DNA from: Candidatus Cloacimonadales bacterium | GTDB taxonomy: Bacteria > Cloacimonadota > Cloacimonadia > Cloacimonadales > JAIOQZ01 | Direction: 5' to 3' | Length of the DNA stretch: 64,000 bases | Assembly: GCA_963662655.2 (NCBI GenBank) | Contig: CAXXTU010000002.1 | Location: 2,272,001-2,336,000 of the forward strand | Shown here: piece after piece, positions 1 to 64,000 of the stretch | Layout of the letters: each line of letters opens with the position of its first letter | Position numbering within the stretch: the first letter of the stretch is position 1 | Notes under the pieces: generated by a model | Database searches by the model: none | The model's input: the letters and a program-made list of their open reading frames with translations, nothing else | What the model was told of the DNA's origin: nothing | Position numbers and translations under genes: made by a program

Positions 1-604
1 GTGAAATCTCGTCCCCAACCAGGCACGAACCGAGCGAGATCGGATTTGCGCTCACGTTCAATTCCGGAGAAGGCATCGATAATTCGAAATTATCCACCGC
101 CAACTCGATGTATGTGCCATTCGTGTTCGATAAGTATCCCAAAAAGCCAAAGTAAATCTCCGAATGACCTTCAGGATCGAAAGAATACTGAACATGAGCC
201 CACTCATTGAATGTCTCACAACCATATTCCGTGATTGGGTACCATGACATTTCATCGTATGAATACTGAAGCTGAAACATTGCTATATCAGGCGTTTGGA
301 GGTTACAACCCTGGAATAGATCGAAATCAATCGACAAAGGATTGCCATTGAGACCGGAGAGGTTAATCGACGAAGTTGTGGCCAAGGAATAATCAATACT
401 GCTGGGTGCGCTATTGTAGATGTGAAGCTTGTAATCACTGTTACACCCGGGAGAATCCACCGTCCAATAAGAATCAGTAAAAGAAATCGTATCCCATCCA
501 CCCGGATACCAGCCGGTTTCAAAATTCTGCTGATAGAGAATCGTATCTGCCGACAGCGCTACGCTGCCAACGAGTAAAGCAAGAATTAGTACAAGATGTT
601 TCAT
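1..604 (-). CDS. Secreted protein, N-terminal part (signal peptide + MAM/cleaved-adhesin-like beta domain); runs off the left edge
   Basis: Hand translation of the minus strand from ATG at 604: MKHLVLILALLVGSVALSADTILYQQNFETGWYPGGW...AVDNFELSMPSPELNVSANPISLG, open to position 1. Its ATG overlaps the TGA of the upstream ORF (ATGA). Absent from the ORF track because it has no stop in the window. Confidence 0.8.
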   Translation of the reverse strand, partial: MKHLVLILALLVGSVALSADTILYQQNFETGWYPGGWDTISFTDSYWTVDSPGCNSDYKLHIYNSAPSSIDYSLATTSSINLSGLNGNPLSIDFDLFQGCNLQTPDIAMFQLQYSYDEMSWYPITEYGCETFNEWAHVQYSFDPEGHSEIYFGFLGYLSNTNGTYIELAVDNFELSMPSPELNVSANPISLGSCLVGDEIS

Positions 605-1011
605 AGAACCTCCATTTCGTTTTCAATATTTTGTTTGTTTGTGTTTGGCTTGGTTGACAGATTTATCTCGCGATATCGTCGCTCTTCGTAATACTCGAGA
701 AGCGTTATCAATGATTCTATATCCGGCACACAGGCCACAGGAGCATGCTGCGAGTTGTTATTCAGTCCGCCGTTGATTTTTCCGCAAACAATGTGAAGCG
801 ATGACGGTGAATCGTTTATAATCTCCTGAAAAAGCGGATAATCCCCGTCAAAACGGATAATCATTACGATGAAGCGGAAAGAGTATTTCTGCACCAGTTG
901 CAGCGCTTCCTGAACCGAAACAGCGAGGAAGATCGATCCCATCACGTTCTTCTGCAATCGCTCCAGGAGTTCTGAAGGAATATCGTTCGAGCCAATTAAT
1001 AATGTGTTCAT
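601..1011 (-). CDS. Hypothetical protein, possibly a degenerate receiver-like domain
   Basis: Track ORF 601..1056. Start moved to ATG 1011 (MNTLLIGS) because the 1056 ATG lies inside a sigma54-like promoter. 'AVSVQEALQLVQKYSFRFIVM' resembles receiver alpha2-beta3 but lacks the phospho-Asp. Confidence 0.5.
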   Translation of the reverse strand: MNTLLIGSNDIPSELLERLQKNVMGSIFLAVSVQEALQLVQKYSFRFIVMIIRFDGDYPLFQEIINDSPSSLHIVCGKINGGLNNNSQHAPVACVPDIESLITLLEYYEERRYREINLSTKPNTNKQNIENEMEVL

Positions 1012-1039
1012 AACCAATCCGTTTTTTTCAATTGGTAAT

Positions 1040-1055
1040 AACACATCCTGTGCCA
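1040..1055 (-). promoter_or_regulatory. Putative sigma54 (-24/-12) promoter
   Basis: Minus strand TGGCAC-AGGAT-GTGTT: perfect -24 element, imperfect -12. Lies directly downstream of a sigma54 activator gene, with palindromes upstream. Confidence 0.45.
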
Positions 1056-1138
1056 TCCGCGTAATGTTCTGTTATTGTTAGGGTTACAAATCAGGTGAGC
1101 TTTAATGTGGATTTGCGGGGGTATTTTCAGGATTCTTA

Positions 1139-1253
1139 CATGTCGTAATCGACATGCGGAAAATGCAGTTCGCCTTGCATCTTGCTTTATTTCAACATGT
1201 TAGGATGTTTCAGCAAAATTTCTCTATTTCGTCATATCTGACGATATCGTCAG
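1139..1253. promoter_or_regulatory. Candidate enhancer (UAS) palindromes for the neighbouring bEBP
   Basis: Perfect palindrome CTGACGATATCGTCAG (1238-1253) and near-palindrome CATGTCGTAATCGACATG (1139-1156), both TGwCG-N4-CGwCA. Confidence 0.45.
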
Positions 1254-1289
1254 GTTTCGCGCATAAAATGCTATATTTTACAACTCGGT

Positions 1290-3560
1290 TCACCCTGCCT
1301 GGTGTCGCGTTGGTATCCCCAGTTTGACGAGCCTACGCTCTACTGCCTTCGCCGTAATTCCCAGGAGCCTCGCAGCCGCAGCCTGGTTTCCGTGTGTGAT
1401 TTCCAGAGCTTTTCGTATCGCCTGCTCTTCCAACTCTGCAAGGTTCATCGTCGTACTGCCTTGAACCGGCTTTGCCAGTGCGCTTCCATGCAGGCTGACA
1501 TGCCCTTTCTGCAGCGTGGAGCTGTCGCAGAGGATAACCGCCTTCTCGGCCAGGTTCTTGAGCTCCCTGATGTTTCCCGGAAACGGGTACTTCATCAGCA
1601 TTTCGATCACGTCCGGATCGACCCGGCGAATCGTCTTGTTCATGGCCCGGGAGAAGAAGCCGATATAGTGCTCGAACAAGATCGGGATATCGGTTACCCG
1701 CTCCCGAAGCGGCGGTATGTGTATGACAAAAGCTGCCAGGCGGTGATAGAGGTCCTCGCGGAATTTGCCGTCGTGTACGAGCTCCGTCAGATTCTGATTG
1801 GTCGCAGAGATGATGCGGACATTGACGGATATCTGGTTTCTCGCTCCGACGCGGATGACGTTCCTCTCCTCCAGGACCCGCAGTAATTTGATCTGTTGCT
1901 CGACAGGCATCGTCCCGATTTCATCGAGGAAGAGCGTTCCGCCGTTTGCAACCTCGAACCAGCCCGGCTTGGCTGTCAGCGCTCCGGTGAAAGCCCCCTT
2001 TTCATGTCCGAAGAGCTCGCTCTCGAACAGCGTTGCGGAGATCGCGGAGGAATTGACGCCGTGGAAGAAATTCTTCGATCGCTTGCTGGCATCGTGGATG
2101 GCCTTGGCGATCAGTTCTTTTCCCGTGCCGCTCTCGCCGATGATCAACACAGTTGTGTTATCCGTCAGAGCGACTTTCCCCACCATATCAAGCACCGCTT
2201 TGATCTCGTCGCTTTCACCGATGATCTTGCTCCCTGCGACTTCATGCAACCGATCCTGGATGAAGTTCAACGAACGCTCGCTTCTTCTGAGCTGGCTCAG
2301 CGTGTTCTCGATGCAGGTCTTTTGCTCTGCGATCTGCCGGTTTTTCTCCATCAGCTCTACATTCTTCAGCCGATAGATCTCCGCTTCCCGCTTTTGGGTT
2401 TCGAGGTCGTACTTTGTCTGGATTTCGTCGAGCTTTGCCAGTCGCTCCTCGTTGTATATGATGTCTTTGATCTCATGCAGTTTGATCAGATATCGATATG
2501 CGTTCTCGTAATCACCGATGCCGGAGTAGCTGTTTACATAAACGCCGAGTAAGCCAAGCTTCAAGTCTTTACGTTCGAGAGATGAGACATCGATTTGATT
2601 GCACATCTCCAGCGCTTCCGTGTATCGCTCTTCCAGATTCAACAGCCTCGCCAGCGAAATCATCGATGACACGACCGATTCATCGTCATCAATCTCTTTT
2701 CGAAGCTTCAGCGTCCTCTCGAAAAAATACCTGGCTGTTGTGTAATCCTTCAGTTCCTCGTGCACCAGCCCAAGAGCATGCAATGTGTTATGGATGAGAT
2801 GCTGCTTCCCATGCTTCTCCTTGTACTTCAAGGATTCAGTGAAATAGGGAATCGATTCTTCCAACCGCCCCGAATCCTTCAGCAAAATCCCCATCATGTT
2901 CAGCGCTTTGGAGAGTTGGATTTCCTGCCCGGCCTTACGATATATCTGTACCGATTTGTCGACAACCTCAATCGCGTGATCGATGTTGTCCATGCGACTG
3001 TATATTTCTCCGATGTTCAGGTAACAACTCGCAATCCCCAATTGCTCGTTGTTCTTCTCGCGGAGTTTCAGCGCTTTGATGCAATACTTGAGGGCGTCGT
3101 CGAACTCGCAGATTCTTGCGTAGCAATTGCCGATGTTGTTGTATAAAACACCCAATGGATGGTCTCCAAGCGATTCTTCCCTGCCTTCTATCGCGTGTTT
3201 GAACCAGTGAATCGCCTGCTCGTATTTGTTGAGCATCCTGTAAGTATTTCCAAGAACGTTGCAAACGTAGAGCAGCTCAGGCAGCAGATTCTCCCGTTCG
3301 AGCAGGCCGATGGACCCCTCGAAGCAAGCAATCGCCTCCTTATGACGATCCTCTTCATGCAATACCGCTCCCAATACGATATCGACGTACTCTCTTGGGC
3401 ACGCATTCTTCGCATGATGCTCTTCGAGCTTCGCCAACACCGCACGCGCTTCGTCGATCTTTTCGTGGGACGCAAGAGACGTTCCTTCAGCGATCAAATC
3501 CTGCGGGGATAGTTCATCTATTTTTTTCATCAGATCATGATCGGGCATTGTGGCCTCCAA
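1290..3560 (-). CDS. TPR-repeat sigma54-dependent transcriptional activator (TPR + AAA+ + Fis HTH)
   Basis: N-terminal TPRs; Walker [40 protein letters not shown]-terminal HTH GNQAAAARLLGI. Confidence 0.93.
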   Translation of the reverse strand: MEATMPDHDLMKKIDELSPQDLIAEGTSLASHEKIDEARAVLAKLEEHHAKNACPREYVDIVLGAVLHEEDRHKEAIACFEGSIGLLERENLLPELLYVCNVLGNTYRMLNKYEQAIHWFKHAIEGREESLGDHPLGVLYNNIGNCYARICEFDDALKYCIKALKLREKNNEQLGIASCYLNIGEIYSRMDNIDHAIEVVDKSVQIYRKAGQEIQLSKALNMMGILLKDSGRLEESIPYFTESLKYKEKHGKQHLIHNTLHALGLVHEELKDYTTARYFFERTLKLRKEIDDDESVVSSMISLARLLNLEERYTEALEMCNQIDVSSLERKDLKLGLLGVYVNSYSGIGDYENAYRYLIKLHEIKDIIYNEERLAKLDEIQTKYDLETQKREAEIYRLKNVELMEKNRQIAEQKTCIENTLSQLRRSERSLNFIQDRLHEVAGSKIIGESDEIKAVLDMVGKVALTDNTTVLIIGESGTGKELIAKAIHDASKRSKNFFHGVNSSAISATLFESELFGHEKGAFTGALTAKPGWFEVANGGTLFLDEIGTMPVEQQIKLLRVLEERNVIRVGARNQISVNVRIISATNQNLTELVHDGKFREDLYHRLAAFVIHIPPLRERVTDIPILFEHYIGFFSRAMNKTIRRVDPDVIEMLMKYPFPGNIRELKNLAEKAVILCDSSTLQKGHVSLHGSALAKPVQGSTTMNLAELEEQAIRKALEITHGNQAAAARLLGITAKAVERRLVKLGIPTRHQAG

Positions 3561-3641
3561 ATTCTGAACAAGAAATTCGAGTGGTTCAACGTCAAGATTT
3601 TTTAAATGCCATTCAGGTAAAAAATAGCTCGTTCGTGGAAA

Positions 3642-3768
3642 GTTCGTGAGCAGGTTCGTTCGATCTGTCTCGAAGGCGTGGTGTTACACGTCTATTCTTC
3701 TCGCTCGATAGACACTTGACGTGTTATATCCACGCTGGAGGGACAGATCGGGCGAAGATGCCACGAAC
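3642..3768 (+). repeat. Dispersed ~125-nt long-hairpin element, copy 1
   Basis: GTTCGTGAGCA..TTCGTTCGATCTGTC..GCGTGGTGTTACACGTC-loop-GACGTGTTATATCCACGC..GACAGATCGGGCGAA..TGCCACGAAC; related copies at 12267, 15292 and 20354. Confidence 0.85.
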
Positions 3769-3769
3769 G

Positions 3770-6700
3770 CTATCGAAGCTCCTCCATCATCTCCCTGCAC
3801 TCGCAGCATTTCTCGTCATCGCTCGCTTCGAGAATCGGCAAGGCCTTGTTCAGGAATTCCCGGGCCTCCTCGTATCGCCGCATCAATTTCAATGTCTTGC
3901 CGATGTTGTACAAGACGATTCCCGTCCTGTGATTTTCCGGAGAAAGCTTCTGCTCGTTTATCTTCAGCGCTTGATGGTAATACTCCAGAGCGTCCTCATA
4001 TTGGCCGGACTTCATGTATGAAGTACCGATGTTGTGAAGGGTAACGGCTACCTGCGGATGATCATCCCCGAAGCAATTCTTCTGAATCGCAAGAGCTTTG
4101 CTATAATACTCGAGCGCTTGCTCGAACGCCCCCAACTCCATGTAGGTTAATCCGATCATGTGACAGGTGACACCGGTGTGCGGGTGGATTTTCCCCAGGC
4201 TTTTTTCCCGGATGTCCAACGCCTTGGCGTAGAACTCGAGCGCTGTGTCCAGCTTTCCCATATTCCGGTAAACCGAACCGATACTGTAGTAGCTGTTTGC
4301 CGTGTCCCGATGCTCGCAACCCAACTTGTCCTCTTGAATCTTCAGACCCCTGTTCAGCATTTCCAGGGCTTTGTCGTAAAGCCCCATGTTCATGTAAACG
4401 GAACCGACATTCCCGTAGCTGATGGCAGTGTAAGGATGCTCCGGACCCCGCTTGGCAATATTGATATCCAGCGCTTTGTTGTAATACTCCAGGGCCTGCT
4501 GAAATTCGCCGCGATATTTATGAAACCATGCGATGTTATTGTAAGCGCTGCCAGTCTGTGGGTGGTTTGGACCCAACCTCGATTCAAATATCTTCAGCGC
4601 CGAGAGGTTGTAATCGAGGGCGCGTTCGTAATCACCCAGATTCTTGTACACCGATGCAAGATGATGATAGATGCTGGCCATTTTGGGGTGGTTATCGCTA
4701 TAAAGCTTCATACGCCGATCCAGCGTTATCAGGAAGTACTTCAACGCCAGGTCGAACTTTGCCTGATCGAAATATGCAAGACCAATATTGTAATAGATAA
4801 CATCCGTATTAATCAACGCCCGAGACTCGTTTTGCTCGTAAATCTCCAAAGCGCGGAAAAAGATTTTCAGCGCTTGTTCGTTGTCCCCTCTGGCCTTGTG
4901 AACCATCGCAATATTGATGTATGGCGCAGCCGAATCCGCTACCGCGAGGTCGTCGTTCTTCTCAAAGATTTCCTGCGCTCTTTTGAAATGGCCCAAAGCC
5001 ATATCCCAATTCCCTTTACGCAAATGAACCGACCCGAGATTGTCCTGTATGCTCGCCTCTCGTTTCGGGTCCGCGATGGCCTCATTCCTTAGCAGATCCA
5101 ATGCAATATTCAAGGTATCGAGCGCATTACCGTAATCCCCCATGAGGTAATAGACGGAGGCAAGCTCGTTGTTCATATCCGTGAGGAGAAACGACTCTGT
5201 TATCTCCTGGCTTTGGATTATCGAAAGGATGCGAAGATATACCTTCGCCGAATCCTCAAGCTCGTACTTCTCTTTGTGATTCTCCGCAGCTATGTGATAG
5301 TAGTGTATCGCCTTGTGATAGTAATTCCCAAATTCGTAATGCAGCCCTATTTCCTCGGAACGTTCGACGATTTGTCCACGAAACACCTCTTCCATTGCCT
5401 TTGCCGCGGCAAGATGCAGCGATACCTGTTCCTCGCCGAACATGCGCTGGTAAACGGTTTCTCGGATCAGGATATGACTGAATTCATACAGAGATTGCGT
5501 ATATTCAATCCAGATCCGGTTGATCCTGCCAATTCGCAGATTGTCGTCGATATCTTCACCCAACATGAGACGCAACACATCCTTGTTGAACTCCATCCCC
5601 AGGACACTCGCATTCCGGATGCATCTGCGAACATCCTTGTCCATCCGGTCGATCCTGCTGCCGATAATATCACTGATACCGAACATGCTGATGTGCTCGA
5701 CCTTACCATTGAGGTTTCCCTGATAATCCAGGCTTCCGCTCTCCTGAAGAAACGCAGTGAACTGCTCCGTGAATAACGGATTTCCCATTGCCCTGTCTTT
5801 GATAAACCGGATCGTCGCAGCAGGAACATGGTTGATCCGGAGAACAGATTCTATCAAATCGCCACAGGATTCATCCGAGATATTCAAAAGCTCCATTTCT
5901 AGCGAGTTCGATTCGTCGATCTCAATATCCAGCTTCTCGTCCTGGAGCATGTATCGATACGATACTACCAGCATGATCCTGGCTTTCACATTGTCGAGAA
6001 GGTATTTGATATACTCCAGCGTTCGGCTGTCCATCCACTGGCTGTCATCGAGATTGATAATCACGGGCTTGTTCATCGATATGGTTTTCAAGAACCACGA
6101 AAAAGCGCTCTTCAAAACCTCGTTACGCTCGGACGGAGCCGTGTGCTCCCAAATCGACTCGCCCCAATGAAATCCAAGAAGAGAGCCGATAACCGATTCG
6201 TTTCGATCTCGTTCCACTGGATCGCCCGGAAGCGCTGCCCACAAGCCCGAGAACATCGCCTTCGCAGCTTCTTGCGGCATCTCGGAATTGATGTAGAAAT
6301 AATCCTTCAGAAGCTTCCTGAGGGGTTCCAGCGGTTTTTGTATCAGTGAATCGCAGTGTACGAAGAATTTGAAAAACCGGTCGGGAGAACACTCCCTGAA
6401 CGCCTCCTCGATGAGCCGGCTTTTTCCAATTCCCGCTTCGCCCACAAGGTGCAACAGCTGCGTGGTCTCTTCCCGAATACACTTTTCCACCATTTCCTGA
6501 ATCTGAGCGATTTCCTTTTCACGCCCGACAAACCTGCTCTTGAACCGCCACCCGACCTTCTCCGTCTGCCGATTCAGTTTGTAGTACTTGACCGGCACAG
6601 AGAATCCCTTTAGCGTGAGCGAGCCCAGGAAATCGAAATCATACAGGGTGTGCATCTCCTGCCAGATGTAGTTATCGCAGAGTATTTCCTCCGGTCGTGC

Positions 6701-7759
6701 CCGTGCAATCAATCTGGCGGCAAGGTTCATCGCGTAGCCCATCGCGGTGTATTCCCGTGCGGAAGCGCACCCGACATAACCCGCAAAGACATTTCCGCAA
6801 CTGATACTCACAGAAACGCCGCGCAACCGTGTGAGAACTTCGAGCGCGAACTCGCACAAACGCTCCAGCGCCTTGCCTTCCATAAACGGAATACCGAACA
6901 GGATGATCGCTATCATCCCCTTATCCGTGGCATCCAGCTTGTTGATAAACCCGCCATAGAGATCGGCCAGCTCATGAAGAATTTCTATCGATAATTCCCG
7001 CTTCTCCGGCTCGATCGCCGTGAAATCCACAAAGCTGAAAGCCGCGTCGCGAATCTCGTTTCCCGGATTCTCCCCCCGGAATTTCGGGTGGATGAAAACC
7101 TCGGGAGTCTCTCTTCCGATCGACTTAACATTCGATTTGAGAGTCGTAGGAGAAACCGCGGGAACATAGCCGTTATCTGTCGGAGAAAAACGCTCCAGTC
7201 CCAGACGTTTCGCAGCCGATTCCGAGAACAGGAAATCCTGTTTGTTCAAGGCGAGCGCCATCAATTCCCGAATCGCACCTCCCATGAACAGGTATTCGTA
7301 TTGCCAGGGATTTCTATAGATTCGCCAGTCGATATCTCCGTAAGTTACCGTAAGGCGCACTCGAATCTCGAACTCGTCGAACTCCGTCCGAAACAACCCG
7401 TTCAGCTCGTACCATCTCCAGATATCCAGCACAACGGGAAGAATGTCGCTTTGATCCGGGAAAAACGCAGTAAAGGCATCGCCGGCAAACTGCCCGACAA
7501 ATCCGCCATGCTGGTCGATCGTTTCGATCGGGTACGACAGGCTGCGCTCCAGCAGGCGACTCAATTCTTCCGCCCCCTTTTTCCCATGATTGCGAAAGAT
7601 GGACGATATCGATGTGAAATCAACGATATCGAGGAATAACGCATACCCGGAGAAACACCCCTCGAATTGCCGGTTATTATTCCGGTCAACAATGAATGAC
7701 GGCACATATCGTATCATGATTGCTTCATTACTCCACTCAGAATATACGGATACATTCAC
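3770..7759 (-). CDS. Adenylate/guanylate cyclase + AAA ATPase (STAND-like) + TPR protein
   Basis: Class III cyclase motifs LFLDIVDFT, QFAGDAF and second domain REYTAMGYAMNLAARL; FVGREKE...GEAGIGKSRL P-loop; long C-terminal 42-aa TPR array. Confidence 0.9.
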   Translation of the reverse strand: MNVSVYSEWSNEAIMIRYVPSFIVDRNNNRQFEGCFSGYALFLDIVDFTSISSIFRNHGKKGAEELSRLLERSLSYPIETIDQHGGFVGQFAGDAFTAFFPDQSDILPVVLDIWRWYELNGLFRTEFDEFEIRVRLTVTYGDIDWRIYRNPWQYEYLFMGGAIRELMALALNKQDFLFSESAAKRLGLERFSPTDNGYVPAVSPTTLKSNVKSIGRETPEVFIHPKFRGENPGNEIRDAAFSFVDFTAIEPEKRELSIEILHELADLYGGFINKLDATDKGMIAIILFGIPFMEGKALERLCEFALEVLTRLRGVSVSISCGNVFAGYVGCASAREYTAMGYAMNLAARLIARARPEEILCDNYIWQEMHTLYDFDFLGSLTLKGFSVPVKYYKLNRQTEKVGWRFKSRFVGREKEIAQIQEMVEKCIREETTQLLHLVGEAGIGKSRLIEEAFRECSPDRFFKFFVHCDSLIQKPLEPLRKLLKDYFYINSEMPQEAAKAMFSGLWAALPGDPVERDRNESVIGSLLGFHWGESIWEHTAPSERNEVLKSAFSWFLKTISMNKPVIINLDDSQWMDSRTLEYIKYLLDNVKARIMLVVSYRYMLQDEKLDIEIDESNSLEMELLNISDESCGDLIESVLRINHVPAATIRFIKDRAMGNPLFTEQFTAFLQESGSLDYQGNLNGKVEHISMFGISDIIGSRIDRMDKDVRRCIRNASVLGMEFNKDVLRLMLGEDIDDNLRIGRINRIWIEYTQSLYEFSHILIRETVYQRMFGEEQVSLHLAAAKAMEEVFRGQIVERSEEIGLHYEFGNYYHKAIHYYHIAAENHKEKYELEDSAKVYLRILSIIQSQEITESFLLTDMNNELASVYYLMGDYGNALDTLNIALDLLRNEAIADPKREASIQDNLGSVHLRKGNWDMALGHFKRAQEIFEKNDDLAVADSAAPYINIAMVHKARGDNEQALKIFFRALEIYEQNESRALINTDVIYYNIGLAYFDQAKFDLALKYFLITLDRRMKLYSDNHPKMASIYHHLASVYKNLGDYERALDYNLSALKIFESRLGPNHPQTGSAYNNIAWFHKYRGEFQQALEYYNKALDINIAKRGPEHPYTAISYGNVGSVYMNMGLYDKALEMLNRGLKIQEDKLGCEHRDTANSYYSIGSVYRNMGKLDTALEFYAKALDIREKSLGKIHPHTGVTCHMIGLTYMELGAFEQALEYYSKALAIQKNCFGDDHPQVAVTLHNIGTSYMKSGQYEDALEYYHQALKINEQKLSPENHRTGIVLYNIGKTLKLMRRYEEAREFLNKALPILEASDDEKCCECREMMEELR

Positions 7760-7765
7760 GGATTC

Positions 7766-8440
7766 TCATGACAAATCGATCTCGAAGCTGCACACTTCAT
7801 CCTGCTGCATGATCGATTTCAGTACGCGAATTTTCACGGGTCGCTGAAGGATTTCTTCCCATACTCCCTTATAGAAACCGGCGCCGCAGTAACAGTAGCT
7901 TACGGGGATATCGATCCCTTCCCTGACCGCGTCTCGAATGCGTGGGCAATGACAGTAAATCTCCCGGCGCCGCTGTGGATCCGATTCCGCCAGGTATTCC
8001 TTGAGGAAACCACTCTTGGGAATCTTCGTTGCGACGATGCGGTTGCCCTCAATCACTCCGGCCGCACCCCATCCGCGCGAAACGACATCCGCTATCATCT
8101 CTTCACCGAGCAGGAGATGATTGCGCAGCATCGACACAAATCGCTCTTGAAGCATCCGATGCGCCAGGGCGGTGTCGCCGCTTTCCCGATAAACCGTTCG
8201 TATCGGTGCGAGATCCTCAACCGGATACCGGCAGGCGCAATCGAGCATGATATCGCTGGTTCCGGCGCTTCCGAAATGGTCATGCAGCTTGCCGAGAAGG
8301 TCAACCGTCCACTCGATATCCGATTTCGTTTCATCCAGCGCATCGATGATATCATGCAGCGTTTCCTCGCTCGAACGTATCCTGATCGCCTGATACAACT
8401 TGTCTTTCCATTGAGAATTGAAATCGTTCTGACCTGTCAT
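7766..8440 (-). CDS. Conserved hypothetical Cys-rich protein (DUF6144-like)
   Basis: CACRYP, YCHCPRIR, YCYCGAGFYKGVWEEIL...VCSFEI; 6 bp upstream of the cyclase gene, so likely co-transcribed. Confidence 0.65.
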   Translation of the reverse strand: MTGQNDFNSQWKDKLYQAIRIRSSEETLHDIIDALDETKSDIEWTVDLLGKLHDHFGSAGTSDIMLDCACRYPVEDLAPIRTVYRESGDTALAHRMLQERFVSMLRNHLLLGEEMIADVVSRGWGAAGVIEGNRIVATKIPKSGFLKEYLAESDPQRRREIYCHCPRIRDAVREGIDIPVSYCYCGAGFYKGVWEEILQRPVKIRVLKSIMQQDEVCSFEIDLS

Positions 8441-8692
8441 CGTTCCTCCCGAATTTGCCTGTATTTCTGCCGGAACAGGATGGTTGCCGAGTCATCCCAA
8501 CATTGTGACGCCGAGTGAAAAACGCAAGATTTTATTATTGAGTCTCCAGAGAACAATCCGAGAAAATGTATGCGATTCAGGATTCTTCATGGAATCGGGA
8601 TAAATTTAAACGATAATAATATCCTCAATTGTTAACAATTTCCTTGACGCGCAAACCATATTTCACGCAAATATTATTAATATGGAGGATTT

Positions 8693-9499
8693 ATGCCGAT
8701 TACCCTACTTGAAGTCGCTAAACTAAAGGCCTGTGATCGCCACTTTTATTGGGGCCTGCTCCCGGGAAAGCAATTCATACACATGGAAGAATCCGATGCC
8801 TTGATGAAACTGATCGAAGGCAAGGAAAGCAAGGATTTCGATTTCACCGTGCTCGACGAGCCAACCACCATTACCACCTGGCGGCTGACCGACAACCCTA
8901 ATTACGTGATCCCGATCGATCGAATCCTGAACTTCGCAAAGATCCTCGTTCTGGATAACTTGAGCTGCTATTCGATATGGGATAAATACATCGATCATTC
9001 CCCTGCCGTATACAACGATAACTGGCTGCACAAGGGCCATCCAGAAGCATACATGCGCTACCTCTTCTCCGTAATTTACGAAAACTGGCATGAATCGAAC
9101 TACCATCACATCGACGCGAAGCTGCAAGCGATCCTCGACGACATCTCTCTGAACTCCGAGCAGACCGTCCAGGCGGACGACTTCCGCAATTGGCTCGCGA
9201 CTTCCACTCACTTCTATCCACGCGTCGTTGGCGATAAATACCACGTTACACGCGATATCCTCTCCAAGCTGGAGGTCGGACAGAAAATCAACCTGATCCA
9301 GGAATCGTTCAACGACTACGACGACTATGCGATCGGCGTCTACCTGGAGAACGGCAAGCAACTGGGATACTTCAGGCGGCCCGTCGCGCGAGTACTCTAC
9401 AACCGGGTCAACCGCGAGATGTTCTCGGCCCGTATTCACTTCATCGATCCAGACGCCGGAAACAACGACCGGCTCATCGTTGAGGTCAATTTCCTTTAG
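8693..9499 (+). CDS. HIRAN domain-containing protein
   Basis: C-terminal VVGDKYH...LEVGQKINLIQESFNDYDDYAIGVYLENGKQLGYFRR is the HIRAN signature; GGAGG RBS. Confidence 0.8.
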   Translation: MPITLLEVAKLKACDRHFYWGLLPGKQFIHMEESDALMKLIEGKESKDFDFTVLDEPTTITTWRLTDNPNYVIPIDRILNFAKILVLDNLSCYSIWDKYIDHSPAVYNDNWLHKGHPEAYMRYLFSVIYENWHESNYHHIDAKLQAILDDISLNSEQTVQADDFRNWLATSTHFYPRVVGDKYHVTRDILSKLEVGQKINLIQESFNDYDDYAIGVYLENGKQLGYFRRPVARVLYNRVNREMFSARIHFIDPDAGNNDRLIVEVNFL

Positions 9500-9579
9500 G
9501 GATGATATAATCCAACCTTCTGCAATTCAACAGCTTTTATTCTTCTGAAAGTCATCCCCTGGATTTTTGCGCCACAAAA

Positions 9580-9606
9580 TTAGCAGTCCAACGCATGGTC
9601 TGCTAA
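9580..9606. promoter_or_regulatory. CIRCE-like HrcA operator upstream of clpB
   Basis: TTAGCAGTC-caacgcatg-GTCTGCTAA versus consensus TTAGCACTC-N9-GAGTGCTAA, with the exact 9-nt spacer. Confidence 0.75.
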
Positions 9607-9613
9607 TTTTTCC

Positions 9614-9642
9614 TTGACGCTTTCAACTGACTCCGTTATCTT
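9614..9642 (+). promoter_or_regulatory. Sigma70-type promoter of clpB
   Basis: TTGACG-17 nt-TATCTT directly after the CIRCE-like site. Confidence 0.6.
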
Positions 9643-9673
9643 ATTCTAAAAAGATCATCCAAACGGAGGCGCT

Positions 9674-12253
9674 ATGAATTTGAACAAAATGACTCTCATG
9701 GTCCAGGAATCGCTCGAAAAAGCGCGCCAGATAGCGCTCGAGCACGGGAATCAGGAAATCGGAACCTTACATATATTATCCGCGATGTTGAACGCGGAGG
9801 AGAGCTTTATCCCGCCCTTGATGCGAAAAATCGGCATCGAACCGCAACAACTCACGGGAGAACTCACGGGCAAGATCGAGAACCTCCCCCGTGTGAGCGG
9901 TCTCAGCCAGGCCTACCTTTCCAGCGAGCTGCACAACGTTCTGGACGCAGCGGAGAAGGAAGCCGGAGGCATGCAGGATGAATTCATCAGTCTGGAGCAC
10001 ATCATACTGGCGATGCTCGAAAAGAAATGCGAAGCCGGCTCCATGCTGAAGCGCTACAGAGTCGACCGCAAGAAGGTGCTGGAAGCGCTCAAGGACATTC
10101 GCGGTTCGCAGCGCGTAACCGACCAAAATCCTGAAGCAAAGTATCAGGCGCTCAAACGCTACGCGCGCAATCTCACCGAGCTGGCGCGCACAGGTAAGCT
10201 CGATCCCGTGATCGGCCGCGACGAAGAGATCCGTCGCAGCATCCAGATTTTGTCCCGGCGTCGCAAGAACAATCCGATCCTCATCGGCGATCCGGGCGTT
10301 GGAAAAACCGCGATCGTAGAAGGGCTCGCCCGGCGCGTGATCGATCAGGACGTGCCGGAGAATCTCAAGGACAAGGACCTTGTCGAGCTCGACATGGCAG
10401 CGCTGCTCGCCGGGGCCAAGTTCCGCGGCGAATTCGAGGAACGCCTGAAAGCCGTTCTCAAGGAGGTGGAGGACTCCGACGGCAAGATCATTCTTTTTAT
10501 CGACGAACTTCACACGGTGGTAGGAGCAGGGGCGGCCGAAGGCGCGGTGGATGCGTCCAACATGCTCAAGCCGGCGCTGGCTCGCGGATCGCTGCATTGC
10601 ATCGGCGCGACGACCCTTGATGAATACCGCAAGTACATAGAAAAGGACGCGGCGCTGGAAAGACGATTCCAGCCGGTAATGGTCAGCGAACCCAACGAGG
10701 AGGAGACCATCTCGATCCTGCGTGGGATCAAGGAGAAGTACGAGGTTCACCACGGTGTGCAGATTACCGACAGTGCGCTGGTTGCGGCCGCGGTACTCTC
10801 GAACCGCTACATATCGGATCGCTTTCTGCCGGACAAGGCCATCGACCTCGTGGATGAAGCCTGTGCGCTTCTCCGCATGGAGATCGATTCGATGCCCGTT
10901 GAGCTTGACGAGATCGAGAGGCGCCTGCGGCAACTCGAGATCGAGAAGCTCTCCATGCAGAAGGAGAAGGATCCACTTTCCAAAGAACGCCTGCGCAAGA
11001 GCGACGAAGAAACCGCTCAACTGAAGGAGAAGCAGGCTTCGCTGAAGATGCGCTGGGAGTTCGAGAAAAACCTCCTCAAGCAGATCGGCGACATTTCCGA
11101 GGAGATCGACCGCATCAAGGCGGAAGCGGATATCGCCGAGCGAGGCGGCGACTACAATCGGGTTGCCGAGCTCCGCTATGGAATGCTCAACAGCAAGCAG
11201 AAGCAGTTGGACGATCTTCGAGCCAAACTCGCGGAAATCCCCAAAGACGAGCAGCTCCTCAAGGAGCAAATCGACGAAGAGATGATCGCGCAGGTGGTCT
11301 CCAAGTGGACGCACATACCCGTTTCCAAGCTCATGCAGAGTGAGATGCAGAAGCTAGTGAAGATGGAAGATTATCTCGCGCAACGAGTCATTGGCCAGCG
11401 GGAAGGAATACATGCCGTATCCAACGCTATTCGTCGCTCGCGCAGCGGACTGGCCGACACCGAAAGGCCCATCGGATCGTTCCTGTTTCTCGGTCCCACC
11501 GGTGTGGGCAAGACCGAACTCGCCAAGACCCTGGCCGAGTTCCTCTTCGATTCCGAGCGAGCCATGATCCGCGTCGATATGTCCGAGTACATGGAGCGAC
11601 ACTCGGTATCCCGACTCATCGGAGCCCCTCCGGGTTACGTGGGCTACGATCAGGGCGGCTACCTAACCGAAGCCGTTCGCAGAAGACCCTACTGCGTCAT
11701 CCTCTTCGACGAGATCGAGAAGGCACACAACGATGTATTCAACGTCCTGCTGCAAATCCTGGACGATGGACGCCTCACCGATGGAAAAGGACGCACTGTC
11801 GACTTCAAGAACACGGTCATTATCATGACCTCCAACATGGGCTCCGACATCATCTTCAACGCCGGTAGCGACGACCTGGATGAGATTCGCCCGCAACTGA
11901 TGAACATCCTGCGGCAATATCTCCGACCCGAGTTCATCAACCGCCTGGACGACATCATCCTCTTCCATCGACTCAGCCAGTCGCAGATTGAAGAGATCGT
12001 CCGCATTCAGCTCAAGCGTCTGCAAAAAAGGCTGAGCGAAAGGCAGATTGTGCTGGAAATCACCGATTCCGCCATGCACAAACTGGCGGAAGAGGGCTTC
12101 GATCCCCAATACGGAGCACGCCCACTCAAGAGAGTCATCCAGCGTGAGATAGAGAACAATCTCGCGAAGGAAATTCTCGAAGGGAACATCCTGCCCAATC
12201 ACAGGATTGAGGTGGATTACATAGACCGGAAGTACGTGTTTAAATCGGAGTAA
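9674..12253 (+). CDS. clpB: ATP-dependent chaperone ClpB
   Basis: [29 protein letters not shown], coiled-coil middle domain, [32 protein letters not shown]; 859 aa. Confidence 0.98.
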
Positions 12254-12266
12254 ACCTGAAACCTCA

Positions 12267-12392
12267 GTTCGGGAGCAGATTCGTTCGATCTGCCGCGTAA
12301 ACGTGGTGTTATGCACCTTATTTTTACGCTCGATAGTCCAAAGGTGCATTATATCCACGTTGGAGCGCAGATCGGGCGAAGGTGCCCCGAAC
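12267..12392 (+). repeat. Dispersed long-hairpin element, copy 2
   Basis: GTTCGGGAGCA..TTCGTTCGATCTGC..ACGTGGTGTTATGCACCTT-loop-AAGGTGCATTATATCCACGT..GCAGATCGGGCGAA..TGCCCCGAAC, 13 bp after the clpB stop. Confidence 0.85.
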
Positions 12393-12553
12393 GTCATTGC
12401 TTGATACACCGTATCCCTTTTTCTCGCTTGACAAGAAAGCTTTCTTAATATTTTCTCCCTGCGAAAGCTGGGAGAGTTCTATTCGAAAATCCATATACGA
12501 TATATCGCAATCAAATCACCAATAGCCCTAACCCATTACCCAAAGGAGTTTAC

Positions 12554-13267
12554 ATGAAGACTGCATGCGCAAAAATCGGTAGTTTATCTGGTGGAAACGT
12601 TCTCGATGTAGCAACTGGAGGAGGCGAGTTCATTCGTGTCTTGATGAGGCTCTTGAATGGTTACTCTCAATTTACTGGCATCGACAGTTCGAGCCGAATT
12701 ATTGAATTGAACGCTGAATCGTTCAAAGCATTGCCGGTAGCATTCGAGACCATGGATGCAGCCGAAATGCGCTTCGAGGATCATTCTTTTGACACAGTCG
12801 CCATCTCCAATTCCATACATCATTTATCCGATGTGGATAAGGTTTTCGATGAAATGTTGCGCGTTCTGAAGCCGGGAGGTAACTTAATCGTACGTGAAGT
12901 CATTTGCGATCCGGGGCAGACCCCTCCCCAGCAAAATCACATCGACCTCCATCACTGGTGGGCTAGAATCGATACCATTTGCGGAATCCCCCATCGCTTC
13001 ACCCATAGCAAAGAAGAGCTCGATTCCATGATTGGTTCGCTGCCGCTTGTGGAGCTTGAGTCCTATTCCTATATCTTTCCGGTCCAAGACCCACTCCATC
13101 CACAGATGATCGAGAAAATGACCTCCATGATCGATCCCTATGTTGAAAGGATCAAGGATCATGAGTCGTACAGGGAGCTGAAAGAGGAAGGGGAAATGCT
13201 GAAATCCCGCCTCAAAGAATCTGGATATGCACCGGCGACGGCGATGTTCTATATCGGAAAGAAGTAG
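12554..13267 (+). CDS. Class I SAM-dependent methyltransferase
   Basis: VLDVATGGG motif I, GIDSS, FEDHSFDTV, RVLKPGG. Confidence 0.9.
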   Translation: MKTACAKIGSLSGGNVLDVATGGGEFIRVLMRLLNGYSQFTGIDSSSRIIELNAESFKALPVAFETMDAAEMRFEDHSFDTVAISNSIHHLSDVDKVFDEMLRVLKPGGNLIVREVICDPGQTPPQQNHIDLHHWWARIDTICGIPHRFTHSKEELDSMIGSLPLVELESYSYIFPVQDPLHPQMIEKMTSMIDPYVERIKDHESYRELKEEGEMLKSRLKESGYAPATAMFYIGKK

Positions 13268-13411
13268 CGGGAATCGCCTTCCCCAGCACATGGATTTATC
13301 TGGTATTCTATAGCTTATAAGAAGAAGCTTGACAAAACTTTAACTTCCGAATTGTATTCAGTCAGGATAGCATCATCAGTGAATTTGAAACAAACCTTGC
13401 TGGAGGCGCCG

Positions 13412-15280
13412 ATGAAAAAGTTTCTGCCTGTTCTTTTCCTTCTTCTTGCAATCAATCTGATGGCCGAGACCATCATGTTCTATAACTTCGACAATGATTT
13501 CCAGTATTTCTTCAACGAGTGGACGCAGAATCGCGTACAGGGGATGTCTGCCTGGACGATCGCACAGGGTGGTCACAACGACCATCCGTCAGATGCTCAT
13601 TCCGGTAACCGCAACGCATTCCTGTACAAGGAATATGGTTTGGAAGGGACACAGATACAACAGTTGATCACGCCTCCGATGGACATCAGCAACTACACGT
13701 ACGTCTATGCTTCCATGTGGTTCGCGAGTGAAGCCTGGTTCCTGGATTCCGACTGGCTGTATGTATATTATCGTGAGTCGGAAGAGGATGAGTGGCACAG
13801 CTTCTGGAGCCCCAATTCAGGTACCGATTATGTCTACTGCGAACAACTTGTGGGAACTTTGCCTAACGCGCATGCCTTCCAGCTCATGTTCGAGGGGTAC
13901 GCCGACGGCGGTTTCGGGCTGTGCCTCGATGACATCCACATCTTTGGAACCCCCATCGGGCCCGGTGTGGCGATCGATCCCCTTCCCCATCGTAGCGAGA
14001 CAGGAGTCGGGCAGGATACGAGCATTTCCTGGACGAACACCGGCACCACGACAGAGGTGGAAATCCTTTTCGATACGGTGAATCCACCCCAGACCGTGGT
14101 CTACTCGGGAACGGCGATCGACACGCTCACCAACGCGCAAATCGGTGGGCCGTTTGCCCTGGGAACGACATGCTACTGGCAGGTCAACGCCATCAACGAC
14201 ACGCTCCAAACCAACGGAATGCTGTGGTCGTTCTGTGTTGCAGAACCACCGCCAGGACACCTGGTTGCCAGTCCGGACACGGTTTCCTGTACCCTGGCTT
14301 CGGGAACCCAGCAGGAACGCTCCCTTTCCCTTTCCAATACCGGAGGCCAGGAGCTGGATTACTCCATCACTGTTATGGGTTCCGGCAGCCGAGCCCTCCT
14401 GCATGAGGATTTCGAGAGCGGCGTTTATCCACCGGACGGATGGCAGACCTACCGCCTCGGAGCAACGGACGATCGCGCCTGGATCGAATCAACCTACGAT
14501 TCACACTCTCCCACGCACTCCATCGTGCATCCCGACGACGACTACAACAGCATGGCTCACGACTGGATCGTTACCCCTGCCGTTACGATATGCCCGAATA
14601 GCCACCTGCAGTTCTGGGAAAAAAACCAGTACGTCTATGGAAACTACTACACCTACCACGGCGTCTGGATATCCACCGGAAGCGGAGACCCGGCCGACAA
14701 CGACTTTATCGAGCTGATTGAGTCGGGAACAGAGATCGACAACTGGACGCTCAGATCCATCGACCTCGCGGACTACATCGGACAAACCGTGTATATTGGA
14801 TTCTACTATATAGGAGACTACGATTCGGTCTGGCGCATTGACGACGTCACCATCACCGGGGAAACCCCTCCGGCCTGGCTTACCGTTAGCGGCGAGCAGC
14901 AGTTAGAAGACAACCTGCTTCCCGGTTCGACGCAATCACTAGCGGTCGAGTTCGATGCATCCGGAATGAGCCCGGGAACCTACCGGGCATCGCTCCTTAT
15001 CGTTCCGCAGAACGACCAGGGCCTGATCGTCAAGCCTGTTGTCATGGAAGTCATAGAATCCCTGCTACTCCCACCCGAAGAAGTTACCATCGCTAGAACG
15101 GGAAACCAGGTCGACATATCTTGGAATACTGTTGATGGCGCTACATCATACGCGATTTACGCCTGCGATCGGCCCGACGGTGATTTCACCGAGTTGGTCT
15201 GGAACGGTTCAGGCAATTCGTGGAGTGCTACAGAAACCGACAGCAGGAAATTCTACTACGTTCGAGCACGTATCGATTAG
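13412..15280 (+). CDS. Secreted protein with MAM/cleaved-adhesin (choice-of-anchor J-like) domains
   Basis: Start reassigned to MKKFLPVLFLLL (ATG 13412, GGAGG RBS); HEDFESGVYPPDGW...DWIVTP...IDLADYIGQTVYIGF...WRIDDVTI. Confidence 0.75.
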   Translation: MKKFLPVLFLLLAINLMAETIMFYNFDNDFQYFFNEWTQNRVQGMSAWTIAQGGHNDHPSDAHSGNRNAFLYKEYGLEGTQIQQLITPPMDISNYTYVYASMWFASEAWFLDSDWLYVYYRESEEDEWHSFWSPNSGTDYVYCEQLVGTLPNAHAFQLMFEGYADGGFGLCLDDIHIFGTPIGPGVAIDPLPHRSETGVGQDTSISWTNTGTTTEVEILFDTVNPPQTVVYSGTAIDTLTNAQIGGPFALGTTCYWQVNAINDTLQTNGMLWSFCVAEPPPGHLVASPDTVSCTLASGTQQERSLSLSNTGGQELDYSITVMGSGSRALLHEDFESGVYPPDGWQTYRLGATDDRAWIESTYDSHSPTHSIVHPDDDYNSMAHDWIVTPAVTICPNSHLQFWEKNQYVYGNYYTYHGVWISTGSGDPADNDFIELIESGTEIDNWTLRSIDLADYIGQTVYIGFYYIGDYDSVWRIDDVTITGETPPAWLTVSGEQQLEDNLLPGSTQSLAVEFDASGMSPGTYRASLLIVPQNDQGLIVKPVVMEVIESLLLPPEEVTIARTGNQVDISWNTVDGATSYAIYACDRPDGDFTELVWNGSGNSWSATETDSRKFYYVRARID

Positions 15281-15291
15281 AACATTCGCGA

Positions 15292-15419
15292 GGCGGGAGC
15301 AGACTCGTTCGATCTTCCTTTTCGACGGGGTGTTTCGCGCCTTATTATCTCGTGTCCGGTAGTTTCGAAGGCGCGGTATATCCCCGGTGAAAAGGAAGAT
15401 CGGGCGAATATGCCTCGCC
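15292..15419 (+). repeat. Dispersed long-hairpin element, copy 3
   Basis: GGCGGGAGCA..CTCGTTCGATCTTCCTTTTC..CGGGGTGTTTCGCGCCTT-loop-AAGGCGCGGTATATCCCCG..GAAAAGGAAGATCGGGCGAA..TGCCTCGCC. Confidence 0.85.
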
Positions 15420-15543
15420 GGATGAACATTGCTGGACACCTATTACATTAACCTGTTCAAACATTTATTTTGACAATCAGTGATTATTATTCATATCGTG
15501 ACAAATACATTAAGAAAATGTATTTGTGAACTGGAGGATCTAC

Positions 15544-16605
15544 ATGAAAAAACATTGGCTGTATTTCTTAATTCTTTTACTGCTTTGTGGTTCCATGCAG
15601 GCAAAGCCTCAGGGATTCTTTACGATGGAGGAAATTGCCGACAAGATCAAGAGCGCCTTCAATACCGAAATCGTTAGCCACATTGGCGACATCATAGCTG
15701 ACGATGAGCACTTCAACGTTTTTGGCCAGAAAATAATCGATCAAGTCAAGCAAACAGATCAATATAAGAATGCGCCGGAGGCGCAGCAGCAGCTGTTTCT
15801 CGAGAACATGAACCAGGGATTCGAAGAAGACCGAAAACAGCATACGGATAATTTGATTAACTCAATCATCTCCTTGGGGGAACGTTTCACGAAGCTCATT
15901 CTCGATTATCCTGAGATCGATTACTACTCGTTGGAAGTTTACTCGATTCAATACAGTACGAAGCAGGAGATGTATGGAATTACCATACACGAGAATACGA
16001 TCGTTTCACTGTTCAACGAAGACTACATGATCGAGTGCAACCTGCCGGAAGTCCTTGAAATCGATGGCGGATTCATTCTCGAGAAAGCGCCCGAATTCTC
16101 GGTTTACAGGTACGGTTTTTCCGTCGACGAGATCGCTTCCGAGATAGCTCGGGCATTCTCTCTTGCCGATTACAGGGTTATCGATTCACTTTATGTATCG
16201 GACACGCAAATGCAGAAGCTTTATGATACCTACACGGCCAGCTATCGCAAGGGAGAACAGTACCTCGCCTACACGGATAGCCAGAAAGCCGAGTTCGATA
16301 AAATCCTCGAGGACGGACGCTCCGACCTGATTTATGAAGTATTCAAGAAAAAAGATCAGAGTGAAGAAGCCTTCAACACAGTCATTTTCGGGAATAACTA
16401 CTTTGATTATACAACATTCCAGGTTGAAATGGCTGCCCCGGGATACGTCACTGTGGAAGAAGGCGTCAAATCGATGAACGAAGTCACAGTAACAATCAGC
16501 AACAATGAATATAACATACGCATCGTCCTCCACGAACTTCTTTCGTTCGGAACACAATGGAAAATCGTCGGCACGATAGATTTCACAGTAGAAGACAAGG
16601 AATAG
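15544..16605 (+). CDS. Secreted hypothetical protein
   Basis: Signal peptide MKKHWLYFLILLLLCGSMQA after GGAGG; the two halves look weakly repeated. Confidence 0.7.
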   Translation: MKKHWLYFLILLLLCGSMQAKPQGFFTMEEIADKIKSAFNTEIVSHIGDIIADDEHFNVFGQKIIDQVKQTDQYKNAPEAQQQLFLENMNQGFEEDRKQHTDNLINSIISLGERFTKLILDYPEIDYYSLEVYSIQYSTKQEMYGITIHENTIVSLFNEDYMIECNLPEVLEIDGGFILEKAPEFSVYRYGFSVDEIASEIARAFSLADYRVIDSLYVSDTQMQKLYDTYTASYRKGEQYLAYTDSQKAEFDKILEDGRSDLIYEVFKKKDQSEEAFNTVIFGNNYFDYTTFQVEMAAPGYVTVEEGVKSMNEVTVTISNNEYNIRIVLHELLSFGTQWKIVGTIDFTVEDKE

Positions 16606-17258
16606 TAGCAGTTAATCGAGAAGAATTAACAATCCGGTTCGCGGATGATTTTATATTGGCCGATACAGCCGCAATCGAGACTGTCACGAAGGAATGGATT
16701 TCGCGCTTACAAGGGTATCACCCGATCGATCGCCTGGAAATATCAATCGGAACCTTCTACGTCGAGAATCCTTACGTAAAAGTATCTGCCGCCGGCGATG
16801 AGATCGATAAAATCTGGCTTGAAATCAATTCTTACCAGTTCGATCTGAATCATTTTCTCGAAGAGATATTGCCCAGAACGCTGGCACACGAATTTCACCA
16901 CATCATCCGCCTTCGCTATCATCAGGAGTTTCATCTGGCCGCGCTGGCAGTCAACGAAGGCTTGGCGGATCATTTCATGATGGAAGTAACCGGCTGCAAG
17001 AAACCCGGATACGTTCAGCCAATCGATCCCGATTTGCTGAAAAAACTCGAGCCATTCATTCAACGAGACCTGTTCAATAAGGATTTCAATCACCGCATCT
17101 GGCAAAAGGGGAGCAGGGAGCAGGGAGTTCCGCATACTTTCGCGTATCGATTCGGATTCATGCTGGTCGATCGATATTTTCTCCAAAACCCGGAGAAATC
17201 AGCCTTGAACAGCTTCGGTCTCGATTGCCGCGAGATAATTTCATTATTCGTTCTGTAA
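16557..17258 (+). CDS. Putative Zn-dependent peptidase (DUF2268-like); start uncertain
   Basis: TLAHEFHHIIR...VNEGLADHF zincin motif, YRFGFMLV. Confidence 0.75.
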   Translation: MENRRHDRFHSRRQGIVAVNREELTIRFADDFILADTAAIETVTKEWISRLQGYHPIDRLEISIGTFYVENPYVKVSAAGDEIDKIWLEINSYQFDLNHFLEEILPRTLAHEFHHIIRLRYHQEFHLAALAVNEGLADHFMMEVTGCKKPGYVQPIDPDLLKKLEPFIQRDLFNKDFNHRIWQKGSREQGVPHTFAYRFGFMLVDRYFLQNPEKSALNSFGLDCREIISLFVL

Positions 17259-17283
17259 CAACCTGAGCGAGCGTATTCGGGCA

Positions 17284-17300
17284 TGGGGAATATCTCCCCG
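17284..17300. promoter_or_regulatory. Palindromic site matching the gdh-upstream UAS
   Basis: TGGGGAATATCTCCCCG, nearly identical to TGGGGAATATCTCCTCA at 20534-20550. Confidence 0.55.
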
Positions 17301-17335
17301 CATTTTCCTTTACATTTCTGCGCCGACATGCACCG

Positions 17336-19015
17336 TTGGTTCAGGAGGAACTGATGGAATCGATCAACGACCTCGGCCAGGATATCATTCATCTGGCGGG
17401 AAAAGGGCTTTCCCGTTCTCTCTTCTTAGCACAGTTGTCCGAACAGCTTTTCAATTTCACGGAATGCGATGAGATCGAAATCCGTATCGCGAAACCACGG
17501 TTAACCTATCGCTTTCTATATGATAAATCCGACCGTAAAACGAGCTTCAAACGGGTAAAATTCAGGAGAGCCGAGGGAATCGTCGTTCCGGTCCTCCAGC
17601 AGAAAACAGCCCTCGAATCCTTGTGCGAAAAGCTCTATGAGAAGCGGTACCACCCGCAACTCAAGTACCACTATCAACGCAGTTGCATCGTCGTGGAAGA
17701 TACCATGAACTTCGCTCTGCCGGATCCGGACACGCTTTATAAAGAAACCGGCTGGGGCTCCCTGGCGCTGCTGGCGTTCTCATCCAGCGGCAACATCCTT
17801 GGTCTGATCATTCTGAAATCCTTGAATCGCAAGGGATTCCGCCTGGGAGACGTGGACATCTTCAAGAGCATCGCCGAGACCATCGGAATCGCCATCGTAT
17901 TCCGCAACACGCAGTTTGCCTTGAACGAGCGCGTCAAGGAGCTGAGCTGCCTGCATGGCATCAGTCAGCTCGTGAACGATTACAGGCTCAGCAAAGAAGA
18001 CAAGTTTCAGCGCATCGCGGAAATGATACCGCCTGCGTTCCAGTATCCCGAACTGACCTCCTGCAAGCTCCTCATCGATGGGAAGCTCTACGAGAGCGGC
18101 AACTCGAGCAGGCTTATACACACCATGGAGAGCATGCTGATTTATGAAGGGAAATCCTTTGGTAAGATCACCGTCATGCTCGGGAAGGGATCAAAATCGG
18201 AACTGGTCGAATTCCTCCCAGAGGAGCAAGCGTTGCTCGATTCGATCAGTCGCGCAATTTCCACGCTTGTTGCGCGAACGCGGTTCGAGCGTGAGCGCAA
18301 GGAGCTCGAGGAGCAGCTTCATCACGCCGACCGCCTGGCAACCATCGGCCAGTTGGCGGCCGGTGTTGCGCACGAGTTGAACGAGCCGCTTTCAAACATC
18401 CTCGGATTCGCTCAGTTAGCGCAGAAATCCCTCGATAAGCCCGAGATGCTCGAAGGAGACATCGGTAAGATTGTGAAAGCGGCGCTGCACTCTCGTGAGA
18501 TCGTCAGGAAACTGCTCTTGTTCGCCCGTCAGATGCCGGCGCAGAAATCGGCGGTAAATCTCAACGACGTCGTGAGAGAAAACGTCTCGCTGCTAGACAA
18601 CCGCTTAAAAAGCGGAGGCATCGAGCTTCGGCTCGAGCTTGAGGAAAATTTACCCGGGATCACCGCGGACCGCTCACAGATCAGCCAGGTCATCATAAAC
18701 CTCACTGTCAACGCGGTGCAGGCAATGCCCTCCGGTGGAACGCTGACGGTCTCGACGCAATGCGACCGCTCGGCAATAACGCTACAGATTCAAGATACCG
18801 GCACCGGCATCGCCAAGGGGATCCGACAGAAGATTTTTATGCCGTTTTTCACCACAAAGGACATCGGCGAGGGAACGGGACTGGGATTATCCGTGGTTCA
18901 TGGAATCATTACCGCCCACAAAGGTACAATCGAAGTGGAGTCGGAAAGCGGGAAAGGATCGATCTTCCGCGTCAAGCTGCCCTGTGAACACTCCGGGAAA
19001 GGAGAGCAATCATGA
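17336..19015 (+). CDS. Sensor histidine kinase (GAF-like inputs, NtrB-type core)
   Basis: LATIGQLAAGVAHELNEPL H-box, NLTVNAVQA N-box, DTGTGI, FFTTKDIGEGTGLGLS. Confidence 0.93.
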   Translation: MVQEELMESINDLGQDIIHLAGKGLSRSLFLAQLSEQLFNFTECDEIEIRIAKPRLTYRFLYDKSDRKTSFKRVKFRRAEGIVVPVLQQKTALESLCEKLYEKRYHPQLKYHYQRSCIVVEDTMNFALPDPDTLYKETGWGSLALLAFSSSGNILGLIILKSLNRKGFRLGDVDIFKSIAETIGIAIVFRNTQFALNERVKELSCLHGISQLVNDYRLSKEDKFQRIAEMIPPAFQYPELTSCKLLIDGKLYESGNSSRLIHTMESMLIYEGKSFGKITVMLGKGSKSELVEFLPEEQALLDSISRAISTLVARTRFERERKELEEQLHHADRLATIGQLAAGVAHELNEPLSNILGFAQLAQKSLDKPEMLEGDIGKIVKAALHSREIVRKLLLFARQMPAQKSAVNLNDVVRENVSLLDNRLKSGGIELRLELEENLPGITADRSQISQVIINLTVNAVQAMPSGGTLTVSTQCDRSAITLQIQDTGTGIAKGIRQKIFMPFFTTKDIGEGTGLGLSVVHGIITAHKGTIEVESESGKGSIFRVKLPCEHSGKGEQS

Positions 19016-20328
19016 ATCCGGAACGAATCCTGATCGTGGACGACAATCCAGATACCCGTGAAATGATCTATCGCTACTTATTCGGCACGTACGCCGAGGT
19101 CATGACGGCTTCTTGCATGGATGATGCGTTAAACCTTCTGGAGGAATACCCGTTCGATCTTGTGATCACCGATTACAAAATGCCCCACGGATCGGGGCTG
19201 GACATCGTAAAGCATATCCGACACAACTACAGGAATATAGGCCTGATGATGGTTACCGGATACGCCACGGTCGAAGGCGCAGTCCAGGCAATGAAATCCG
19301 GGGTTGAGGAATATCTCCCCAAGCCATTCACCGAAGAAGAACTCCTGCACGCAATCGAGAACCTCGCCGGGAAGATCAGAACGCGCCGGAACATGGATGC
19401 GGATGAGCCGCTTGAAGCGAAGTATGGCATTATCGGAAATTCCAAGGCGATTCGCAGTGTATACGGCATGATCGAGAAGGCCTCGCAGGCAGTAGCAACC
19501 GTGCTGATATCCGGCGAAAGCGGAACGGGAAAAGAGCTCGTCGCACGAGCCATTCACTACCGGAGTCACAAGAGCTCGGCTCCCTTCGTTCCGGTCAATT
19601 GTTCGGCGATACCCGAAGAACTCATGGAAAGCGAACTCTTCGGATACGTCAAGGGAGCTTTCACCGGTGCGGACACCTCTCGGGCCGGATTCTTCCAGAC
19701 GGCTGAGGGCGGTTCTATATTCCTCGACGAGATCGGCGAGATCAGTCTGGCAACGCAGGTTAAGCTCCTCCGCGTGATACAGGAAAGGGAGATTTATCTG
19801 GTTGGCTCACGCAAGCCAGTTCCCGTTAACATACGCATCATCGCCGCAACCAACAAAGACCTCCGCAAGCTCACAGACAAAGGCAGCTTTCGCGAAGACC
19901 TGTATTATCGTCTGAACGTCCTCAATATCGAGCTTCCCCCTCTCCGTGAGCGCGACAACGATCTCGAACTTCTCATTCGCCACTTCTCCAGGAAATTCGC
20001 CCTCGACATGGGAGTCGATTCACCCGTTTTCGCCGATGACACGCTCCAGATTCTCAGAAATTACGCCTTTCCGGGGAATATCCGAGAATTGGAGAACCTG
20101 ATTCAACGACTCGTGGTGATGTGCGGGGAAAACCGCATCGAACCCGCTGAACTCCCCAACTATATGAGATACGCACAGCCAAGAACCAGAAACCTCAAAA
20201 AAACACTCGCTCAAATGGAAAGCGATTACGTTAGGCAGGTTCTGGATTCCGTGGGAGGAAACAAGTCGGAGGCAGCCAGAATTCTCGATGTCGACCGCAA
20301 AACCCTGCGCTCGAAACTCAAAACCTGA
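19012..20328 (+). CDS. Sigma54-dependent response regulator (NtrC family)
   Basis: Receiver ILIVDD...[25 protein letters not shown]; Fis HTH; ATGA overlap with the kinase. Confidence 0.95.
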
Positions 20329-20353
20329 CCGAAATAGTCGATAACGCCCGGGA

Positions 20354-20477
20354 GACGGGAGCATCTTCACCCGATCCATGTACCGCGTGGTGTTTCACGG
20401 CGTAGCTTTTAATATATCTTCCGCTCGGAGCCGTGGTATATCCACGCGGTACATGGATCGGGCGAAGATGCCACGTC
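20354..20477 (+). repeat. Dispersed long-hairpin element, copy 4
   Basis: GACGGGAGCATCTTCACCCGATCCATGTACCGCGTGGTGTTTCACGGC-loop-GCCGTGGTATATCCACGCGGTACATGGATCGGGCGAAGATGCCACGTC. Confidence 0.85.
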
Positions 20478-20515
20478 GTTCAGGAATGAATCGGCACCCT
20501 CCCGCAATGACAAGC

Positions 20516-20550
20516 TGAGGCAAATCACCTCACTGGGGAATATCTCCTCA
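20516..20550. promoter_or_regulatory. Tandem UAS palindromes (TGrGG-N7-CCTCA x2)
   Basis: TGAGGCAAATCACCTCA (20516-20532) and TGGGGAATATCTCCTCA (20534-20550), about 105-140 bp upstream of the sigma54 promoter. Confidence 0.65.
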
Positions 20551-20653
20551 CTTTTTTTTACATCAAACCACCTCTCTAATCTCTCACCGTAATCATGCGT
20601 ATCGCGTTATATATCAACATTTTATCATTAGCTTTTCTCCGCATTCCGCTCAT

Positions 20654-20669
20654 TGGCACCCTTAATGCA
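20654..20669 (+). promoter_or_regulatory. Sigma54 promoter of the gdh operon
   Basis: TGGCACCCTTAATGCA: GG (20655) and GC (20667) 12 nt apart, as in -24/-12 promoters. Confidence 0.75.
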
Positions 20670-20770
20670 AATTATATTGGGCGAGTTCACGAGAACTCAC
20701 CCGGTAAATTTCGATCTACAAGAAATGGAAAAGATCGAGCCGGTATCAGTATAATCCAAGTGGAGGAAAA

Positions 20771-22060
20771 ATGGAACTTAAGTCATTCAACCCATTCAAA
20801 ATGGCACAGGATCAGTTCGATCACATCGCAGATCAATTGGACCTGAGTCAGGCGTCCAGAGACTTGTTGCGCAATCCAATGCGTGAGTATCACATGAGCA
20901 TACCAGTGAAAATGGATGATGGAAGCGTAAAGGTATTCCGTGGATTCCGCGTACAGCACAACGACGCACGAGGTCCGGGAAAAGGCGGAATCAGATTTCA
21001 TCCGCTGGAAACAATCGATACGGTTCGAGCGCTTTCCATGTGGATGACGTGGAAATGCGCCGTTGTAGATATTCCCCTCGGTGGAAGCAAGGGCGGCGTT
21101 ATCTGCGATCCACACAATCTGAGCCTCAGGGAGCAGGAACAGATCTGCCGCGGTTGGGTTCGCCAAATCGCCCACGACGTTGGTCCCCTTCGCGACGTCC
21201 CCGCTCCGGATGTCATGACCAATGCACAACACATGCTGTGGATGCTCGACGAATACGAAGTGATCACCGGAAATCGCTACCCGGGATTCATCACTGGTAA
21301 ACCGGTGGGTATGGGCGGATCTCTCGGAAGAACGGAAGCGACCGGCTACGGCGTCGTGTTCACCCTGCGTGAAGCGCTTCGCGAACTCGACATCAAGCCT
21401 TCAGACACCACAGCGGCCGTTCAGGGATTCGGAAACGTCTCTCAATACGCCATCGAGCTTTACAATCAACTCGGCGGAACGGTTCTTTGCGTATCCTGCT
21501 GGGACCAGGAAGAACAGAAGTCGTTTACCTACCTCAAAAAAAGCGGCGTCGTTCTCTCCGAACTGCGCGACATCACCGACCGCTTCGGCGGAATCGATCG
21601 TAACAAGGCAAGAGCGCTCGGTTATGAAATTCTCCCTGGCAGTGAATGGATGACACAGGATGTCGATATCCTCATGCCATGCGCGATGGAAAACCAGATT
21701 ACTGGCGAGAACGTCAATTCCATCAGCCCCCAGGTTAAGATCATTGCCGAGGGAGCCAATGGCCCGACAACACCGGACGCGGACAAAGTTCTTCGCCAAC
21801 GCGGCATCTTCCTGATCCCCGATTTCCTCGCCAACGCCGGTGGCGTTACTTGCAGCTACTTCGAACAGGTACAATGCAACATGAACTACTACTGGGAGAA
21901 GGATGAAGTCCTCAGCAAACTGGATGTCAAGATGACCTCCGCGTTCCTGGATGTCTCCTCCCTTGCCCGTAAGAAAAATCTCTATATGCGGGATGCCGCC
22001 TACATTATTTCGATAAGCAGAGTCGCCCAGGCGTGCAAAGAGCGCGGCTGGATCGAATAG
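20771..22060 (+). CDS. gdhA: Glutamate dehydrogenase (Glu/Leu/Phe/Val family)
   Basis: RVQHNDARGPGKGGIRFHP, GGSKGG, DVPAPD, GRTEATGYG, QGFGNV, EGANGP, PDFLANAGGV. Confidence 0.95.
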   Translation: MELKSFNPFKMAQDQFDHIADQLDLSQASRDLLRNPMREYHMSIPVKMDDGSVKVFRGFRVQHNDARGPGKGGIRFHPLETIDTVRALSMWMTWKCAVVDIPLGGSKGGVICDPHNLSLREQEQICRGWVRQIAHDVGPLRDVPAPDVMTNAQHMLWMLDEYEVITGNRYPGFITGKPVGMGGSLGRTEATGYGVVFTLREALRELDIKPSDTTAAVQGFGNVSQYAIELYNQLGGTVLCVSCWDQEEQKSFTYLKKSGVVLSELRDITDRFGGIDRNKARALGYEILPGSEWMTQDVDILMPCAMENQITGENVNSISPQVKIIAEGANGPTTPDADKVLRQRGIFLIPDFLANAGGVTCSYFEQVQCNMNYYWEKDEVLSKLDVKMTSAFLDVSSLARKKNLYMRDAAYIISISRVAQACKERGWIE

Positions 22061-22083
22061 ATTTTCCTGAAAAACACCTCTGT

Positions 22084-22117
22084 AGCCGTCACGCGGAACC
22101 CAGACCGCGTGACGGCT
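22084..22117 (+). other. Strong intercistronic stem-loop after gdhA
   Basis: AGCCGTCACGCGG-N8-CCGCGTGACGGCT, a perfect 13-bp stem with no U-tract. Confidence 0.6.
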
Positions 22118-22139
22118 CTCCAAAAAATGAGGAGAAGAG

Positions 22140-23873
22140 ATGCACAGCACATGCAATGAACCCCTTTTCGACCGCTCCAGGCCGGTTTCGAAGCCATTCA
22201 CATTCATCGGAGAAGGCAAAGCCGGAGGCAAAGCCCAAGGTCTCATCGACATCCAGCAAAGCCTCGAAGACGAAATTCCCGTTGATGGCCTGCATGGAAT
22301 CACGGTTTCCATACCCCACATGACGGTTATTCGTACCGATGTCTTCGATCTGTTTATGCAGCAAAACCACCTGTACGATATCGCACTCTCCGGGAACGAC
22401 GACGAATACATCGCGCACGAATTCCAGAAAGCGAGCCTGCCCTCCTTCATCGTGGGCGACCTTCGTGCACTGGTGACCAACTGCAATCTCCCGCTGGCCG
22501 TACGTTCTTCCAGCATGCTGGAGGACTCGTGCAAAGAACCTTTTGCCGGCGTTTACGCTACCAAAATGATCCCAAACAACCAGCAGGACGTCGAAAAAAG
22601 GTTTCGTAAACTCACCGAAGCCATCAAGCTCGTGTGGTCGTCGATGTTCTTCAAGGAATCCGCCGACTACTTCCTGGCCACGGGAAAGGACATCCGTGAC
22701 GAGAAGATGGCGATCGTTATTCAAGAAGTGATCGGAAACAGATACAAAGATCGCTATTACCCGGTTGTATCCGGTGTTGGGCGCTCATTCAACTTCTATC
22801 CCACTGGCAACGCACGGCCTGAGGATGGTGTCGTCAACCTTGCACTGGGGCTTGGAAAAACCATCGTAGACAACGGGATATCCTGGACCTACTCCCCCTG
22901 CTATCCCGCCGCCCCTGCCCCATTCAACGGAATCAGGGCCCTCATGAACATGACCCAGACTCGTTTTTTCGCGGTCAACATGGGACACATCCCCGAGTTC
23001 AACCCAATCAAGGAATCCGAATTCCTTTCGACCGCATCCCTGAAAGACGCGGAGCAAGACGGTACGCTGACTCACCTCTGCTCCTCGTGGGACTATGAAA
23101 ACGACCGGATTGTGACAGGACTCTACGGTAAATCGGCGCGTATCCTCAACTTCTCTCCCATCTTGCAGGCGCGCACCATCCACCTCAACGACGCCATCCT
23201 CAGGCTGTTGGATATCTGTGAAAAGAAATACGGTACCCACGTGGAAATTGAATTCGCAATGATGTACGATCGCGAAACTGGCCGGAAGCCTCACATCGGG
23301 TTTCTGCAAGTTCGTCCGATGAACGTATCTTCCACCTTTGTCGATCTCGATGAAATCAAATCGCCGGACAACCGTTTCCTGCTCGAGGAAGCCGAAAGCA
23401 TGGGCAACGGAATCCGCGAGGATATCCAGGACATCGTGTTTGTAGACCCCGGCATGTTCTCGTCGTCGCAGACAAGAGAAATCGCCGGAGAGGTCGAGCA
23501 ACTGAATCGAACGCTCCTAGACAGCAAACGTCCGTACCTGTTGATCGGGTTCGGCAGATGGGGATCGTCGGATTCCTGGCTGGGCATTCCCGTGACCTGG
23601 AGGCAGATATCCGGCGCTGCGACAATCGTGGAATCGACCCTTCCCGGGATGATACCGGAGCTGAGCCAGGGATCGCATTTCTTCCACAACATGATCGCCT
23701 TCAACGTCTTTTACTTTACAATTCGGGACGAGGGCGGATTAAAGATTGACTGGGAATGGCTCATGTCCCTTCCTGTAGAAAACCAAACCAGGCACGTTCG
23801 TCACGTACGGCTGGATGCACCTCTGAAGGTCGTTGCTGACGGACGCAAGAAAAAAGGGATGATCATACGATGA
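22140..23873 (+). CDS. PEP/pyruvate-binding (PPDK_N) domain protein
   Basis: GGKAQGL, PLAVRSSSMLED..FAGVY, MAIVIQEV, GLGKTIVD, FLQVRP; no His-carrier or PEP-utiliser C-terminal domain recognisable. Confidence 0.85.
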   Translation: MHSTCNEPLFDRSRPVSKPFTFIGEGKAGGKAQGLIDIQQSLEDEIPVDGLHGITVSIPHMTVIRTDVFDLFMQQNHLYDIALSGNDDEYIAHEFQKASLPSFIVGDLRALVTNCNLPLAVRSSSMLEDSCKEPFAGVYATKMIPNNQQDVEKRFRKLTEAIKLVWSSMFFKESADYFLATGKDIRDEKMAIVIQEVIGNRYKDRYYPVVSGVGRSFNFYPTGNARPEDGVVNLALGLGKTIVDNGISWTYSPCYPAAPAPFNGIRALMNMTQTRFFAVNMGHIPEFNPIKESEFLSTASLKDAEQDGTLTHLCSSWDYENDRIVTGLYGKSARILNFSPILQARTIHLNDAILRLLDICEKKYGTHVEIEFAMMYDRETGRKPHIGFLQVRPMNVSSTFVDLDEIKSPDNRFLLEEAESMGNGIREDIQDIVFVDPGMFSSSQTREIAGEVEQLNRTLLDSKRPYLLIGFGRWGSSDSWLGIPVTWRQISGAATIVESTLPGMIPELSQGSHFFHNMIAFNVFYFTIRDEGGLKIDWEWLMSLPVENQTRHVRHVRLDAPLKVVADGRKKKGMIIR

Positions 23874-26800
23874 CGGGATACGACGAAAATCTCAAGCAAC
23901 TGCTGAATAGTCTGAACGAACGCGCAAAAGAGCTGAACTGCCTATACCGTGTCGATGAGACACTGCGCAACGAAAAGCAGTCCCTCGCCGAGACCATGAA
24001 CAAGCTGGTAAAAATCATTCCCGACGGCTGGCAGCATTGCGATATCTGTCAGGTGAAGGTTTCGCTCAACGGGGATCGATTCCAGACAACGGATTTCCAC
24101 GATTCACAGTGGTCACAAATCGCTCCTATACTGGTCAACCAGAAGAAGGTCGGCGAGATACAGATCAGCTACAGCCGGGATACCGGTCACGTAAACCCGT
24201 TCCTCAAAGAGGAAGAAAAACTGCTTCACACGATCGCCGATAAAATCAGCGATTACCTGCACCGCCAGGAATTGAAACAGACTATCGACGAATGGCGCAT
24301 GGTTCGCGCCTCCATCGCTTCCAGCGAGCGCACCGACTGGAAAGTCATCATCGACTTACTCCTGCGAACCGACACCGAAGCATACCTCAGAATCGCACGC
24401 AAGATGATGAACTACCTCTACTGGATCGGCAGCGACGAAGCGATCTCTCAACTGGAAACGCTCGAATTGCAGGAGATGGAGAACCAGACAGAATTGCAGC
24501 TCTTCGCCAACAAGCCCATGAACCGCCAGGACAAGAAATTCATTCTGGAGCGGAACCACAAGGTTTTCGACATCGCCGAGAACTTCCTTTCCGGTGAAGA
24601 AATCCTCGATAATCTCCAGAAATGGATTCAAGAAGACCGTATCAGCTTCTTCGTGCTGGCACTGGAAGACCTGGCAACCTCGCTCAGCGATATTCAGAAC
24701 GCGCTCGCTCGCTACTACTCGCTTGGACTGGACAAAATCGAGCTCACCCAGTACACGCGCAAGAACATCAACGTCCTCTTGATCCTGCGCTTCTTCACCG
24801 ACCAGCTCGAATTCATCAACATCGCGAAGGATTTTATCCGGGTGGACGCCTTTCAGTCGCTCATCCAGCACATGATCTTCCCCAACAACAGCCATGGCAA
24901 GCTCGGTGGGAAGAGCGCCGGAATCTTTCTGGCGCACAGCATCCTCGAGAAGGAGATCGGCGATTCGCTACAAAACATCGATATCCGCTACCCGAAGACA
25001 TGGTACATCACTTCCGACACCATGCACAGGTTCCTCTATTACAACAACCTCAAGGAGATCATCGAGCAGAAGTACAAGGACATCGAACAGGTACGGGAGG
25101 AATACGGAAACGTAATCCAGATGTTCAAGAACAGCCACTTCCCCCCCGAGATCGTGAAAGACCTTTCGAGAGCGCTCGACGATTTCGGCGACCATCCTAT
25201 CATCGTCCGGAGTTCAAGCCTGCTCGAAGATCGAGTGGGAGCAGCCTTTTCTGGCAAATACAAAAGCCTCTTCCTCGCCAATCAGGGGAGCAAGCCGGAG
25301 CGCTTAAACGCACTAATGGACGCCATTTCAGAAGTGTATGCATCCACATTCGGGCCCGACCCCATCGTCTATCGCAAGGAGCGCGGCCTCCTCGACTTCC
25401 ATGAAGAAATGGCCATCATCATCCAGGAGGTGGTGGGAGCGCGGATCGGGAAATACTTCCTTCCCGCCTTTGCCGGGGTTGCCTTCAGCAACAACGAATT
25501 CCGGTGGTCGCCCCGCATCAGTCGCGAGGACGGTCTGATCCGCATCGTTCCCGGCCTGGGAACCCGCGCTGTCGATCGCCTGAGCGACGACTTCCCCATC
25601 CTGATCGCCCCCGGGCGTCCCAATCTCCGCGTGAATGTATCCGACGACGAAATCCTCCGTTACGCCCCGCGCAAGATCGATCTGATCAACCTCGAGAAGA
25701 ACACCTTCGAAACGGTCGAAGCAAGCGATTTGATCAGGCAATACGGTGAAGAATACCCCATGATCGAGCAAGTCGTTTCCATCAACCAGAAACCGAGTAT
25801 TGTCACAAAAAACCGCTTCAGTATCGACTTCGAGAATGACGACGCTGTCGTGACTTTCCACGGGCTCACTGCCGGCACCCCCGAGAAAGGCAACTACGTG
25901 CTGCTGATCAAGGAAATCCTGCAAATCCTCAAAGAGAAGATGGGCGTGCCCGTGGACATCGAGTTCGCATGTGACGGAAAAGCGCTATACCTCCTGCAAT
26001 GTCGTTCGCAGAGCGCCGATGAGACGCAGGTCGCAGCGAGCATTCCCAAGGATGTGCCGGAGAAGGACATTCTATTCACGGCGCGGAAGTATATTTCGAA
26101 CGGCTATATCCCGGAGGTGACGCACATCGTGTACGTCGATCCCGACCGATACAGCAGTCTGAACTCTCTGGAAGAGCTCAAGACCATCGGCAAGGTGGTG
26201 GGAAGGCTCAACGCGATTCTTCCCAAGAGGAAATTCATACTCATGGGGCCCGGGAGATGGGGCAGTCGCGGAGACATCAAACTCGGCGTGAGCGTAACCT
26301 ACGCGGATATCAACAACGCCTCGGTTCTGATCGAAATTGCCCGGAAGAAAGGCCAGTACACGCCCGATCTTTCCTTTGGAACCCACTTTTTCCAGGATCT
26401 GGTGGAATCGTCCATACGCTATCTACCGCTCTATCCGGACGATCCCGACATCCTTTTCAACGCGGGATTCCTGAACGGATCGGAGAACATTCTCTCAAAA
26501 CTTCTGCCCGAGTTTGACTCGCTTTCGGAGACCATCAAGGTTATCGACGTTACTTCGTCCCGTCAGGGGAAGGTGCTCCAGATTCTCATGAATGCCGATC
26601 TCGATGAAGCTCTGGCAAGGTTCACCGATCCCGGCTCAATCGACGGACAAGCGACCGTGAGTGACGATAATCGCTCCGTGCAGCAGGAAAACCACTGGCT
26701 CTGGCGATATCGCATGGCGGAGAGGATCGCCCGGCTGCTTGATGCAGAACGCTTCGGAGTCAAGCACCTGTATATCTTCGGGAGCGTCAAGAATGCCAGT

Positions 26801-27058
26801 GCGGGTCCCGCGAGCGATATCGATCTGCTGATCCACGCGGAAGACGATCCTACCCGCATTCGAAGCCTGATTACCTGGCTGGAAGGGTGGTCGCTGAGCC
26901 TCGCGGAATTCAACTATCTTAAAACGGGATACCGGACGGATGGACTGCTGGACGTGCATATCATCACCGATAAGGATATCGAGAACCGCACCAGCTTTGC
27001 CGTGAAAATCGGCGCCGTCACGGACGCAGCAAGAATCCTCAAGATGAAAGGCCAATGA
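23870..27058 (+). CDS. GAF-like + PPDK_N + C-terminal nucleotidyltransferase fusion protein
   Basis: N-terminal LNERAKELNCLY; GGKSAG, IIVRSSSLLED..FSGKY, LLQCRS; C-terminal LYIFGSVKNASAGPASDIDLLI (GS..DxD). Confidence 0.85.
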   Translation: MTGYDENLKQLLNSLNERAKELNCLYRVDETLRNEKQSLAETMNKLVKIIPDGWQHCDICQVKVSLNGDRFQTTDFHDSQWSQIAPILVNQKKVGEIQISYSRDTGHVNPFLKEEEKLLHTIADKISDYLHRQELKQTIDEWRMVRASIASSERTDWKVIIDLLLRTDTEAYLRIARKMMNYLYWIGSDEAISQLETLELQEMENQTELQLFANKPMNRQDKKFILERNHKVFDIAENFLSGEEILDNLQKWIQEDRISFFVLALEDLATSLSDIQNALARYYSLGLDKIELTQYTRKNINVLLILRFFTDQLEFINIAKDFIRVDAFQSLIQHMIFPNNSHGKLGGKSAGIFLAHSILEKEIGDSLQNIDIRYPKTWYITSDTMHRFLYYNNLKEIIEQKYKDIEQVREEYGNVIQMFKNSHFPPEIVKDLSRALDDFGDHPIIVRSSSLLEDRVGAAFSGKYKSLFLANQGSKPERLNALMDAISEVYASTFGPDPIVYRKERGLLDFHEEMAIIIQEVVGARIGKYFLPAFAGVAFSNNEFRWSPRISREDGLIRIVPGLGTRAVDRLSDDFPILIAPGRPNLRVNVSDDEILRYAPRKIDLINLEKNTFETVEASDLIRQYGEEYPMIEQVVSINQKPSIVTKNRFSIDFENDDAVVTFHGLTAGTPEKGNYVLLIKEILQILKEKMGVPVDIEFACDGKALYLLQCRSQSADETQVAASIPKDVPEKDILFTARKYISNGYIPEVTHIVYVDPDRYSSLNSLEELKTIGKVVGRLNAILPKRKFILMGPGRWGSRGDIKLGVSVTYADINNASVLIEIARKKGQYTPDLSFGTHFFQDLVESSIRYLPLYPDDPDILFNAGFLNGSENILSKLLPEFDSLSETIKVIDVTSSRQGKVLQILMNADLDEALARFTDPGSIDGQATVSDDNRSVQQENHWLWRYRMAERIARLLDAERFGVKHLYIFGSVKNASAGPASDIDLLIHAEDDPTRIRSLITWLEGWSLSLAEFNYLKTGYRTDGLLDVHIITDKDIENRTSFAVKIGAVTDAARILKMKGQ

Positions 27059-27249
27059 GCAATATACAAGCTCCCGACAATAAAACCGAACCGGAAAAAC
27101 CTCAGCAGGAAAAATTCACCGGCGCAACGAACCCGTCTGCCCCTAAAGCGCCACAATTGAAGGGACTATGCATCAACTGCGATTTCAGGGAAACCTGCTG
27201 CCTACCGAAATCGGAAACGGGAGTCTGGTTCTGCGAAGAGTACAGGTAG
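27055..27249 (+). CDS. Small Cys-rich protein
   Basis: KGLCINCDFRETCCLPKSETGVWFCEEY; ATGA overlap with the upstream gene. Confidence 0.7.
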   Translation: MSNIQAPDNKTEPEKPQQEKFTGATNPSAPKAPQLKGLCINCDFRETCCLPKSETGVWFCEEYR

Positions 27250-27521
27250 GGCTACTCTCTCCTTAAATTAAACGTGAAACAACCCTATCTCCTACGATGT
27301 GGACATTAGACTCTGTTACAAACAATTCCGCCAAGAATGACATTTTTTCCAATCTTTTTTCCAGATAACAAATCATACACCCCACATCAACGATATGAAC
27401 AATTCTTTGAAGCTCGACACTTTGTCATTATAACAACACACACCCAAAAAAGAACACATAATTTTTCCCTTGACAATCAAAACACCAGTTAAGCATCTTA
27501 CTGCCCAACAAGGGAGAGACA

Positions 27522-28130
27522 TTGAATAAGTTAATTCGGTTCTATATCAGAAGCATGTCTACCGCTCTATTGGTTATTATTGCGATTATGTTGTTTGTGA
27601 ATCTCCATGTATTACCATTCTTCTCCAATACAATGTTTCGTGGTTTTCTAAAAAATGTCTTACCATCTATTATTATTTTATGGTCTGAGCTATTTGTTAG
27701 GAAAATACTATGGAGGATAAAAGGGATAGGTATCCCAAGACTAGACTTTAACGGTACCTGGAGTGGTAAGACATCTTACGAACAAGAAATGAGTAACAGG
27801 TATAAGGGCTTTTTAAGTGAGCACAAAATGGTAATCGAACAGGATTGCCTGAACATAAGAATACTTTCAACCGATTCCACTGCATATGTGAACTGGGGAT
27901 CAAAAATGGCCGCTGTTCAAGAAGATGATACATTATTATATTATTATTGGGTTAATTATAATATCGATGAGCGCTTTCCTAATAGGAAGGTACATGGGAT
28001 TGAAGAACTAAAGATTGCAAATAATATAAATAATTTGTCGAGACCGAGCAGATTAACAGGAACATTTAACCATTGTTTTGAAAACGACGAACCAACATAC
28101 AAAGGAACTGTTGTGTTTACCAAGGAGTAA
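27522..28130 (+). CDS. Cap15-like 2TM + beta-strand-rich effector (S_2TMBeta/SMODS-associated family)
   Basis: Two N-terminal TM helices, then PRLDFNGTWSG...IEQDCLNIRI...LLYYYWVNY...HGIEELKI...LTGTF...GTVVF, the Cap15 beta-barrel pattern. Confidence 0.7.
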   Translation: MNKLIRFYIRSMSTALLVIIAIMLFVNLHVLPFFSNTMFRGFLKNVLPSIIILWSELFVRKILWRIKGIGIPRLDFNGTWSGKTSYEQEMSNRYKGFLSEHKMVIEQDCLNIRILSTDSTAYVNWGSKMAAVQEDDTLLYYYWVNYNIDERFPNRKVHGIEELKIANNINNLSRPSRLTGTFNHCFENDEPTYKGTVVFTKE

Positions 28131-28132
28131 TT

Positions 28133-28864
28133 ATGAATGTCATTATCGGATCTGTAAATTCAGAAATAGGGAGCACAATTGCTTCCTCATTAGCGCAAGA
28201 TCCCAAAAATTCAGTTATAACAACAGCCAGGAGTGATAGAAGATATTCCATTAGTAATACAATTGAAATCGATAATATTGACCTTACCATGCAGGCTCAT
28301 TGTAACAAAGTTGCTGCTATAATCGACAATCAGTTTATTAGTTATTTCTCGTATATACATGCAGCCGGAGATTTCTGGAATCATAAACGATTGATTGATA
28401 CAGAATATAACGAAATTGTAGACATGATGAATTCACATTGGTTATCATTCGTGCAAATATCAAAAGCGTTGATCCCATTGATGATGAAGAAGGGAGGGGG
28501 AAGGTTTATAACATTCAGCTGTAATTCAGTTGGCTATTGTTATCCTGATATGCTCCCCTTTACTAGCTCAAAAGCTGCTTTGGAATGTTCCGTGAAAATA
28601 ATCAGCAATGAATATATGCGACACAATATATCAGCTCTCGCGATTTCTCTCCCAACAATCCTTACAGACAGAGTGAAACAAGAAAAACCGAATGGAGATC
28701 ATGCCAATTATCTTACTATCGATGAGGTTTCATCGTTCGTAGTAAATGATGTATTGCCGGCCAATCCACATTGTACAGGCACAATCTTGAAAATTGTGAA
28801 ATACAGCCCCACTTTTTACAATGATGGCTACTATGAAAGAAATCCTATAGCCTCCAAGCAGTAA
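28133..28864 (+). CDS. Short-chain dehydrogenase/reductase (atypical)
   Basis: IIGSVNSEIG Rossmann motif, HAAG, catalytic region PFTSSKAAL (F where the YxxxK Tyr is expected); 2 bp after the Cap15-like gene. Confidence 0.8.
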   Translation: MNVIIGSVNSEIGSTIASSLAQDPKNSVITTARSDRRYSISNTIEIDNIDLTMQAHCNKVAAIIDNQFISYFSYIHAAGDFWNHKRLIDTEYNEIVDMMNSHWLSFVQISKALIPLMMKKGGGRFITFSCNSVGYCYPDMLPFTSSKAALECSVKIISNEYMRHNISALAISLPTILTDRVKQEKPNGDHANYLTIDEVSSFVVNDVLPANPHCTGTILKIVKYSPTFYNDGYYERNPIASKQ

Positions 28865-28963
28865 AGTGCAAACAATCCAGTGGAAATGATCCTGATGGCG
28901 AAAGACAATTGTATATGCTCGAATCGGACTGATGCGGAGTTGACTTTGCTAAACCTATCTTTT

Positions 28964-31900
28964 TTAAATATCATCAAAGAAGAACAACCGATTATTGACA
29001 TCCATACTATCCTTCTTGTATGACTTGAGGAGATCATTTCTTATGATTGCCAATTCGTGACCGCTTTTCAGTAAACTGCTTCTGAAACGCCGATCCGAAT
29101 AAGCACTATCGTTCATGATTCGATAGTAATTTTTCTTTACCTTTCCAGAGGGTCTCAAATATGTGTTTGTGAATTCATCGAGTAAATCCTTTTCGATCGA
29201 GAAACTATACGTCAATCTGTTTGTTCCATCCGCAGCAATCAGGTAATAGTGATCCAGACACTTCAGCATTGGTTCTTCCGATGAACCATTGTTACCTCCA
29301 TCAACTGTCCGGATAATGATGAAGAGACTATACCTCCCGTCTTTGCTTATGTTGCTTAATGGCTTACCTCCTTTGGGAGAATGTGCACGATTAAATCTTG
29401 ATGTATATGTATGATCCTTAGTATACCTTTTATTGAGGAATTGATTGAGCTTCACCATATACAAGAACCAGTTATCGGTTGGAACCAGATCAAAAATTTC
29501 TTCAGAACCTGCATTAGCCCACGTTATTAATCCGCCGCCCTTTTTTATCTTCATACCCAATATTGCACCGAAGTGCTCAACTTCTTTCCTTTTCTCCATA
29601 CACCTGTTCACCATCCCCAATTCACCTCTGTAGCGTTTCTTCTCGGAGTTGCTGGCTGCAGATTCTTCTTTTAGTCTATCTTCAATATCTTTGTACTTAT
29701 TCTTATCCCATAACCTCATATAGAACCTCTTCTGGGCCCTTCCATTGTTTCCACATGGAATACTTGTTGAAAACTCGATCAAAGGAAGCAGATTGTATTC
29801 AGCCGCCTCAGGCAGGTCAGTCATATCCCACATCATCAGATCGCATAACGCAGTACTGAATGTCCCAGGGATATCGTTCCCATCACCCCAAATATTGATG
29901 TGGACACGTTCCGGTAAATCTGACATTGTCCGTGACGATGCAGTAACTGGCTTCGTGTGAATACTCCCTTTTGCCCTTGTTGGAATATTCTTGTGCTTGA
30001 GAAAAGCTGAAATAGTACATCCGGTTAAGACTGCGCTGTTATTGGGACATGGGTCGTGAAGTTCTGGACCCTTCGGCAAGTATTTTGATACGGGCCTCAA
30101 CGCCTCTTGGAATTTACCCAGCGATCCGTCAGAGGTATTTATATAACATGCCTCGATTGCTTCGCCAATGTTCGAGGGCTGCTGCTCAGTCAAGAATGCT
30201 GTTCCAGTGAAAATGAAAGTTTGCTGGAAATGCCTTTCTTTGTATGAATAGCAGAAACTGAAGCTTGGGCGAAGTGATGGCAATTTCTCCGAAACGATGT
30301 ATTCCTTGTGATTCAATGTAGCTAGCAACATCGCTAAGGATCCTGCTTTATCACTCAAGCAAAAAGTAATTTCAGCTTCGAGTTGATCTTTTTCTGAATC
30401 TTGATCGTTATCCATCATCCCCAAAATATCCATTTTCCTGACGATCCACTCTCTTCGGCTGTCTTCGATAGTAGTGAATAAGGCTCGAATCATGGAAGCA
30501 TTTTGATTTGAAGCCACTGAATTTCTAGTGATATTTGCTTCGAGCGGTAAGGGTGTTGGAAATCCTCTAAGCTCCAATTCTGGTTGATTATACATTAAGT
30601 ACTTCATAAGCTGTTCGTTTGCATAAACACGGTCCTGGTAATTGGCCGAAACAATCATGGATGGCAGCGGCTTACGCATGGATTCATGTCCGATATTGAA
30701 AACATTCATTGCCCGGTTGAGAAGTGATGAACACCCGTATGGATCTTTATCGAGAAAAACAATTAAATCTGGATAGCGATCCGTTTCATCGAGAAGCTTC
30801 ACTAATTCAGCATAGTTTTCGAAGTTGTAAAGGTTGTTGTGATAGACTGGGATTCTTGCCAGATCATGTTCAAGATCAGAGTTATGTCTGCGAACAGGAA
30901 AAAACTCCCAATACAAGAATTTCTCGTAAGATTCTTGCTTTGAGGCATCAAATTGCTTAAACGAATTACTGAACAATTTACTCTTGCTGAATGGTTTGTA
31001 TTCATCCAGTAGATCCTTATCGTTCGTAAAAATCGTACACGCGTGATTGAGGTATTCGATTGCTTGCCGAAACTCGATTCCGATTGTCTCCATCGATAGA
31101 ATAATGGCGCGAAGAATGGAGTATACCACCTTCCCTTCTCCAATGAAGAGGAAATTCGGCATATTCGGATACACGTCTTGACTGTACAAATTGTTCTCGA
31201 TTTTTGTGTTCTTGTACAGATACTGCATAAACCAAATGATAATTCTCTGCGATATGCTAATCCCTTCTATGCTTTCAGAGTTGATTAGGTATGTAGAGCT
31301 TTTATGAGTTAAAGCGGTAATCAGATCGTACAATGGCGAGTTGTATTGCGAAAAGATTTTCTTAGGAGGGTGGCGGAGTGAAGCGAGGGCCATTGCGATC
31401 TCATTGTTATGAATGGTACAATCGACAAGCTTCGCTTTCTGGAAGTTCGCGGTGTGACGAATCGTAGGATGGACAACATTCCCCGATATGGCGATGAATA
31501 GTCCCTGTTCAAAATCACGCCAGGGGCAGAAAAAACCAACTGAGTAGTCCGGCGATTTTTCGAATAGCATACGGAAATTCGATTCATCCTGGTCGATTAT
31601 CAGCACTTTGGTCGACACAATGTAGAAATTGAAATTCTCATCGATGATAACTCGAAATGAGCGATCACTAAATTTCGTGGGATCCTTTAATTGCAGATAG
31701 CCCGAGAGCAATTTTCTGAAAAATCGGGAAAGACTGTTGATGATTTTCATGGGATCTTTGGGCTTCAAAAAAGAGGGAAGATTTTGTAAGATGAGTAGAA
31801 GAGTCTCATGGCTGTTTCGATAATCGGGCTCATAGCCTCTTTCATGCATATGAATATCCGGGAAAATGGTTCTGAGTATATTCCGCCCCAAGCTTCTCAT

Positions 31901-33922
31901 GCCAATGATAATCAAGTGATCTTCCATTTTATTAAGCATCGAATCAAGGACAACCCTCGACGTAAATTTTCGGAGAACCTTTTGATGGTCTTGAAACACG
32001 TATATGCTTGTAAATACCGAAGCAATGAACGAGCTGAAGAACACGATAACGAAATCAGCGCTCGTTATCCAGTTATCGAATATTTCAGCCCAATTATCTT
32101 CATAAGCAACCATCGAATTGAAAATGACCGAAACCAGAACGCTTATCGCCATCCATATAAGAGAAATGGGAAAGATCACCCAGTAATATGAAGCAGCTTT
32201 GAAAAAGTTAGTCCAGTACAGTTGTGGGTAAATATGCCTTGAATTGATACCGAACAATTCATGAAAGACGCCTTTTTGGTCGTCCGATAAACCATCCCAG
32301 AGATGTAGCGAAATCAACTTTCGAAAAACAAACAACAGTATGAACATGATCGCCAGGAAGGAGTCCTGTTGAAGCATGACTGACCAATGATAGGCCGTAC
32401 CAACGGGCTGCGATGTAAAAAAAACGACCTGATTGATCGTCAGCACTAAAATGCATGTCGACAAGCCCAGGATAAACTCGATAGAGTTCTTCCGAACATA
32501 GACTCTCAAGTAGAATAAAACAAAACATATTGCGCAAAAAATTACGAAAGAAATAATTCCCCAAATCAGTTCGAATACTTGCGCCATTTTCGTGATTCCG
32601 GTCCAACGGGTAAAAAACCACCAGTTTATAAACAGAAAAACAAACGTAAATATTTTTGTCCTGTATCGGTGCAGGTTATCTCTTTTCTTTCCGGGATCGA
32701 CTTCTCTTGTGAAATGGTACAGCAACAGGATTGCCAATATCGTAAATCCTTGGGATAAAAATGCCCCCATCCCCATTTTTATTGTATTATCGACCTCTAA
32801 GCTCTTGAGAGTCATGGAGATAAATCCCCAAATCAGTTCGAATACTTGCGCCATTTTCGTGATTCCGGTCCAACGGATGAAGAACAACCAGTTTACAAGC
32901 AGAGAAGCAAACGTACAAATATGTAACCTGTGTCGGTTCAGGTTATCTCTTATCTTTCCGGGATCGACTTCTCTTGTGAAATGGTACAACAACAGGATTG
33001 CCAATATCGTAAATCCTAGGGATAAAAATGCCCCCATCCCCATTTTTACTGTATCATCGACCTCTAAGCTCAGGGGGATCATGGAAAACTTCACCAGGAT
33101 TTCCGCATATGATTTCAACGGCATTAACAAAACCGTAATGATGATCGAACATATCGCCGATCCAACAAGGAACCTCGCAGCACCCAGGCTCCAATGGCCG
33201 AATATTGATCGAAAATTCCTTATCGACTCTGCAGATTTTTTATATCTGAGCAAATTCGGGATCAAGGTGACCAAAATGCCTAACAGCAGGTTTTGAAGGA
33301 TCAAGTACCTTGCTTCTACAATCTCCGTAGGGATGAACTGGAGTGAGGCATAAGTAATATTAAGGGATATAAAAGAATTTAAAAAAAGGGAGTAGATTGC
33401 GAAAGCAGTCCGGTTTCTTTTTCTAACATTCCGAATTGCCATCATAGCTGCCGCGATACCGATCATAATCCAAACAGATAGAAAGGCTCTATGCCAGACA
33501 GAATACTGACGACCGGACATCTCGGTCAAACTTACATAGAGAGCGAGGGTATTGACGAACAACACGATCGACATCCAAATCAAGCGTTTCTTTTCTCTCT
33601 TTTTCGGAAAGCGACTATGTTTGAAGTAAACCAAACTAGATGCCAGGCAAAGCGTAACAATTACATTGTAGGGGACAGACGCCCCCAAGAGAGTAAAATC
33701 ACTGTAGGAAGATGATCCCTCTAGAAATGCTAATTTCATCAAGACAGGGGATAACATCGATATGAGGCAGATTAGAACTGTAATTATCGCCAGTCCATTA
33801 TACAAGTTGTTTGTTTTACGCACCTCGCGGAAAAGTACTGTTTTCCTTGCTCTGCTGATCCAATCGTGTTCTTTCTCTTTATAGAATGTTTCGAAATCAT
33901 ACTTATCTTTTACTGGCAGCAT
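28964..33922 (-). CDS. 1652-aa polytopic membrane protein with RCK/TrkA-N-like and ACT-like domains
   Basis: First ~640 aa mostly hydrophobic helices; MEDHLIIIGMRSLGRNIL and FLFIGEGKVV (RCK-like); ITFCLSDKAGSLAMLL and INIWGDGNDIPGTFSTAL (ACT-like). Confidence 0.6.
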   Translation of the reverse strand: MLPVKDKYDFETFYKEKEHDWISRARKTVLFREVRKTNNLYNGLAIITVLICLISMLSPVLMKLAFLEGSSSYSDFTLLGASVPYNVIVTLCLASSLVYFKHSRFPKKREKKRLIWMSIVLFVNTLALYVSLTEMSGRQYSVWHRAFLSVWIMIGIAAAMMAIRNVRKRNRTAFAIYSLFLNSFISLNITYASLQFIPTEIVEARYLILQNLLLGILVTLIPNLLRYKKSAESIRNFRSIFGHWSLGAARFLVGSAICSIIITVLLMPLKSYAEILVKFSMIPLSLEVDDTVKMGMGAFLSLGFTILAILLLYHFTREVDPGKIRDNLNRHRLHICTFASLLVNWLFFIRWTGITKMAQVFELIWGFISMTLKSLEVDNTIKMGMGAFLSQGFTILAILLLYHFTREVDPGKKRDNLHRYRTKIFTFVFLFINWWFFTRWTGITKMAQVFELIWGIISFVIFCAICFVLFYLRVYVRKNSIEFILGLSTCILVLTINQVVFFTSQPVGTAYHWSVMLQQDSFLAIMFILLFVFRKLISLHLWDGLSDDQKGVFHELFGINSRHIYPQLYWTNFFKAASYYWVIFPISLIWMAISVLVSVIFNSMVAYEDNWAEIFDNWITSADFVIVFFSSFIASVFTSIYVFQDHQKVLRKFTSRVVLDSMLNKMEDHLIIIGMRSLGRNILRTIFPDIHMHERGYEPDYRNSHETLLLILQNLPSFLKPKDPMKIINSLSRFFRKLLSGYLQLKDPTKFSDRSFRVIIDENFNFYIVSTKVLIIDQDESNFRMLFEKSPDYSVGFFCPWRDFEQGLFIAISGNVVHPTIRHTANFQKAKLVDCTIHNNEIAMALASLRHPPKKIFSQYNSPLYDLITALTHKSSTYLINSESIEGISISQRIIIWFMQYLYKNTKIENNLYSQDVYPNMPNFLFIGEGKVVYSILRAIILSMETIGIEFRQAIEYLNHACTIFTNDKDLLDEYKPFSKSKLFSNSFKQFDASKQESYEKFLYWEFFPVRRHNSDLEHDLARIPVYHNNLYNFENYAELVKLLDETDRYPDLIVFLDKDPYGCSSLLNRAMNVFNIGHESMRKPLPSMIVSANYQDRVYANEQLMKYLMYNQPELELRGFPTPLPLEANITRNSVASNQNASMIRALFTTIEDSRREWIVRKMDILGMMDNDQDSEKDQLEAEITFCLSDKAGSLAMLLATLNHKEYIVSEKLPSLRPSFSFCYSYKERHFQQTFIFTGTAFLTEQQPSNIGEAIEACYINTSDGSLGKFQEALRPVSKYLPKGPELHDPCPNNSAVLTGCTISAFLKHKNIPTRAKGSIHTKPVTASSRTMSDLPERVHINIWGDGNDIPGTFSTALCDLMMWDMTDLPEAAEYNLLPLIEFSTSIPCGNNGRAQKRFYMRLWDKNKYKDIEDRLKEESAASNSEKKRYRGELGMVNRCMEKRKEVEHFGAILGMKIKKGGGLITWANAGSEEIFDLVPTDNWFLYMVKLNQFLNKRYTKDHTYTSRFNRAHSPKGGKPLSNISKDGRYSLFIIIRTVDGGNNGSSEEPMLKCLDHYYLIAADGTNRLTYSFSIEKDLLDEFTNTYLRPSGKVKKNYYRIMNDSAYSDRRFRSSLLKSGHELAIIRNDLLKSYKKDSMDVNNRLFFFDDI
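32559..33071. repeat. Intragenic tandem duplication, 267-bp period (89 aa)
   Basis: 32559-32804 and 32826-33071 are near-identical: LEVD.T.KMGMGAFLS.GFTILAILLLYHFTREVDPGK...RWTGITKMAQVFELIWG occurs twice. Confidence 0.95.
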
Positions 33923-33986
33923 AGTTTCCCCTCATTTATTGCATTCGATAAAATTTTCAGTTTCTGATCCGTTTTTCGTAGCGATG

Positions 33987-35162
33987 TCAGATATCCCTTC
34001 GGGATACTTGAAGAGTCGCACAGAAAAGGAGGTAATTCACCCCAAAAGAGTTATACTGTGTCAGTTTAATCTGGTTTGCAGATAAACGGTATCGTATATT
34101 GATAAACCTCCTGTTCAGGCGATCGAAATCCATATTGAACACGTCCAGAAAAATATCACTGAGTTCAGTCGTGGATAGATTCGTGCTGAAATGGATACTA
34201 TTCTTGCACAATCTCCGTTTGTCGTTCATGAGTTTATTCAAGTCAGACCAGGGGTGATTGTCGCTTGTTTCAATGTGCGAGTACTTTTCTATCAGAGCTT
34301 GTTGATAAGGTATTTTAGCCCATTCAGGATAACTTAGTTGCAGAGTATCCAATCCTGCATAGTAATGACCATGATCGCTGTAAAACTGGACTTTATCATT
34401 ACTTTTCCTTGTTGTTTTAGATGAGGATATTCCATCCGGAAGACACATGAATCTTGGAATCAACCTCCATTTCATCTTATTTGGTTTTTTAGGAGATGAT
34501 CGAAACCGAAAAAGCCCAATGATCCATGGTTTTTTGCGGAAAAGACCACAATTGATAGAGTGCAGCAGCACGGTTCGAATCGGAAGACGGAAACTTTTTC
34601 TTAGGTACATTAAAGCATTTAGTGGGTGGGGATGTTTTGTACTTGAAAGATACTCGCTGAACGTACCGGTCAATTTCCGATGTGGCATCAATAACCAGAA
34701 GGCATATAGATTGCAGATCAACTCGACGACATTATGGTCGAACAGCGTATTGTTTTCGGAGCAAGTGTGGCGGTAGAAATCAATATACCGCCTCAAGTAC
34801 AAATGGCCGAGTTCGTGGGCAATGAAGCTTCGCTCCAAAGGTTCCAATTGGTCACCAAGCTCGAATGGGCGATTGCTTGAGAAATCCAGAATTTGTTGTT
34901 GATATCGATTCCTCCCCTGTATTGCAATCTCATATTCAATGAATTGATCTTGTCTTTTTTTCCCTAACTGCAGCAACACGGCTGGTGCACCATAAATGCT
35001 CATTGCATCAGGGTTGTATCTTATCCGATTGACATGAAAGCAGCGCATGGCCTGGATTATGGGATCACAAGTAGATTCAAACGGACAGATGTCCCTGATG
35101 TGATCGGTAATATGCTCAGAGAATACCGTCTGTAGTTCGTAATCAAAGTAAATGTTTCGCAT
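33987..35162 (-). CDS. ImmA/IrrE-family metallopeptidase domain protein
   Basis: ERSFIAHELGHLYL...VELICNLYAFWLLMP matches the HExxH...E..AN.FA..LLMP pattern. Confidence 0.75.
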   Translation of the reverse strand: MRNIYFDYELQTVFSEHITDHIRDICPFESTCDPIIQAMRCFHVNRIRYNPDAMSIYGAPAVLLQLGKKRQDQFIEYEIAIQGRNRYQQQILDFSSNRPFELGDQLEPLERSFIAHELGHLYLRRYIDFYRHTCSENNTLFDHNVVELICNLYAFWLLMPHRKLTGTFSEYLSSTKHPHPLNALMYLRKSFRLPIRTVLLHSINCGLFRKKPWIIGLFRFRSSPKKPNKMKWRLIPRFMCLPDGISSSKTTRKSNDKVQFYSDHGHYYAGLDTLQLSYPEWAKIPYQQALIEKYSHIETSDNHPWSDLNKLMNDKRRLCKNSIHFSTNLSTTELSDIFLDVFNMDFDRLNRRFINIRYRLSANQIKLTQYNSFGVNYLLFCATLQVSRRDI

Positions 35163-35176
35163 GAAGTTTTTGTGGT

Positions 35177-36349
35177 CTATGTCTTATTCGCTTCATCGTA
35201 CCGATTGAACAATTCTTCCAACTGGATTTTGCTTGTATTAGCAAGACACACAAAAGGATTTTGAGAGTTCCTATACGATGAGTTCTTTACTTTCTTTGCA
35301 GCCACTGCGCTTACAACATCAATCAGTTTCGTGAAATCCCTATCCGAATGAATCGTCTCAGCAAAAACCTCATGTAATCTTCGGAGTTCACTGGTTTCGG
35401 TTCTGACACTCATGTTGAATCTCTTTTTCAATTCTTGCATGCTGTTGTCGTTGACTGCTTTCAGTTGTCCCGGAATCCATACTCTTTGGATGATCTCACC
35501 CTTTTCTGGATGCAATACCCAAGAATCATTTGAAGAATTGATATAGAAATCTTGTTCAAGGTAATTATTAATCCCTATGCTAGTGAACAAGTTTTTGAGC
35601 GCATCGTCCTCCACGATACTGTCTGGAGTCTGACTGAAAAATTCGATCATGAGTGGATACTGCAGGCAGATTTCTGGGCTCGTGTCACATCTGCAAAGTA
35701 GGTAATACTTCCTGCACAGGGATTCGTCGTGGAAACTCGGATATGGCCCGTATAGGCAACCCCTGAAATCGCTTTGTATGGTAGTTTTCATTTCGTTTAC
35801 TGGGTTCGGGGTCAGAAATCTCCTCCGGAAGGTCATGAAGAAAAGGTGTGTATCCTGGGGAGCTAGTTGCATAATACGGCGGTAGCTAAGCCTTCCGAGA
35901 ATTTTTGGAAAAGCTGGACCTTGAACGATGATGAAATGACTGGATTTATTATCGGGTTTTTTAATCTTCTTCTCCTCTTTCTTGCTCGCCTCAGCTTCCC
36001 TTATGCGTTTCACGCACTTGAGGATTTCTCTAACAAGTGCATCCGCAAGCATCCTCTCGAAAGCGGCATCGATCAGTTTGACTTGTTGCAACCACTCCGT
36101 ATTCTTGGGAGAGAGCGTCGATTGAGCTTCAGGATAGTACCCTCCAATACCAGAAATCCCCATCGTTTCCATAATACCCATTTCGGGGAATGGAACGAAC
36201 TGCGTTTGTGGTTCCCAGTCGAGAATATCGTTGTCGATATCCTTGGAATCGTCCCCTTCCGAGCTTGTTGTGGACGAAATACTGATAGCCACTCGAGATG
36301 GTGTTATAAACCATGAATATCCAATCCAGTACAAGGTTGTCATCATCAA
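35177..36349 (-). CDS. Hypothetical protein (390 aa)
   Basis: Long ORF coupled to the HD gene by a 4-bp overlap; no confident family. Confidence 0.75.
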   Translation of the reverse strand: MMMTTLYWIGYSWFITPSRVAISISSTTSSEGDDSKDIDNDILDWEPQTQFVPFPEMGIMETMGISGIGGYYPEAQSTLSPKNTEWLQQVKLIDAAFERMLADALVREILKCVKRIREAEASKKEEKKIKKPDNKSSHFIIVQGPAFPKILGRLSYRRIMQLAPQDTHLFFMTFRRRFLTPNPVNEMKTTIQSDFRGCLYGPYPSFHDESLCRKYYLLCRCDTSPEICLQYPLMIEFFSQTPDSIVEDDALKNLFTSIGINNYLEQDFYINSSNDSWVLHPEKGEIIQRVWIPGQLKAVNDNSMQELKKRFNMSVRTETSELRRLHEVFAETIHSDRDFTKLIDVVSAVAAKKVKNSSYRNSQNPFVCLANTSKIQLEELFNRYDEANKT

Positions 36350-38589
36350 ACCTCCTTTAGGTGAATGCCTTTGTCGAAACAGACTTTCTGGAACCGATCC
36401 TTGAGATATTCACGGCCAACCGTATTCGACATCGGGTCGATCAGAATGATCCTTAACTTATACGCGACAGGTATGTTTGTCCTGAAATCTACTTGATGTA
36501 GTGGGATTGAAGCTGGTGTTTTGACAGACCAGCTTGCCGGGTCGCCCTCGGGGACATAAAACATTTCGTTGACAATCGGTCTTTTCCCGACCTTGATCAC
36601 TCTTTTCTCAGGGTAGCCGCATACATGAAATGGCCCGATAACATCTACGAGTAATCTTCCTGGATGCTCAGCCTCGATCTGTCTCCCAATCTCAAAAATT
36701 TCCCGTTTTTTCTCATTCAGCCACGATTCGGCTTCATGCACCTTCTTGATATGCGAAGGAGCTCTTAGTATGTATGGCCCACCGAAGCATAGCATCGTAA
36801 ATATTCTATCAAGCCATTGACCCGAGTTGTAATACGATTCGGAGTAATGAGGCGGATTCGATGACTTTCTGTCATGATCATAGATTCCATCATGACTCCA
36901 GCTTGTTATAAACGATTTATCGATAACAAGGCAGCATAGATTGAGGATTTGCTCGTAGATAGATTTCTGTTTGCCCGAGCGGCTGTGCTGATCCGCTGCC
37001 CAAATTCCGATCTCGAGTAGAATTTTCACTTCGAGTTGTAAATCTTCAGATTTACTTCTTGAAACAAACGGAATGAGCCTTTTGTGGGCCCCTTTTATCA
37101 CTGAATCCTTATCGCCGTTGTTCAGGTTTTCCCGGAATGCGCATGCCCATGGAAACTCCTGATCGATCATTCGATATGTCTCAGCTATGGCACAGGCAAG
37201 CTTGAGGGTGCCAAAATCCGTGAAATATCGATAAATACGGCTCGCGGTCGATGCTTTTTGATCCAGTGAAACTTGCCCATTTTCTTCTTCCGCCAATTTC
37301 CCTTTTTTCGCTTTGCAGTCCTTTTTAGCTTCCTTTTTTTCTTCATTATTGCAATATCTGTGCGAAAAATCCCGATACTCCATGTAGTAGGTTAGATCGT
37401 TCAGGAACTGATCAAGGTATGGAGATTCGAGCTTGCGCTCTTCATTTAATACATTCGTAACGGTCTGTTCAACGACACCTTTTCGGAATAACTCTGCGAA
37501 TTTTTCGTGGTTATCATCTTTGCCATTGTCTGCACTCGATAAAGAAAAAAAGGATTCGACTGCTTCGTTCGAAAATCTTAGGATGAAATACGAGCACAGA
37601 ATGTATTGCACAATTCTTTCCATCAGTCTCATTCTCGGGGAAAAGTATAACGTATTATAAAGGTAACTCCGCTCAGAGAGAAACCTGTAAGCAGCAACAG
37701 CCGATTTCCCGTGAAGGAAAATCTGTCCACCCTCAGTAGTAATCTCCTGGCCACTCAAGAAGTCCTTGAGCCACTGCATTGTATCACCCTGTCTGCCGGT
37801 TAATCCCATCCATTGCTGATCGCGAAAGATATAGTCGATCTTATCCGCATCGAACGGGCTGTTCATGATGCAATCGAGCCATGTGATCCCGCTTACGCCA
37901 TCGAGCAATCTCTCGTACTCCATGAACTCCTCAAACGCTCTGTTACGGTTCTTCTCTTGTTCTTCAGCGCTACCGGAAACATCTTCTTTCATTGTTTCCT
38001 TGATCAGAGAGAGAAGCCTTATGCGCGTAAGTGTCTCATGGTGGTATGGCATATCGTTGAACGACCAGTGCAATTCACCGAAGACACGCTCGATTAAATG
38101 GGAAAAAGGAATATGCCCTATATCGTGCATTAAGGCGGTTATCACCAATCTTTTTCTCCAATCCTTGAATCTGTCTTTCAGTTCATCATCGTTTTTCAGT
38201 TCAGATATCGTTAGCATGCACTTCTGTAGATACTTCACCCATGTTTCCGCGACGCGCATGACTCCTAGCGAGTGATTCAGTCTTGTATGTGTTGTTTGCA
38301 CTTTCTTAGGGTCTTCGGGATTGAGCCAGTAATCCTGAAGCGCAAGCTGATGAATCCTGTCTAGCATTGACTTCTGCTTGTTCTGCTGATCGGTAATCTT
38401 GTTGTACAGAACCAGAAGTTGCTCGCAGTCATCATCTACGAAACGTTTTATGCTGATATCTATGAAGTTCTGGTCGGATGTACCACTTCCAGGTCGTGAA
38501 TTGCATTTCGTTACGATGAAACTTTTCTCAATTTCCGTATCCGTGGGCCACAGCCCGTCTCCCGGTAAGATTTTTTTATATTTCACCAT
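36346..38589 (-). CDS. HD phosphohydrolase, SAMHD1/dNTP triphosphohydrolase-like
   Basis: RIHQLAL...HTRLNHSLGVM...ALMHDIGHIPFSHLIE...HHE...DADKIDYIFRD...RSYLYNTLYF. Confidence 0.88.
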   Translation of the reverse strand: MVKYKKILPGDGLWPTDTEIEKSFIVTKCNSRPGSGTSDQNFIDISIKRFVDDDCEQLLVLYNKITDQQNKQKSMLDRIHQLALQDYWLNPEDPKKVQTTHTRLNHSLGVMRVAETWVKYLQKCMLTISELKNDDELKDRFKDWRKRLVITALMHDIGHIPFSHLIERVFGELHWSFNDMPYHHETLTRIRLLSLIKETMKEDVSGSAEEQEKNRNRAFEEFMEYERLLDGVSGITWLDCIMNSPFDADKIDYIFRDQQWMGLTGRQGDTMQWLKDFLSGQEITTEGGQIFLHGKSAVAAYRFLSERSYLYNTLYFSPRMRLMERIVQYILCSYFILRFSNEAVESFFSLSSADNGKDDNHEKFAELFRKGVVEQTVTNVLNEERKLESPYLDQFLNDLTYYMEYRDFSHRYCNNEEKKEAKKDCKAKKGKLAEEENGQVSLDQKASTASRIYRYFTDFGTLKLACAIAETYRMIDQEFPWACAFRENLNNGDKDSVIKGAHKRLIPFVSRSKSEDLQLEVKILLEIGIWAADQHSRSGKQKSIYEQILNLCCLVIDKSFITSWSHDGIYDHDRKSSNPPHYSESYYNSGQWLDRIFTMLCFGGPYILRAPSHIKKVHEAESWLNEKKREIFEIGRQIEAEHPGRLLVDVIGPFHVCGYPEKRVIKVGKRPIVNEMFYVPEGDPASWSVKTPASIPLHQVDFRTNIPVAYKLRIILIDPMSNTVGREYLKDRFQKVCFDKGIHLKEV

Positions 38590-38591
38590 AA

Positions 38592-40193
38592 TTAATCCAC
38601 TAAATCCTTGAGGCTTTCGGTTAGATCAAGAGAACCATCTGGTGTCAAGATTGTTACGAAACTCCCTTTCAATAATGAATTCCCCGTGTTTTCAACTGCC
38701 TTGATTTTGCTGAGCAAAGAAAGGGTTGGGGTATCCTTATTCTTCCGACCCCAATTGTACCACGGAATTTCGAGTTTCCAGGCCATGTTAGCCAGATAAT
38801 CAAGAATTGTTGAATCAGAATTCCCGGAGAAGCCGATTGTGCAAACACAGGAAATCTGCGATCCCAATACCCTCCATATCTCACTCATAATTTCCCCGAT
38901 CTCGATATCCTTAACAACATAACCGGGGAATGATATCGATATGGACCTGCGAGAACCACACTCGGGACAATGCTGAATTTTCTCGGCAACTTCCTTGAGT
39001 TTTTCAATCTCATCTTTCGGCAACGATTTATAATGTTTTAAATCAGGAAAAAGCCCATCGTTCAGGGGCCCAATCAATGAGTTATATACGATCTCGATGT
39101 ATTTTTTGAAGATGCTGATCTCATTCTTATTCCCACTGGAACCGTTGGGATCATTTTTATAGAAAATCCTGGCTTCCTCATTCTGATTCCGGCCAGAATT
39201 CTTATCATCTTCGTTAATGCGATGTAAAAGAAAAAAATTATCCCAGGTGCCATCCTCTACTGAGTCCATAATGCCTTTTATCTTGATATTCAGAGGCTGA
39301 TTTGATTCTCGCAGCGCTTCAAAGACGGATATCTCTTTGTTGTAATTCGAGCAAAGGGTGTTCGAGCATACTACATGGTAAACATCACCTCGAAGTGTAA
39401 TGATCCAGGGGCGTCCTTTATCTTTACCCACCTTGCTGTTGTGAGGTATCTTGGAAATCGCCTCTTTGCCGCTTACGACAATGCAGGGAATTTCATCCTT
39501 TGTGTTTAATTCTCGTGTCAAGGCGAGTGGGATGGCACCATCGAAATTTGTCGTTAGCAGAATTATGTTCTGTCCAAGAAGCCTTTGTTTTTTTTCGCAA
39601 ATGATTTCTCGGATCGACCTGTACATCTGGCATGCTATATCGGTAACGGATTTTGGGGGATCAATATTATCAGCCTGTTTTCTTCTTGCTTTTGATGGAT
39701 ATTTACCTTCCGGAGATGACACGGATTCCTTCCAATCATTTTCCTTCATTTGAGCAATCACATCCATCTTGAATATCCAATCATAAAGAAAACTATTGCA
39801 GAATAACTCCCAAAGTTTGCCTTGCTTTTTCAATTCACTGAAAAATTCTGCTTGGATAGGACGTGTTGGATACCGACCCTCTTTAACATGTTTCACGACA
39901 AGAAGGAATACTTCACTCTGGCGCATTTTTTTTGCAGCGTCCATGATTTTAATATTCCCTGCCCTCCCCAAAGCAATTTCGTTGATTACATAAATCGCGT
40001 GGTAGTATTCTTTGATAACTATTGGCGTTGCCCCAGATCCTAGAAGAAAAAGAGGAGCCTTGTTATTTTTCCAGCCTTGCCTAATTGATCTTCTGAGGCA
40101 ATCAGGTCCGGAGTTGTTTTCAGTTTTTTTCTTCAATGGATCATCTGTCATTAACATTACCTTGCCATCATGATTATGACATTTTCCTTGCAT
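38592..40193 (-). CDS. SIR2-like domain protein with Zn-binding Cys pairs
   Basis: PLFLLGSGAT, ILLTTNFD, ITLRGDVYHVVCSNTLC...CPECG...ISFPG, IGFSGNSD; the catalytic 'LHG' reads 'LRG'. Confidence 0.75.
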   Translation of the reverse strand: MQGKCHNHDGKVMLMTDDPLKKKTENNSGPDCLRRSIRQGWKNNKAPLFLLGSGATPIVIKEYYHAIYVINEIALGRAGNIKIMDAAKKMRQSEVFLLVVKHVKEGRYPTRPIQAEFFSELKKQGKLWELFCNSFLYDWIFKMDVIAQMKENDWKESVSSPEGKYPSKARRKQADNIDPPKSVTDIACQMYRSIREIICEKKQRLLGQNIILLTTNFDGAIPLALTRELNTKDEIPCIVVSGKEAISKIPHNSKVGKDKGRPWIITLRGDVYHVVCSNTLCSNYNKEISVFEALRESNQPLNIKIKGIMDSVEDGTWDNFFLLHRINEDDKNSGRNQNEEARIFYKNDPNGSSGNKNEISIFKKYIEIVYNSLIGPLNDGLFPDLKHYKSLPKDEIEKLKEVAEKIQHCPECGSRRSISISFPGYVVKDIEIGEIMSEIWRVLGSQISCVCTIGFSGNSDSTILDYLANMAWKLEIPWYNWGRKNKDTPTLSLLSKIKAVENTGNSLLKGSFVTILTPDGSLDLTESLKDLVD

Positions 40194-40609
40194 AATAATT
40201 TGCTTCGAGTAAGCTATATGTAAGTATCATCCCATTCCAATAAATATTGACAACATCCTGTCAAGTTTATTTTGTTATGCATTATTGACTTATTCTTTAC
40301 CGTTTCCTGCAATCAAGCTAGAGCTTAGTTATGCATAAAGCAAACGAAGTGCCGAAAGCCCTGAAATAAAATCTGGAGAATCAAATTGGATTTTGTGGCT
40401 GAAACTTCAGGTTTCATTGGCCATTTTACGATGTCGAGAAACACTGAAATCCCAATAAATGCTATGCCATTTTTGCACTTTCCGTAAAGCACTTCCATCA
40501 ACCGCATAAATATTGGATAACGACATGAGCGAAATTGAGTAAAATTAAACTTCTTGACATAACAAATCTTTGCGTTCTTAATTCGATTATCAAAATCCCA
40601 GGAGGACGT

Positions 40610-43600
40610 ATGAAACGCACCATGCTTTTCTCACTGCTCATTGGAATCTTATTCCCATGTCTTGCCTTTGCTTCCGGCAGTTCGCAGCAACCCGATGAAA
40701 TCATGGACATCAACGATCGTTTCCGCAATGTACCAGCTGTTTCTTCAGCCACTGATCCAATGCCGATGCTCTACTATGCATCCTTTGGCGTAGCCGGAAT
40801 TGACGAATGCGATATGGAAGAACCCCCATACGCAGTTACCGCCTCGATTATCAGGTTCAAGATTGAACACTCCGATATGGGTATGCGCCTTTTAGACGAG
40901 CAGACTCTTTACATGGATGGAAACTTCGTCGCTGCAAACGACAAAATTGATTATCTCAATTGTTACAATCAAGCCGACCTTGCTGGTATTCAAAACGACT
41001 TTACTACACATGCACGCGTCCGTTATGAAAGTGGCACAGGATTCATGGCAAGTCCTGTATATTGTGGTAACTTCATCCTGGTTCTGAATAAAAGTGGTCT
41101 CTTGATGGCAATTGATTCTGACTTCACGGGAGGTATAAACAATTACACAGAAGATGTCGTAATCAACAGTATCGACCTCAGGGCGATAGAGAGAGAAGAA
41201 ATCAGCTTTATGTCACATGCTCTCGAGTATGGATCAACCCCTGTGGTTATTGGAAACTATATCTATGTCGCCGGTTTGCAATCGATATTCAAGATTCAGA
41301 TATCGAATTTCCAGGTCGTTAATTTCCACAACTTTAACGAACTGGCAAGTGCAAGCCTTGAGGGCATCAGAACCTTTTTCACACCATTGGTCTGGGATTT
41401 AAACAGCAATAATGATATTTATCTAACAATATCGACATCCAGATTCCCGTCACTAATGCCTCCATCGAATATTGTGTATGTGCTGGATCAGAATCTCGAA
41501 ATCGTGTACACAGAAAACGGCTCAGGTTTAGTTAATGGAAGCAATCCAACTGTAGATTATAGTGGTTACATATATTATCCTGCAACAACTTTTCTAAGAT
41601 CATCTCGAGAAACCAGGTCAGTACTTTCGGATTTCGACTATGGGTTTATTAATACTCCACAGGGAATTCAGAACTTTCAAGGTTCGATTCTTTCCGATTT
41701 CTCAGGTAACCTGATTTATAGTGCAAGTACATTCGATGGGTCTCAATACAGTCTAAGCACCTATTCTATATCAAGAGATTATAACTACTTAAACTCTAAC
41801 AATGACCCAATTTTCGAGACTGAAGTCGCCGAACTTGTGTTTGATCACTTCTTGAACACAGAGCCGTATTTAAACAATCATGGCTTTATCTGTGAAGATA
41901 TTGATCATGACAGATCCTTGACGGTGTCCATTAGCTCACACCTTGGTAACGGAGTAGGCTGGCCTCCAGTTGAAGAAATCCCTTTTTGGTATAACGTTTA
42001 CGATCACGAGACAAGCGATATTACTTTGGGATTTGTCGTATGTGAATATCAGACCTCCACCCATTCAAGTGGTTCTGAAATTATAAATGACACTGCGACC
42101 TATGGTGGCCTTGCACCATACAAGACCAACGAATATTATGTTAATGCCACTTTCGGCACTGAAACTGGTGGACTAATGGCTTGGCCACATTATATGGATG
42201 TATCTCAGTACGGCCTTTCTTACTCCACGAAACTTGAAATAACCCAGCCCGTCATTTCAAACACCAGCCACAGCAAATTTCAGCGGGATGTGACCAATAA
42301 CTGCTCCTACACCTGGGCAGACAACTTCAAAGTTGCGATTGGCTTTATACCGCAGGACACTCAGATAGAGAAGGTTTTTGCCAACGGATATGCCAGAAAT
42401 GCCACGCTTGATCCCGAGACAAATCTTCTTACAGCAACATTCGAGAAACTTCTCGCTCATCCCAATTACACTGTCGGATTCCGCTACACCGACAATAATG
42501 GCACACATTCAGCCTCTATTGGACATATTAATGTTCCGGAGATGCAACCGCTTGTCCTCAGCTTTGTACAGGACCTTGTTGTTGATGATGGCGATGTAGT
42601 CAACATCGATGAAAACAATTTGTGTTTCAACTCCATTACGATCAATTCAGGTGGAATTCTGAATATCAACGGCAGTGGCATATATTCCGAAACGATCAAT
42701 ATCAATAATGGGGCCGTATTGAATATCAATTCCGGGGCAAGTATTTCATCCTATGAGTGTTATTGCAAAAACGAACAAAACAACACCAATCCATCCGAGA
42801 TCAATCTTGTATCAAATGGAAGGCTCATCACGACCTGGCTGTTGCTTGATGAATGGGATGATGTTTATACTCAAATAGAAGGCAGCAATCAGAACAACGT
42901 AATCGTTTCAGATCTTTATTTGGGAATTGGAAGTGTGATGGAAATCCTCGAATCAACTGGATCTGGCACAACGAACGCAACTGTTACCATATCGAGAGCA
43001 GTAGGCGATCATATCAGAGGGACTATTCTCACGTCTGCGGTTTTGACAATAACCAATCGACTCGACATAGCATATCCCATAAGCATCTCTGTTCTCAATA
43101 ATGGAAAACTGGTAGCATCTTCAACCTCCACTCATTCTGGAGCAACAGCTGATATCAACATGTTTGGATCAGATAGTCCATTGGTTATTGCGGATGGAGG
43201 TGAGCTTGATCTACAGAACAAGGGACAACTTCTAATGGATGGTTCAACAGGATATGATCCCATTCTGGATATTTCTGGTACTCTGAGACTTAATAACTCG
43301 AGCGAGTTGCTATGCAGAGATGGGCAGATAATTCTTGAAGATGATACGTCCGTTTTCCTCTCAGGAAGATCATTGATCGAAGTGACAGATAATGGCGAAT
43401 TGGATATCTACGACGATGTCACCATCACGGGCCATACACCGATTGACTTTGCGAATCATCTGCCTGGCGACAGAATCGTTATCAAGAATGGCGGAGCTTT
43501 GGGAGTCGATCCAAGCAATCCCTCAGGTTTCTGTCACAACTTGACCGTACAGAGCGATACGTCTGAGCGTTGGGAAGGTATCGAGTTTCACGCACCCGAA

Positions 43601-45337
43601 TACCAAGAACAAGATTACCTGTATTTTGAAAATGCGAACATCTCCAGAGTACGTACCTTGAATATCAGTGAACGCGGCGAATCGGAAGTATACGTTAAAT
43701 TCCTGAACTCTCAATTCGAAGATTGCGAGTACGGATTGAAGCTAACAAGGCTTACTTCTGTTATTCTCGATAATACGAGCTTCTCGGAATGTGAAACCGG
43801 GATTTTTTGCTATGCAGTAACGGATGTATCTCTTCTTAGCACAGACCCATCGGCCGACAAGGCAGTCTTCTCTAAGAATGAGTACGGGCTTATCATTCTA
43901 AGTGCAGATGAGGATGATCCCGAAACAATCTATGACTACACCTTCGCCGATAACAGTGAAATTGGTTTATGGATTGAGGATAGTCGTTTCAACATAGGTG
44001 GAACATTCACACAACCAGACATCTACACTGAGATCGGAGCTTGCTCATTTACTTCAAACGGAACAGCGTTGAATGCGTCTTTGGGTAGTGCCGATGAATC
44101 CGTTATTACCCACAGTAGTTTTACGGATAACAACGATGATGCCTTGTTCATAGCCGAAATGAATTTACGTATCAACCAGAATACCATCAGCGATAATGGA
44201 AGGCAGGGAATCTGGGGATATCGCGGTGGCTTCGCCGATGTAAGAGCAAATACTGTCTCAAACAACGGCGGTACAGAAATCCTTGGTAGCGGATCGGTTT
44301 TCATCAACATGCGACAAACAGAACATGAAGATCGAAACATTGTTACCGATACGGGATTCGATCCGATCATAATACCGTCGATCCCTGATTTCTGGGATCC
44401 CGATGAAATGGATGTATATGTTATCGCTCGCAGCGACTTGGGAAGAGAGGTGGACGTAACGGGAAATGAATTCACCCCTCATCCATCGATCCACCCCGAG
44501 CGATATTATCCCTCCGTAAGAGATTTCATCTTCGATGGTCGGGCTTTCAGCGCTCAAGAACTTTTTGACGCTGGACTCGCCGCTTATGGCTATAGCGTCT
44601 ACACGACAGCCAAAAACAACTTCACAAACCTTGTAACGTCATATCCCGAATCAAACGAAGCGGTGGCGTCTCTGATCTATTTCCTCTACATCGCATCGAA
44701 GACAGACAAGGATTATAAAGCAATGCGCCAGGAACTGAACGCTCTGGTTTCCAAGGATTATCCTGATCTATACAAGGAAAAGGAGAGAGTCGTTACGGAA
44801 TCCTTTATGTATGAGAAGAATTACATCGAAGCAATCGCAAGGCTGGAAGAGGTTATAATAGAGCCAGATACGAGAATCGACAGTGTTATGGCTTTGGCCG
44901 ATCAGGGTTACTGCTACGTGCAGCTCGCTGAATCCGGCACAAGGGCATTACCCAATAAATGCACGGTGAAGACGAAAACAATCGAGGAATATCTCGAATA
45001 TATGAAATCCCTTCGTATGTTCCTGAACGGCGACGCGGAGTCCTCACAGGCGCCTGCATACGTGTTTGCACTTGACGCGAACTATCCCAACCCCTTCAAT
45101 CCTACCACGACGATCTCGTATTCGATCCCGAAGGACGACAAAGTCGTCTTGAAGGTGTACAATATCAAAGGACAGCTCGTAAAGACGCTGGTCAACGATC
45201 ACCTCGAAGCTGGAAAGCACAAAGTCGTCTGGAATGGCGACAATCAGATCGGCAAGAACGCATCGTCAGGCATCTATCTGTACCGTCTCGAGTCCGGTGG
45301 GAAGTCGAAAGCGCAGAAAATGCTTTTACTCAAATAA
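40610..45337 (+). CDS. Large secreted protein: beta-helix region, TPR-like segment, FlgD-Ig/T9SS-type C-terminus
   Basis: Start reassigned to MKRTMLFSLLIG (ATG 40610, AGGAGG RBS); parallel beta-helix-like repeats; ANYPNPFNPTTTISYSI...SGIYLYRL...KMLLLK. Confidence 0.85.
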   Translation: MKRTMLFSLLIGILFPCLAFASGSSQQPDEIMDINDRFRNVPAVSSATDPMPMLYYASFGVAGIDECDMEEPPYAVTASIIRFKIEHSDMGMRLLDEQTLYMDGNFVAANDKIDYLNCYNQADLAGIQNDFTTHARVRYESGTGFMASPVYCGNFILVLNKSGLLMAIDSDFTGGINNYTEDVVINSIDLRAIEREEISFMSHALEYGSTPVVIGNYIYVAGLQSIFKIQISNFQVVNFHNFNELASASLEGIRTFFTPLVWDLNSNNDIYLTISTSRFPSLMPPSNIVYVLDQNLEIVYTENGSGLVNGSNPTVDYSGYIYYPATTFLRSSRETRSVLSDFDYGFINTPQGIQNFQGSILSDFSGNLIYSASTFDGSQYSLSTYSISRDYNYLNSNNDPIFETEVAELVFDHFLNTEPYLNNHGFICEDIDHDRSLTVSISSHLGNGVGWPPVEEIPFWYNVYDHETSDITLGFVVCEYQTSTHSSGSEIINDTATYGGLAPYKTNEYYVNATFGTETGGLMAWPHYMDVSQYGLSYSTKLEITQPVISNTSHSKFQRDVTNNCSYTWADNFKVAIGFIPQDTQIEKVFANGYARNATLDPETNLLTATFEKLLAHPNYTVGFRYTDNNGTHSASIGHINVPEMQPLVLSFVQDLVVDDGDVVNIDENNLCFNSITINSGGILNINGSGIYSETININNGAVLNINSGASISSYECYCKNEQNNTNPSEINLVSNGRLITTWLLLDEWDDVYTQIEGSNQNNVIVSDLYLGIGSVMEILESTGSGTTNATVTISRAVGDHIRGTILTSAVLTITNRLDIAYPISISVLNNGKLVASSTSTHSGATADINMFGSDSPLVIADGGELDLQNKGQLLMDGSTGYDPILDISGTLRLNNSSELLCRDGQIILEDDTSVFLSGRSLIEVTDNGELDIYDDVTITGHTPIDFANHLPGDRIVIKNGGALGVDPSNPSGFCHNLTVQSDTSERWEGIEFHAPEYQEQDYLYFENANISRVRTLNISERGESEVYVKFLNSQFEDCEYGLKLTRLTSVILDNTSFSECETGIFCYAVTDVSLLSTDPSADKAVFSKNEYGLIILSADEDDPETIYDYTFADNSEIGLWIEDSRFNIGGTFTQPDIYTEIGACSFTSNGTALNASLGSADESVITHSSFTDNNDDALFIAEMNLRINQNTISDNGRQGIWGYRGGFADVRANTVSNNGGTEILGSGSVFINMRQTEHEDRNIVTDTGFDPIIIPSIPDFWDPDEMDVYVIARSDLGREVDVTGNEFTPHPSIHPERYYPSVRDFIFDGRAFSAQELFDAGLAAYGYSVYTTAKNNFTNLVTSYPESNEAVASLIYFLYIASKTDKDYKAMRQELNALVSKDYPDLYKEKERVVTESFMYEKNYIEAIARLEEVIIEPDTRIDSVMALADQGYCYVQLAESGTRALPNKCTVKTKTIEEYLEYMKSLRMFLNGDAESSQAPAYVFALDANYPNPFNPTTTISYSIPKDDKVVLKVYNIKGQLVKTLVNDHLEAGKHKVVWNGDNQIGKNASSGIYLYRLESGGKSKAQKMLLLK

Positions 45338-45470
45338 AATAACGTGTCATGCCGAGTAGCTCGTTTGTCACCTAGATGCTGTGAGTTTTGCGAGGCGATA
45401 ACTCGAATCTCTCATAGAGTCGAAGGACAGCATGAGTTTGTCGAAGCATAGGCTGCAAATGTTCTCTCTC

Positions 45471-45508
45471 CTCCCCCTCTTCATTTCGAAGAGGGGGCTG
45501 GGGAGAGG
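45471..45508. repeat. REP-like GC-rich hairpin
   Basis: CCCCCTCTTC-ATTTC-GAAGAGGGGG followed by CTGGGGAGAGG; single copy in the window. Confidence 0.5.
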
Positions 45509-45648
45509 GATATTCGGCAATTTTCGTCTTTCGCTTAGCTGAAACGTAATGACTGAACGAAAGTCTTACACGGAGCGAAATCATGTTAGTGGAATATGTA
45601 GGCACCCCATGAAAAGGATCCTGCTGCTCATCCTGCTCCCCGTGATAT

Positions 45649-46592
45649 CGGTTCACCCCCACATGCGTGGGGAATACTATCCACTGGCTGGAAACCGGAG
45701 ACGGAAACCCGGTTCACCCCCACATGCGTGGGGAATACTACGATGGAACGAACCGCGAGCAATTCGAGAACGGTTCACCCCCACATGCGTGGGGAATACA
45801 CGATTGAACATATCCTCAGAAAAAAACACGCCGGTTCACCCCCACATGCGTGGGGAATACGGATTGGGCGACCCGCGCAACCTGCCGCATTTCGGTTCAC
45901 CCCCACATGCGTGGGGAATACGACATGGTCAACGCTGATCCTGCGAATACGTTCGGTTCACCCCCACATGCGTGGGGAATACTCATCGAATGGCTTTTGG
46001 GTTGTTTCGCTTGTCGGTTCACCCCCACATGCGTGGGGAATACGGTTACTGGAAGCAGACCGTCACCGATTGCCTCGGTTCACCCCCACATGCGTGGGGA
46101 ATACGACTCCGCGTAGGTTTGTATAACGTAGGTCGACGGTTCACCCCCACATGCGTGGGGAATACATCCAACTTTTCACCCGCTTCAGGCGCGAAAACGG
46201 TTCACCCCCACATGCGTGGGGAATACTGATTTGAGAAATCGTAGAAATAGCGGGATCCCGGTTCACCCCCACATGCGTGGGGAATACACAATCGTACCAT
46301 TCAGGTACCCAAGCTTGTCCGGTTCACCCCCACATGCGTGGGGAATACTTGACAACACCACGGTAATCGAAACGTACGGTCGGTTCACCCCCACATGCGT
46401 GGGGAATACTAAAAGTCGTCTGCCCTGCGTCTGTCGAAGCGCGGTTCACCCCCACATGCGTGGGGAATACTAGAAGTTTTGCACGTAACAGAACGCATCG
46501 ACCGGTTCACCCCCACATGCGTGGGGAATACGTCAGTGCGAGCGCGAACGATCCTCAGCAGGTCGGTTCACCCCCACATGCGTGGGGAATAC
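45649..46592 (-). CRISPR. Type I-E CRISPR array: 16 identical 29-bp repeats, 15 spacers of 32 bp
   Basis: Repeat (minus) GTATTCCCCACGCATGTGGGGGTGAACCG at a strict 61-bp period from 45649 to 46564; the I-E-type hairpin and 3' AACCG set the orientation. Confidence 0.99.
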
Positions 46593-46599
46593 TCTTGAT

Positions 46600-46884
46600 T
46601 TAATCGGGCTTCGAGGGCCTCGTCAGTAGCTTAAGTCCTTCCCAGTCTGTGACGATTCTGCTGTTGGCTCCCCAGAAGTCAACACAAAAACCCTGTTCGT
46701 TGTTGGTCGACCACAGCATCATGCAAGCGCCGCCTTTGGAGTCGGCGCAAACCTTCTTCCAGAGGCGATCGCGCACCATCGCGGATACGTTGCCGACGAA
46801 CACGCCTGCCTTCACTTCGAGCAGCCAGCGCGTCAGCTCACCCCTGAGCGAGACCGGAACCTTTTCGAGAATCATGACGTTCAC
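46600..46884 (-). CDS. cas2: CRISPR-associated Cas2 (type I-E)
   Basis: GTG start overlapping the cas1 stop; VMILEKVPVSLRGELTRWLLEVKAGVFVG...RDRLW...NNEQGF. Confidence 0.95.
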   Translation of the reverse strand: MNVMILEKVPVSLRGELTRWLLEVKAGVFVGNVSAMVRDRLWKKVCADSKGGACMMLWSTNNEQGFCVDFWGANSRIVTDWEGLKLLTRPSKPD

Positions 46885-47834
46885 TCTTCCTCCTTGTCTC
46901 CACCTTCTCCATAGGAAACGCCGCCGGCGCATTCGCCGGTCACGGGGTCCCACAAACCACCCGGCTTCGCGGGATCGGCATCGAAGTCGTCCTCGGCATC
47001 CTCGGGCGGTTTAGCCCCTAAGATGTCGTGGATATCCTTCACGATCCGCTTGAGCAGCCCCTGTTGATGGAACATGTCTCTACAGCGGATACGCACCTCG
47101 CGGCTGAGGTTTCTATCCACCTCCGCGACGGTCTGGAAGGCGACCGGGATCGTCAGTTCCGTCTTGTAGAGGTCCGCGACATCATAGACGAACGAGAGCT
47201 GCTTGCCGGTATGCACGAACCCGATTGCTGGGGAATATCCCGCCGCCACGATCGCCGCATGGGATATTCCGTAGAGGCATGAATTCGCCACCGACAACGC
47301 CTTGTTGATCGGATCGGCGTTCTTCCAGTCGCGCCGGTCATAGTTCCGACCCTTCCACGGGACGCCGGTATCGCGCGAGGCACGGAAGTAAGCGTCACGA
47401 ACTCGAACGCCTTCCATGCCCCTGATTTGCTCCAGTGTCAGCGACGGATCAGGCTTCTCCGGGAAGCGGAATTCGTACATCCTGCGCACGATGTAGAGGC
47501 GGGACTTCTCGTTCGCCCAGAGCTTCACCTGCCTGAGAAGATGAGAAGCCTTCCGGGTCGCGCCGCTGCCCGATGCGTAGAACCTTACGCCCTGTTCGCC
47601 GCTCCAGACGACCAGGCAACCGCAATCTGCGAGCGTCGTGATCGCCGCGTGCGTAATGCTCGTGCCCGGTCCGAGCAACAATACGGAGAGATTGTCGCAG
47701 GGAATCGGGGTCAACCCGCGAAGATCGTGGACGGCGATTGCCTTGTCTTCCCGATCGATGATTCCGTGCTCGATGTAGAGCCAGCTCCACTTGTCACGGA
47801 CCTTGGGGACTTGGTGATAATCCTTTGTCAGCAT
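46881..47834 (-). CDS. cas1: CRISPR-associated Cas1 (type I-E)
   Basis: LLLGPGTSITHAA, GEQGVRFYA, IRGMEGVRVR, GYSPAIGFVHTGKQLSFVYDVADLYK. Confidence 0.97.
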   Translation of the reverse strand: MLTKDYHQVPKVRDKWSWLYIEHGIIDREDKAIAVHDLRGLTPIPCDNLSVLLLGPGTSITHAAITTLADCGCLVVWSGEQGVRFYASGSGATRKASHLLRQVKLWANEKSRLYIVRRMYEFRFPEKPDPSLTLEQIRGMEGVRVRDAYFRASRDTGVPWKGRNYDRRDWKNADPINKALSVANSCLYGISHAAIVAAGYSPAIGFVHTGKQLSFVYDVADLYKTELTIPVAFQTVAEVDRNLSREVRIRCRDMFHQQGLLKRIVKDIHDILGAKPPEDAEDDFDADPAKPGGLWDPVTGECAGGVSYGEGGDKEEE

Positions 47835-47844
47835 GGATCACCTC

Positions 47845-48621
47845 CTACCTCCTGACAACCGACAACAGCCCGAACCCGAAAGATTTTGCGGACCCGATCC
47901 CGTTGCGGATGGTTTCCATGAATTGTTCCGGATCGGTCACTTCGAGGATGCCTTCCATCAGCGCTGCGTTGAAGGTAAGACGTTTCTTGTCGAGGTTCCA
48001 GCTACCGCTCCTGGTTGAAAAGCCGTCCGGCTTGTAACCGACGACCCGGAAGAGGCGTACAAGATCGAATTTCTCGATAACGAACCCACCATTGCCGGAA
48101 CGTCTGCCGAGCCAGTCTTTATACTCGTCGTGGAGCCGCACAGCGCGTTCATCCTCGGTCTCGTCAATCGGCCCGGCGAGGGACACGATCGAAACCCGTT
48201 TGCCGATCGTCCTTTTGCGCCCCTGCCTGTCGTATTTCTCTGTATGCTCGCGAGCGAAGTCACCCGTCGATATTTTCTTCGTGGGGTTCGCCAGCAGCCG
48301 GTAGCGCAGGATATCTCCTTCATGGAAGACAGGATCGTAGGGCTTGTATGCCGGCAGAGACGCGAGGAAATCGGGCGCGTTGTAGAAGGCTTCTTGCCAG
48401 TTCGGTTCTGCCTCCGATTGCACCAGGATCATCGCGCGTGAGCCGTCTGAGCTGATGTTGTTGTCGATGCGGAAGAGGAACATGGCTTTTTGATCATCCT
48501 TCTTACCGAACGCCATCGAAAGTCGCTGGTGGACGTGGTAGATGTTGTTGAGCCACATCCTTCCCGGGCGCGGTCGATCGGGATTACCGCCCGTGTCGAT
48601 CAGTAGTTGGGACAGGTACAT
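47845..48621 (-). CDS. cas6e: Cas6e (Cse3/CasE) crRNA endoribonuclease
   Basis: MYLSQL, YHVHQRL, LFRID, YRLLANPTKK, Gly loop GIGSAKSFGFGLL. Confidence 0.95.
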   Translation of the reverse strand: MYLSQLLIDTGGNPDRPRPGRMWLNNIYHVHQRLSMAFGKKDDQKAMFLFRIDNNISSDGSRAMILVQSEAEPNWQEAFYNAPDFLASLPAYKPYDPVFHEGDILRYRLLANPTKKISTGDFAREHTEKYDRQGRKRTIGKRVSIVSLAGPIDETEDERAVRLHDEYKDWLGRRSGNGGFVIEKFDLVRLFRVVGYKPDGFSTRSGSWNLDKKRLTFNAALMEGILEVTDPEQFMETIRNGIGSAKSFGFGLLSVVRR

Positions 48622-49732
48622 CGTCGCCCTCCTTTTCTTCGAATCTGCGTTTACGGGTCTTCTTGCTGCGGAATTTCACGATCTCGGCGCGCTTTTCGCG
48701 GATACGTTCGCGCCACGCCGGGTCTTCGGGATCGATGCGGTCGATGCCCATGTTGGCGCCGTACTCGAGCATGGTGATGGCGTCGTGGCAAAGTCGGCAC
48801 AGCGATTTCAGATCATCGAGCGATTCGTTGCCACCCGCGCGCCGATAGGTGATGTGCTGCACGGTCGAAGAAGGTGAACCGCAGAAGGTGCAGCGTCCGT
48901 CGTCATGCGCCAGTCGCTTCGCACGTTTCTTGCGGAACTCGGTGTTCTGATAGTCGGCGTGGATGCGTTGTGTAGAATAAGCACCCTCCACGCCCAGTAT
49001 CACATTACTGCGCTTCACATCGCCGTTTTTACCGACCGTTAACGATGATCGAATGGCGAAACGCGGTCTGTGGGACGGCGGATCGAAGGTGAAGGGGACA
49101 TCGTACCAGACTTCGGCTTCTTCGGGGGCTTCGGGCTGGTTTTCGGTTGGACGCCAGTCGAGGAGAACCGTGACTTCGCAAGGTAGATGCTTATCATTGT
49201 CTTCGTGTCTTTGCGGCCAGGGAATCGATGCGAGGGCTTCTTCGAGCGAAGCGAATGTACCAGCGCGGTGTTCGTTAACCGGACGTGACATGGGGCAGTT
49301 CTTCCGGCCGAGGAAGAGCGCCCAGACGGGATTTTCGAGCGCGGATGACAAGGTCGCGATCAGATCTTCGTCACCCCGGAGCGCTACCAGGAAGCTCGCG
49401 TCGCAGAGGTATTCCCTGCGGGTGAGCATGGGGCCGTTTTTCTCTTTGCCTTCTGCCGTCGCCATCTTCATACCGGCGCCCACGGTATGCCAGTCCCACC
49501 AGCGGATGCCCGGGCGATCGATGCGCACGCCCATTTCGAGGTTCGAGAGCTTTTCGAGCCAGCCGTCTTGCGCTTCCAGGCGGGATAGCCCCATCGCGGC
49601 GCAGAGCATGCCGATCACGCCGGACTTGGTAGGCGCTTCCTTCGTGCGCCGGATCACGAACTTCGATTCATGGCTTCCCCACGCCTGCATCGGTCCTTCC
49701 AGACGCAGGAACAGGGTGTTGTCACGCATCAT
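48584..49732 (-). CDS. cas5e: Cas5e fused to a C-terminal HNH endonuclease
   Basis: LRLEGPMQAWG, PTKSGVIGMLCAAMG, REYLCDASF, LFLGRKNCP (Cas5e), then DDGRCTFCG..VQHITYRRAGGNESLDDLKSLCRLCHDA (HNH). Confidence 0.93.
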   Translation of the reverse strand: MMRDNTLFLRLEGPMQAWGSHESKFVIRRTKEAPTKSGVIGMLCAAMGLSRLEAQDGWLEKLSNLEMGVRIDRPGIRWWDWHTVGAGMKMATAEGKEKNGPMLTRREYLCDASFLVALRGDEDLIATLSSALENPVWALFLGRKNCPMSRPVNEHRAGTFASLEEALASIPWPQRHEDNDKHLPCEVTVLLDWRPTENQPEAPEEAEVWYDVPFTFDPPSHRPRFAIRSSLTVGKNGDVKRSNVILGVEGAYSTQRIHADYQNTEFRKKRAKRLAHDDGRCTFCGSPSSTVQHITYRRAGGNESLDDLKSLCRLCHDAITMLEYGANMGIDRIDPEDPAWRERIREKRAEIVKFRSKKTRKRRFEEKEGDDVPVPTTDRHGR

Positions 49733-50861
49733 GCTTCTCCACGATCGCTTTTTGCACCGCCTCCCAGTCGAAACCCATCTCTTTCACGATTGCCGTGACA
49801 AACTGGTCGAAATTGCTCAGGCTTTCTTTCGCAAGACCATGGAAATCATACCGTCCGCCCGGTGAGAACCAGTATCGCTCGCCCTGCGCGCTGAAGCCCT
49901 CGTCGAGCTCGGAGACGTACTGCGCCAGTTGTGCGACGCTTTCTTCCACCAGGTCGCGCTGTCCGGGCCTGACCGGCTTCACGAAGGCGTTGGCGTAGCT
50001 GATCGGCGTCTTGTTATCCTTCTTGATCTCGACAAGGATTCCGTCCGGCGGGTTGTGCGCGGCGTAGCTGTTCTGTTTGCCACTCGGCGTGGTCAGCGCC
50101 ATGGCACGGATGAACGCGCCGACGGTGTGCGCCGCCAGATCGACCTGTCCGCCAAGGTTAGCAACGAGCTGCTCCCAATCGATGGAGAAGTATTTATAGA
50201 AGCAGGAGGAGGAATAGAGCGCTTCATCGACATGAGCTGCTCCGGATTTTGCCACAGATGCATCATCCACTGCGGTGAAGTAGTCGATTTCAGGGTGTGC
50301 GACGTGAGTTGATATCGCGTGTGCGGCTTGCAGGGCTGCTTCGATTCCAGTATTCGTTGCTCTCAGCATACTTTGCTTCTTTGCTTCAAGCATTCTGCCA
50401 TGTAATGCAATATCTGGCTCCTCTGCTATAGTGATGATAGTTGCAATTTTGTTAGCTTTCTCATCATCAGGTATCTTAGAAGTCACCACATCAACTAGCT
50501 TCGGAATAGCTTTTTTGGAGACAAACACAAGTACTTTGGTGTGTTCTTTACCGGTTTCCTTGTCTTTCTCCATGTCCAAACCAGTCATCTTTAGAAGAGC
50601 CTTAGCTTTTTTCAGGACTTCTTCTTGCATCTTGTGATCTTTAGTAGTAGCTTCCGCGATCCTGTCTGCAAGCCACCTTGTTCTTTCCCCACCCATAAGC
50701 TTCTCAAACTGTTTACTCATCCTGATACTTCTCTTCAGGCACTGGCTTGAGATACGACTTCTGAGGTAGCCGCCGAACATGGTGGTCTTGGGTGCGCCGA
50801 GGTCGTCGCGGTTGAGGTTACTGGGCGCGTGATTCTGGATGGCATGAATCTCGATTAACAT
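49722..50861 (-). CDS. cas7e: Cas7 (Cse4/CasC)
   Basis: IHAIQNHAPSNLNRDDLGAPKT..GG..RSRISSQCLKRSIR, DIALHGRM, AHAISTH, DYFTAVDD, PSGKQNSYA. Confidence 0.97.
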   Translation of the reverse strand: MLIEIHAIQNHAPSNLNRDDLGAPKTTMFGGYLRSRISSQCLKRSIRMSKQFEKLMGGERTRWLADRIAEATTKDHKMQEEVLKKAKALLKMTGLDMEKDKETGKEHTKVLVFVSKKAIPKLVDVVTSKIPDDEKANKIATIITIAEEPDIALHGRMLEAKKQSMLRATNTGIEAALQAAHAISTHVAHPEIDYFTAVDDASVAKSGAAHVDEALYSSSCFYKYFSIDWEQLVANLGGQVDLAAHTVGAFIRAMALTTPSGKQNSYAAHNPPDGILVEIKKDNKTPISYANAFVKPVRPGQRDLVEESVAQLAQYVSELDEGFSAQGERYWFSPGGRYDFHGLAKESLSNFDQFVTAIVKEMGFDWEAVQKAIVEKHDA

Positions 50862-50873
50862 GGGTTCCTCCTG

Positions 50874-51362
50874 TTATTGCTGATTGATGTATTGTTCGAT
50901 CCATTTTTGTCGGGTAGTCTGTCTCTCCCAGATGGAGAGGTCGTCGGTGACTTGTGCCCAGTTGAGGGACATCCCGAGCTTCGCGACCTCTCGCAAAGCC
51001 CATCTGAGGTGCGGCTCGATGGTGTCGAGCGATTGGATGAGCATTTCATCGACTCGTTTATCGAAGCGGACTCCTTTGTCGGGATCACTCGGTCGTCGTT
51101 TGCTCAGTAGTATCATAAGGGGCTTTCCCTTCTCATGAGACAATGGTGCGACGGCATAGAGCTTGCAGATAAGCCATGCAACACTACGACGTGGTGCGGA
51201 TTGGTTTTTCTGCCGTAATGGCCACCAGATGCCGGTAAAGATGTCGAATCCTTGCAGGCTTTCGTCGAGTCCTTGATCGGCATGGGTGCGCAAGAGGCTG
51301 AGCTCGCCCGATTTCAGCTTCGAAAGGCCGATAATGAATCGATAGGTGCTGATACTTGCCAT
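50874..51362 (-). CDS. cse2: Cas11 (Cse2/CasB) small subunit
   Basis: Located between cas8e and cas7; start at MASISTYRF (51362); helical, ending LNWAQVTDDLSIW...KWIEQY. Confidence 0.85.
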   Translation of the reverse strand: MASISTYRFIIGLSKLKSGELSLLRTHADQGLDESLQGFDIFTGIWWPLRQKNQSAPRRSVAWLICKLYAVAPLSHEKGKPLMILLSKRRPSDPDKGVRFDKRVDEMLIQSLDTIEPHLRWALREVAKLGMSLNWAQVTDDLSIWERQTTRQKWIEQYINQQ

Positions 51363-51363
51363 C

Positions 51364-52848
51364 TTACTTGTCCTCCTTCGGGAGCCTGGGACGTAGCCGC
51401 TTGATCTCCCTGCGCTTCTTGGCATCCCTGATTGTCACATCCGGAGCGAGCGATTCCGCTGCTGCTTTCATGAACGGTGCATATTCGTTTGCAGCATCAT
51501 CCCATGTGTAATCGCCATTGCCCGAAAGCAAATCGGTCATGTGATTCGCGACCTGTTCCTCGACGTGAGGACGGGATAGCCGGGAGATGAAGGCGGTACG
51601 GGTGGGGGCTTTCTTCTTAGCATTCTTTTGCTCTTCTTTATCCTTGCGTTTTTTCTCGTAGTCTTTATCATTGTATTTCCAAAGGACATCATGAATTCTT
51701 TCCGATAGATATGTTATCGCATTTCCCCATAAATCACGACGAGCTTCATCTAATGACATTGCTGGGATTGTTACCATTTGTTCCCATGTATCAACCCCCT
51801 TGCTATTCTGGCTATCGATAGAAAAGACAACAAAATGTATCTTATTTCCCCTTGAAAAAGGTATCCAATCACGGTGTTTCAAAATAGTGAGGAGGGTTTT
51901 GTCGATCGATATTTTCGGAGTTTTTATTGGGTCACTTACACGAAGGATTTTCGTTTCGTATTTGGTTTCCTTCTTTTTCGGTATCACTTTCGTCGCCCAT
52001 AATACATGAGGATCCTGCCATTCCAACCCCTTTGACCATCCCGCTTCTTGCATGTATATCGTCCTGATGAATAGAAAGTGATTTTCCCCGCAAACCGAAC
52101 ATGGTTCTCCTCCGCTTTCCGTCTCGTTAAGAAAGACTTGCACAGGAATGGAGGTTAATCCCTGTAATAAGGACACTGGGTTAGACGGTTGCAAAAAAGG
52201 CTGTTCAGTTGTCCATGAGGGCAATCCAGGATTATCCCCGGGATTCCAATTCAACCGGATCGTATGAAGAAGCGTTCCTGAATCAAAGAACCAGTAAACT
52301 GGAGGAACACCGTTGATACCGTGACTCAGTTTCGTGAAACCACTCATCGAGAATACGGGGGGTCTCAACAACGCCATTGCAGCGCACGAGGGACAGACTC
52401 CGTTTTCACTGTCTATAACATGACGGAAATGCCAGGAGTTATGTCCGCTTGGCAACTCATGAAACAGATTCGTGACAGGTTTCTTTTTCTGTGGTTTTAT
52501 TTTTTGCAGGTTTGGAGCCAATTCTATATCCTGATAAAACCTCTTCCCGTCTCCCAGCAAGTTGAAGCAATCATGTTGCCCTCTAAGGAAGGTGATCCAC
52601 TCCATCGGTATCCCATTACCGTTTGCAGGAAATGGCTTCCCTGTCCGGTCCGCGCACCAGTAGCACACAGCCAGCAGAAAGCGGAAGACTGCGAACCGGT
52701 CCATGGGGTTGCTGGGGGCGATCTGTCGTATCGCTGCTGCCTTATCGAGCGTTTCGATGATGCCAAGTCTTTCATTGTCTCCGTGAAGCGTCAGGACAGG
52801 CAACCATTTCTCATCGAGAAGATTGTAGCGTTGATCGTTTGCGCACAT
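51364..52848 (-). CDS. cas8e: Cas8e (Cse1/CasA) large subunit
   Basis: YNLLDEKWLPV, RFLLAV, FNLLGDGKRFYQ, CPSCAAMALL, CSVCG, WQDPH. Confidence 0.9.
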   Translation of the reverse strand: MCANDQRYNLLDEKWLPVLTLHGDNERLGIIETLDKAAAIRQIAPSNPMDRFAVFRFLLAVCYWCADRTGKPFPANGNGIPMEWITFLRGQHDCFNLLGDGKRFYQDIELAPNLQKIKPQKKKPVTNLFHELPSGHNSWHFRHVIDSENGVCPSCAAMALLRPPVFSMSGFTKLSHGINGVPPVYWFFDSGTLLHTIRLNWNPGDNPGLPSWTTEQPFLQPSNPVSLLQGLTSIPVQVFLNETESGGEPCSVCGENHFLFIRTIYMQEAGWSKGLEWQDPHVLWATKVIPKKKETKYETKILRVSDPIKTPKISIDKTLLTILKHRDWIPFSRGNKIHFVVFSIDSQNSKGVDTWEQMVTIPAMSLDEARRDLWGNAITYLSERIHDVLWKYNDKDYEKKRKDKEEQKNAKKKAPTRTAFISRLSRPHVEEQVANHMTDLLSGNGDYTWDDAANEYAPFMKAAAESLAPDVTIRDAKKRREIKRLRPRLPKEDK

Positions 52849-53415
52849 TGGTGTCTCCTTGCTAGTGGATTGAGGATCATATAATTCTAAAGCAATGTTA
52901 TAGCGATATCAGGCATGGAAAATGCCGCAACAATGACACACATACATTTAAGATGATGCGATGATTCTTTTTTGCCATATCAATAAACTATATCGCTTAA
53001 TGTCAAACGATTTGTGCCTATAGCTAAAAGCGGCAGAGGATTCTCCTGCCTTGAAACTTGCTCAATCCTCATATGAATCACCTCCCCAAACGGCGGTATG
53101 AAACGCTCTTGTTCCGTGACGCCCCACAGTGTCGGATATTCGCAGGATTCGGGCATTGAGATGGCGGGATGGTTCATGGGTTCCTCCTAATGAGGTTTGG
53201 GGGATGGGTAGGACGAGGCATACATGATGAGCTGCTTTTCCCGTTCGGCGATCCGCGAGCGCTCAGACAATACAATTGAATACCGACAAAACTGATATTT
53301 CAGATTGTAAAGATTGGTGTTGAGATAGCCTCTAATGAATCAGATTCATTAAGATAATTTACTTGACATGTACATGAGTATTCATTCTTCATTAAAAAAA
53401 CTTCTGGAGCCATCT

Positions 53416-56400
53416 ATGAAACTTTTTTTACTTACGACACTTTTCGTTTTCACTCTCAGTTTTATTTTTGCCGATGGCGTACAGCCGTCGGGGGCAGGTA
53501 CAGAGTCAAGTCCATATCAAATCGCGAGTCTCGATAACCTGTTGTGGCTCAGCACGAATTCATCGTATTGGGGCGATTACTTTATGCAGACGGCAGACAT
53601 CGATGCATCCGACACACAGAACTGGAATTCAGGCGCGGGATTTTCGCCGGTCGGTACTGAAGGCGATCCATTCTCAGGTGATTTCAACGGCCAGGGTAAT
53701 GTGATTTCCAATTTGACGATTAATCGACCTTCTTTGGGAGGATGTGGATTATTTGGCTATACCGATGGAGCATAACTTCACGATATTCATTTGGAGAATG
53801 TACAGATTTCGAGTGAATCTAATGCGGGTACTATTGCTGGATTCAATCTAAACACAAGTCTCTATCGATGTTCTGCAACCGGAACATTGACAGTCGATCA
53901 TCAGTCTGTAAATTCCAATAGCTACGCAGGTGGTCTGATAGGCAGACATACAAGCTTCGATGGAGTGACCGCGAATATCATTGAATGCTACACTGATGTC
54001 GAAATAACAGCGAATGGCGACCGCGTTGGAGGTATCACGGGGCTTGTTCTTTCAGGTTATCAGAGTACAGTCGGTGGAGATATTTTAATCTCCAACTGCT
54101 ACAGTCAAGGAAGCATTTCTGCGAACAACCATGTTGCAGGATTGGTGGGCAGAATCCCAGACTGGGCTACCACGCCTGGTACGGTTGAAATCGTCAATTG
54201 CTACAGCACAACTTCAGTAACGGGAAACAATACACTTGGCGGATTGATTGCCGAACGTGGAATCGGAACTGTGACCACGTCTTTCTGGGATACCGAAACA
54301 TCGGGTCAATCCTCCAGCGCTGGCGGTACAGGACTTTCCACAGCAGAAATGAAGGACTTCTTCACCTACTACGATGCCGAATGGGACTTCATGAATGAAT
54401 CACCGAACGGTACGAACGATCGATGGGGAATGAACAGCGCTGATAATGGCGGTTACCCCTTCCTCTCTATCCAGGGTTACGAGAACGACTGGCCCAAACT
54501 GCCCGACGGTAACGGAAGTGAAGCGAACCCCTGGGAGATATCGACAATCCAGCACCTGTTGTGGTTGTCCATGCATGATGATGCCTGGGGAGGCAGCGAT
54601 TACATCATCCAGACGGCAGATATAGACGCATCAGACACCCAGAACTGGTTCGATGGCGCGGGATTCTTGCCTGTCGGAAACGCTGACCAGAAGTTCATGG
54701 GTGAATACGATGGAGCAGGTTATTCAATATCAAACCTTTACATCAATCGTCCCGCAACGGACAATGTAGCGTTGTTCGGCTTTACCGACCAAGCCAATCT
54801 ATCCGACGTTCACCTGGTCAATGCAAATATCGTGGGGCAGGCTAAGGTGGGAGCCCTTGTTGGTCATGCTCACACCACGAATGTCCATAGCTGCTCGGCT
54901 ACGGGCAATGTTACAGCCAATCACCAGACGGTAAACAACAATAGCTATGCAGGTGGATTAATCGGATCGTATGTATCGAATGAGAGTTCTTCCGCCAGCA
55001 TTACATCCTCATATACAGACGTTAATGTAGATGTTATGGGAGATGTCGCAGGCGGTCTGATTGGGCTGATCTCGTCTGGATTTCAGGCAACACCCGGGGG
55101 TGACGTTCTCATCTCCAATTGCTACACGCGTGGCTCCGTAATCGGGCAAGCCAGGATTGGCGGGATGATCGGTAGAATCCCCGACTGGGCATACGTGCCC
55201 GGTACGGTTGAAATCGTCAATTGTTACAGCTCGACGATCGTGTCGGGAAATTCTTTAGTTGGCGGTTTGATTGGCGATCGTGGAACCGGAACCTTAACCT
55301 CGTCTTTCTGGGATACGGACGTCTCAGGACAATCCTCCAGCGCTGGCGGCACGGGGATGATAACAGCCGACATGAAGCACGCGCAATACTTCTACGAAGC
55401 AGGCTGGGATTTCGCCGGTGAAACGCAAAACGGTTCGGATGATATCTGGGGTCTCAATAACAATAAAAACAACGGCTATCCCTTCCTGATGTGGCAGGGA
55501 TTTGCAAATACCGATTACTGCGTATTTGCCGGTTCCGGTACCGAGGCCGATCCCTATCAGGTATCGAGTCTCAACCACCTGAGAGAATTGAGTAGTCTTG
55601 CGTCGATATGGGATGATCACTTCATTCAGACCGCTGATATCGACGCGACCGGTACACAAAGTGATCCTTTTGTCCCAATTGGGAACGGTACGAATAAATT
55701 CGAAGGATCATACGATGGCAACGGCTTCCAGATCACGAATCTGAATATTGATCGAAATGCTGATTATAATGGACTCTTCGGATACGCGTTGAACTCGACT
55801 ATCACAAACATACATCTGGTTGATGTCGAGATAGATGGAAACAATTACACGGGTACACTAATTGGATATGGCAATAACGTTCATGTGACGAAATGCTCCG
55901 CAACAGGCAATCTTCATGGTGATAATTATGTTGGTGGTTTGATAGGATTTACCAGATACACTGGCAGCAATGGATCGTATGTAAGTGAATGCTGGACCAA
56001 TGTTAGAGTTTTCTCATACACTCAATATGCTGGAGGACTCATTGGTTTCATAGTGAATGGCGATTCCCAGGTATCAACCACGTTTACGATCGAAAACTGT
56101 TATGCTCGCGGATGGGTACAATCAACGAATTATACCGGTGGACTCATCGGATATATATTGGTTGAATCATATCAAACCGCATCAGTAAAGAATTGCTTCA
56201 GCGCTGGACGTGTAGTGTGCTCGTTTAGTAACTATGGAGGTTTGATAGGTTATAAAACACCCACCTGTGATGTTTTAAACTGTTTCTGGGATATGACGAA
56301 TTCATACACGAATTCAAGTAATGGCGGAACGGGTAAGACAGCATCTGAGATGTTTGATCTCGCTACCTATACCGACCTGTCAACCGATGGATTGACCACT

Positions 56401-58233
56401 GCCTGGGACTTCGTTTGCAACCCCAATGACGATACCGGAAACGATGATATATGGGTGATGAATCCCCCCATCTATCCGGTGTTTAGCTGGCAGGAGGTGC
56501 CACCCGTGGTGGCAACGATCGAAGCGACCAATATCACGACCAACAGCGCCGAAGCAGGCGGTATGGTCGGGTATGCCCGGGTCGATGCACCGGTCGCACG
56601 GACGGCGAGTGCGAGCAAAGAAGTGCCCCAAACGCGGAACCAGCAGAAATCGTTCAAACAGGTTACCACCAAGGATCGCGCCGACGTAACGGCAAGAGGC
56701 GTGTGCTGGAGTACCTCGGCCAATCCCACGCTGGAAGACTTCTACACCGTCGATGGAAGCGGACTGGGGTCATTCACCTCGACGCTGACCGGATTGAGTG
56801 AGGGTACGATATACTACTATCGGGCCTATGCAACCAGCGTCAACGGCACCGGTTACGGAGAAGAATACAGCTTCGTCACCCTCTTCTCACCCGCCGACAA
56901 CGAATTTCCCGCCAACGGCGCGACAGGCTTACCGCGACAGGTAACCGTCAGCTGGCGTTTCAGTGGAAGCGCCGAGCTAACAGGATTCAAGGTGTACAAA
57001 GGTGAGACACAGGTTGGCGACCCCGTTCCCGTGTGGAATTTTGGAGAGAATACTCAGTACAACATGGCGATGCCGCTTGCCGATTGGGGCGAAACGGTCA
57101 CCTGGAAGATCGTGCCTTACAACGATAACGGCGACTGCACGGCTCCGGTTGTTTGGAGCTACACGACGATGGACGAACCGGCGGAACCGGATCAGGTTCC
57201 CACCGAAATCGTCTATGCCAGTTTAGAGGGTGTGTCCGTTACCAATCCCTCTCCTATCTTTTTCCCGTCGATTATCCTGGAGGAATTTGGTTTCCAGCCG
57301 ACGTTGACCTATGGCTTCGGAACCGCGCCTTCCAATGCGACGATCGGTGGCATCGTCCGTGATTTACCGACTCATCTGCTCCCGCACAGCGAGTTCTGCA
57401 CGGTGGCTTTCACCGCCGATATCCCTTCCGGCATCCAGACGCTGATCGAGCTGTTCTACAGCTACACCTTGCATTCCAACGAGCTTGCCTGGTGGAATGG
57501 CTCGAGCTGGCAGGATATCACGATCTCCAGCGGAGCTGATTTCTCAACCCCTGGAACCGTGGTCTTCACATGGACATCGACCGGACGCGGTACCGACGAA
57601 TTTGTGGTCAACAATGGCGATGGAACGACCCTGCCGGTCGAGATGTCTTCGTTCACCGCTACCGTTACCTCGCAGAATTATTCGAAGATCAACTGGACGA
57701 CCCAATCCGAGAGCGATATGGCAGGGTACAATCTCTATCGCACGGATGAAAATAGCCTCGAAGATGCTCTGAAGATCAATCTGGATATTATCCCTGCCGC
57801 AAATGCAACCGAAGCGACCAGCTACGAGTTTCTCGACCAGGATGTTACGAAGGATGCGCAGTACTTCTACTGGCTTGAGAGCGTGGAACTTGGCGGAGGT
57901 TCATCCATGCATGGTCCGGTCACGGTGACAATCACCGAGGATGGCGGTTCCGGCGATACGCCCGAAATTACGTTTTCAACCAAGTTTACCGGTACGTACC
58001 CGAATCCGTTCAACCCGGTGACGACGATCAGCTATACGCTGGAAGCGAATCGCACCGTCCGGTTTTCCATGTTCGATCTGAAGGGCAGGAAAGTTGGTTC
58101 GTTATCGCAGCATGGCGAAAAGGGTCGCAACACCCTGACCTGGAACGCAAAGGACCTACCCAGCGGAATCTACTTCATCCGGATGAACGCCGGCGATGTC
58201 GAGCAAGTTCGCAAGGTCATGATTCTGAAATAG
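53416..58233 (+). pseudogene. GLUG-repeat surface protein with FN3-like and T9SS/FlgD-type C-terminus, interrupted by one in-frame TAA (53773-53775)
   Basis: Track ORFs 53368..53775 and 53791..58233 share a frame: ...GLFGYTDGA*LHDIHLENV...; signal peptide from ATG 53416; repeated GGLIG/NCYS units; TYPNPFNP tail. Confidence 0.8.
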
Positions 58234-58253
58234 CTTAATGACTTGATTTATAT

Positions 58254-58287
58254 AACGGGAGAGCCATCGACGGCCCTCCCGTTTTCT
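58254..58287 (+). terminator. Rho-independent terminator
   Basis: AACGGGAGAGCC-atcgac-GGCCCTCCCGTT followed by a short T-run, 20 bp after the stop. Confidence 0.6.
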
Positions 58288-58868
58288 ATCTCTATATCTG
58301 GCTACGACTTCTGTCTCGCCGTTTTCCCTTTCCTCTTACCGTTCACAGCCTCCAGGGCGATGATGATCACGCTTTGGGTGTGTCCTCACGGGTGACGATA
58401 TGCAGACTGGCGGATATCCTTGATGTGCGCCGTGATATACGCCAGCACGTTGCCGTTTTCGCCCTTGAAAGCAGCCCTCATGCTACCTGAAATCTTCGCG
58501 TTGATAATCATCGTCTTCGGGGTGATCTCTGTGGTCTTTTACGTCTCCATCGGGCGGTCGCTTCGCGATCGGCAAGGGCCGTTCCCCATGGGAACGCATA
58601 AGTCTCCTTTGTGTCTCTAAGTATGTCTCTACGATAAAGATCGCGAACAGAAAATCAAGTGCTTTGGGTGTTATATGTGCTGTTTTATCAGTGGGTTATG
58701 TTGGTCGATCGCACTCATTAATACGATCTTTCTCGTCGAAAACACAGTATTCAGAAAGTTATTGTGAGATTATTGTGAAGTCCTAAGAAAATCTGAAGTC
58801 TTGCTTGACACGATCTGAAAGATTATTAAAATCATGAATAATTGGGATGAATATTTAGGGAGTTAGCC

Positions 58869-60461
58869 ATGAGATACCTCACAATTGCCATCTTACTCAC
58901 CACTTGCGTACTGCTATCCGCCGAAAACCACCTCGACATCGTATGGGAGCAACAAGGCGAACAGCCAAGTGATAGCTATGGTTTCTATGTCATTTCACTC
59001 GATTTCAACGGCGACGGAATCGACGATCTGGCAACAAGTGCGTATAGGCATCAATATATCGACGGCTATCCCATGCTTCGCGGGAAACTGTACCTTTATT
59101 TCGGGTCTAATGAAGGATTACCTGATTCAGCAAGCATGGAAGTAGCTATCACGGTTGATACAACGTATTCTTGGTATGCGTCATGGTTTGATATATGCAA
59201 TCTAGGGGATATGAATGGTGATGGGTGTGATGATATCGGATATACGCAATGGGAGAGAACTTACGAAGATGACTATATCTATACGAGTTATTGCAAGATT
59301 CTTCTTGGCAGCACTGTCAATGACACGATTCCCGATTACGCTTTTCTCGTGGACGACCGCATGAGCTTAATCAACCCATTGGGTGATATCAACGGCGATG
59401 GTTACGACGATGCTGGGATAACGGAGGATAACGGTCCTGTCTCCTACTATATCGTCTATGGCGGATCGTTTGAAATGGTACCGTTCGTTGAGGATCTCGA
59501 TACGGACGGTCACTATGGATTCCGTGGATTAGGTGATGTAAACGGCGATGGATATGACGATTTCAACTATTACTACCGATATGACTGGAATGGTGAATCT
59601 TATCCATACCACAACTGCTTTTTCTTTGGTGGAGCTGTGCAAGATACGGTTCCCAATTACCATATTGTTCATCACTCAGCAAACAATACATTCATTGAAC
59701 TCGCTCCTGCTGGAGACTGGAATAATGATGGATATGATGATTTTGTATTCACGGGCTATGATATTCCAGAAGATGGTAGCATATCTCCTGGTTGCCGATT
59801 ATGGCGTGGCGGAGAAGAAATCAATTGGGATAACTATGGGTATATCGAATACTACTCTTTCTTTTATCCAGCTTTTGGTGACCTGAACAATGACGGTAAA
59901 GGAGATTTAGTTAAGCCTTATCACATACCTACCTCAAATTCAGGAGGAATCCTTTATTTCTACTTGGGGGACCAGAATGGGACGATGGATTATCATCGAG
60001 GTAATACTCAAGCTGGCTATGGTATGGCTTATGCACATGCTGTTGGTGACTTCGATAACGACGGTTTCGATGATATTGCAGTAGGTGCGTATGGAAATGA
60101 CAGCAACTATAATACAAACTGGGGATATGTTTACGTTTATGGCGGACATGATAACCTGGTAGAGCAAGATCAGGACGCAACGGATGACGAAACCGTACCT
60201 CCGGCGGATATCACGTTCAATGCCTACCCGAATCCGTTCAATCCAGAAATATCGTTTGAGATAAAGAGCAATCAGGATTATAAAAATTTGAGGATAGAGA
60301 TATTCAATACCAAGGGTCAAAAAGTGGAAATGATTCCTATAAAAACAACGCGAGAGACCATCACTTGGAATGCCGGTGCGCATGCTAGTGGCGTCTATTT
60401 CTGCAAACTCAATGCCGGAAGGAAAATATTACAGACAAGGAAGGTGACTTTGATTAAGTAA
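58869..60461 (+). CDS. FG-GAP/VCBS repeat secreted protein with T9SS/FlgD-type C-terminus
   Basis: Signal peptide; repeated GD(F/M/I/V)NGDGxDD; AYPNPFNP...SGVYFCKL...KVTLIK. Confidence 0.9.
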   Translation: MRYLTIAILLTTCVLLSAENHLDIVWEQQGEQPSDSYGFYVISLDFNGDGIDDLATSAYRHQYIDGYPMLRGKLYLYFGSNEGLPDSASMEVAITVDTTYSWYASWFDICNLGDMNGDGCDDIGYTQWERTYEDDYIYTSYCKILLGSTVNDTIPDYAFLVDDRMSLINPLGDINGDGYDDAGITEDNGPVSYYIVYGGSFEMVPFVEDLDTDGHYGFRGLGDVNGDGYDDFNYYYRYDWNGESYPYHNCFFFGGAVQDTVPNYHIVHHSANNTFIELAPAGDWNNDGYDDFVFTGYDIPEDGSISPGCRLWRGGEEINWDNYGYIEYYSFFYPAFGDLNNDGKGDLVKPYHIPTSNSGGILYFYLGDQNGTMDYHRGNTQAGYGMAYAHAVGDFDNDGFDDIAVGAYGNDSNYNTNWGYVYVYGGHDNLVEQDQDATDDETVPPADITFNAYPNPFNPEISFEIKSNQDYKNLRIEIFNTKGQKVEMIPIKTTRETITWNAGAHASGVYFCKLNAGRKILQTRKVTLIK

Positions 60462-60576
60462 TTGAAGCATCTCCCTGTACCCGGAGCTTTGCCTTGTGTA
60501 CATGGTTGAAATACTTTCGTTCGTCTTTGATTCTGGTTTATCATATTACTGACAAAATTGTGCAAAAACTGGCAAG

Positions 60577-61530
60577 CTACAAATGCCTGGGACGTATATG
60601 GGACGAAGCGGGCAATTTCGGCAGTTTCTGCCCCCCCTGGGACGGCTTATGGATCGACATCATGCGTGAATATCGCGTCGTTGTAGTCGACCCAGAAATC
60701 CCCGCTCGCAAAGCCGGCATCATACCCGGGGCAGCCTTGATTCCGGGCACCTCGTCGATCATCTTCTTGATTTTCTCTCGGGAGTCCTGATAATCATGAA
60801 ACTCCTGTGCAAGCTCTTCCTTTCGGGGCTCATATGCCTGAAGCCAAAGCACCGACAGTTCAAAACTCTGGGTATTCTTCATTTTCTCTATCTTATCGGC
60901 TTGTTCCTTGTCGCCGGTTTGCTCGTAGAGTTCAACAAGTTTCTCAATTGTTATGATCGTGATTGATTTTACTGCTCGCACAAGCAAGGATTCAGCCTCG
61001 GAAAACCTGCCCTGATCAACATACAGGTTTGCCAGATTCATCAATGTGGCTGCTGTAGCAGGATGTTCTGGACCTTCGATCCTTTCATGAATCGCTAGCA
61101 CTTTCTGGAAGTAGGACTCTGCTTTATCGTACTGCCCCTTTTGAATATACACAACTCCCAGTCCAGTTATAGGACCTGTAACCGTATGATCAGGTCCCAT
61201 GAGATTTTCATATATTTTCAGGGCTTGCTTAGAAAGTGGTTCTGCTTTCTCTGGTGTTTCCCGACTAATATATAGTCCCGCTAAATAGTGATGAGATGCA
61301 GCTCTATGCAGATGATTCATGCCCAGAACTCTCTTTCTCATATCAATCGATTTTTTGAAGTCTGCGATTCCTTGATCGAATTTGTACTAAGCGCTGTTCC
61401 AATGACCTGGCTGATAGTAATATTCCGCTGCCTTGATTTCTTCACCACTCACATCATAATGTCGGGCAATTTCCTCTGCGTGTTCGCCGAGTTGCTCTTT
61501 GTCATCCTGATAAACGGCGGTATGTGACGG
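60577..61530 (-). pseudogene. Remnant of a cyclase/ATPase-TPR protein C-terminus, fused to unrelated degraded sequence
   Basis: Upstream of the track ORF the same frame reads EQLGEHAEEIARHYDVSGEEIKAAEYYYQPGHWNSA*YKFDQG, resembling ERSEEIGLHYE...AIHYY in 3770..7759; followed by TPRs with apparent deletions. Confidence 0.6.
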
Positions 61531-61813
61531 ATCATGTGGAATTCTCCCTTATTGTGATATATCCTTTACGGCAGATTTTGCAAGATATGTCAACCTATTC
61601 GATTGAGCTATGCCTTCTTGTGGATGTGAAGTATACAGATCAAATCCCCTGAATTGAATGAAAGAGGATTCATCAAGTATTTTTACATCAAGGAGAGAAC
61701 CGATATAGTGCAGAATGTATTGGAAATCACGCGAATGAATTGTGTTCATAAGTTTTTTACTTGACCTTTAGATGGACTTTTCGCGTATTTATGAAAAACT
61801 TCTGGAGCACAGT

Positions 61814-64000
61814 ATGAAATCTATCCTTTTAGCGACCCTTTTCGTTTTTACTTTCAGTTGTGTTTTTGCCGATGGCGTACAGCCCTCGGGGGTTGGTACA
61901 GAGTCAAATCCATATCTGATTCAAACGCTCGACAATCTATTATGGCTTTGTACGAACTCTGCCGAGTGGGACAAGGTCTATCGTCTCTGGAACAATATCG
62001 ATGCGATCGGTTGTGCGAATTGGAGTCAGAGCGGTTTTATCCCAATCGGTAACGATGAAACACCTTTCACGGGGCAATTTCTCGGAAATCACCATACAAT
62101 TAGTAATCTGTACATGAGGCGTCCTGATCAGGAGGGCTGCGGGATGTTCGGAAAGACGGAGTACGCGTTGATACAAAAGCTTTTCCTGGAGAACATTGAT
62201 ATTCAAGGACAGGCGGTTGTTGGTGGATTGATCGGCGCAGCGTACCAGACAGAGGTCAGCAACTGCTATGTGTCGGGTATAATCGAAGCAACTCACCAGA
62301 GTGCAAACATGAACAGCTACGTCGGGGGTTTGATCGGTCGCACGACATCGTTTGTAAATGCGGCAACGCTTCTGTTTTGCGGTGCACATGTCGATATTAC
62401 GGCAGATGGTGACTGCGTCGGCGGTCTGACCGGAATGATGTTGGCTGGCTTCGGAGGGAATCCCGGGGGGAATAATCTTATTGCTAATTGTTTTGCCCGT
62501 GGTAGCGTAAGCGCACGGGAGAAAGTTGGCGGTCTGGTCGGGTACATGAGGGGAACCAATGGGTTCAACAGCATTCAGAAATGCTACGCTGCATCTCAGG
62601 TATCCGGCACCAGCACAACCGGCGGTCTGGTTGCACAACGTGATCTCGGTAATGTGACCAATAGTATATGGGACATTGACACATCCGGACAAACATCCAG
62701 CGACGGCGGAACAGGAAAGAGTTTCTATGAGATGCAAAACTACCTCACATACGAGGATATCGGATTTGAGTGGTATGTGGAGGATGACTATTGGGCAATG
62801 CATCCGGCCGTCAATGGCGGATACCCCTATCTTGCGACGTTGTATCCGCACAATGTCAGTTATCATCACGATCCAGCCTGTCGTCCTCCCGGATCCGGTA
62901 CTTCGGAGGATCCTTATCAGATAAGGCATGCCAACCATTTATACAGAATGAGCGTCGATCCTGCCATGTGGGATTCCCATGTCCAAATTTATAATGATAT
63001 CGACTTCTCAATCTCCGCGGAGTATCATGACGGTAAAGGTTATCTGCCAATCGGCATCAGCAGCGATCGCTTCACTGGTTATGTCCATGGTGACAACAAG
63101 ACGATATCGGGCCTCACGATCAATCGACCCGACGAGTCTGTGATCGGCTTATTCGCCTACACCAATGGTTCGACCATCGAAAACTTAAAACTCGCCGATG
63201 TCGATATCACCTCACATGGAAACGTGGGTGCTATTTCCGGGGAGGGATACAACGCCACGTTGATCAACTGCTCGGCATCGGGCAGCATAACCAGCACGGT
63301 GACCTCGGGCTATTCCTATGCCGGTGGACTGGTCGGCGTAAACAACGGCACATCTTCACACTCCTCCGAGATCGTAGATTGCTTTGCCGATATCGATATC
63401 AATGCGACGGAAGCTTACGTTGGCGGTCTGATCGGCGCGAACAAATCGGGAACGAACTACCTCGATGGTGGAAACATGCACATCTACCGTAGCGCTTCAA
63501 ACGGAGCGATGAGTGGAAGTAGCTACGTCGGCGGCATAATCGGCAAAATTGAAGTGTTGCTCCACGGCGATGTTGCAATCGATAATTGCTATGCCACGGG
63601 AGAAATCGTTGGCAGCAACAGCTCCGCAGGACTTGTCGGAGAAATCGAGACCGATGCATCCAGCACTGTCACGATCGAAAAATGTTACGCAGCCGGAAAT
63701 GTTGATTGCGGCGGCAGCTCCGGTGGACTGATCGGATACAATGATGGTGGAGATATATCCAATTCGTACTGGGATACTGAAGCGACCGGTCAGAGCTCCA
63801 GCGCCGGCGGAACCGGACTCAATACGGCGGCAATGCAGAGTTTCTTCACGTTCTACGATGCCGGATGGGACTTCATGAACGAGCCTGATAACGGAACAGA
63901 TGAGATATGGGGCATGAATAGCGCCGATAACGGCGGTTACCCATTCCTTACCTTCCAGGGATACACAAACAACTGGCCCAAACAACCCGATGGCAATGGC
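61814..64000 (+). CDS. GLUG-repeat surface protein, paralog of 53416..58233; runs off the right edge
   Basis: Hand translation MKSILLATLFVFTFSCVFADGVQPSGVGTESNPYLIQTLDNLLWL...; the last line is in the same frame (GYTNNWPKQPDGNG) and the track shows no terminated ORF from this start. Confidence 0.85.
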   Translation, partial: MKSILLATLFVFTFSCVFADGVQPSGVGTESNPYLIQTLDNLLWLCTNSAEWDKVYRLWNNIDAIGCANWSQSGFIPIGNDETPFTGQFLGNHHTISNLYMRRPDQEGCGMFGKTEYALIQKLFLENIDIQGQAVVGGLIGAAYQTEVSNCYVSGIIEATHQSANMNSYVGGLIGRTTSFVNAATLLFCGAHVDITADGDCVGGLTGMMLAGFGGNPGGNNLIANCFARGSVSAREKVGGLVGYMRGTNGFNSIQKCYAASQVSGTSTTGGLVAQRDLGNVTNSIWDIDTSGQTSSDGGTGKSFYEMQNYLTYEDIGFEWYVEDDYWAMHPAVNGGYPYLATLYPHNVSYHHDPACRPPGSGTSEDPYQIRHANHLYRMSVDPAMWDSHVQIYNDIDFSISAEYHDGKGYLPIGISSDRFTGYVHGDNKTISGLTINRPDESVIGLFAYTNGSTIENLKLADVDITSHGNVGAISGEGYNATLINCSASGSITSTVTSGYSYAGGLVGVNNGTSSHSSEIVDCFADIDINATEAYVGGLIGANKSGTNYLDGGNMHIYRSASNGAMSGSSYVGGIIGKIEVLLHGDVAIDNCYATGEIVGSNSSAGLVGEIETDASSTVTIEKCYAAGNVDCGGSSGGLIGYNDGGDISNSYWDTEATGQSSSAGGTGLNTAAMQSFFTFYDAGWDFMNEPDNGTDEIWGMNSADNGGYPFLTFQGYTNNWPKQPDGNG

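Follow-up and report, generated by a model that had tools for sequence, protein, structure and literature searches.

The closest described relative of the locus analysed here is the Cas5-HNH Cascade of Candidatus Cloacimonetes bacterium ADurb.Bin088, the one Cas5-HNH Cascade that our literature search found characterised (Altae-Tran 2023, PMC10910872; Liu 2025, PMC11794572; structures PDB 8YB6, 8YHA, 8ZLU and 9JXS). The name type I-E2 is taken from PMC12669027. The ortholog performs crRNA-guided, PAM-dependent cleavage of double-stranded DNA with 3' overhangs and collateral single-stranded DNase activity, cuts without Cas3 and requires its HNH residues; loci of type I-E2 typically have no cas3, and in I-E2 complexes the HNH domain occupies the place of the second Cas11. 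A literature search for spacer acquisition in I-E2 returned no study.

Within the window, a stretch of 64,000 nucleotides from a Candidatus Cloacimonadales genome, seven cas genes lie on the minus strand in the I-E order cas8e-cas11-cas7-cas5(HNH)-cas6e-cas1-cas2, followed by a CRISPR array (Table 1). All seven reading frames are intact and each product matches its own I-E family in profile searches, in agreement with the gene order, intact adaptation module and dedicated array named in the original prediction. For all five Cascade proteins the best PDB match is a chain of 8YB6, which places them in the I-E2 lineage. With an HNH domain on the C-terminus of Cas5e, the H/D/H residues and four cysteines, no cas3, and 32-nt spacers, the locus is a new member of the known variant type I-E2, a further ortholog in the class where Cas5-HNH replaces Cas3, as had been proposed. 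Features of neighbouring variants are missing: Cas8 is a Cas8e without an HNH match, as opposed to the HNH-bearing Cas8f of type I-F4; Cas11 can be aligned over its full length with the 174-aa 8yb6_K, without any added domain, as opposed to the PD-(D/E)xK nuclease on Cas11 in I-E3; and the cas3 helicase-nuclease of canonical I-E was not found. Translation probably starts at the ATG at 51362 for cas11, which is preceded by GGAGG, and at the GTG at 46884 for cas2.

Table 1 Features of the I-E2 locus; positions are those of the window
Feature	Position	Strand	Description
cas8e	51364..52848	-	large subunit, 494 aa; Pfam CRISPR_Cse1 6e-34; top PDB match 8yb6_J 1.2e-62
cas11 (cse2)	50874..51362	-	probably 162 aa; TIGR02548 over cut-off; top match 8yb6_K 1.1e-28
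cas7e	49722..50861	-	379 aa; TIGR01869 7e-82; 8yb6_D 3.7e-110
cas5e-HNH fusion	48584..49732	-	382 aa; Pfam Cas5 and HNH; 8yb6_A 1.7e-129
HNH active site and Zn finger	48785..48892	-	C281, C284, H293, D307, C312, C315, H316
cas6e	47845..48621	-	258 aa; TIGR01907; 8yb6_B 8.9e-59
cas1e	46881..47834	-	317 aa; TIGR03638 6e-116; sole cas1 of the genome
cas2e	46600..46884	-	probably 94 aa; TIGR01873; GTG start overlaps cas1 stop
Candidate leader, 60 nt preceding first repeat	46593..46652	-	53 nt cas2 coding + 7 nt non-coding
Conserved CTT codon (cas2 Leu84) in candidate leader	46633-46635	-	
CRISPR array	45649..46592	-	16 repeats of 29 nt, 15 spacers of 32 nt
DUF2201-like (vWA-like) 3'-end remnant, 65 aa	52980..53177	-	56% identity to DUF2201 gene end in L008
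Divergent cas8e core, ~aa 110-425	51571..52516	-	predicted PAM-reading loop at 52321-52350

Cas5 combines a Pfam Cas5 domain (residues 6-219) with a Pfam HNH domain (residues 281-319; 27.1 bits against a cut-off of 21.4), and its C-terminal domain is assigned as HNH from an almost gap-free alignment to 8yb6_A. In this alignment with the characterised protein, which the original prediction had called for, the catalytic residues H293, D307 and H316 correspond to H310, D324 and H333 of 8YB6 (3/3 kept), and the zinc cysteines C281, C284, C312 and C315 to C298, C301, C329 and C332 (4/4); the predicted site proved exact in position. Across 18 orthologs both histidines and all four cysteines are invariant, while the D307 position holds D in 12, E in five and H in one. 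Also kept are the equivalents of Y278, D277, Q309, K285, R358, M338, V369 and F371 (8YB6 numbering), the HNH-contacting W46, R49 and Q53 of Cas11, and D16-R17-P18 of Cas6. The HNH-Cas6 interface differs from 8YB6 at E289 (K272 here), H295 (D278), K302 (G285) and R275 (H258), and Cas6 is without the stretch containing H50, F51 and K53. In the ortholog, an E289A substitution disrupted DNA binding.

The lack of cas3 held throughout the window and, in the whole-genome search that had been recommended, throughout the genome (98.95% complete, two contigs), where three approaches found none. Two Cas3_HD matches were HDOD signalling proteins, three cas3_core matches were RecG, Mfd and a DbpA helicase, and tblastn with four queries taken from related loci, each a Cas3 or Cas3-like protein, matched nothing in the genome at 1e-3. 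An HD protein at 36346-38589 was rejected as a Cas3'' partner, being dGTPase-like and 7 kb away, and the 65-aa frame upstream of cas8 is not a cas3 remnant but resembles the end of the DUF2201 gene that precedes cas8 in the same-genus locus L008. Among 15 Cas5-HNH genomes of the phylum a cas3_core match occurred only in one (G077), on a different contig, compared with matches over cut-off in 81 of 232 genomes phylum-wide, a tally that may miss some I-E Cas3 genes because the profile missed the E. coli Cas3 control at 1e-20. It is very improbable that the locus encodes a canonical I-E Cascade that recruits Cas3 in trans, with the HNH domain as an accessory. The assembly may lack about 1% of the genome, and cas3-like sequence precedes cas8 in four of 34 informative I-E2 loci, three of these four being near-copies. 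Against this reading, none of the searches found cas3 in the genome, the cas3 of L154 is split into two reading frames, that of L121 is a 441-aa frame, and the ortholog cleaves without Cas3 and depends on its HNH residues.

Several subunits have a mosaic composition. The cas8e core has no blastn match to L008, and windows within it show 14-47% amino acid identity where two other members of the genus agree at 83-97%; Cas7 (aa ~57-175) and Cas6 (aa ~122-178) also contain segments divergent from the genus orthologs. The Cas8 core was likely swapped in by recombination, and the fit of the divergent Cas8, Cas7 and Cas6 segments with the other subunits may differ. An assembly chimera is unsupported as an explanation of the Cas8 mosaic, a Logan contig spanning 49168-53400 with 0 differences, though the sequencing run behind it may itself come from the source sample. 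The predicted PAM loop of Cas8 is unlike the others seen; with the core replaced and this loop distinct, the PAM may differ from that of the ortholog. The same mosaic segments, together with interface changes such as K272 for E289 and the decay of two of three same-genus loci (L043 has lost cas1 by deletion, and L010/L057 carry insertions of IS3 type and of a group II intron), could point to an I-E2 system that recently lost its activity or now only binds DNA, in which swapped segments or altered HNH-Cas6 contacts block assembly or HNH activation. We consider this improbable: all seven frames are intact, no catalytic residue is lost and every repeat is perfect, K272 is common to L043 at a position that is variable across the family, and the swapped Cas8 core retains the family's invariant residues.

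The array is the sole CRISPR-like array of the genome, the other periodic match being a head-to-tail tandem repeat. All 16 repeats are identical, of I-E type with a 7-bp hairpin, and all 15 spacers are unique; their length of 32 nt agrees with the crRNAs of the ortholog. Because every repeat is perfect, polarity is unreadable from the array alone; among relatives, 15 short-leader arrays are complete, and of these seven have a deviating cas2-distal repeat and one a deviating cas2-proximal repeat. The crRNA sense is inferred to lie on the minus strand. No spacer is common to any two of the arrays compared, including three further same-genus ones, which fits ongoing turnover. No target was found for three of the 15 spacers (one 30-mer, two 20-mers) searched as exact patterns in viral contigs, for the whole array against GenBank phages, for all 15 spacers against the host genome, or for 916 pooled spacers against the host genome and all fetched loci, and a PAM could therefore not be inferred. 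Six weak matches of pooled spacers (24-26/32) look like chance.

Retention of cas1 and cas2 had been stressed in the original prediction. It is not distinctive: both genes occur in 37 of 37 relatives with sufficient downstream DNA, and L049 has them too; over the ~119 residues of the HNH region, L049 and 8YB6 differ at 2. Nor is the family tiny, with 391 relatives counted in one metagenome scan.

Only 7 nt separate the cas2 stop from the first repeat. The distance between cas2 Gly83 and the first repeat is 43-47 nt in 39 of 86 related loci and below 43 nt in none; this spacing holds while the stop-to-repeat gap varies from 1 to 19 nt among loci averaging 58% Cas1 identity. Leu84 (CTT) is the least-changing of 109 degenerate cas2 columns, with five parsimony changes, where 23 further Leu columns need 10-19 each. 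The fixed spacing and the low rate of change at Leu84 suggest a leader within cas2, and with the array beginning so close to the gene a spacer-addition signal inside cas2 is likely on these comparisons. A broader proposal, which we advance tentatively and rate somewhat below an even chance, is that the largest sampled I-E2 clade has its leader in cas2, the last codons forming a phased signal (CTT at -43, GAC at -55) for leader-end integration that places integrase subunit and docking site in one DNA, and that I-E2 systems may alter their PAM through exchange of Cas8 modules.

Alternatively, and with a probability that we put only just short of even, a single ancient deletion, since inherited, accounts for both the 7-nt gap and the fixed spacing, cas2 holds no signal, and integration relies on the repeat and a few adjoining bases. 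The short-spacing loci are not independent, 32 of the 39 falling in one Cas1 clade; codon bias is also strong elsewhere (cas2 Leu6, p=5e-8; Leu13 in long-leader loci, p=1e-8), and Gly52 is nearly as static as Leu84 (change measure 0.17 vs 0.16). Furthermore, CTT at -43 to -41 lies within the mutation-tolerant -34 to -45 region of E. coli, the resemblance of the non-coding leaders of L047, L049 and L159 to cas2 could be homology left over from a duplication, and L138 is without the motif. A single deletion is, however, harder to reconcile with a spacing that stays constant across the range of gaps and never falls below 43 nt, with the few changes at Leu84, and with recurrence of the short layout elsewhere in a quick Cas1 tree (11 changes, at least four forced). 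The layout is not specific to I-E2, as five HNH-less I-E loci have it and 26 of 60 HNH loci are spaced longer. A sigma-70-like site at 46682-46655, within cas2, does not exceed chance expectation (five sites found, 6.3 expected). If the leader does lie in cas2, recoding the gene for expression would silently delete the integration signal, and leader searches restricted to non-coding DNA would overlook it.

Taken together, it is highly probable that the locus encodes an I-E2 Cas5-HNH Cascade, with a mechanism modelled on the ortholog and on comparison, and that invading DNA is likely cleaved at a single fixed position. Cas6 would cut pre-crRNA, the array probably being read through from the cas operon, into 61-nt guides, on which Cas8, one Cas11, six Cas7, Cas5-HNH and Cas6 would assemble, with Cas8 reading the PAM. 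Once an R-loop has formed, the HNH domain, positioned between Cas6 and Cas11, would make two nicks beyond the protospacer, first in the target strand at 3-4 nt and then in the non-target strand at 8 nt, leaving 3' overhangs, with collateral cutting of single-stranded DNA. Cas1-Cas2 would insert new spacers at the cas2-proximal repeat, guided by leader signals that putatively lie for the most part in the final codons of cas2. The host also encodes two HU/IHF-family proteins.

Compared with known systems, the locus shares with that of ADurb.Bin088 the five Cascade genes, the C-terminal HNH of Cas5 with H/D/H and four cysteines, the lack of cas3 and the 32-nt spacers, and with L049, which is near-identical to the ADurb.Bin088 system, the gene order with cas1, cas2 and array. 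Identity to the L049 proteins is 55% for Cas5, 51% for Cas7, 48% for Cas6, 35% for Cas11 and 31% for Cas8. The locus differs from the ADurb.Bin088 system in its Cas8 loop, the lack of an 80-aa N-terminal Cas8 extension, shorter Cas6 loops and altered HNH-Cas6 contacts, and from L049 in the cas2-to-repeat gap, which is 50 nt there. At 31-55% subunit identity and with a distinct Cas8 loop, the system is a reasonable choice where a precise-cutting type I editor with another PAM is sought. Type I-F4 Cas8-HNH of Selenomonas, as described in PMC10910872 and PMC12669027, likewise replaces Cas3 by HNH and makes a defined PAM-distal cut, but there the HNH is part of Cas8f within an I-F complex and the cut ends have 5' overhangs, whereas here the domain sits on Cas5e of an I-E complex. 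Canonical I-E systems (E. coli, T. fusca and the same-phylum L058-L060) share the Cas8e, Cas11, Cas7, Cas5, Cas6e, Cas1e and Cas2e families, the 29-nt hairpin repeat and 32-nt spacers. They rely on Cas3, in contrast to the nuclease built into Cas5 here, and L058-L060 have AT-rich non-coding leaders of 86-87 nt. Cas3-dependent priming as described for canonical systems cannot work in a locus without Cas3; since I-E2 keeps Cas1-Cas2 without the Cas3 needed by E. coli priming, it would allow a direct test of whether priming can follow from one HNH cut.

The original prediction of a type I-E CRISPR-Cas locus was borne out, in both gene set and order, by the Pfam, NCBIfam and PADLOC assignments.

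Features of the CRISPR-Cas locus, in order along the minus strand
Feature	Position	Strand	Assignment
cas8e	51364-52848	-	type I-E family (Pfam, NCBIfam, PADLOC)
cas11	50874-51362	-	type I-E family (Pfam, NCBIfam, PADLOC)
cas7	49722-50861	-	type I-E family (Pfam, NCBIfam, PADLOC)
cas5-HNH	48584-49732	-	type I-E family (Pfam, NCBIfam, PADLOC); Pfam HNH aa 281-319, above cut-off
cas6e	47845-48621	-	type I-E family (Pfam, NCBIfam, PADLOC)
cas1	46881-47834	-	type I-E family (Pfam, NCBIfam, PADLOC)
cas2	46600-46884	-	type I-E family (Pfam, NCBIfam, PADLOC)
CRISPR array	45649-46592	-	16 identical 29-nt repeats, 15 spacers of 32 nt

The genome has one copy of each cas gene, and no second CRISPR array was found in it; a head-to-tail 71-nt tandem repeat (G000 C2, about 1736751) is not a CRISPR array. 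The minus-strand repeat forms a 7-bp hairpin with a z of only -1.7, so the array orientation rests on repeat type and relatives. The DNA adjoining the distal array end, 45609-45648 (+), resembles the beginning of a gene for a signal peptide (ATG, two basic residues, hydrophobic run) and continues directly into the last repeat; this may be a disrupted gene start or a chance resemblance.

The locus is a real, intact-looking new member of a known variant, named I-E2 in the available text of PMC12669027, and structures of Cas5-HNH Cascade are summarised in PMC11822464. Cas5 matched 8yb6_A, from the Candidatus Cloacimonetes ADurb.Bin088 Cas5-HNH Cascade (PDB 8YB6, here the ortholog), at 1.7e-129 across residues 4-368, and Cas8, Cas6, Cas7 and Cas11 each had another 8YB6 chain as best match; a further Cas5-HNH ortholog had thus been rightly predicted. 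H310, D324 and H333 of the ortholog map to H293, D307 and H316, and its four zinc cysteines to C281, C284, C312 and C315, the seven residues originally named. According to the available text of PMC11794572, H310, D324 and H333 are the HNH residues of the ortholog, H310A and D324A abolish cleavage, and binding and cutting both need the four cysteines; that of PMC10910872 describes cutting that depends on a PAM and falls 3-4 and 8 nt beyond the protospacer, with 3' overhangs, as well as collateral cleavage of ssDNA and indel formation in human cells. The interest of the new member is modest, and stems from a candidate embedded leader and a candidate Cas8 swap.

Cas5-HNH, full-length or broken, is present in 15 of the phylum's 232 genomes, among them all 4 of the genus (the search gave 22 matches, the other 7 being plain Cas5 or lone HNH), and also in Planctomycetota, a Chthonomonas, 391 metagenome stretches and 2 viral contigs; the best 80 of the 391 stretches and both contigs form an 82-locus set. 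In this set, cas1 and cas2 were present in all 37 loci with at least 2.3 kb downstream of HNH, and L049, a near-identical relative of the 8YB6 system (HNH region differing at 2 of about 119 residues), has cas1, cas2 and an array. Loci that retain the adaptation module are thus the rule, and the emphasis first put on cas1/cas2 does not set this locus apart. The two viral contigs are from IMG/VR (L183, L184), and L184 carries cas1, cas2 and an array.

The genome-wide cas3 search that had been proposed for this apparently Cas3-less system found none by profile models or tblastn (3.81 Mb, 2 contigs, 98.95% complete). Two weak matches to the Cas3_HD model are both HDOD proteins, the three to cas3_core, all sub-cut-off, are RecG, Mfd and a DbpA helicase, and tblastn with four Cas3 or Cas3-like sequences of related loci as queries gave no match at 1e-3. 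Among the 15 Cas5-HNH genomes just 1 has a cas3_core match, versus 81 of 232 above cut-off across the phylum, a tally limited by the model's missing E. coli in its control. Cas3-like sequence was found in 4 of the 34 loci (from the 82) with at least 1.5 kb upstream of cas8, three being near-copies; the L121 match was weak and did not recur in a later search. Such sequence precedes cas8 in I-E2 loci L153-L155, L121 and L125, split into two ORFs in L154 and a 441-aa frame in L121, and these loci are possible intermediates of cas3 loss.

The locus is flanked by genes for large secreted proteins. Upstream in same-genus loci L008 (742-3851) and L010 (2027-5133) lies an AAA ATPase, DUF3150-like and DUF2201 trio, of which only a 65-aa remnant is left here, and two of three same-genus loci are decaying. 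In G116 (L010/L057) the locus lacks cas8, cas11 and cas7, part of cas1 is deleted internally, and IS3-type and group II intron sequence interrupts cas5; in G115 (L043) cas1 is reduced to 19 codons. Elsewhere in the window (36346-40193, minus strand), an HD-domain dGTPase-like gene (747 aa) lies directly 3' of a 533-aa gene that gives no Pfam match and in the Atlas comes closest to a SIR2_2 cluster (score 0.90, 150 shared features). This pair heads a same-strand run (28964-36349) of a 390-aa and a 1652-aa gene, both of no NCBIfam family, and a 391-aa gene with a weak repressor/antitoxin match; together these are possibly an undescribed defence cluster. At 53368-58233 (+), a 135-aa signal-peptide ORF and a 1480-aa GLUG/secretion-tail ORF resemble two parts of a single gene interrupted near 53775.

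Compared with same-genus loci L056 and L043, Cas2, Cas5 and Cas11 (and Cas1, against L056 only) are 78-96% identical, and Cas8 53%, Cas7 69% and Cas6 72-73%; between L056 and L043, these last three are 91%, 87% and 87% alike. Because the loss of identity is confined to blocks (Cas8 about 110-425, Cas7 57-175, Cas6 122-178), the alignments point to recombination from an unsampled donor. The best match of the Cas8 core among the fetched loci is about 41%, and a single contig, from a run that is possibly the source sample, covers 49168-53400 with 0 differences. In the alignment, the glycine-rich loop of T. thermophilus Cse1 corresponds to Cas8 aa 167-176, which is presumably the PAM-reading glycine loop. 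Its sequence is absent from all 70 rows compared, which form several loop classes, and a different PAM is plausible. A PAM-reading glycine loop is described in the available text of PMC6546366; a literature search on a Cas8 swap or PAM change returned no relevant paper, only an unrelated review. One compared genome (G030) has two I-E2 loci (L054, L055) of different Cas8 loop classes.

The first repeat begins just 7 nt beyond the cas2 stop, whereas in E. coli a leader of about 60 bp is required, in which the integrase anchoring site lies at -50 to -53 (PMC5224486; bioRxiv 2023.05.26.542337, available text), and a candidate leader may lie within the cas2 coding sequence. The cas2 Gly83 codon lies 46 nt from the repeat in 13 of 16 I-E2 loci of the phylum, in contrast to three canonical Cas3 loci with AT-rich leaders of 86-87 nt. 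Among 86 loci (102 with cas1, cas2 and array, less those of at least 90% Cas1 identity), this distance is 43-47 nt in 39, the short class (34 with HNH, 5 without), and never below 43, with stop-to-repeat gaps of 1 to 19 nt within the class. Of the 15 complete arrays in the short class, 7 have a degenerate far repeat and 1 a degenerate cas2-proximal repeat, so the growing end adjoins cas2. Of the 36 short-class loci having Leu84, 25 encode it by CTT, where codon use predicts 4.8; with longer spacing 5 of 34 do so. Asp80 is GAC in 27 of 28. By parsimony in the main clade, Leu84 needs 5 changes versus 10-19 for 23 other Leu columns, the fewest among 109 degenerate columns. Four in-clade lineages have a non-coding leader of at least 40 nt; CTT is kept at -43 or -41 in three of them (L047, L049/L050, L159) and is absent from the fourth, L138.

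Against an embedded leader, these retained motifs may be residual homology, and 32 of the 39 short-class loci belong to a single Cas1 clade (support 93 in a quick tree). Strong codon bias is likewise seen at other columns (p down to 1e-8), and cas2 Gly52 changes almost as little as Leu84. Moreover, 26 of 60 HNH loci have longer spacing, some HNH-less loci are short, and the CTT falls where E. coli tolerates changes (-34 to -45; PMC5224486, available text). The genome encodes two HU/IHF-family genes, neither above IHF cut-offs. Literature searches turned up no description of a leader lying inside cas2, nor any of adaptation in I-E2 systems; they covered listings of papers and the available text of PMC13748974 and PMC10011333, with the likeliest prior source, Santiago-Frangos 2021 (Curr Biol), covered as a citation.

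With cas1 and cas2 intact, repeats perfect and no spacer common to any compared arrays, we infer that spacer acquisition is ongoing. No spacer target was found for all 15 spacers in the genome, for 3 of the 15 (one 30-mer, two 20-mers) as exact patterns in viral contigs, for the whole array in GenBank phages, or for 916 pooled spacers in the genome and the fetched loci, where six weak matches of 24-26 of 32 nt look like chance, so no PAM was derived. By analogy, guide processing, assembly and HNH cleavage would proceed as in the ortholog, most of whose tested substrate and Cas11 contacts are kept in the alignment. Several HNH-Cas6 contacts differ: E289, H295 and K302 of the ortholog are K272, D278 and G285 here, and Cas6 is without the ortholog's H50/F51/K53 stretch.
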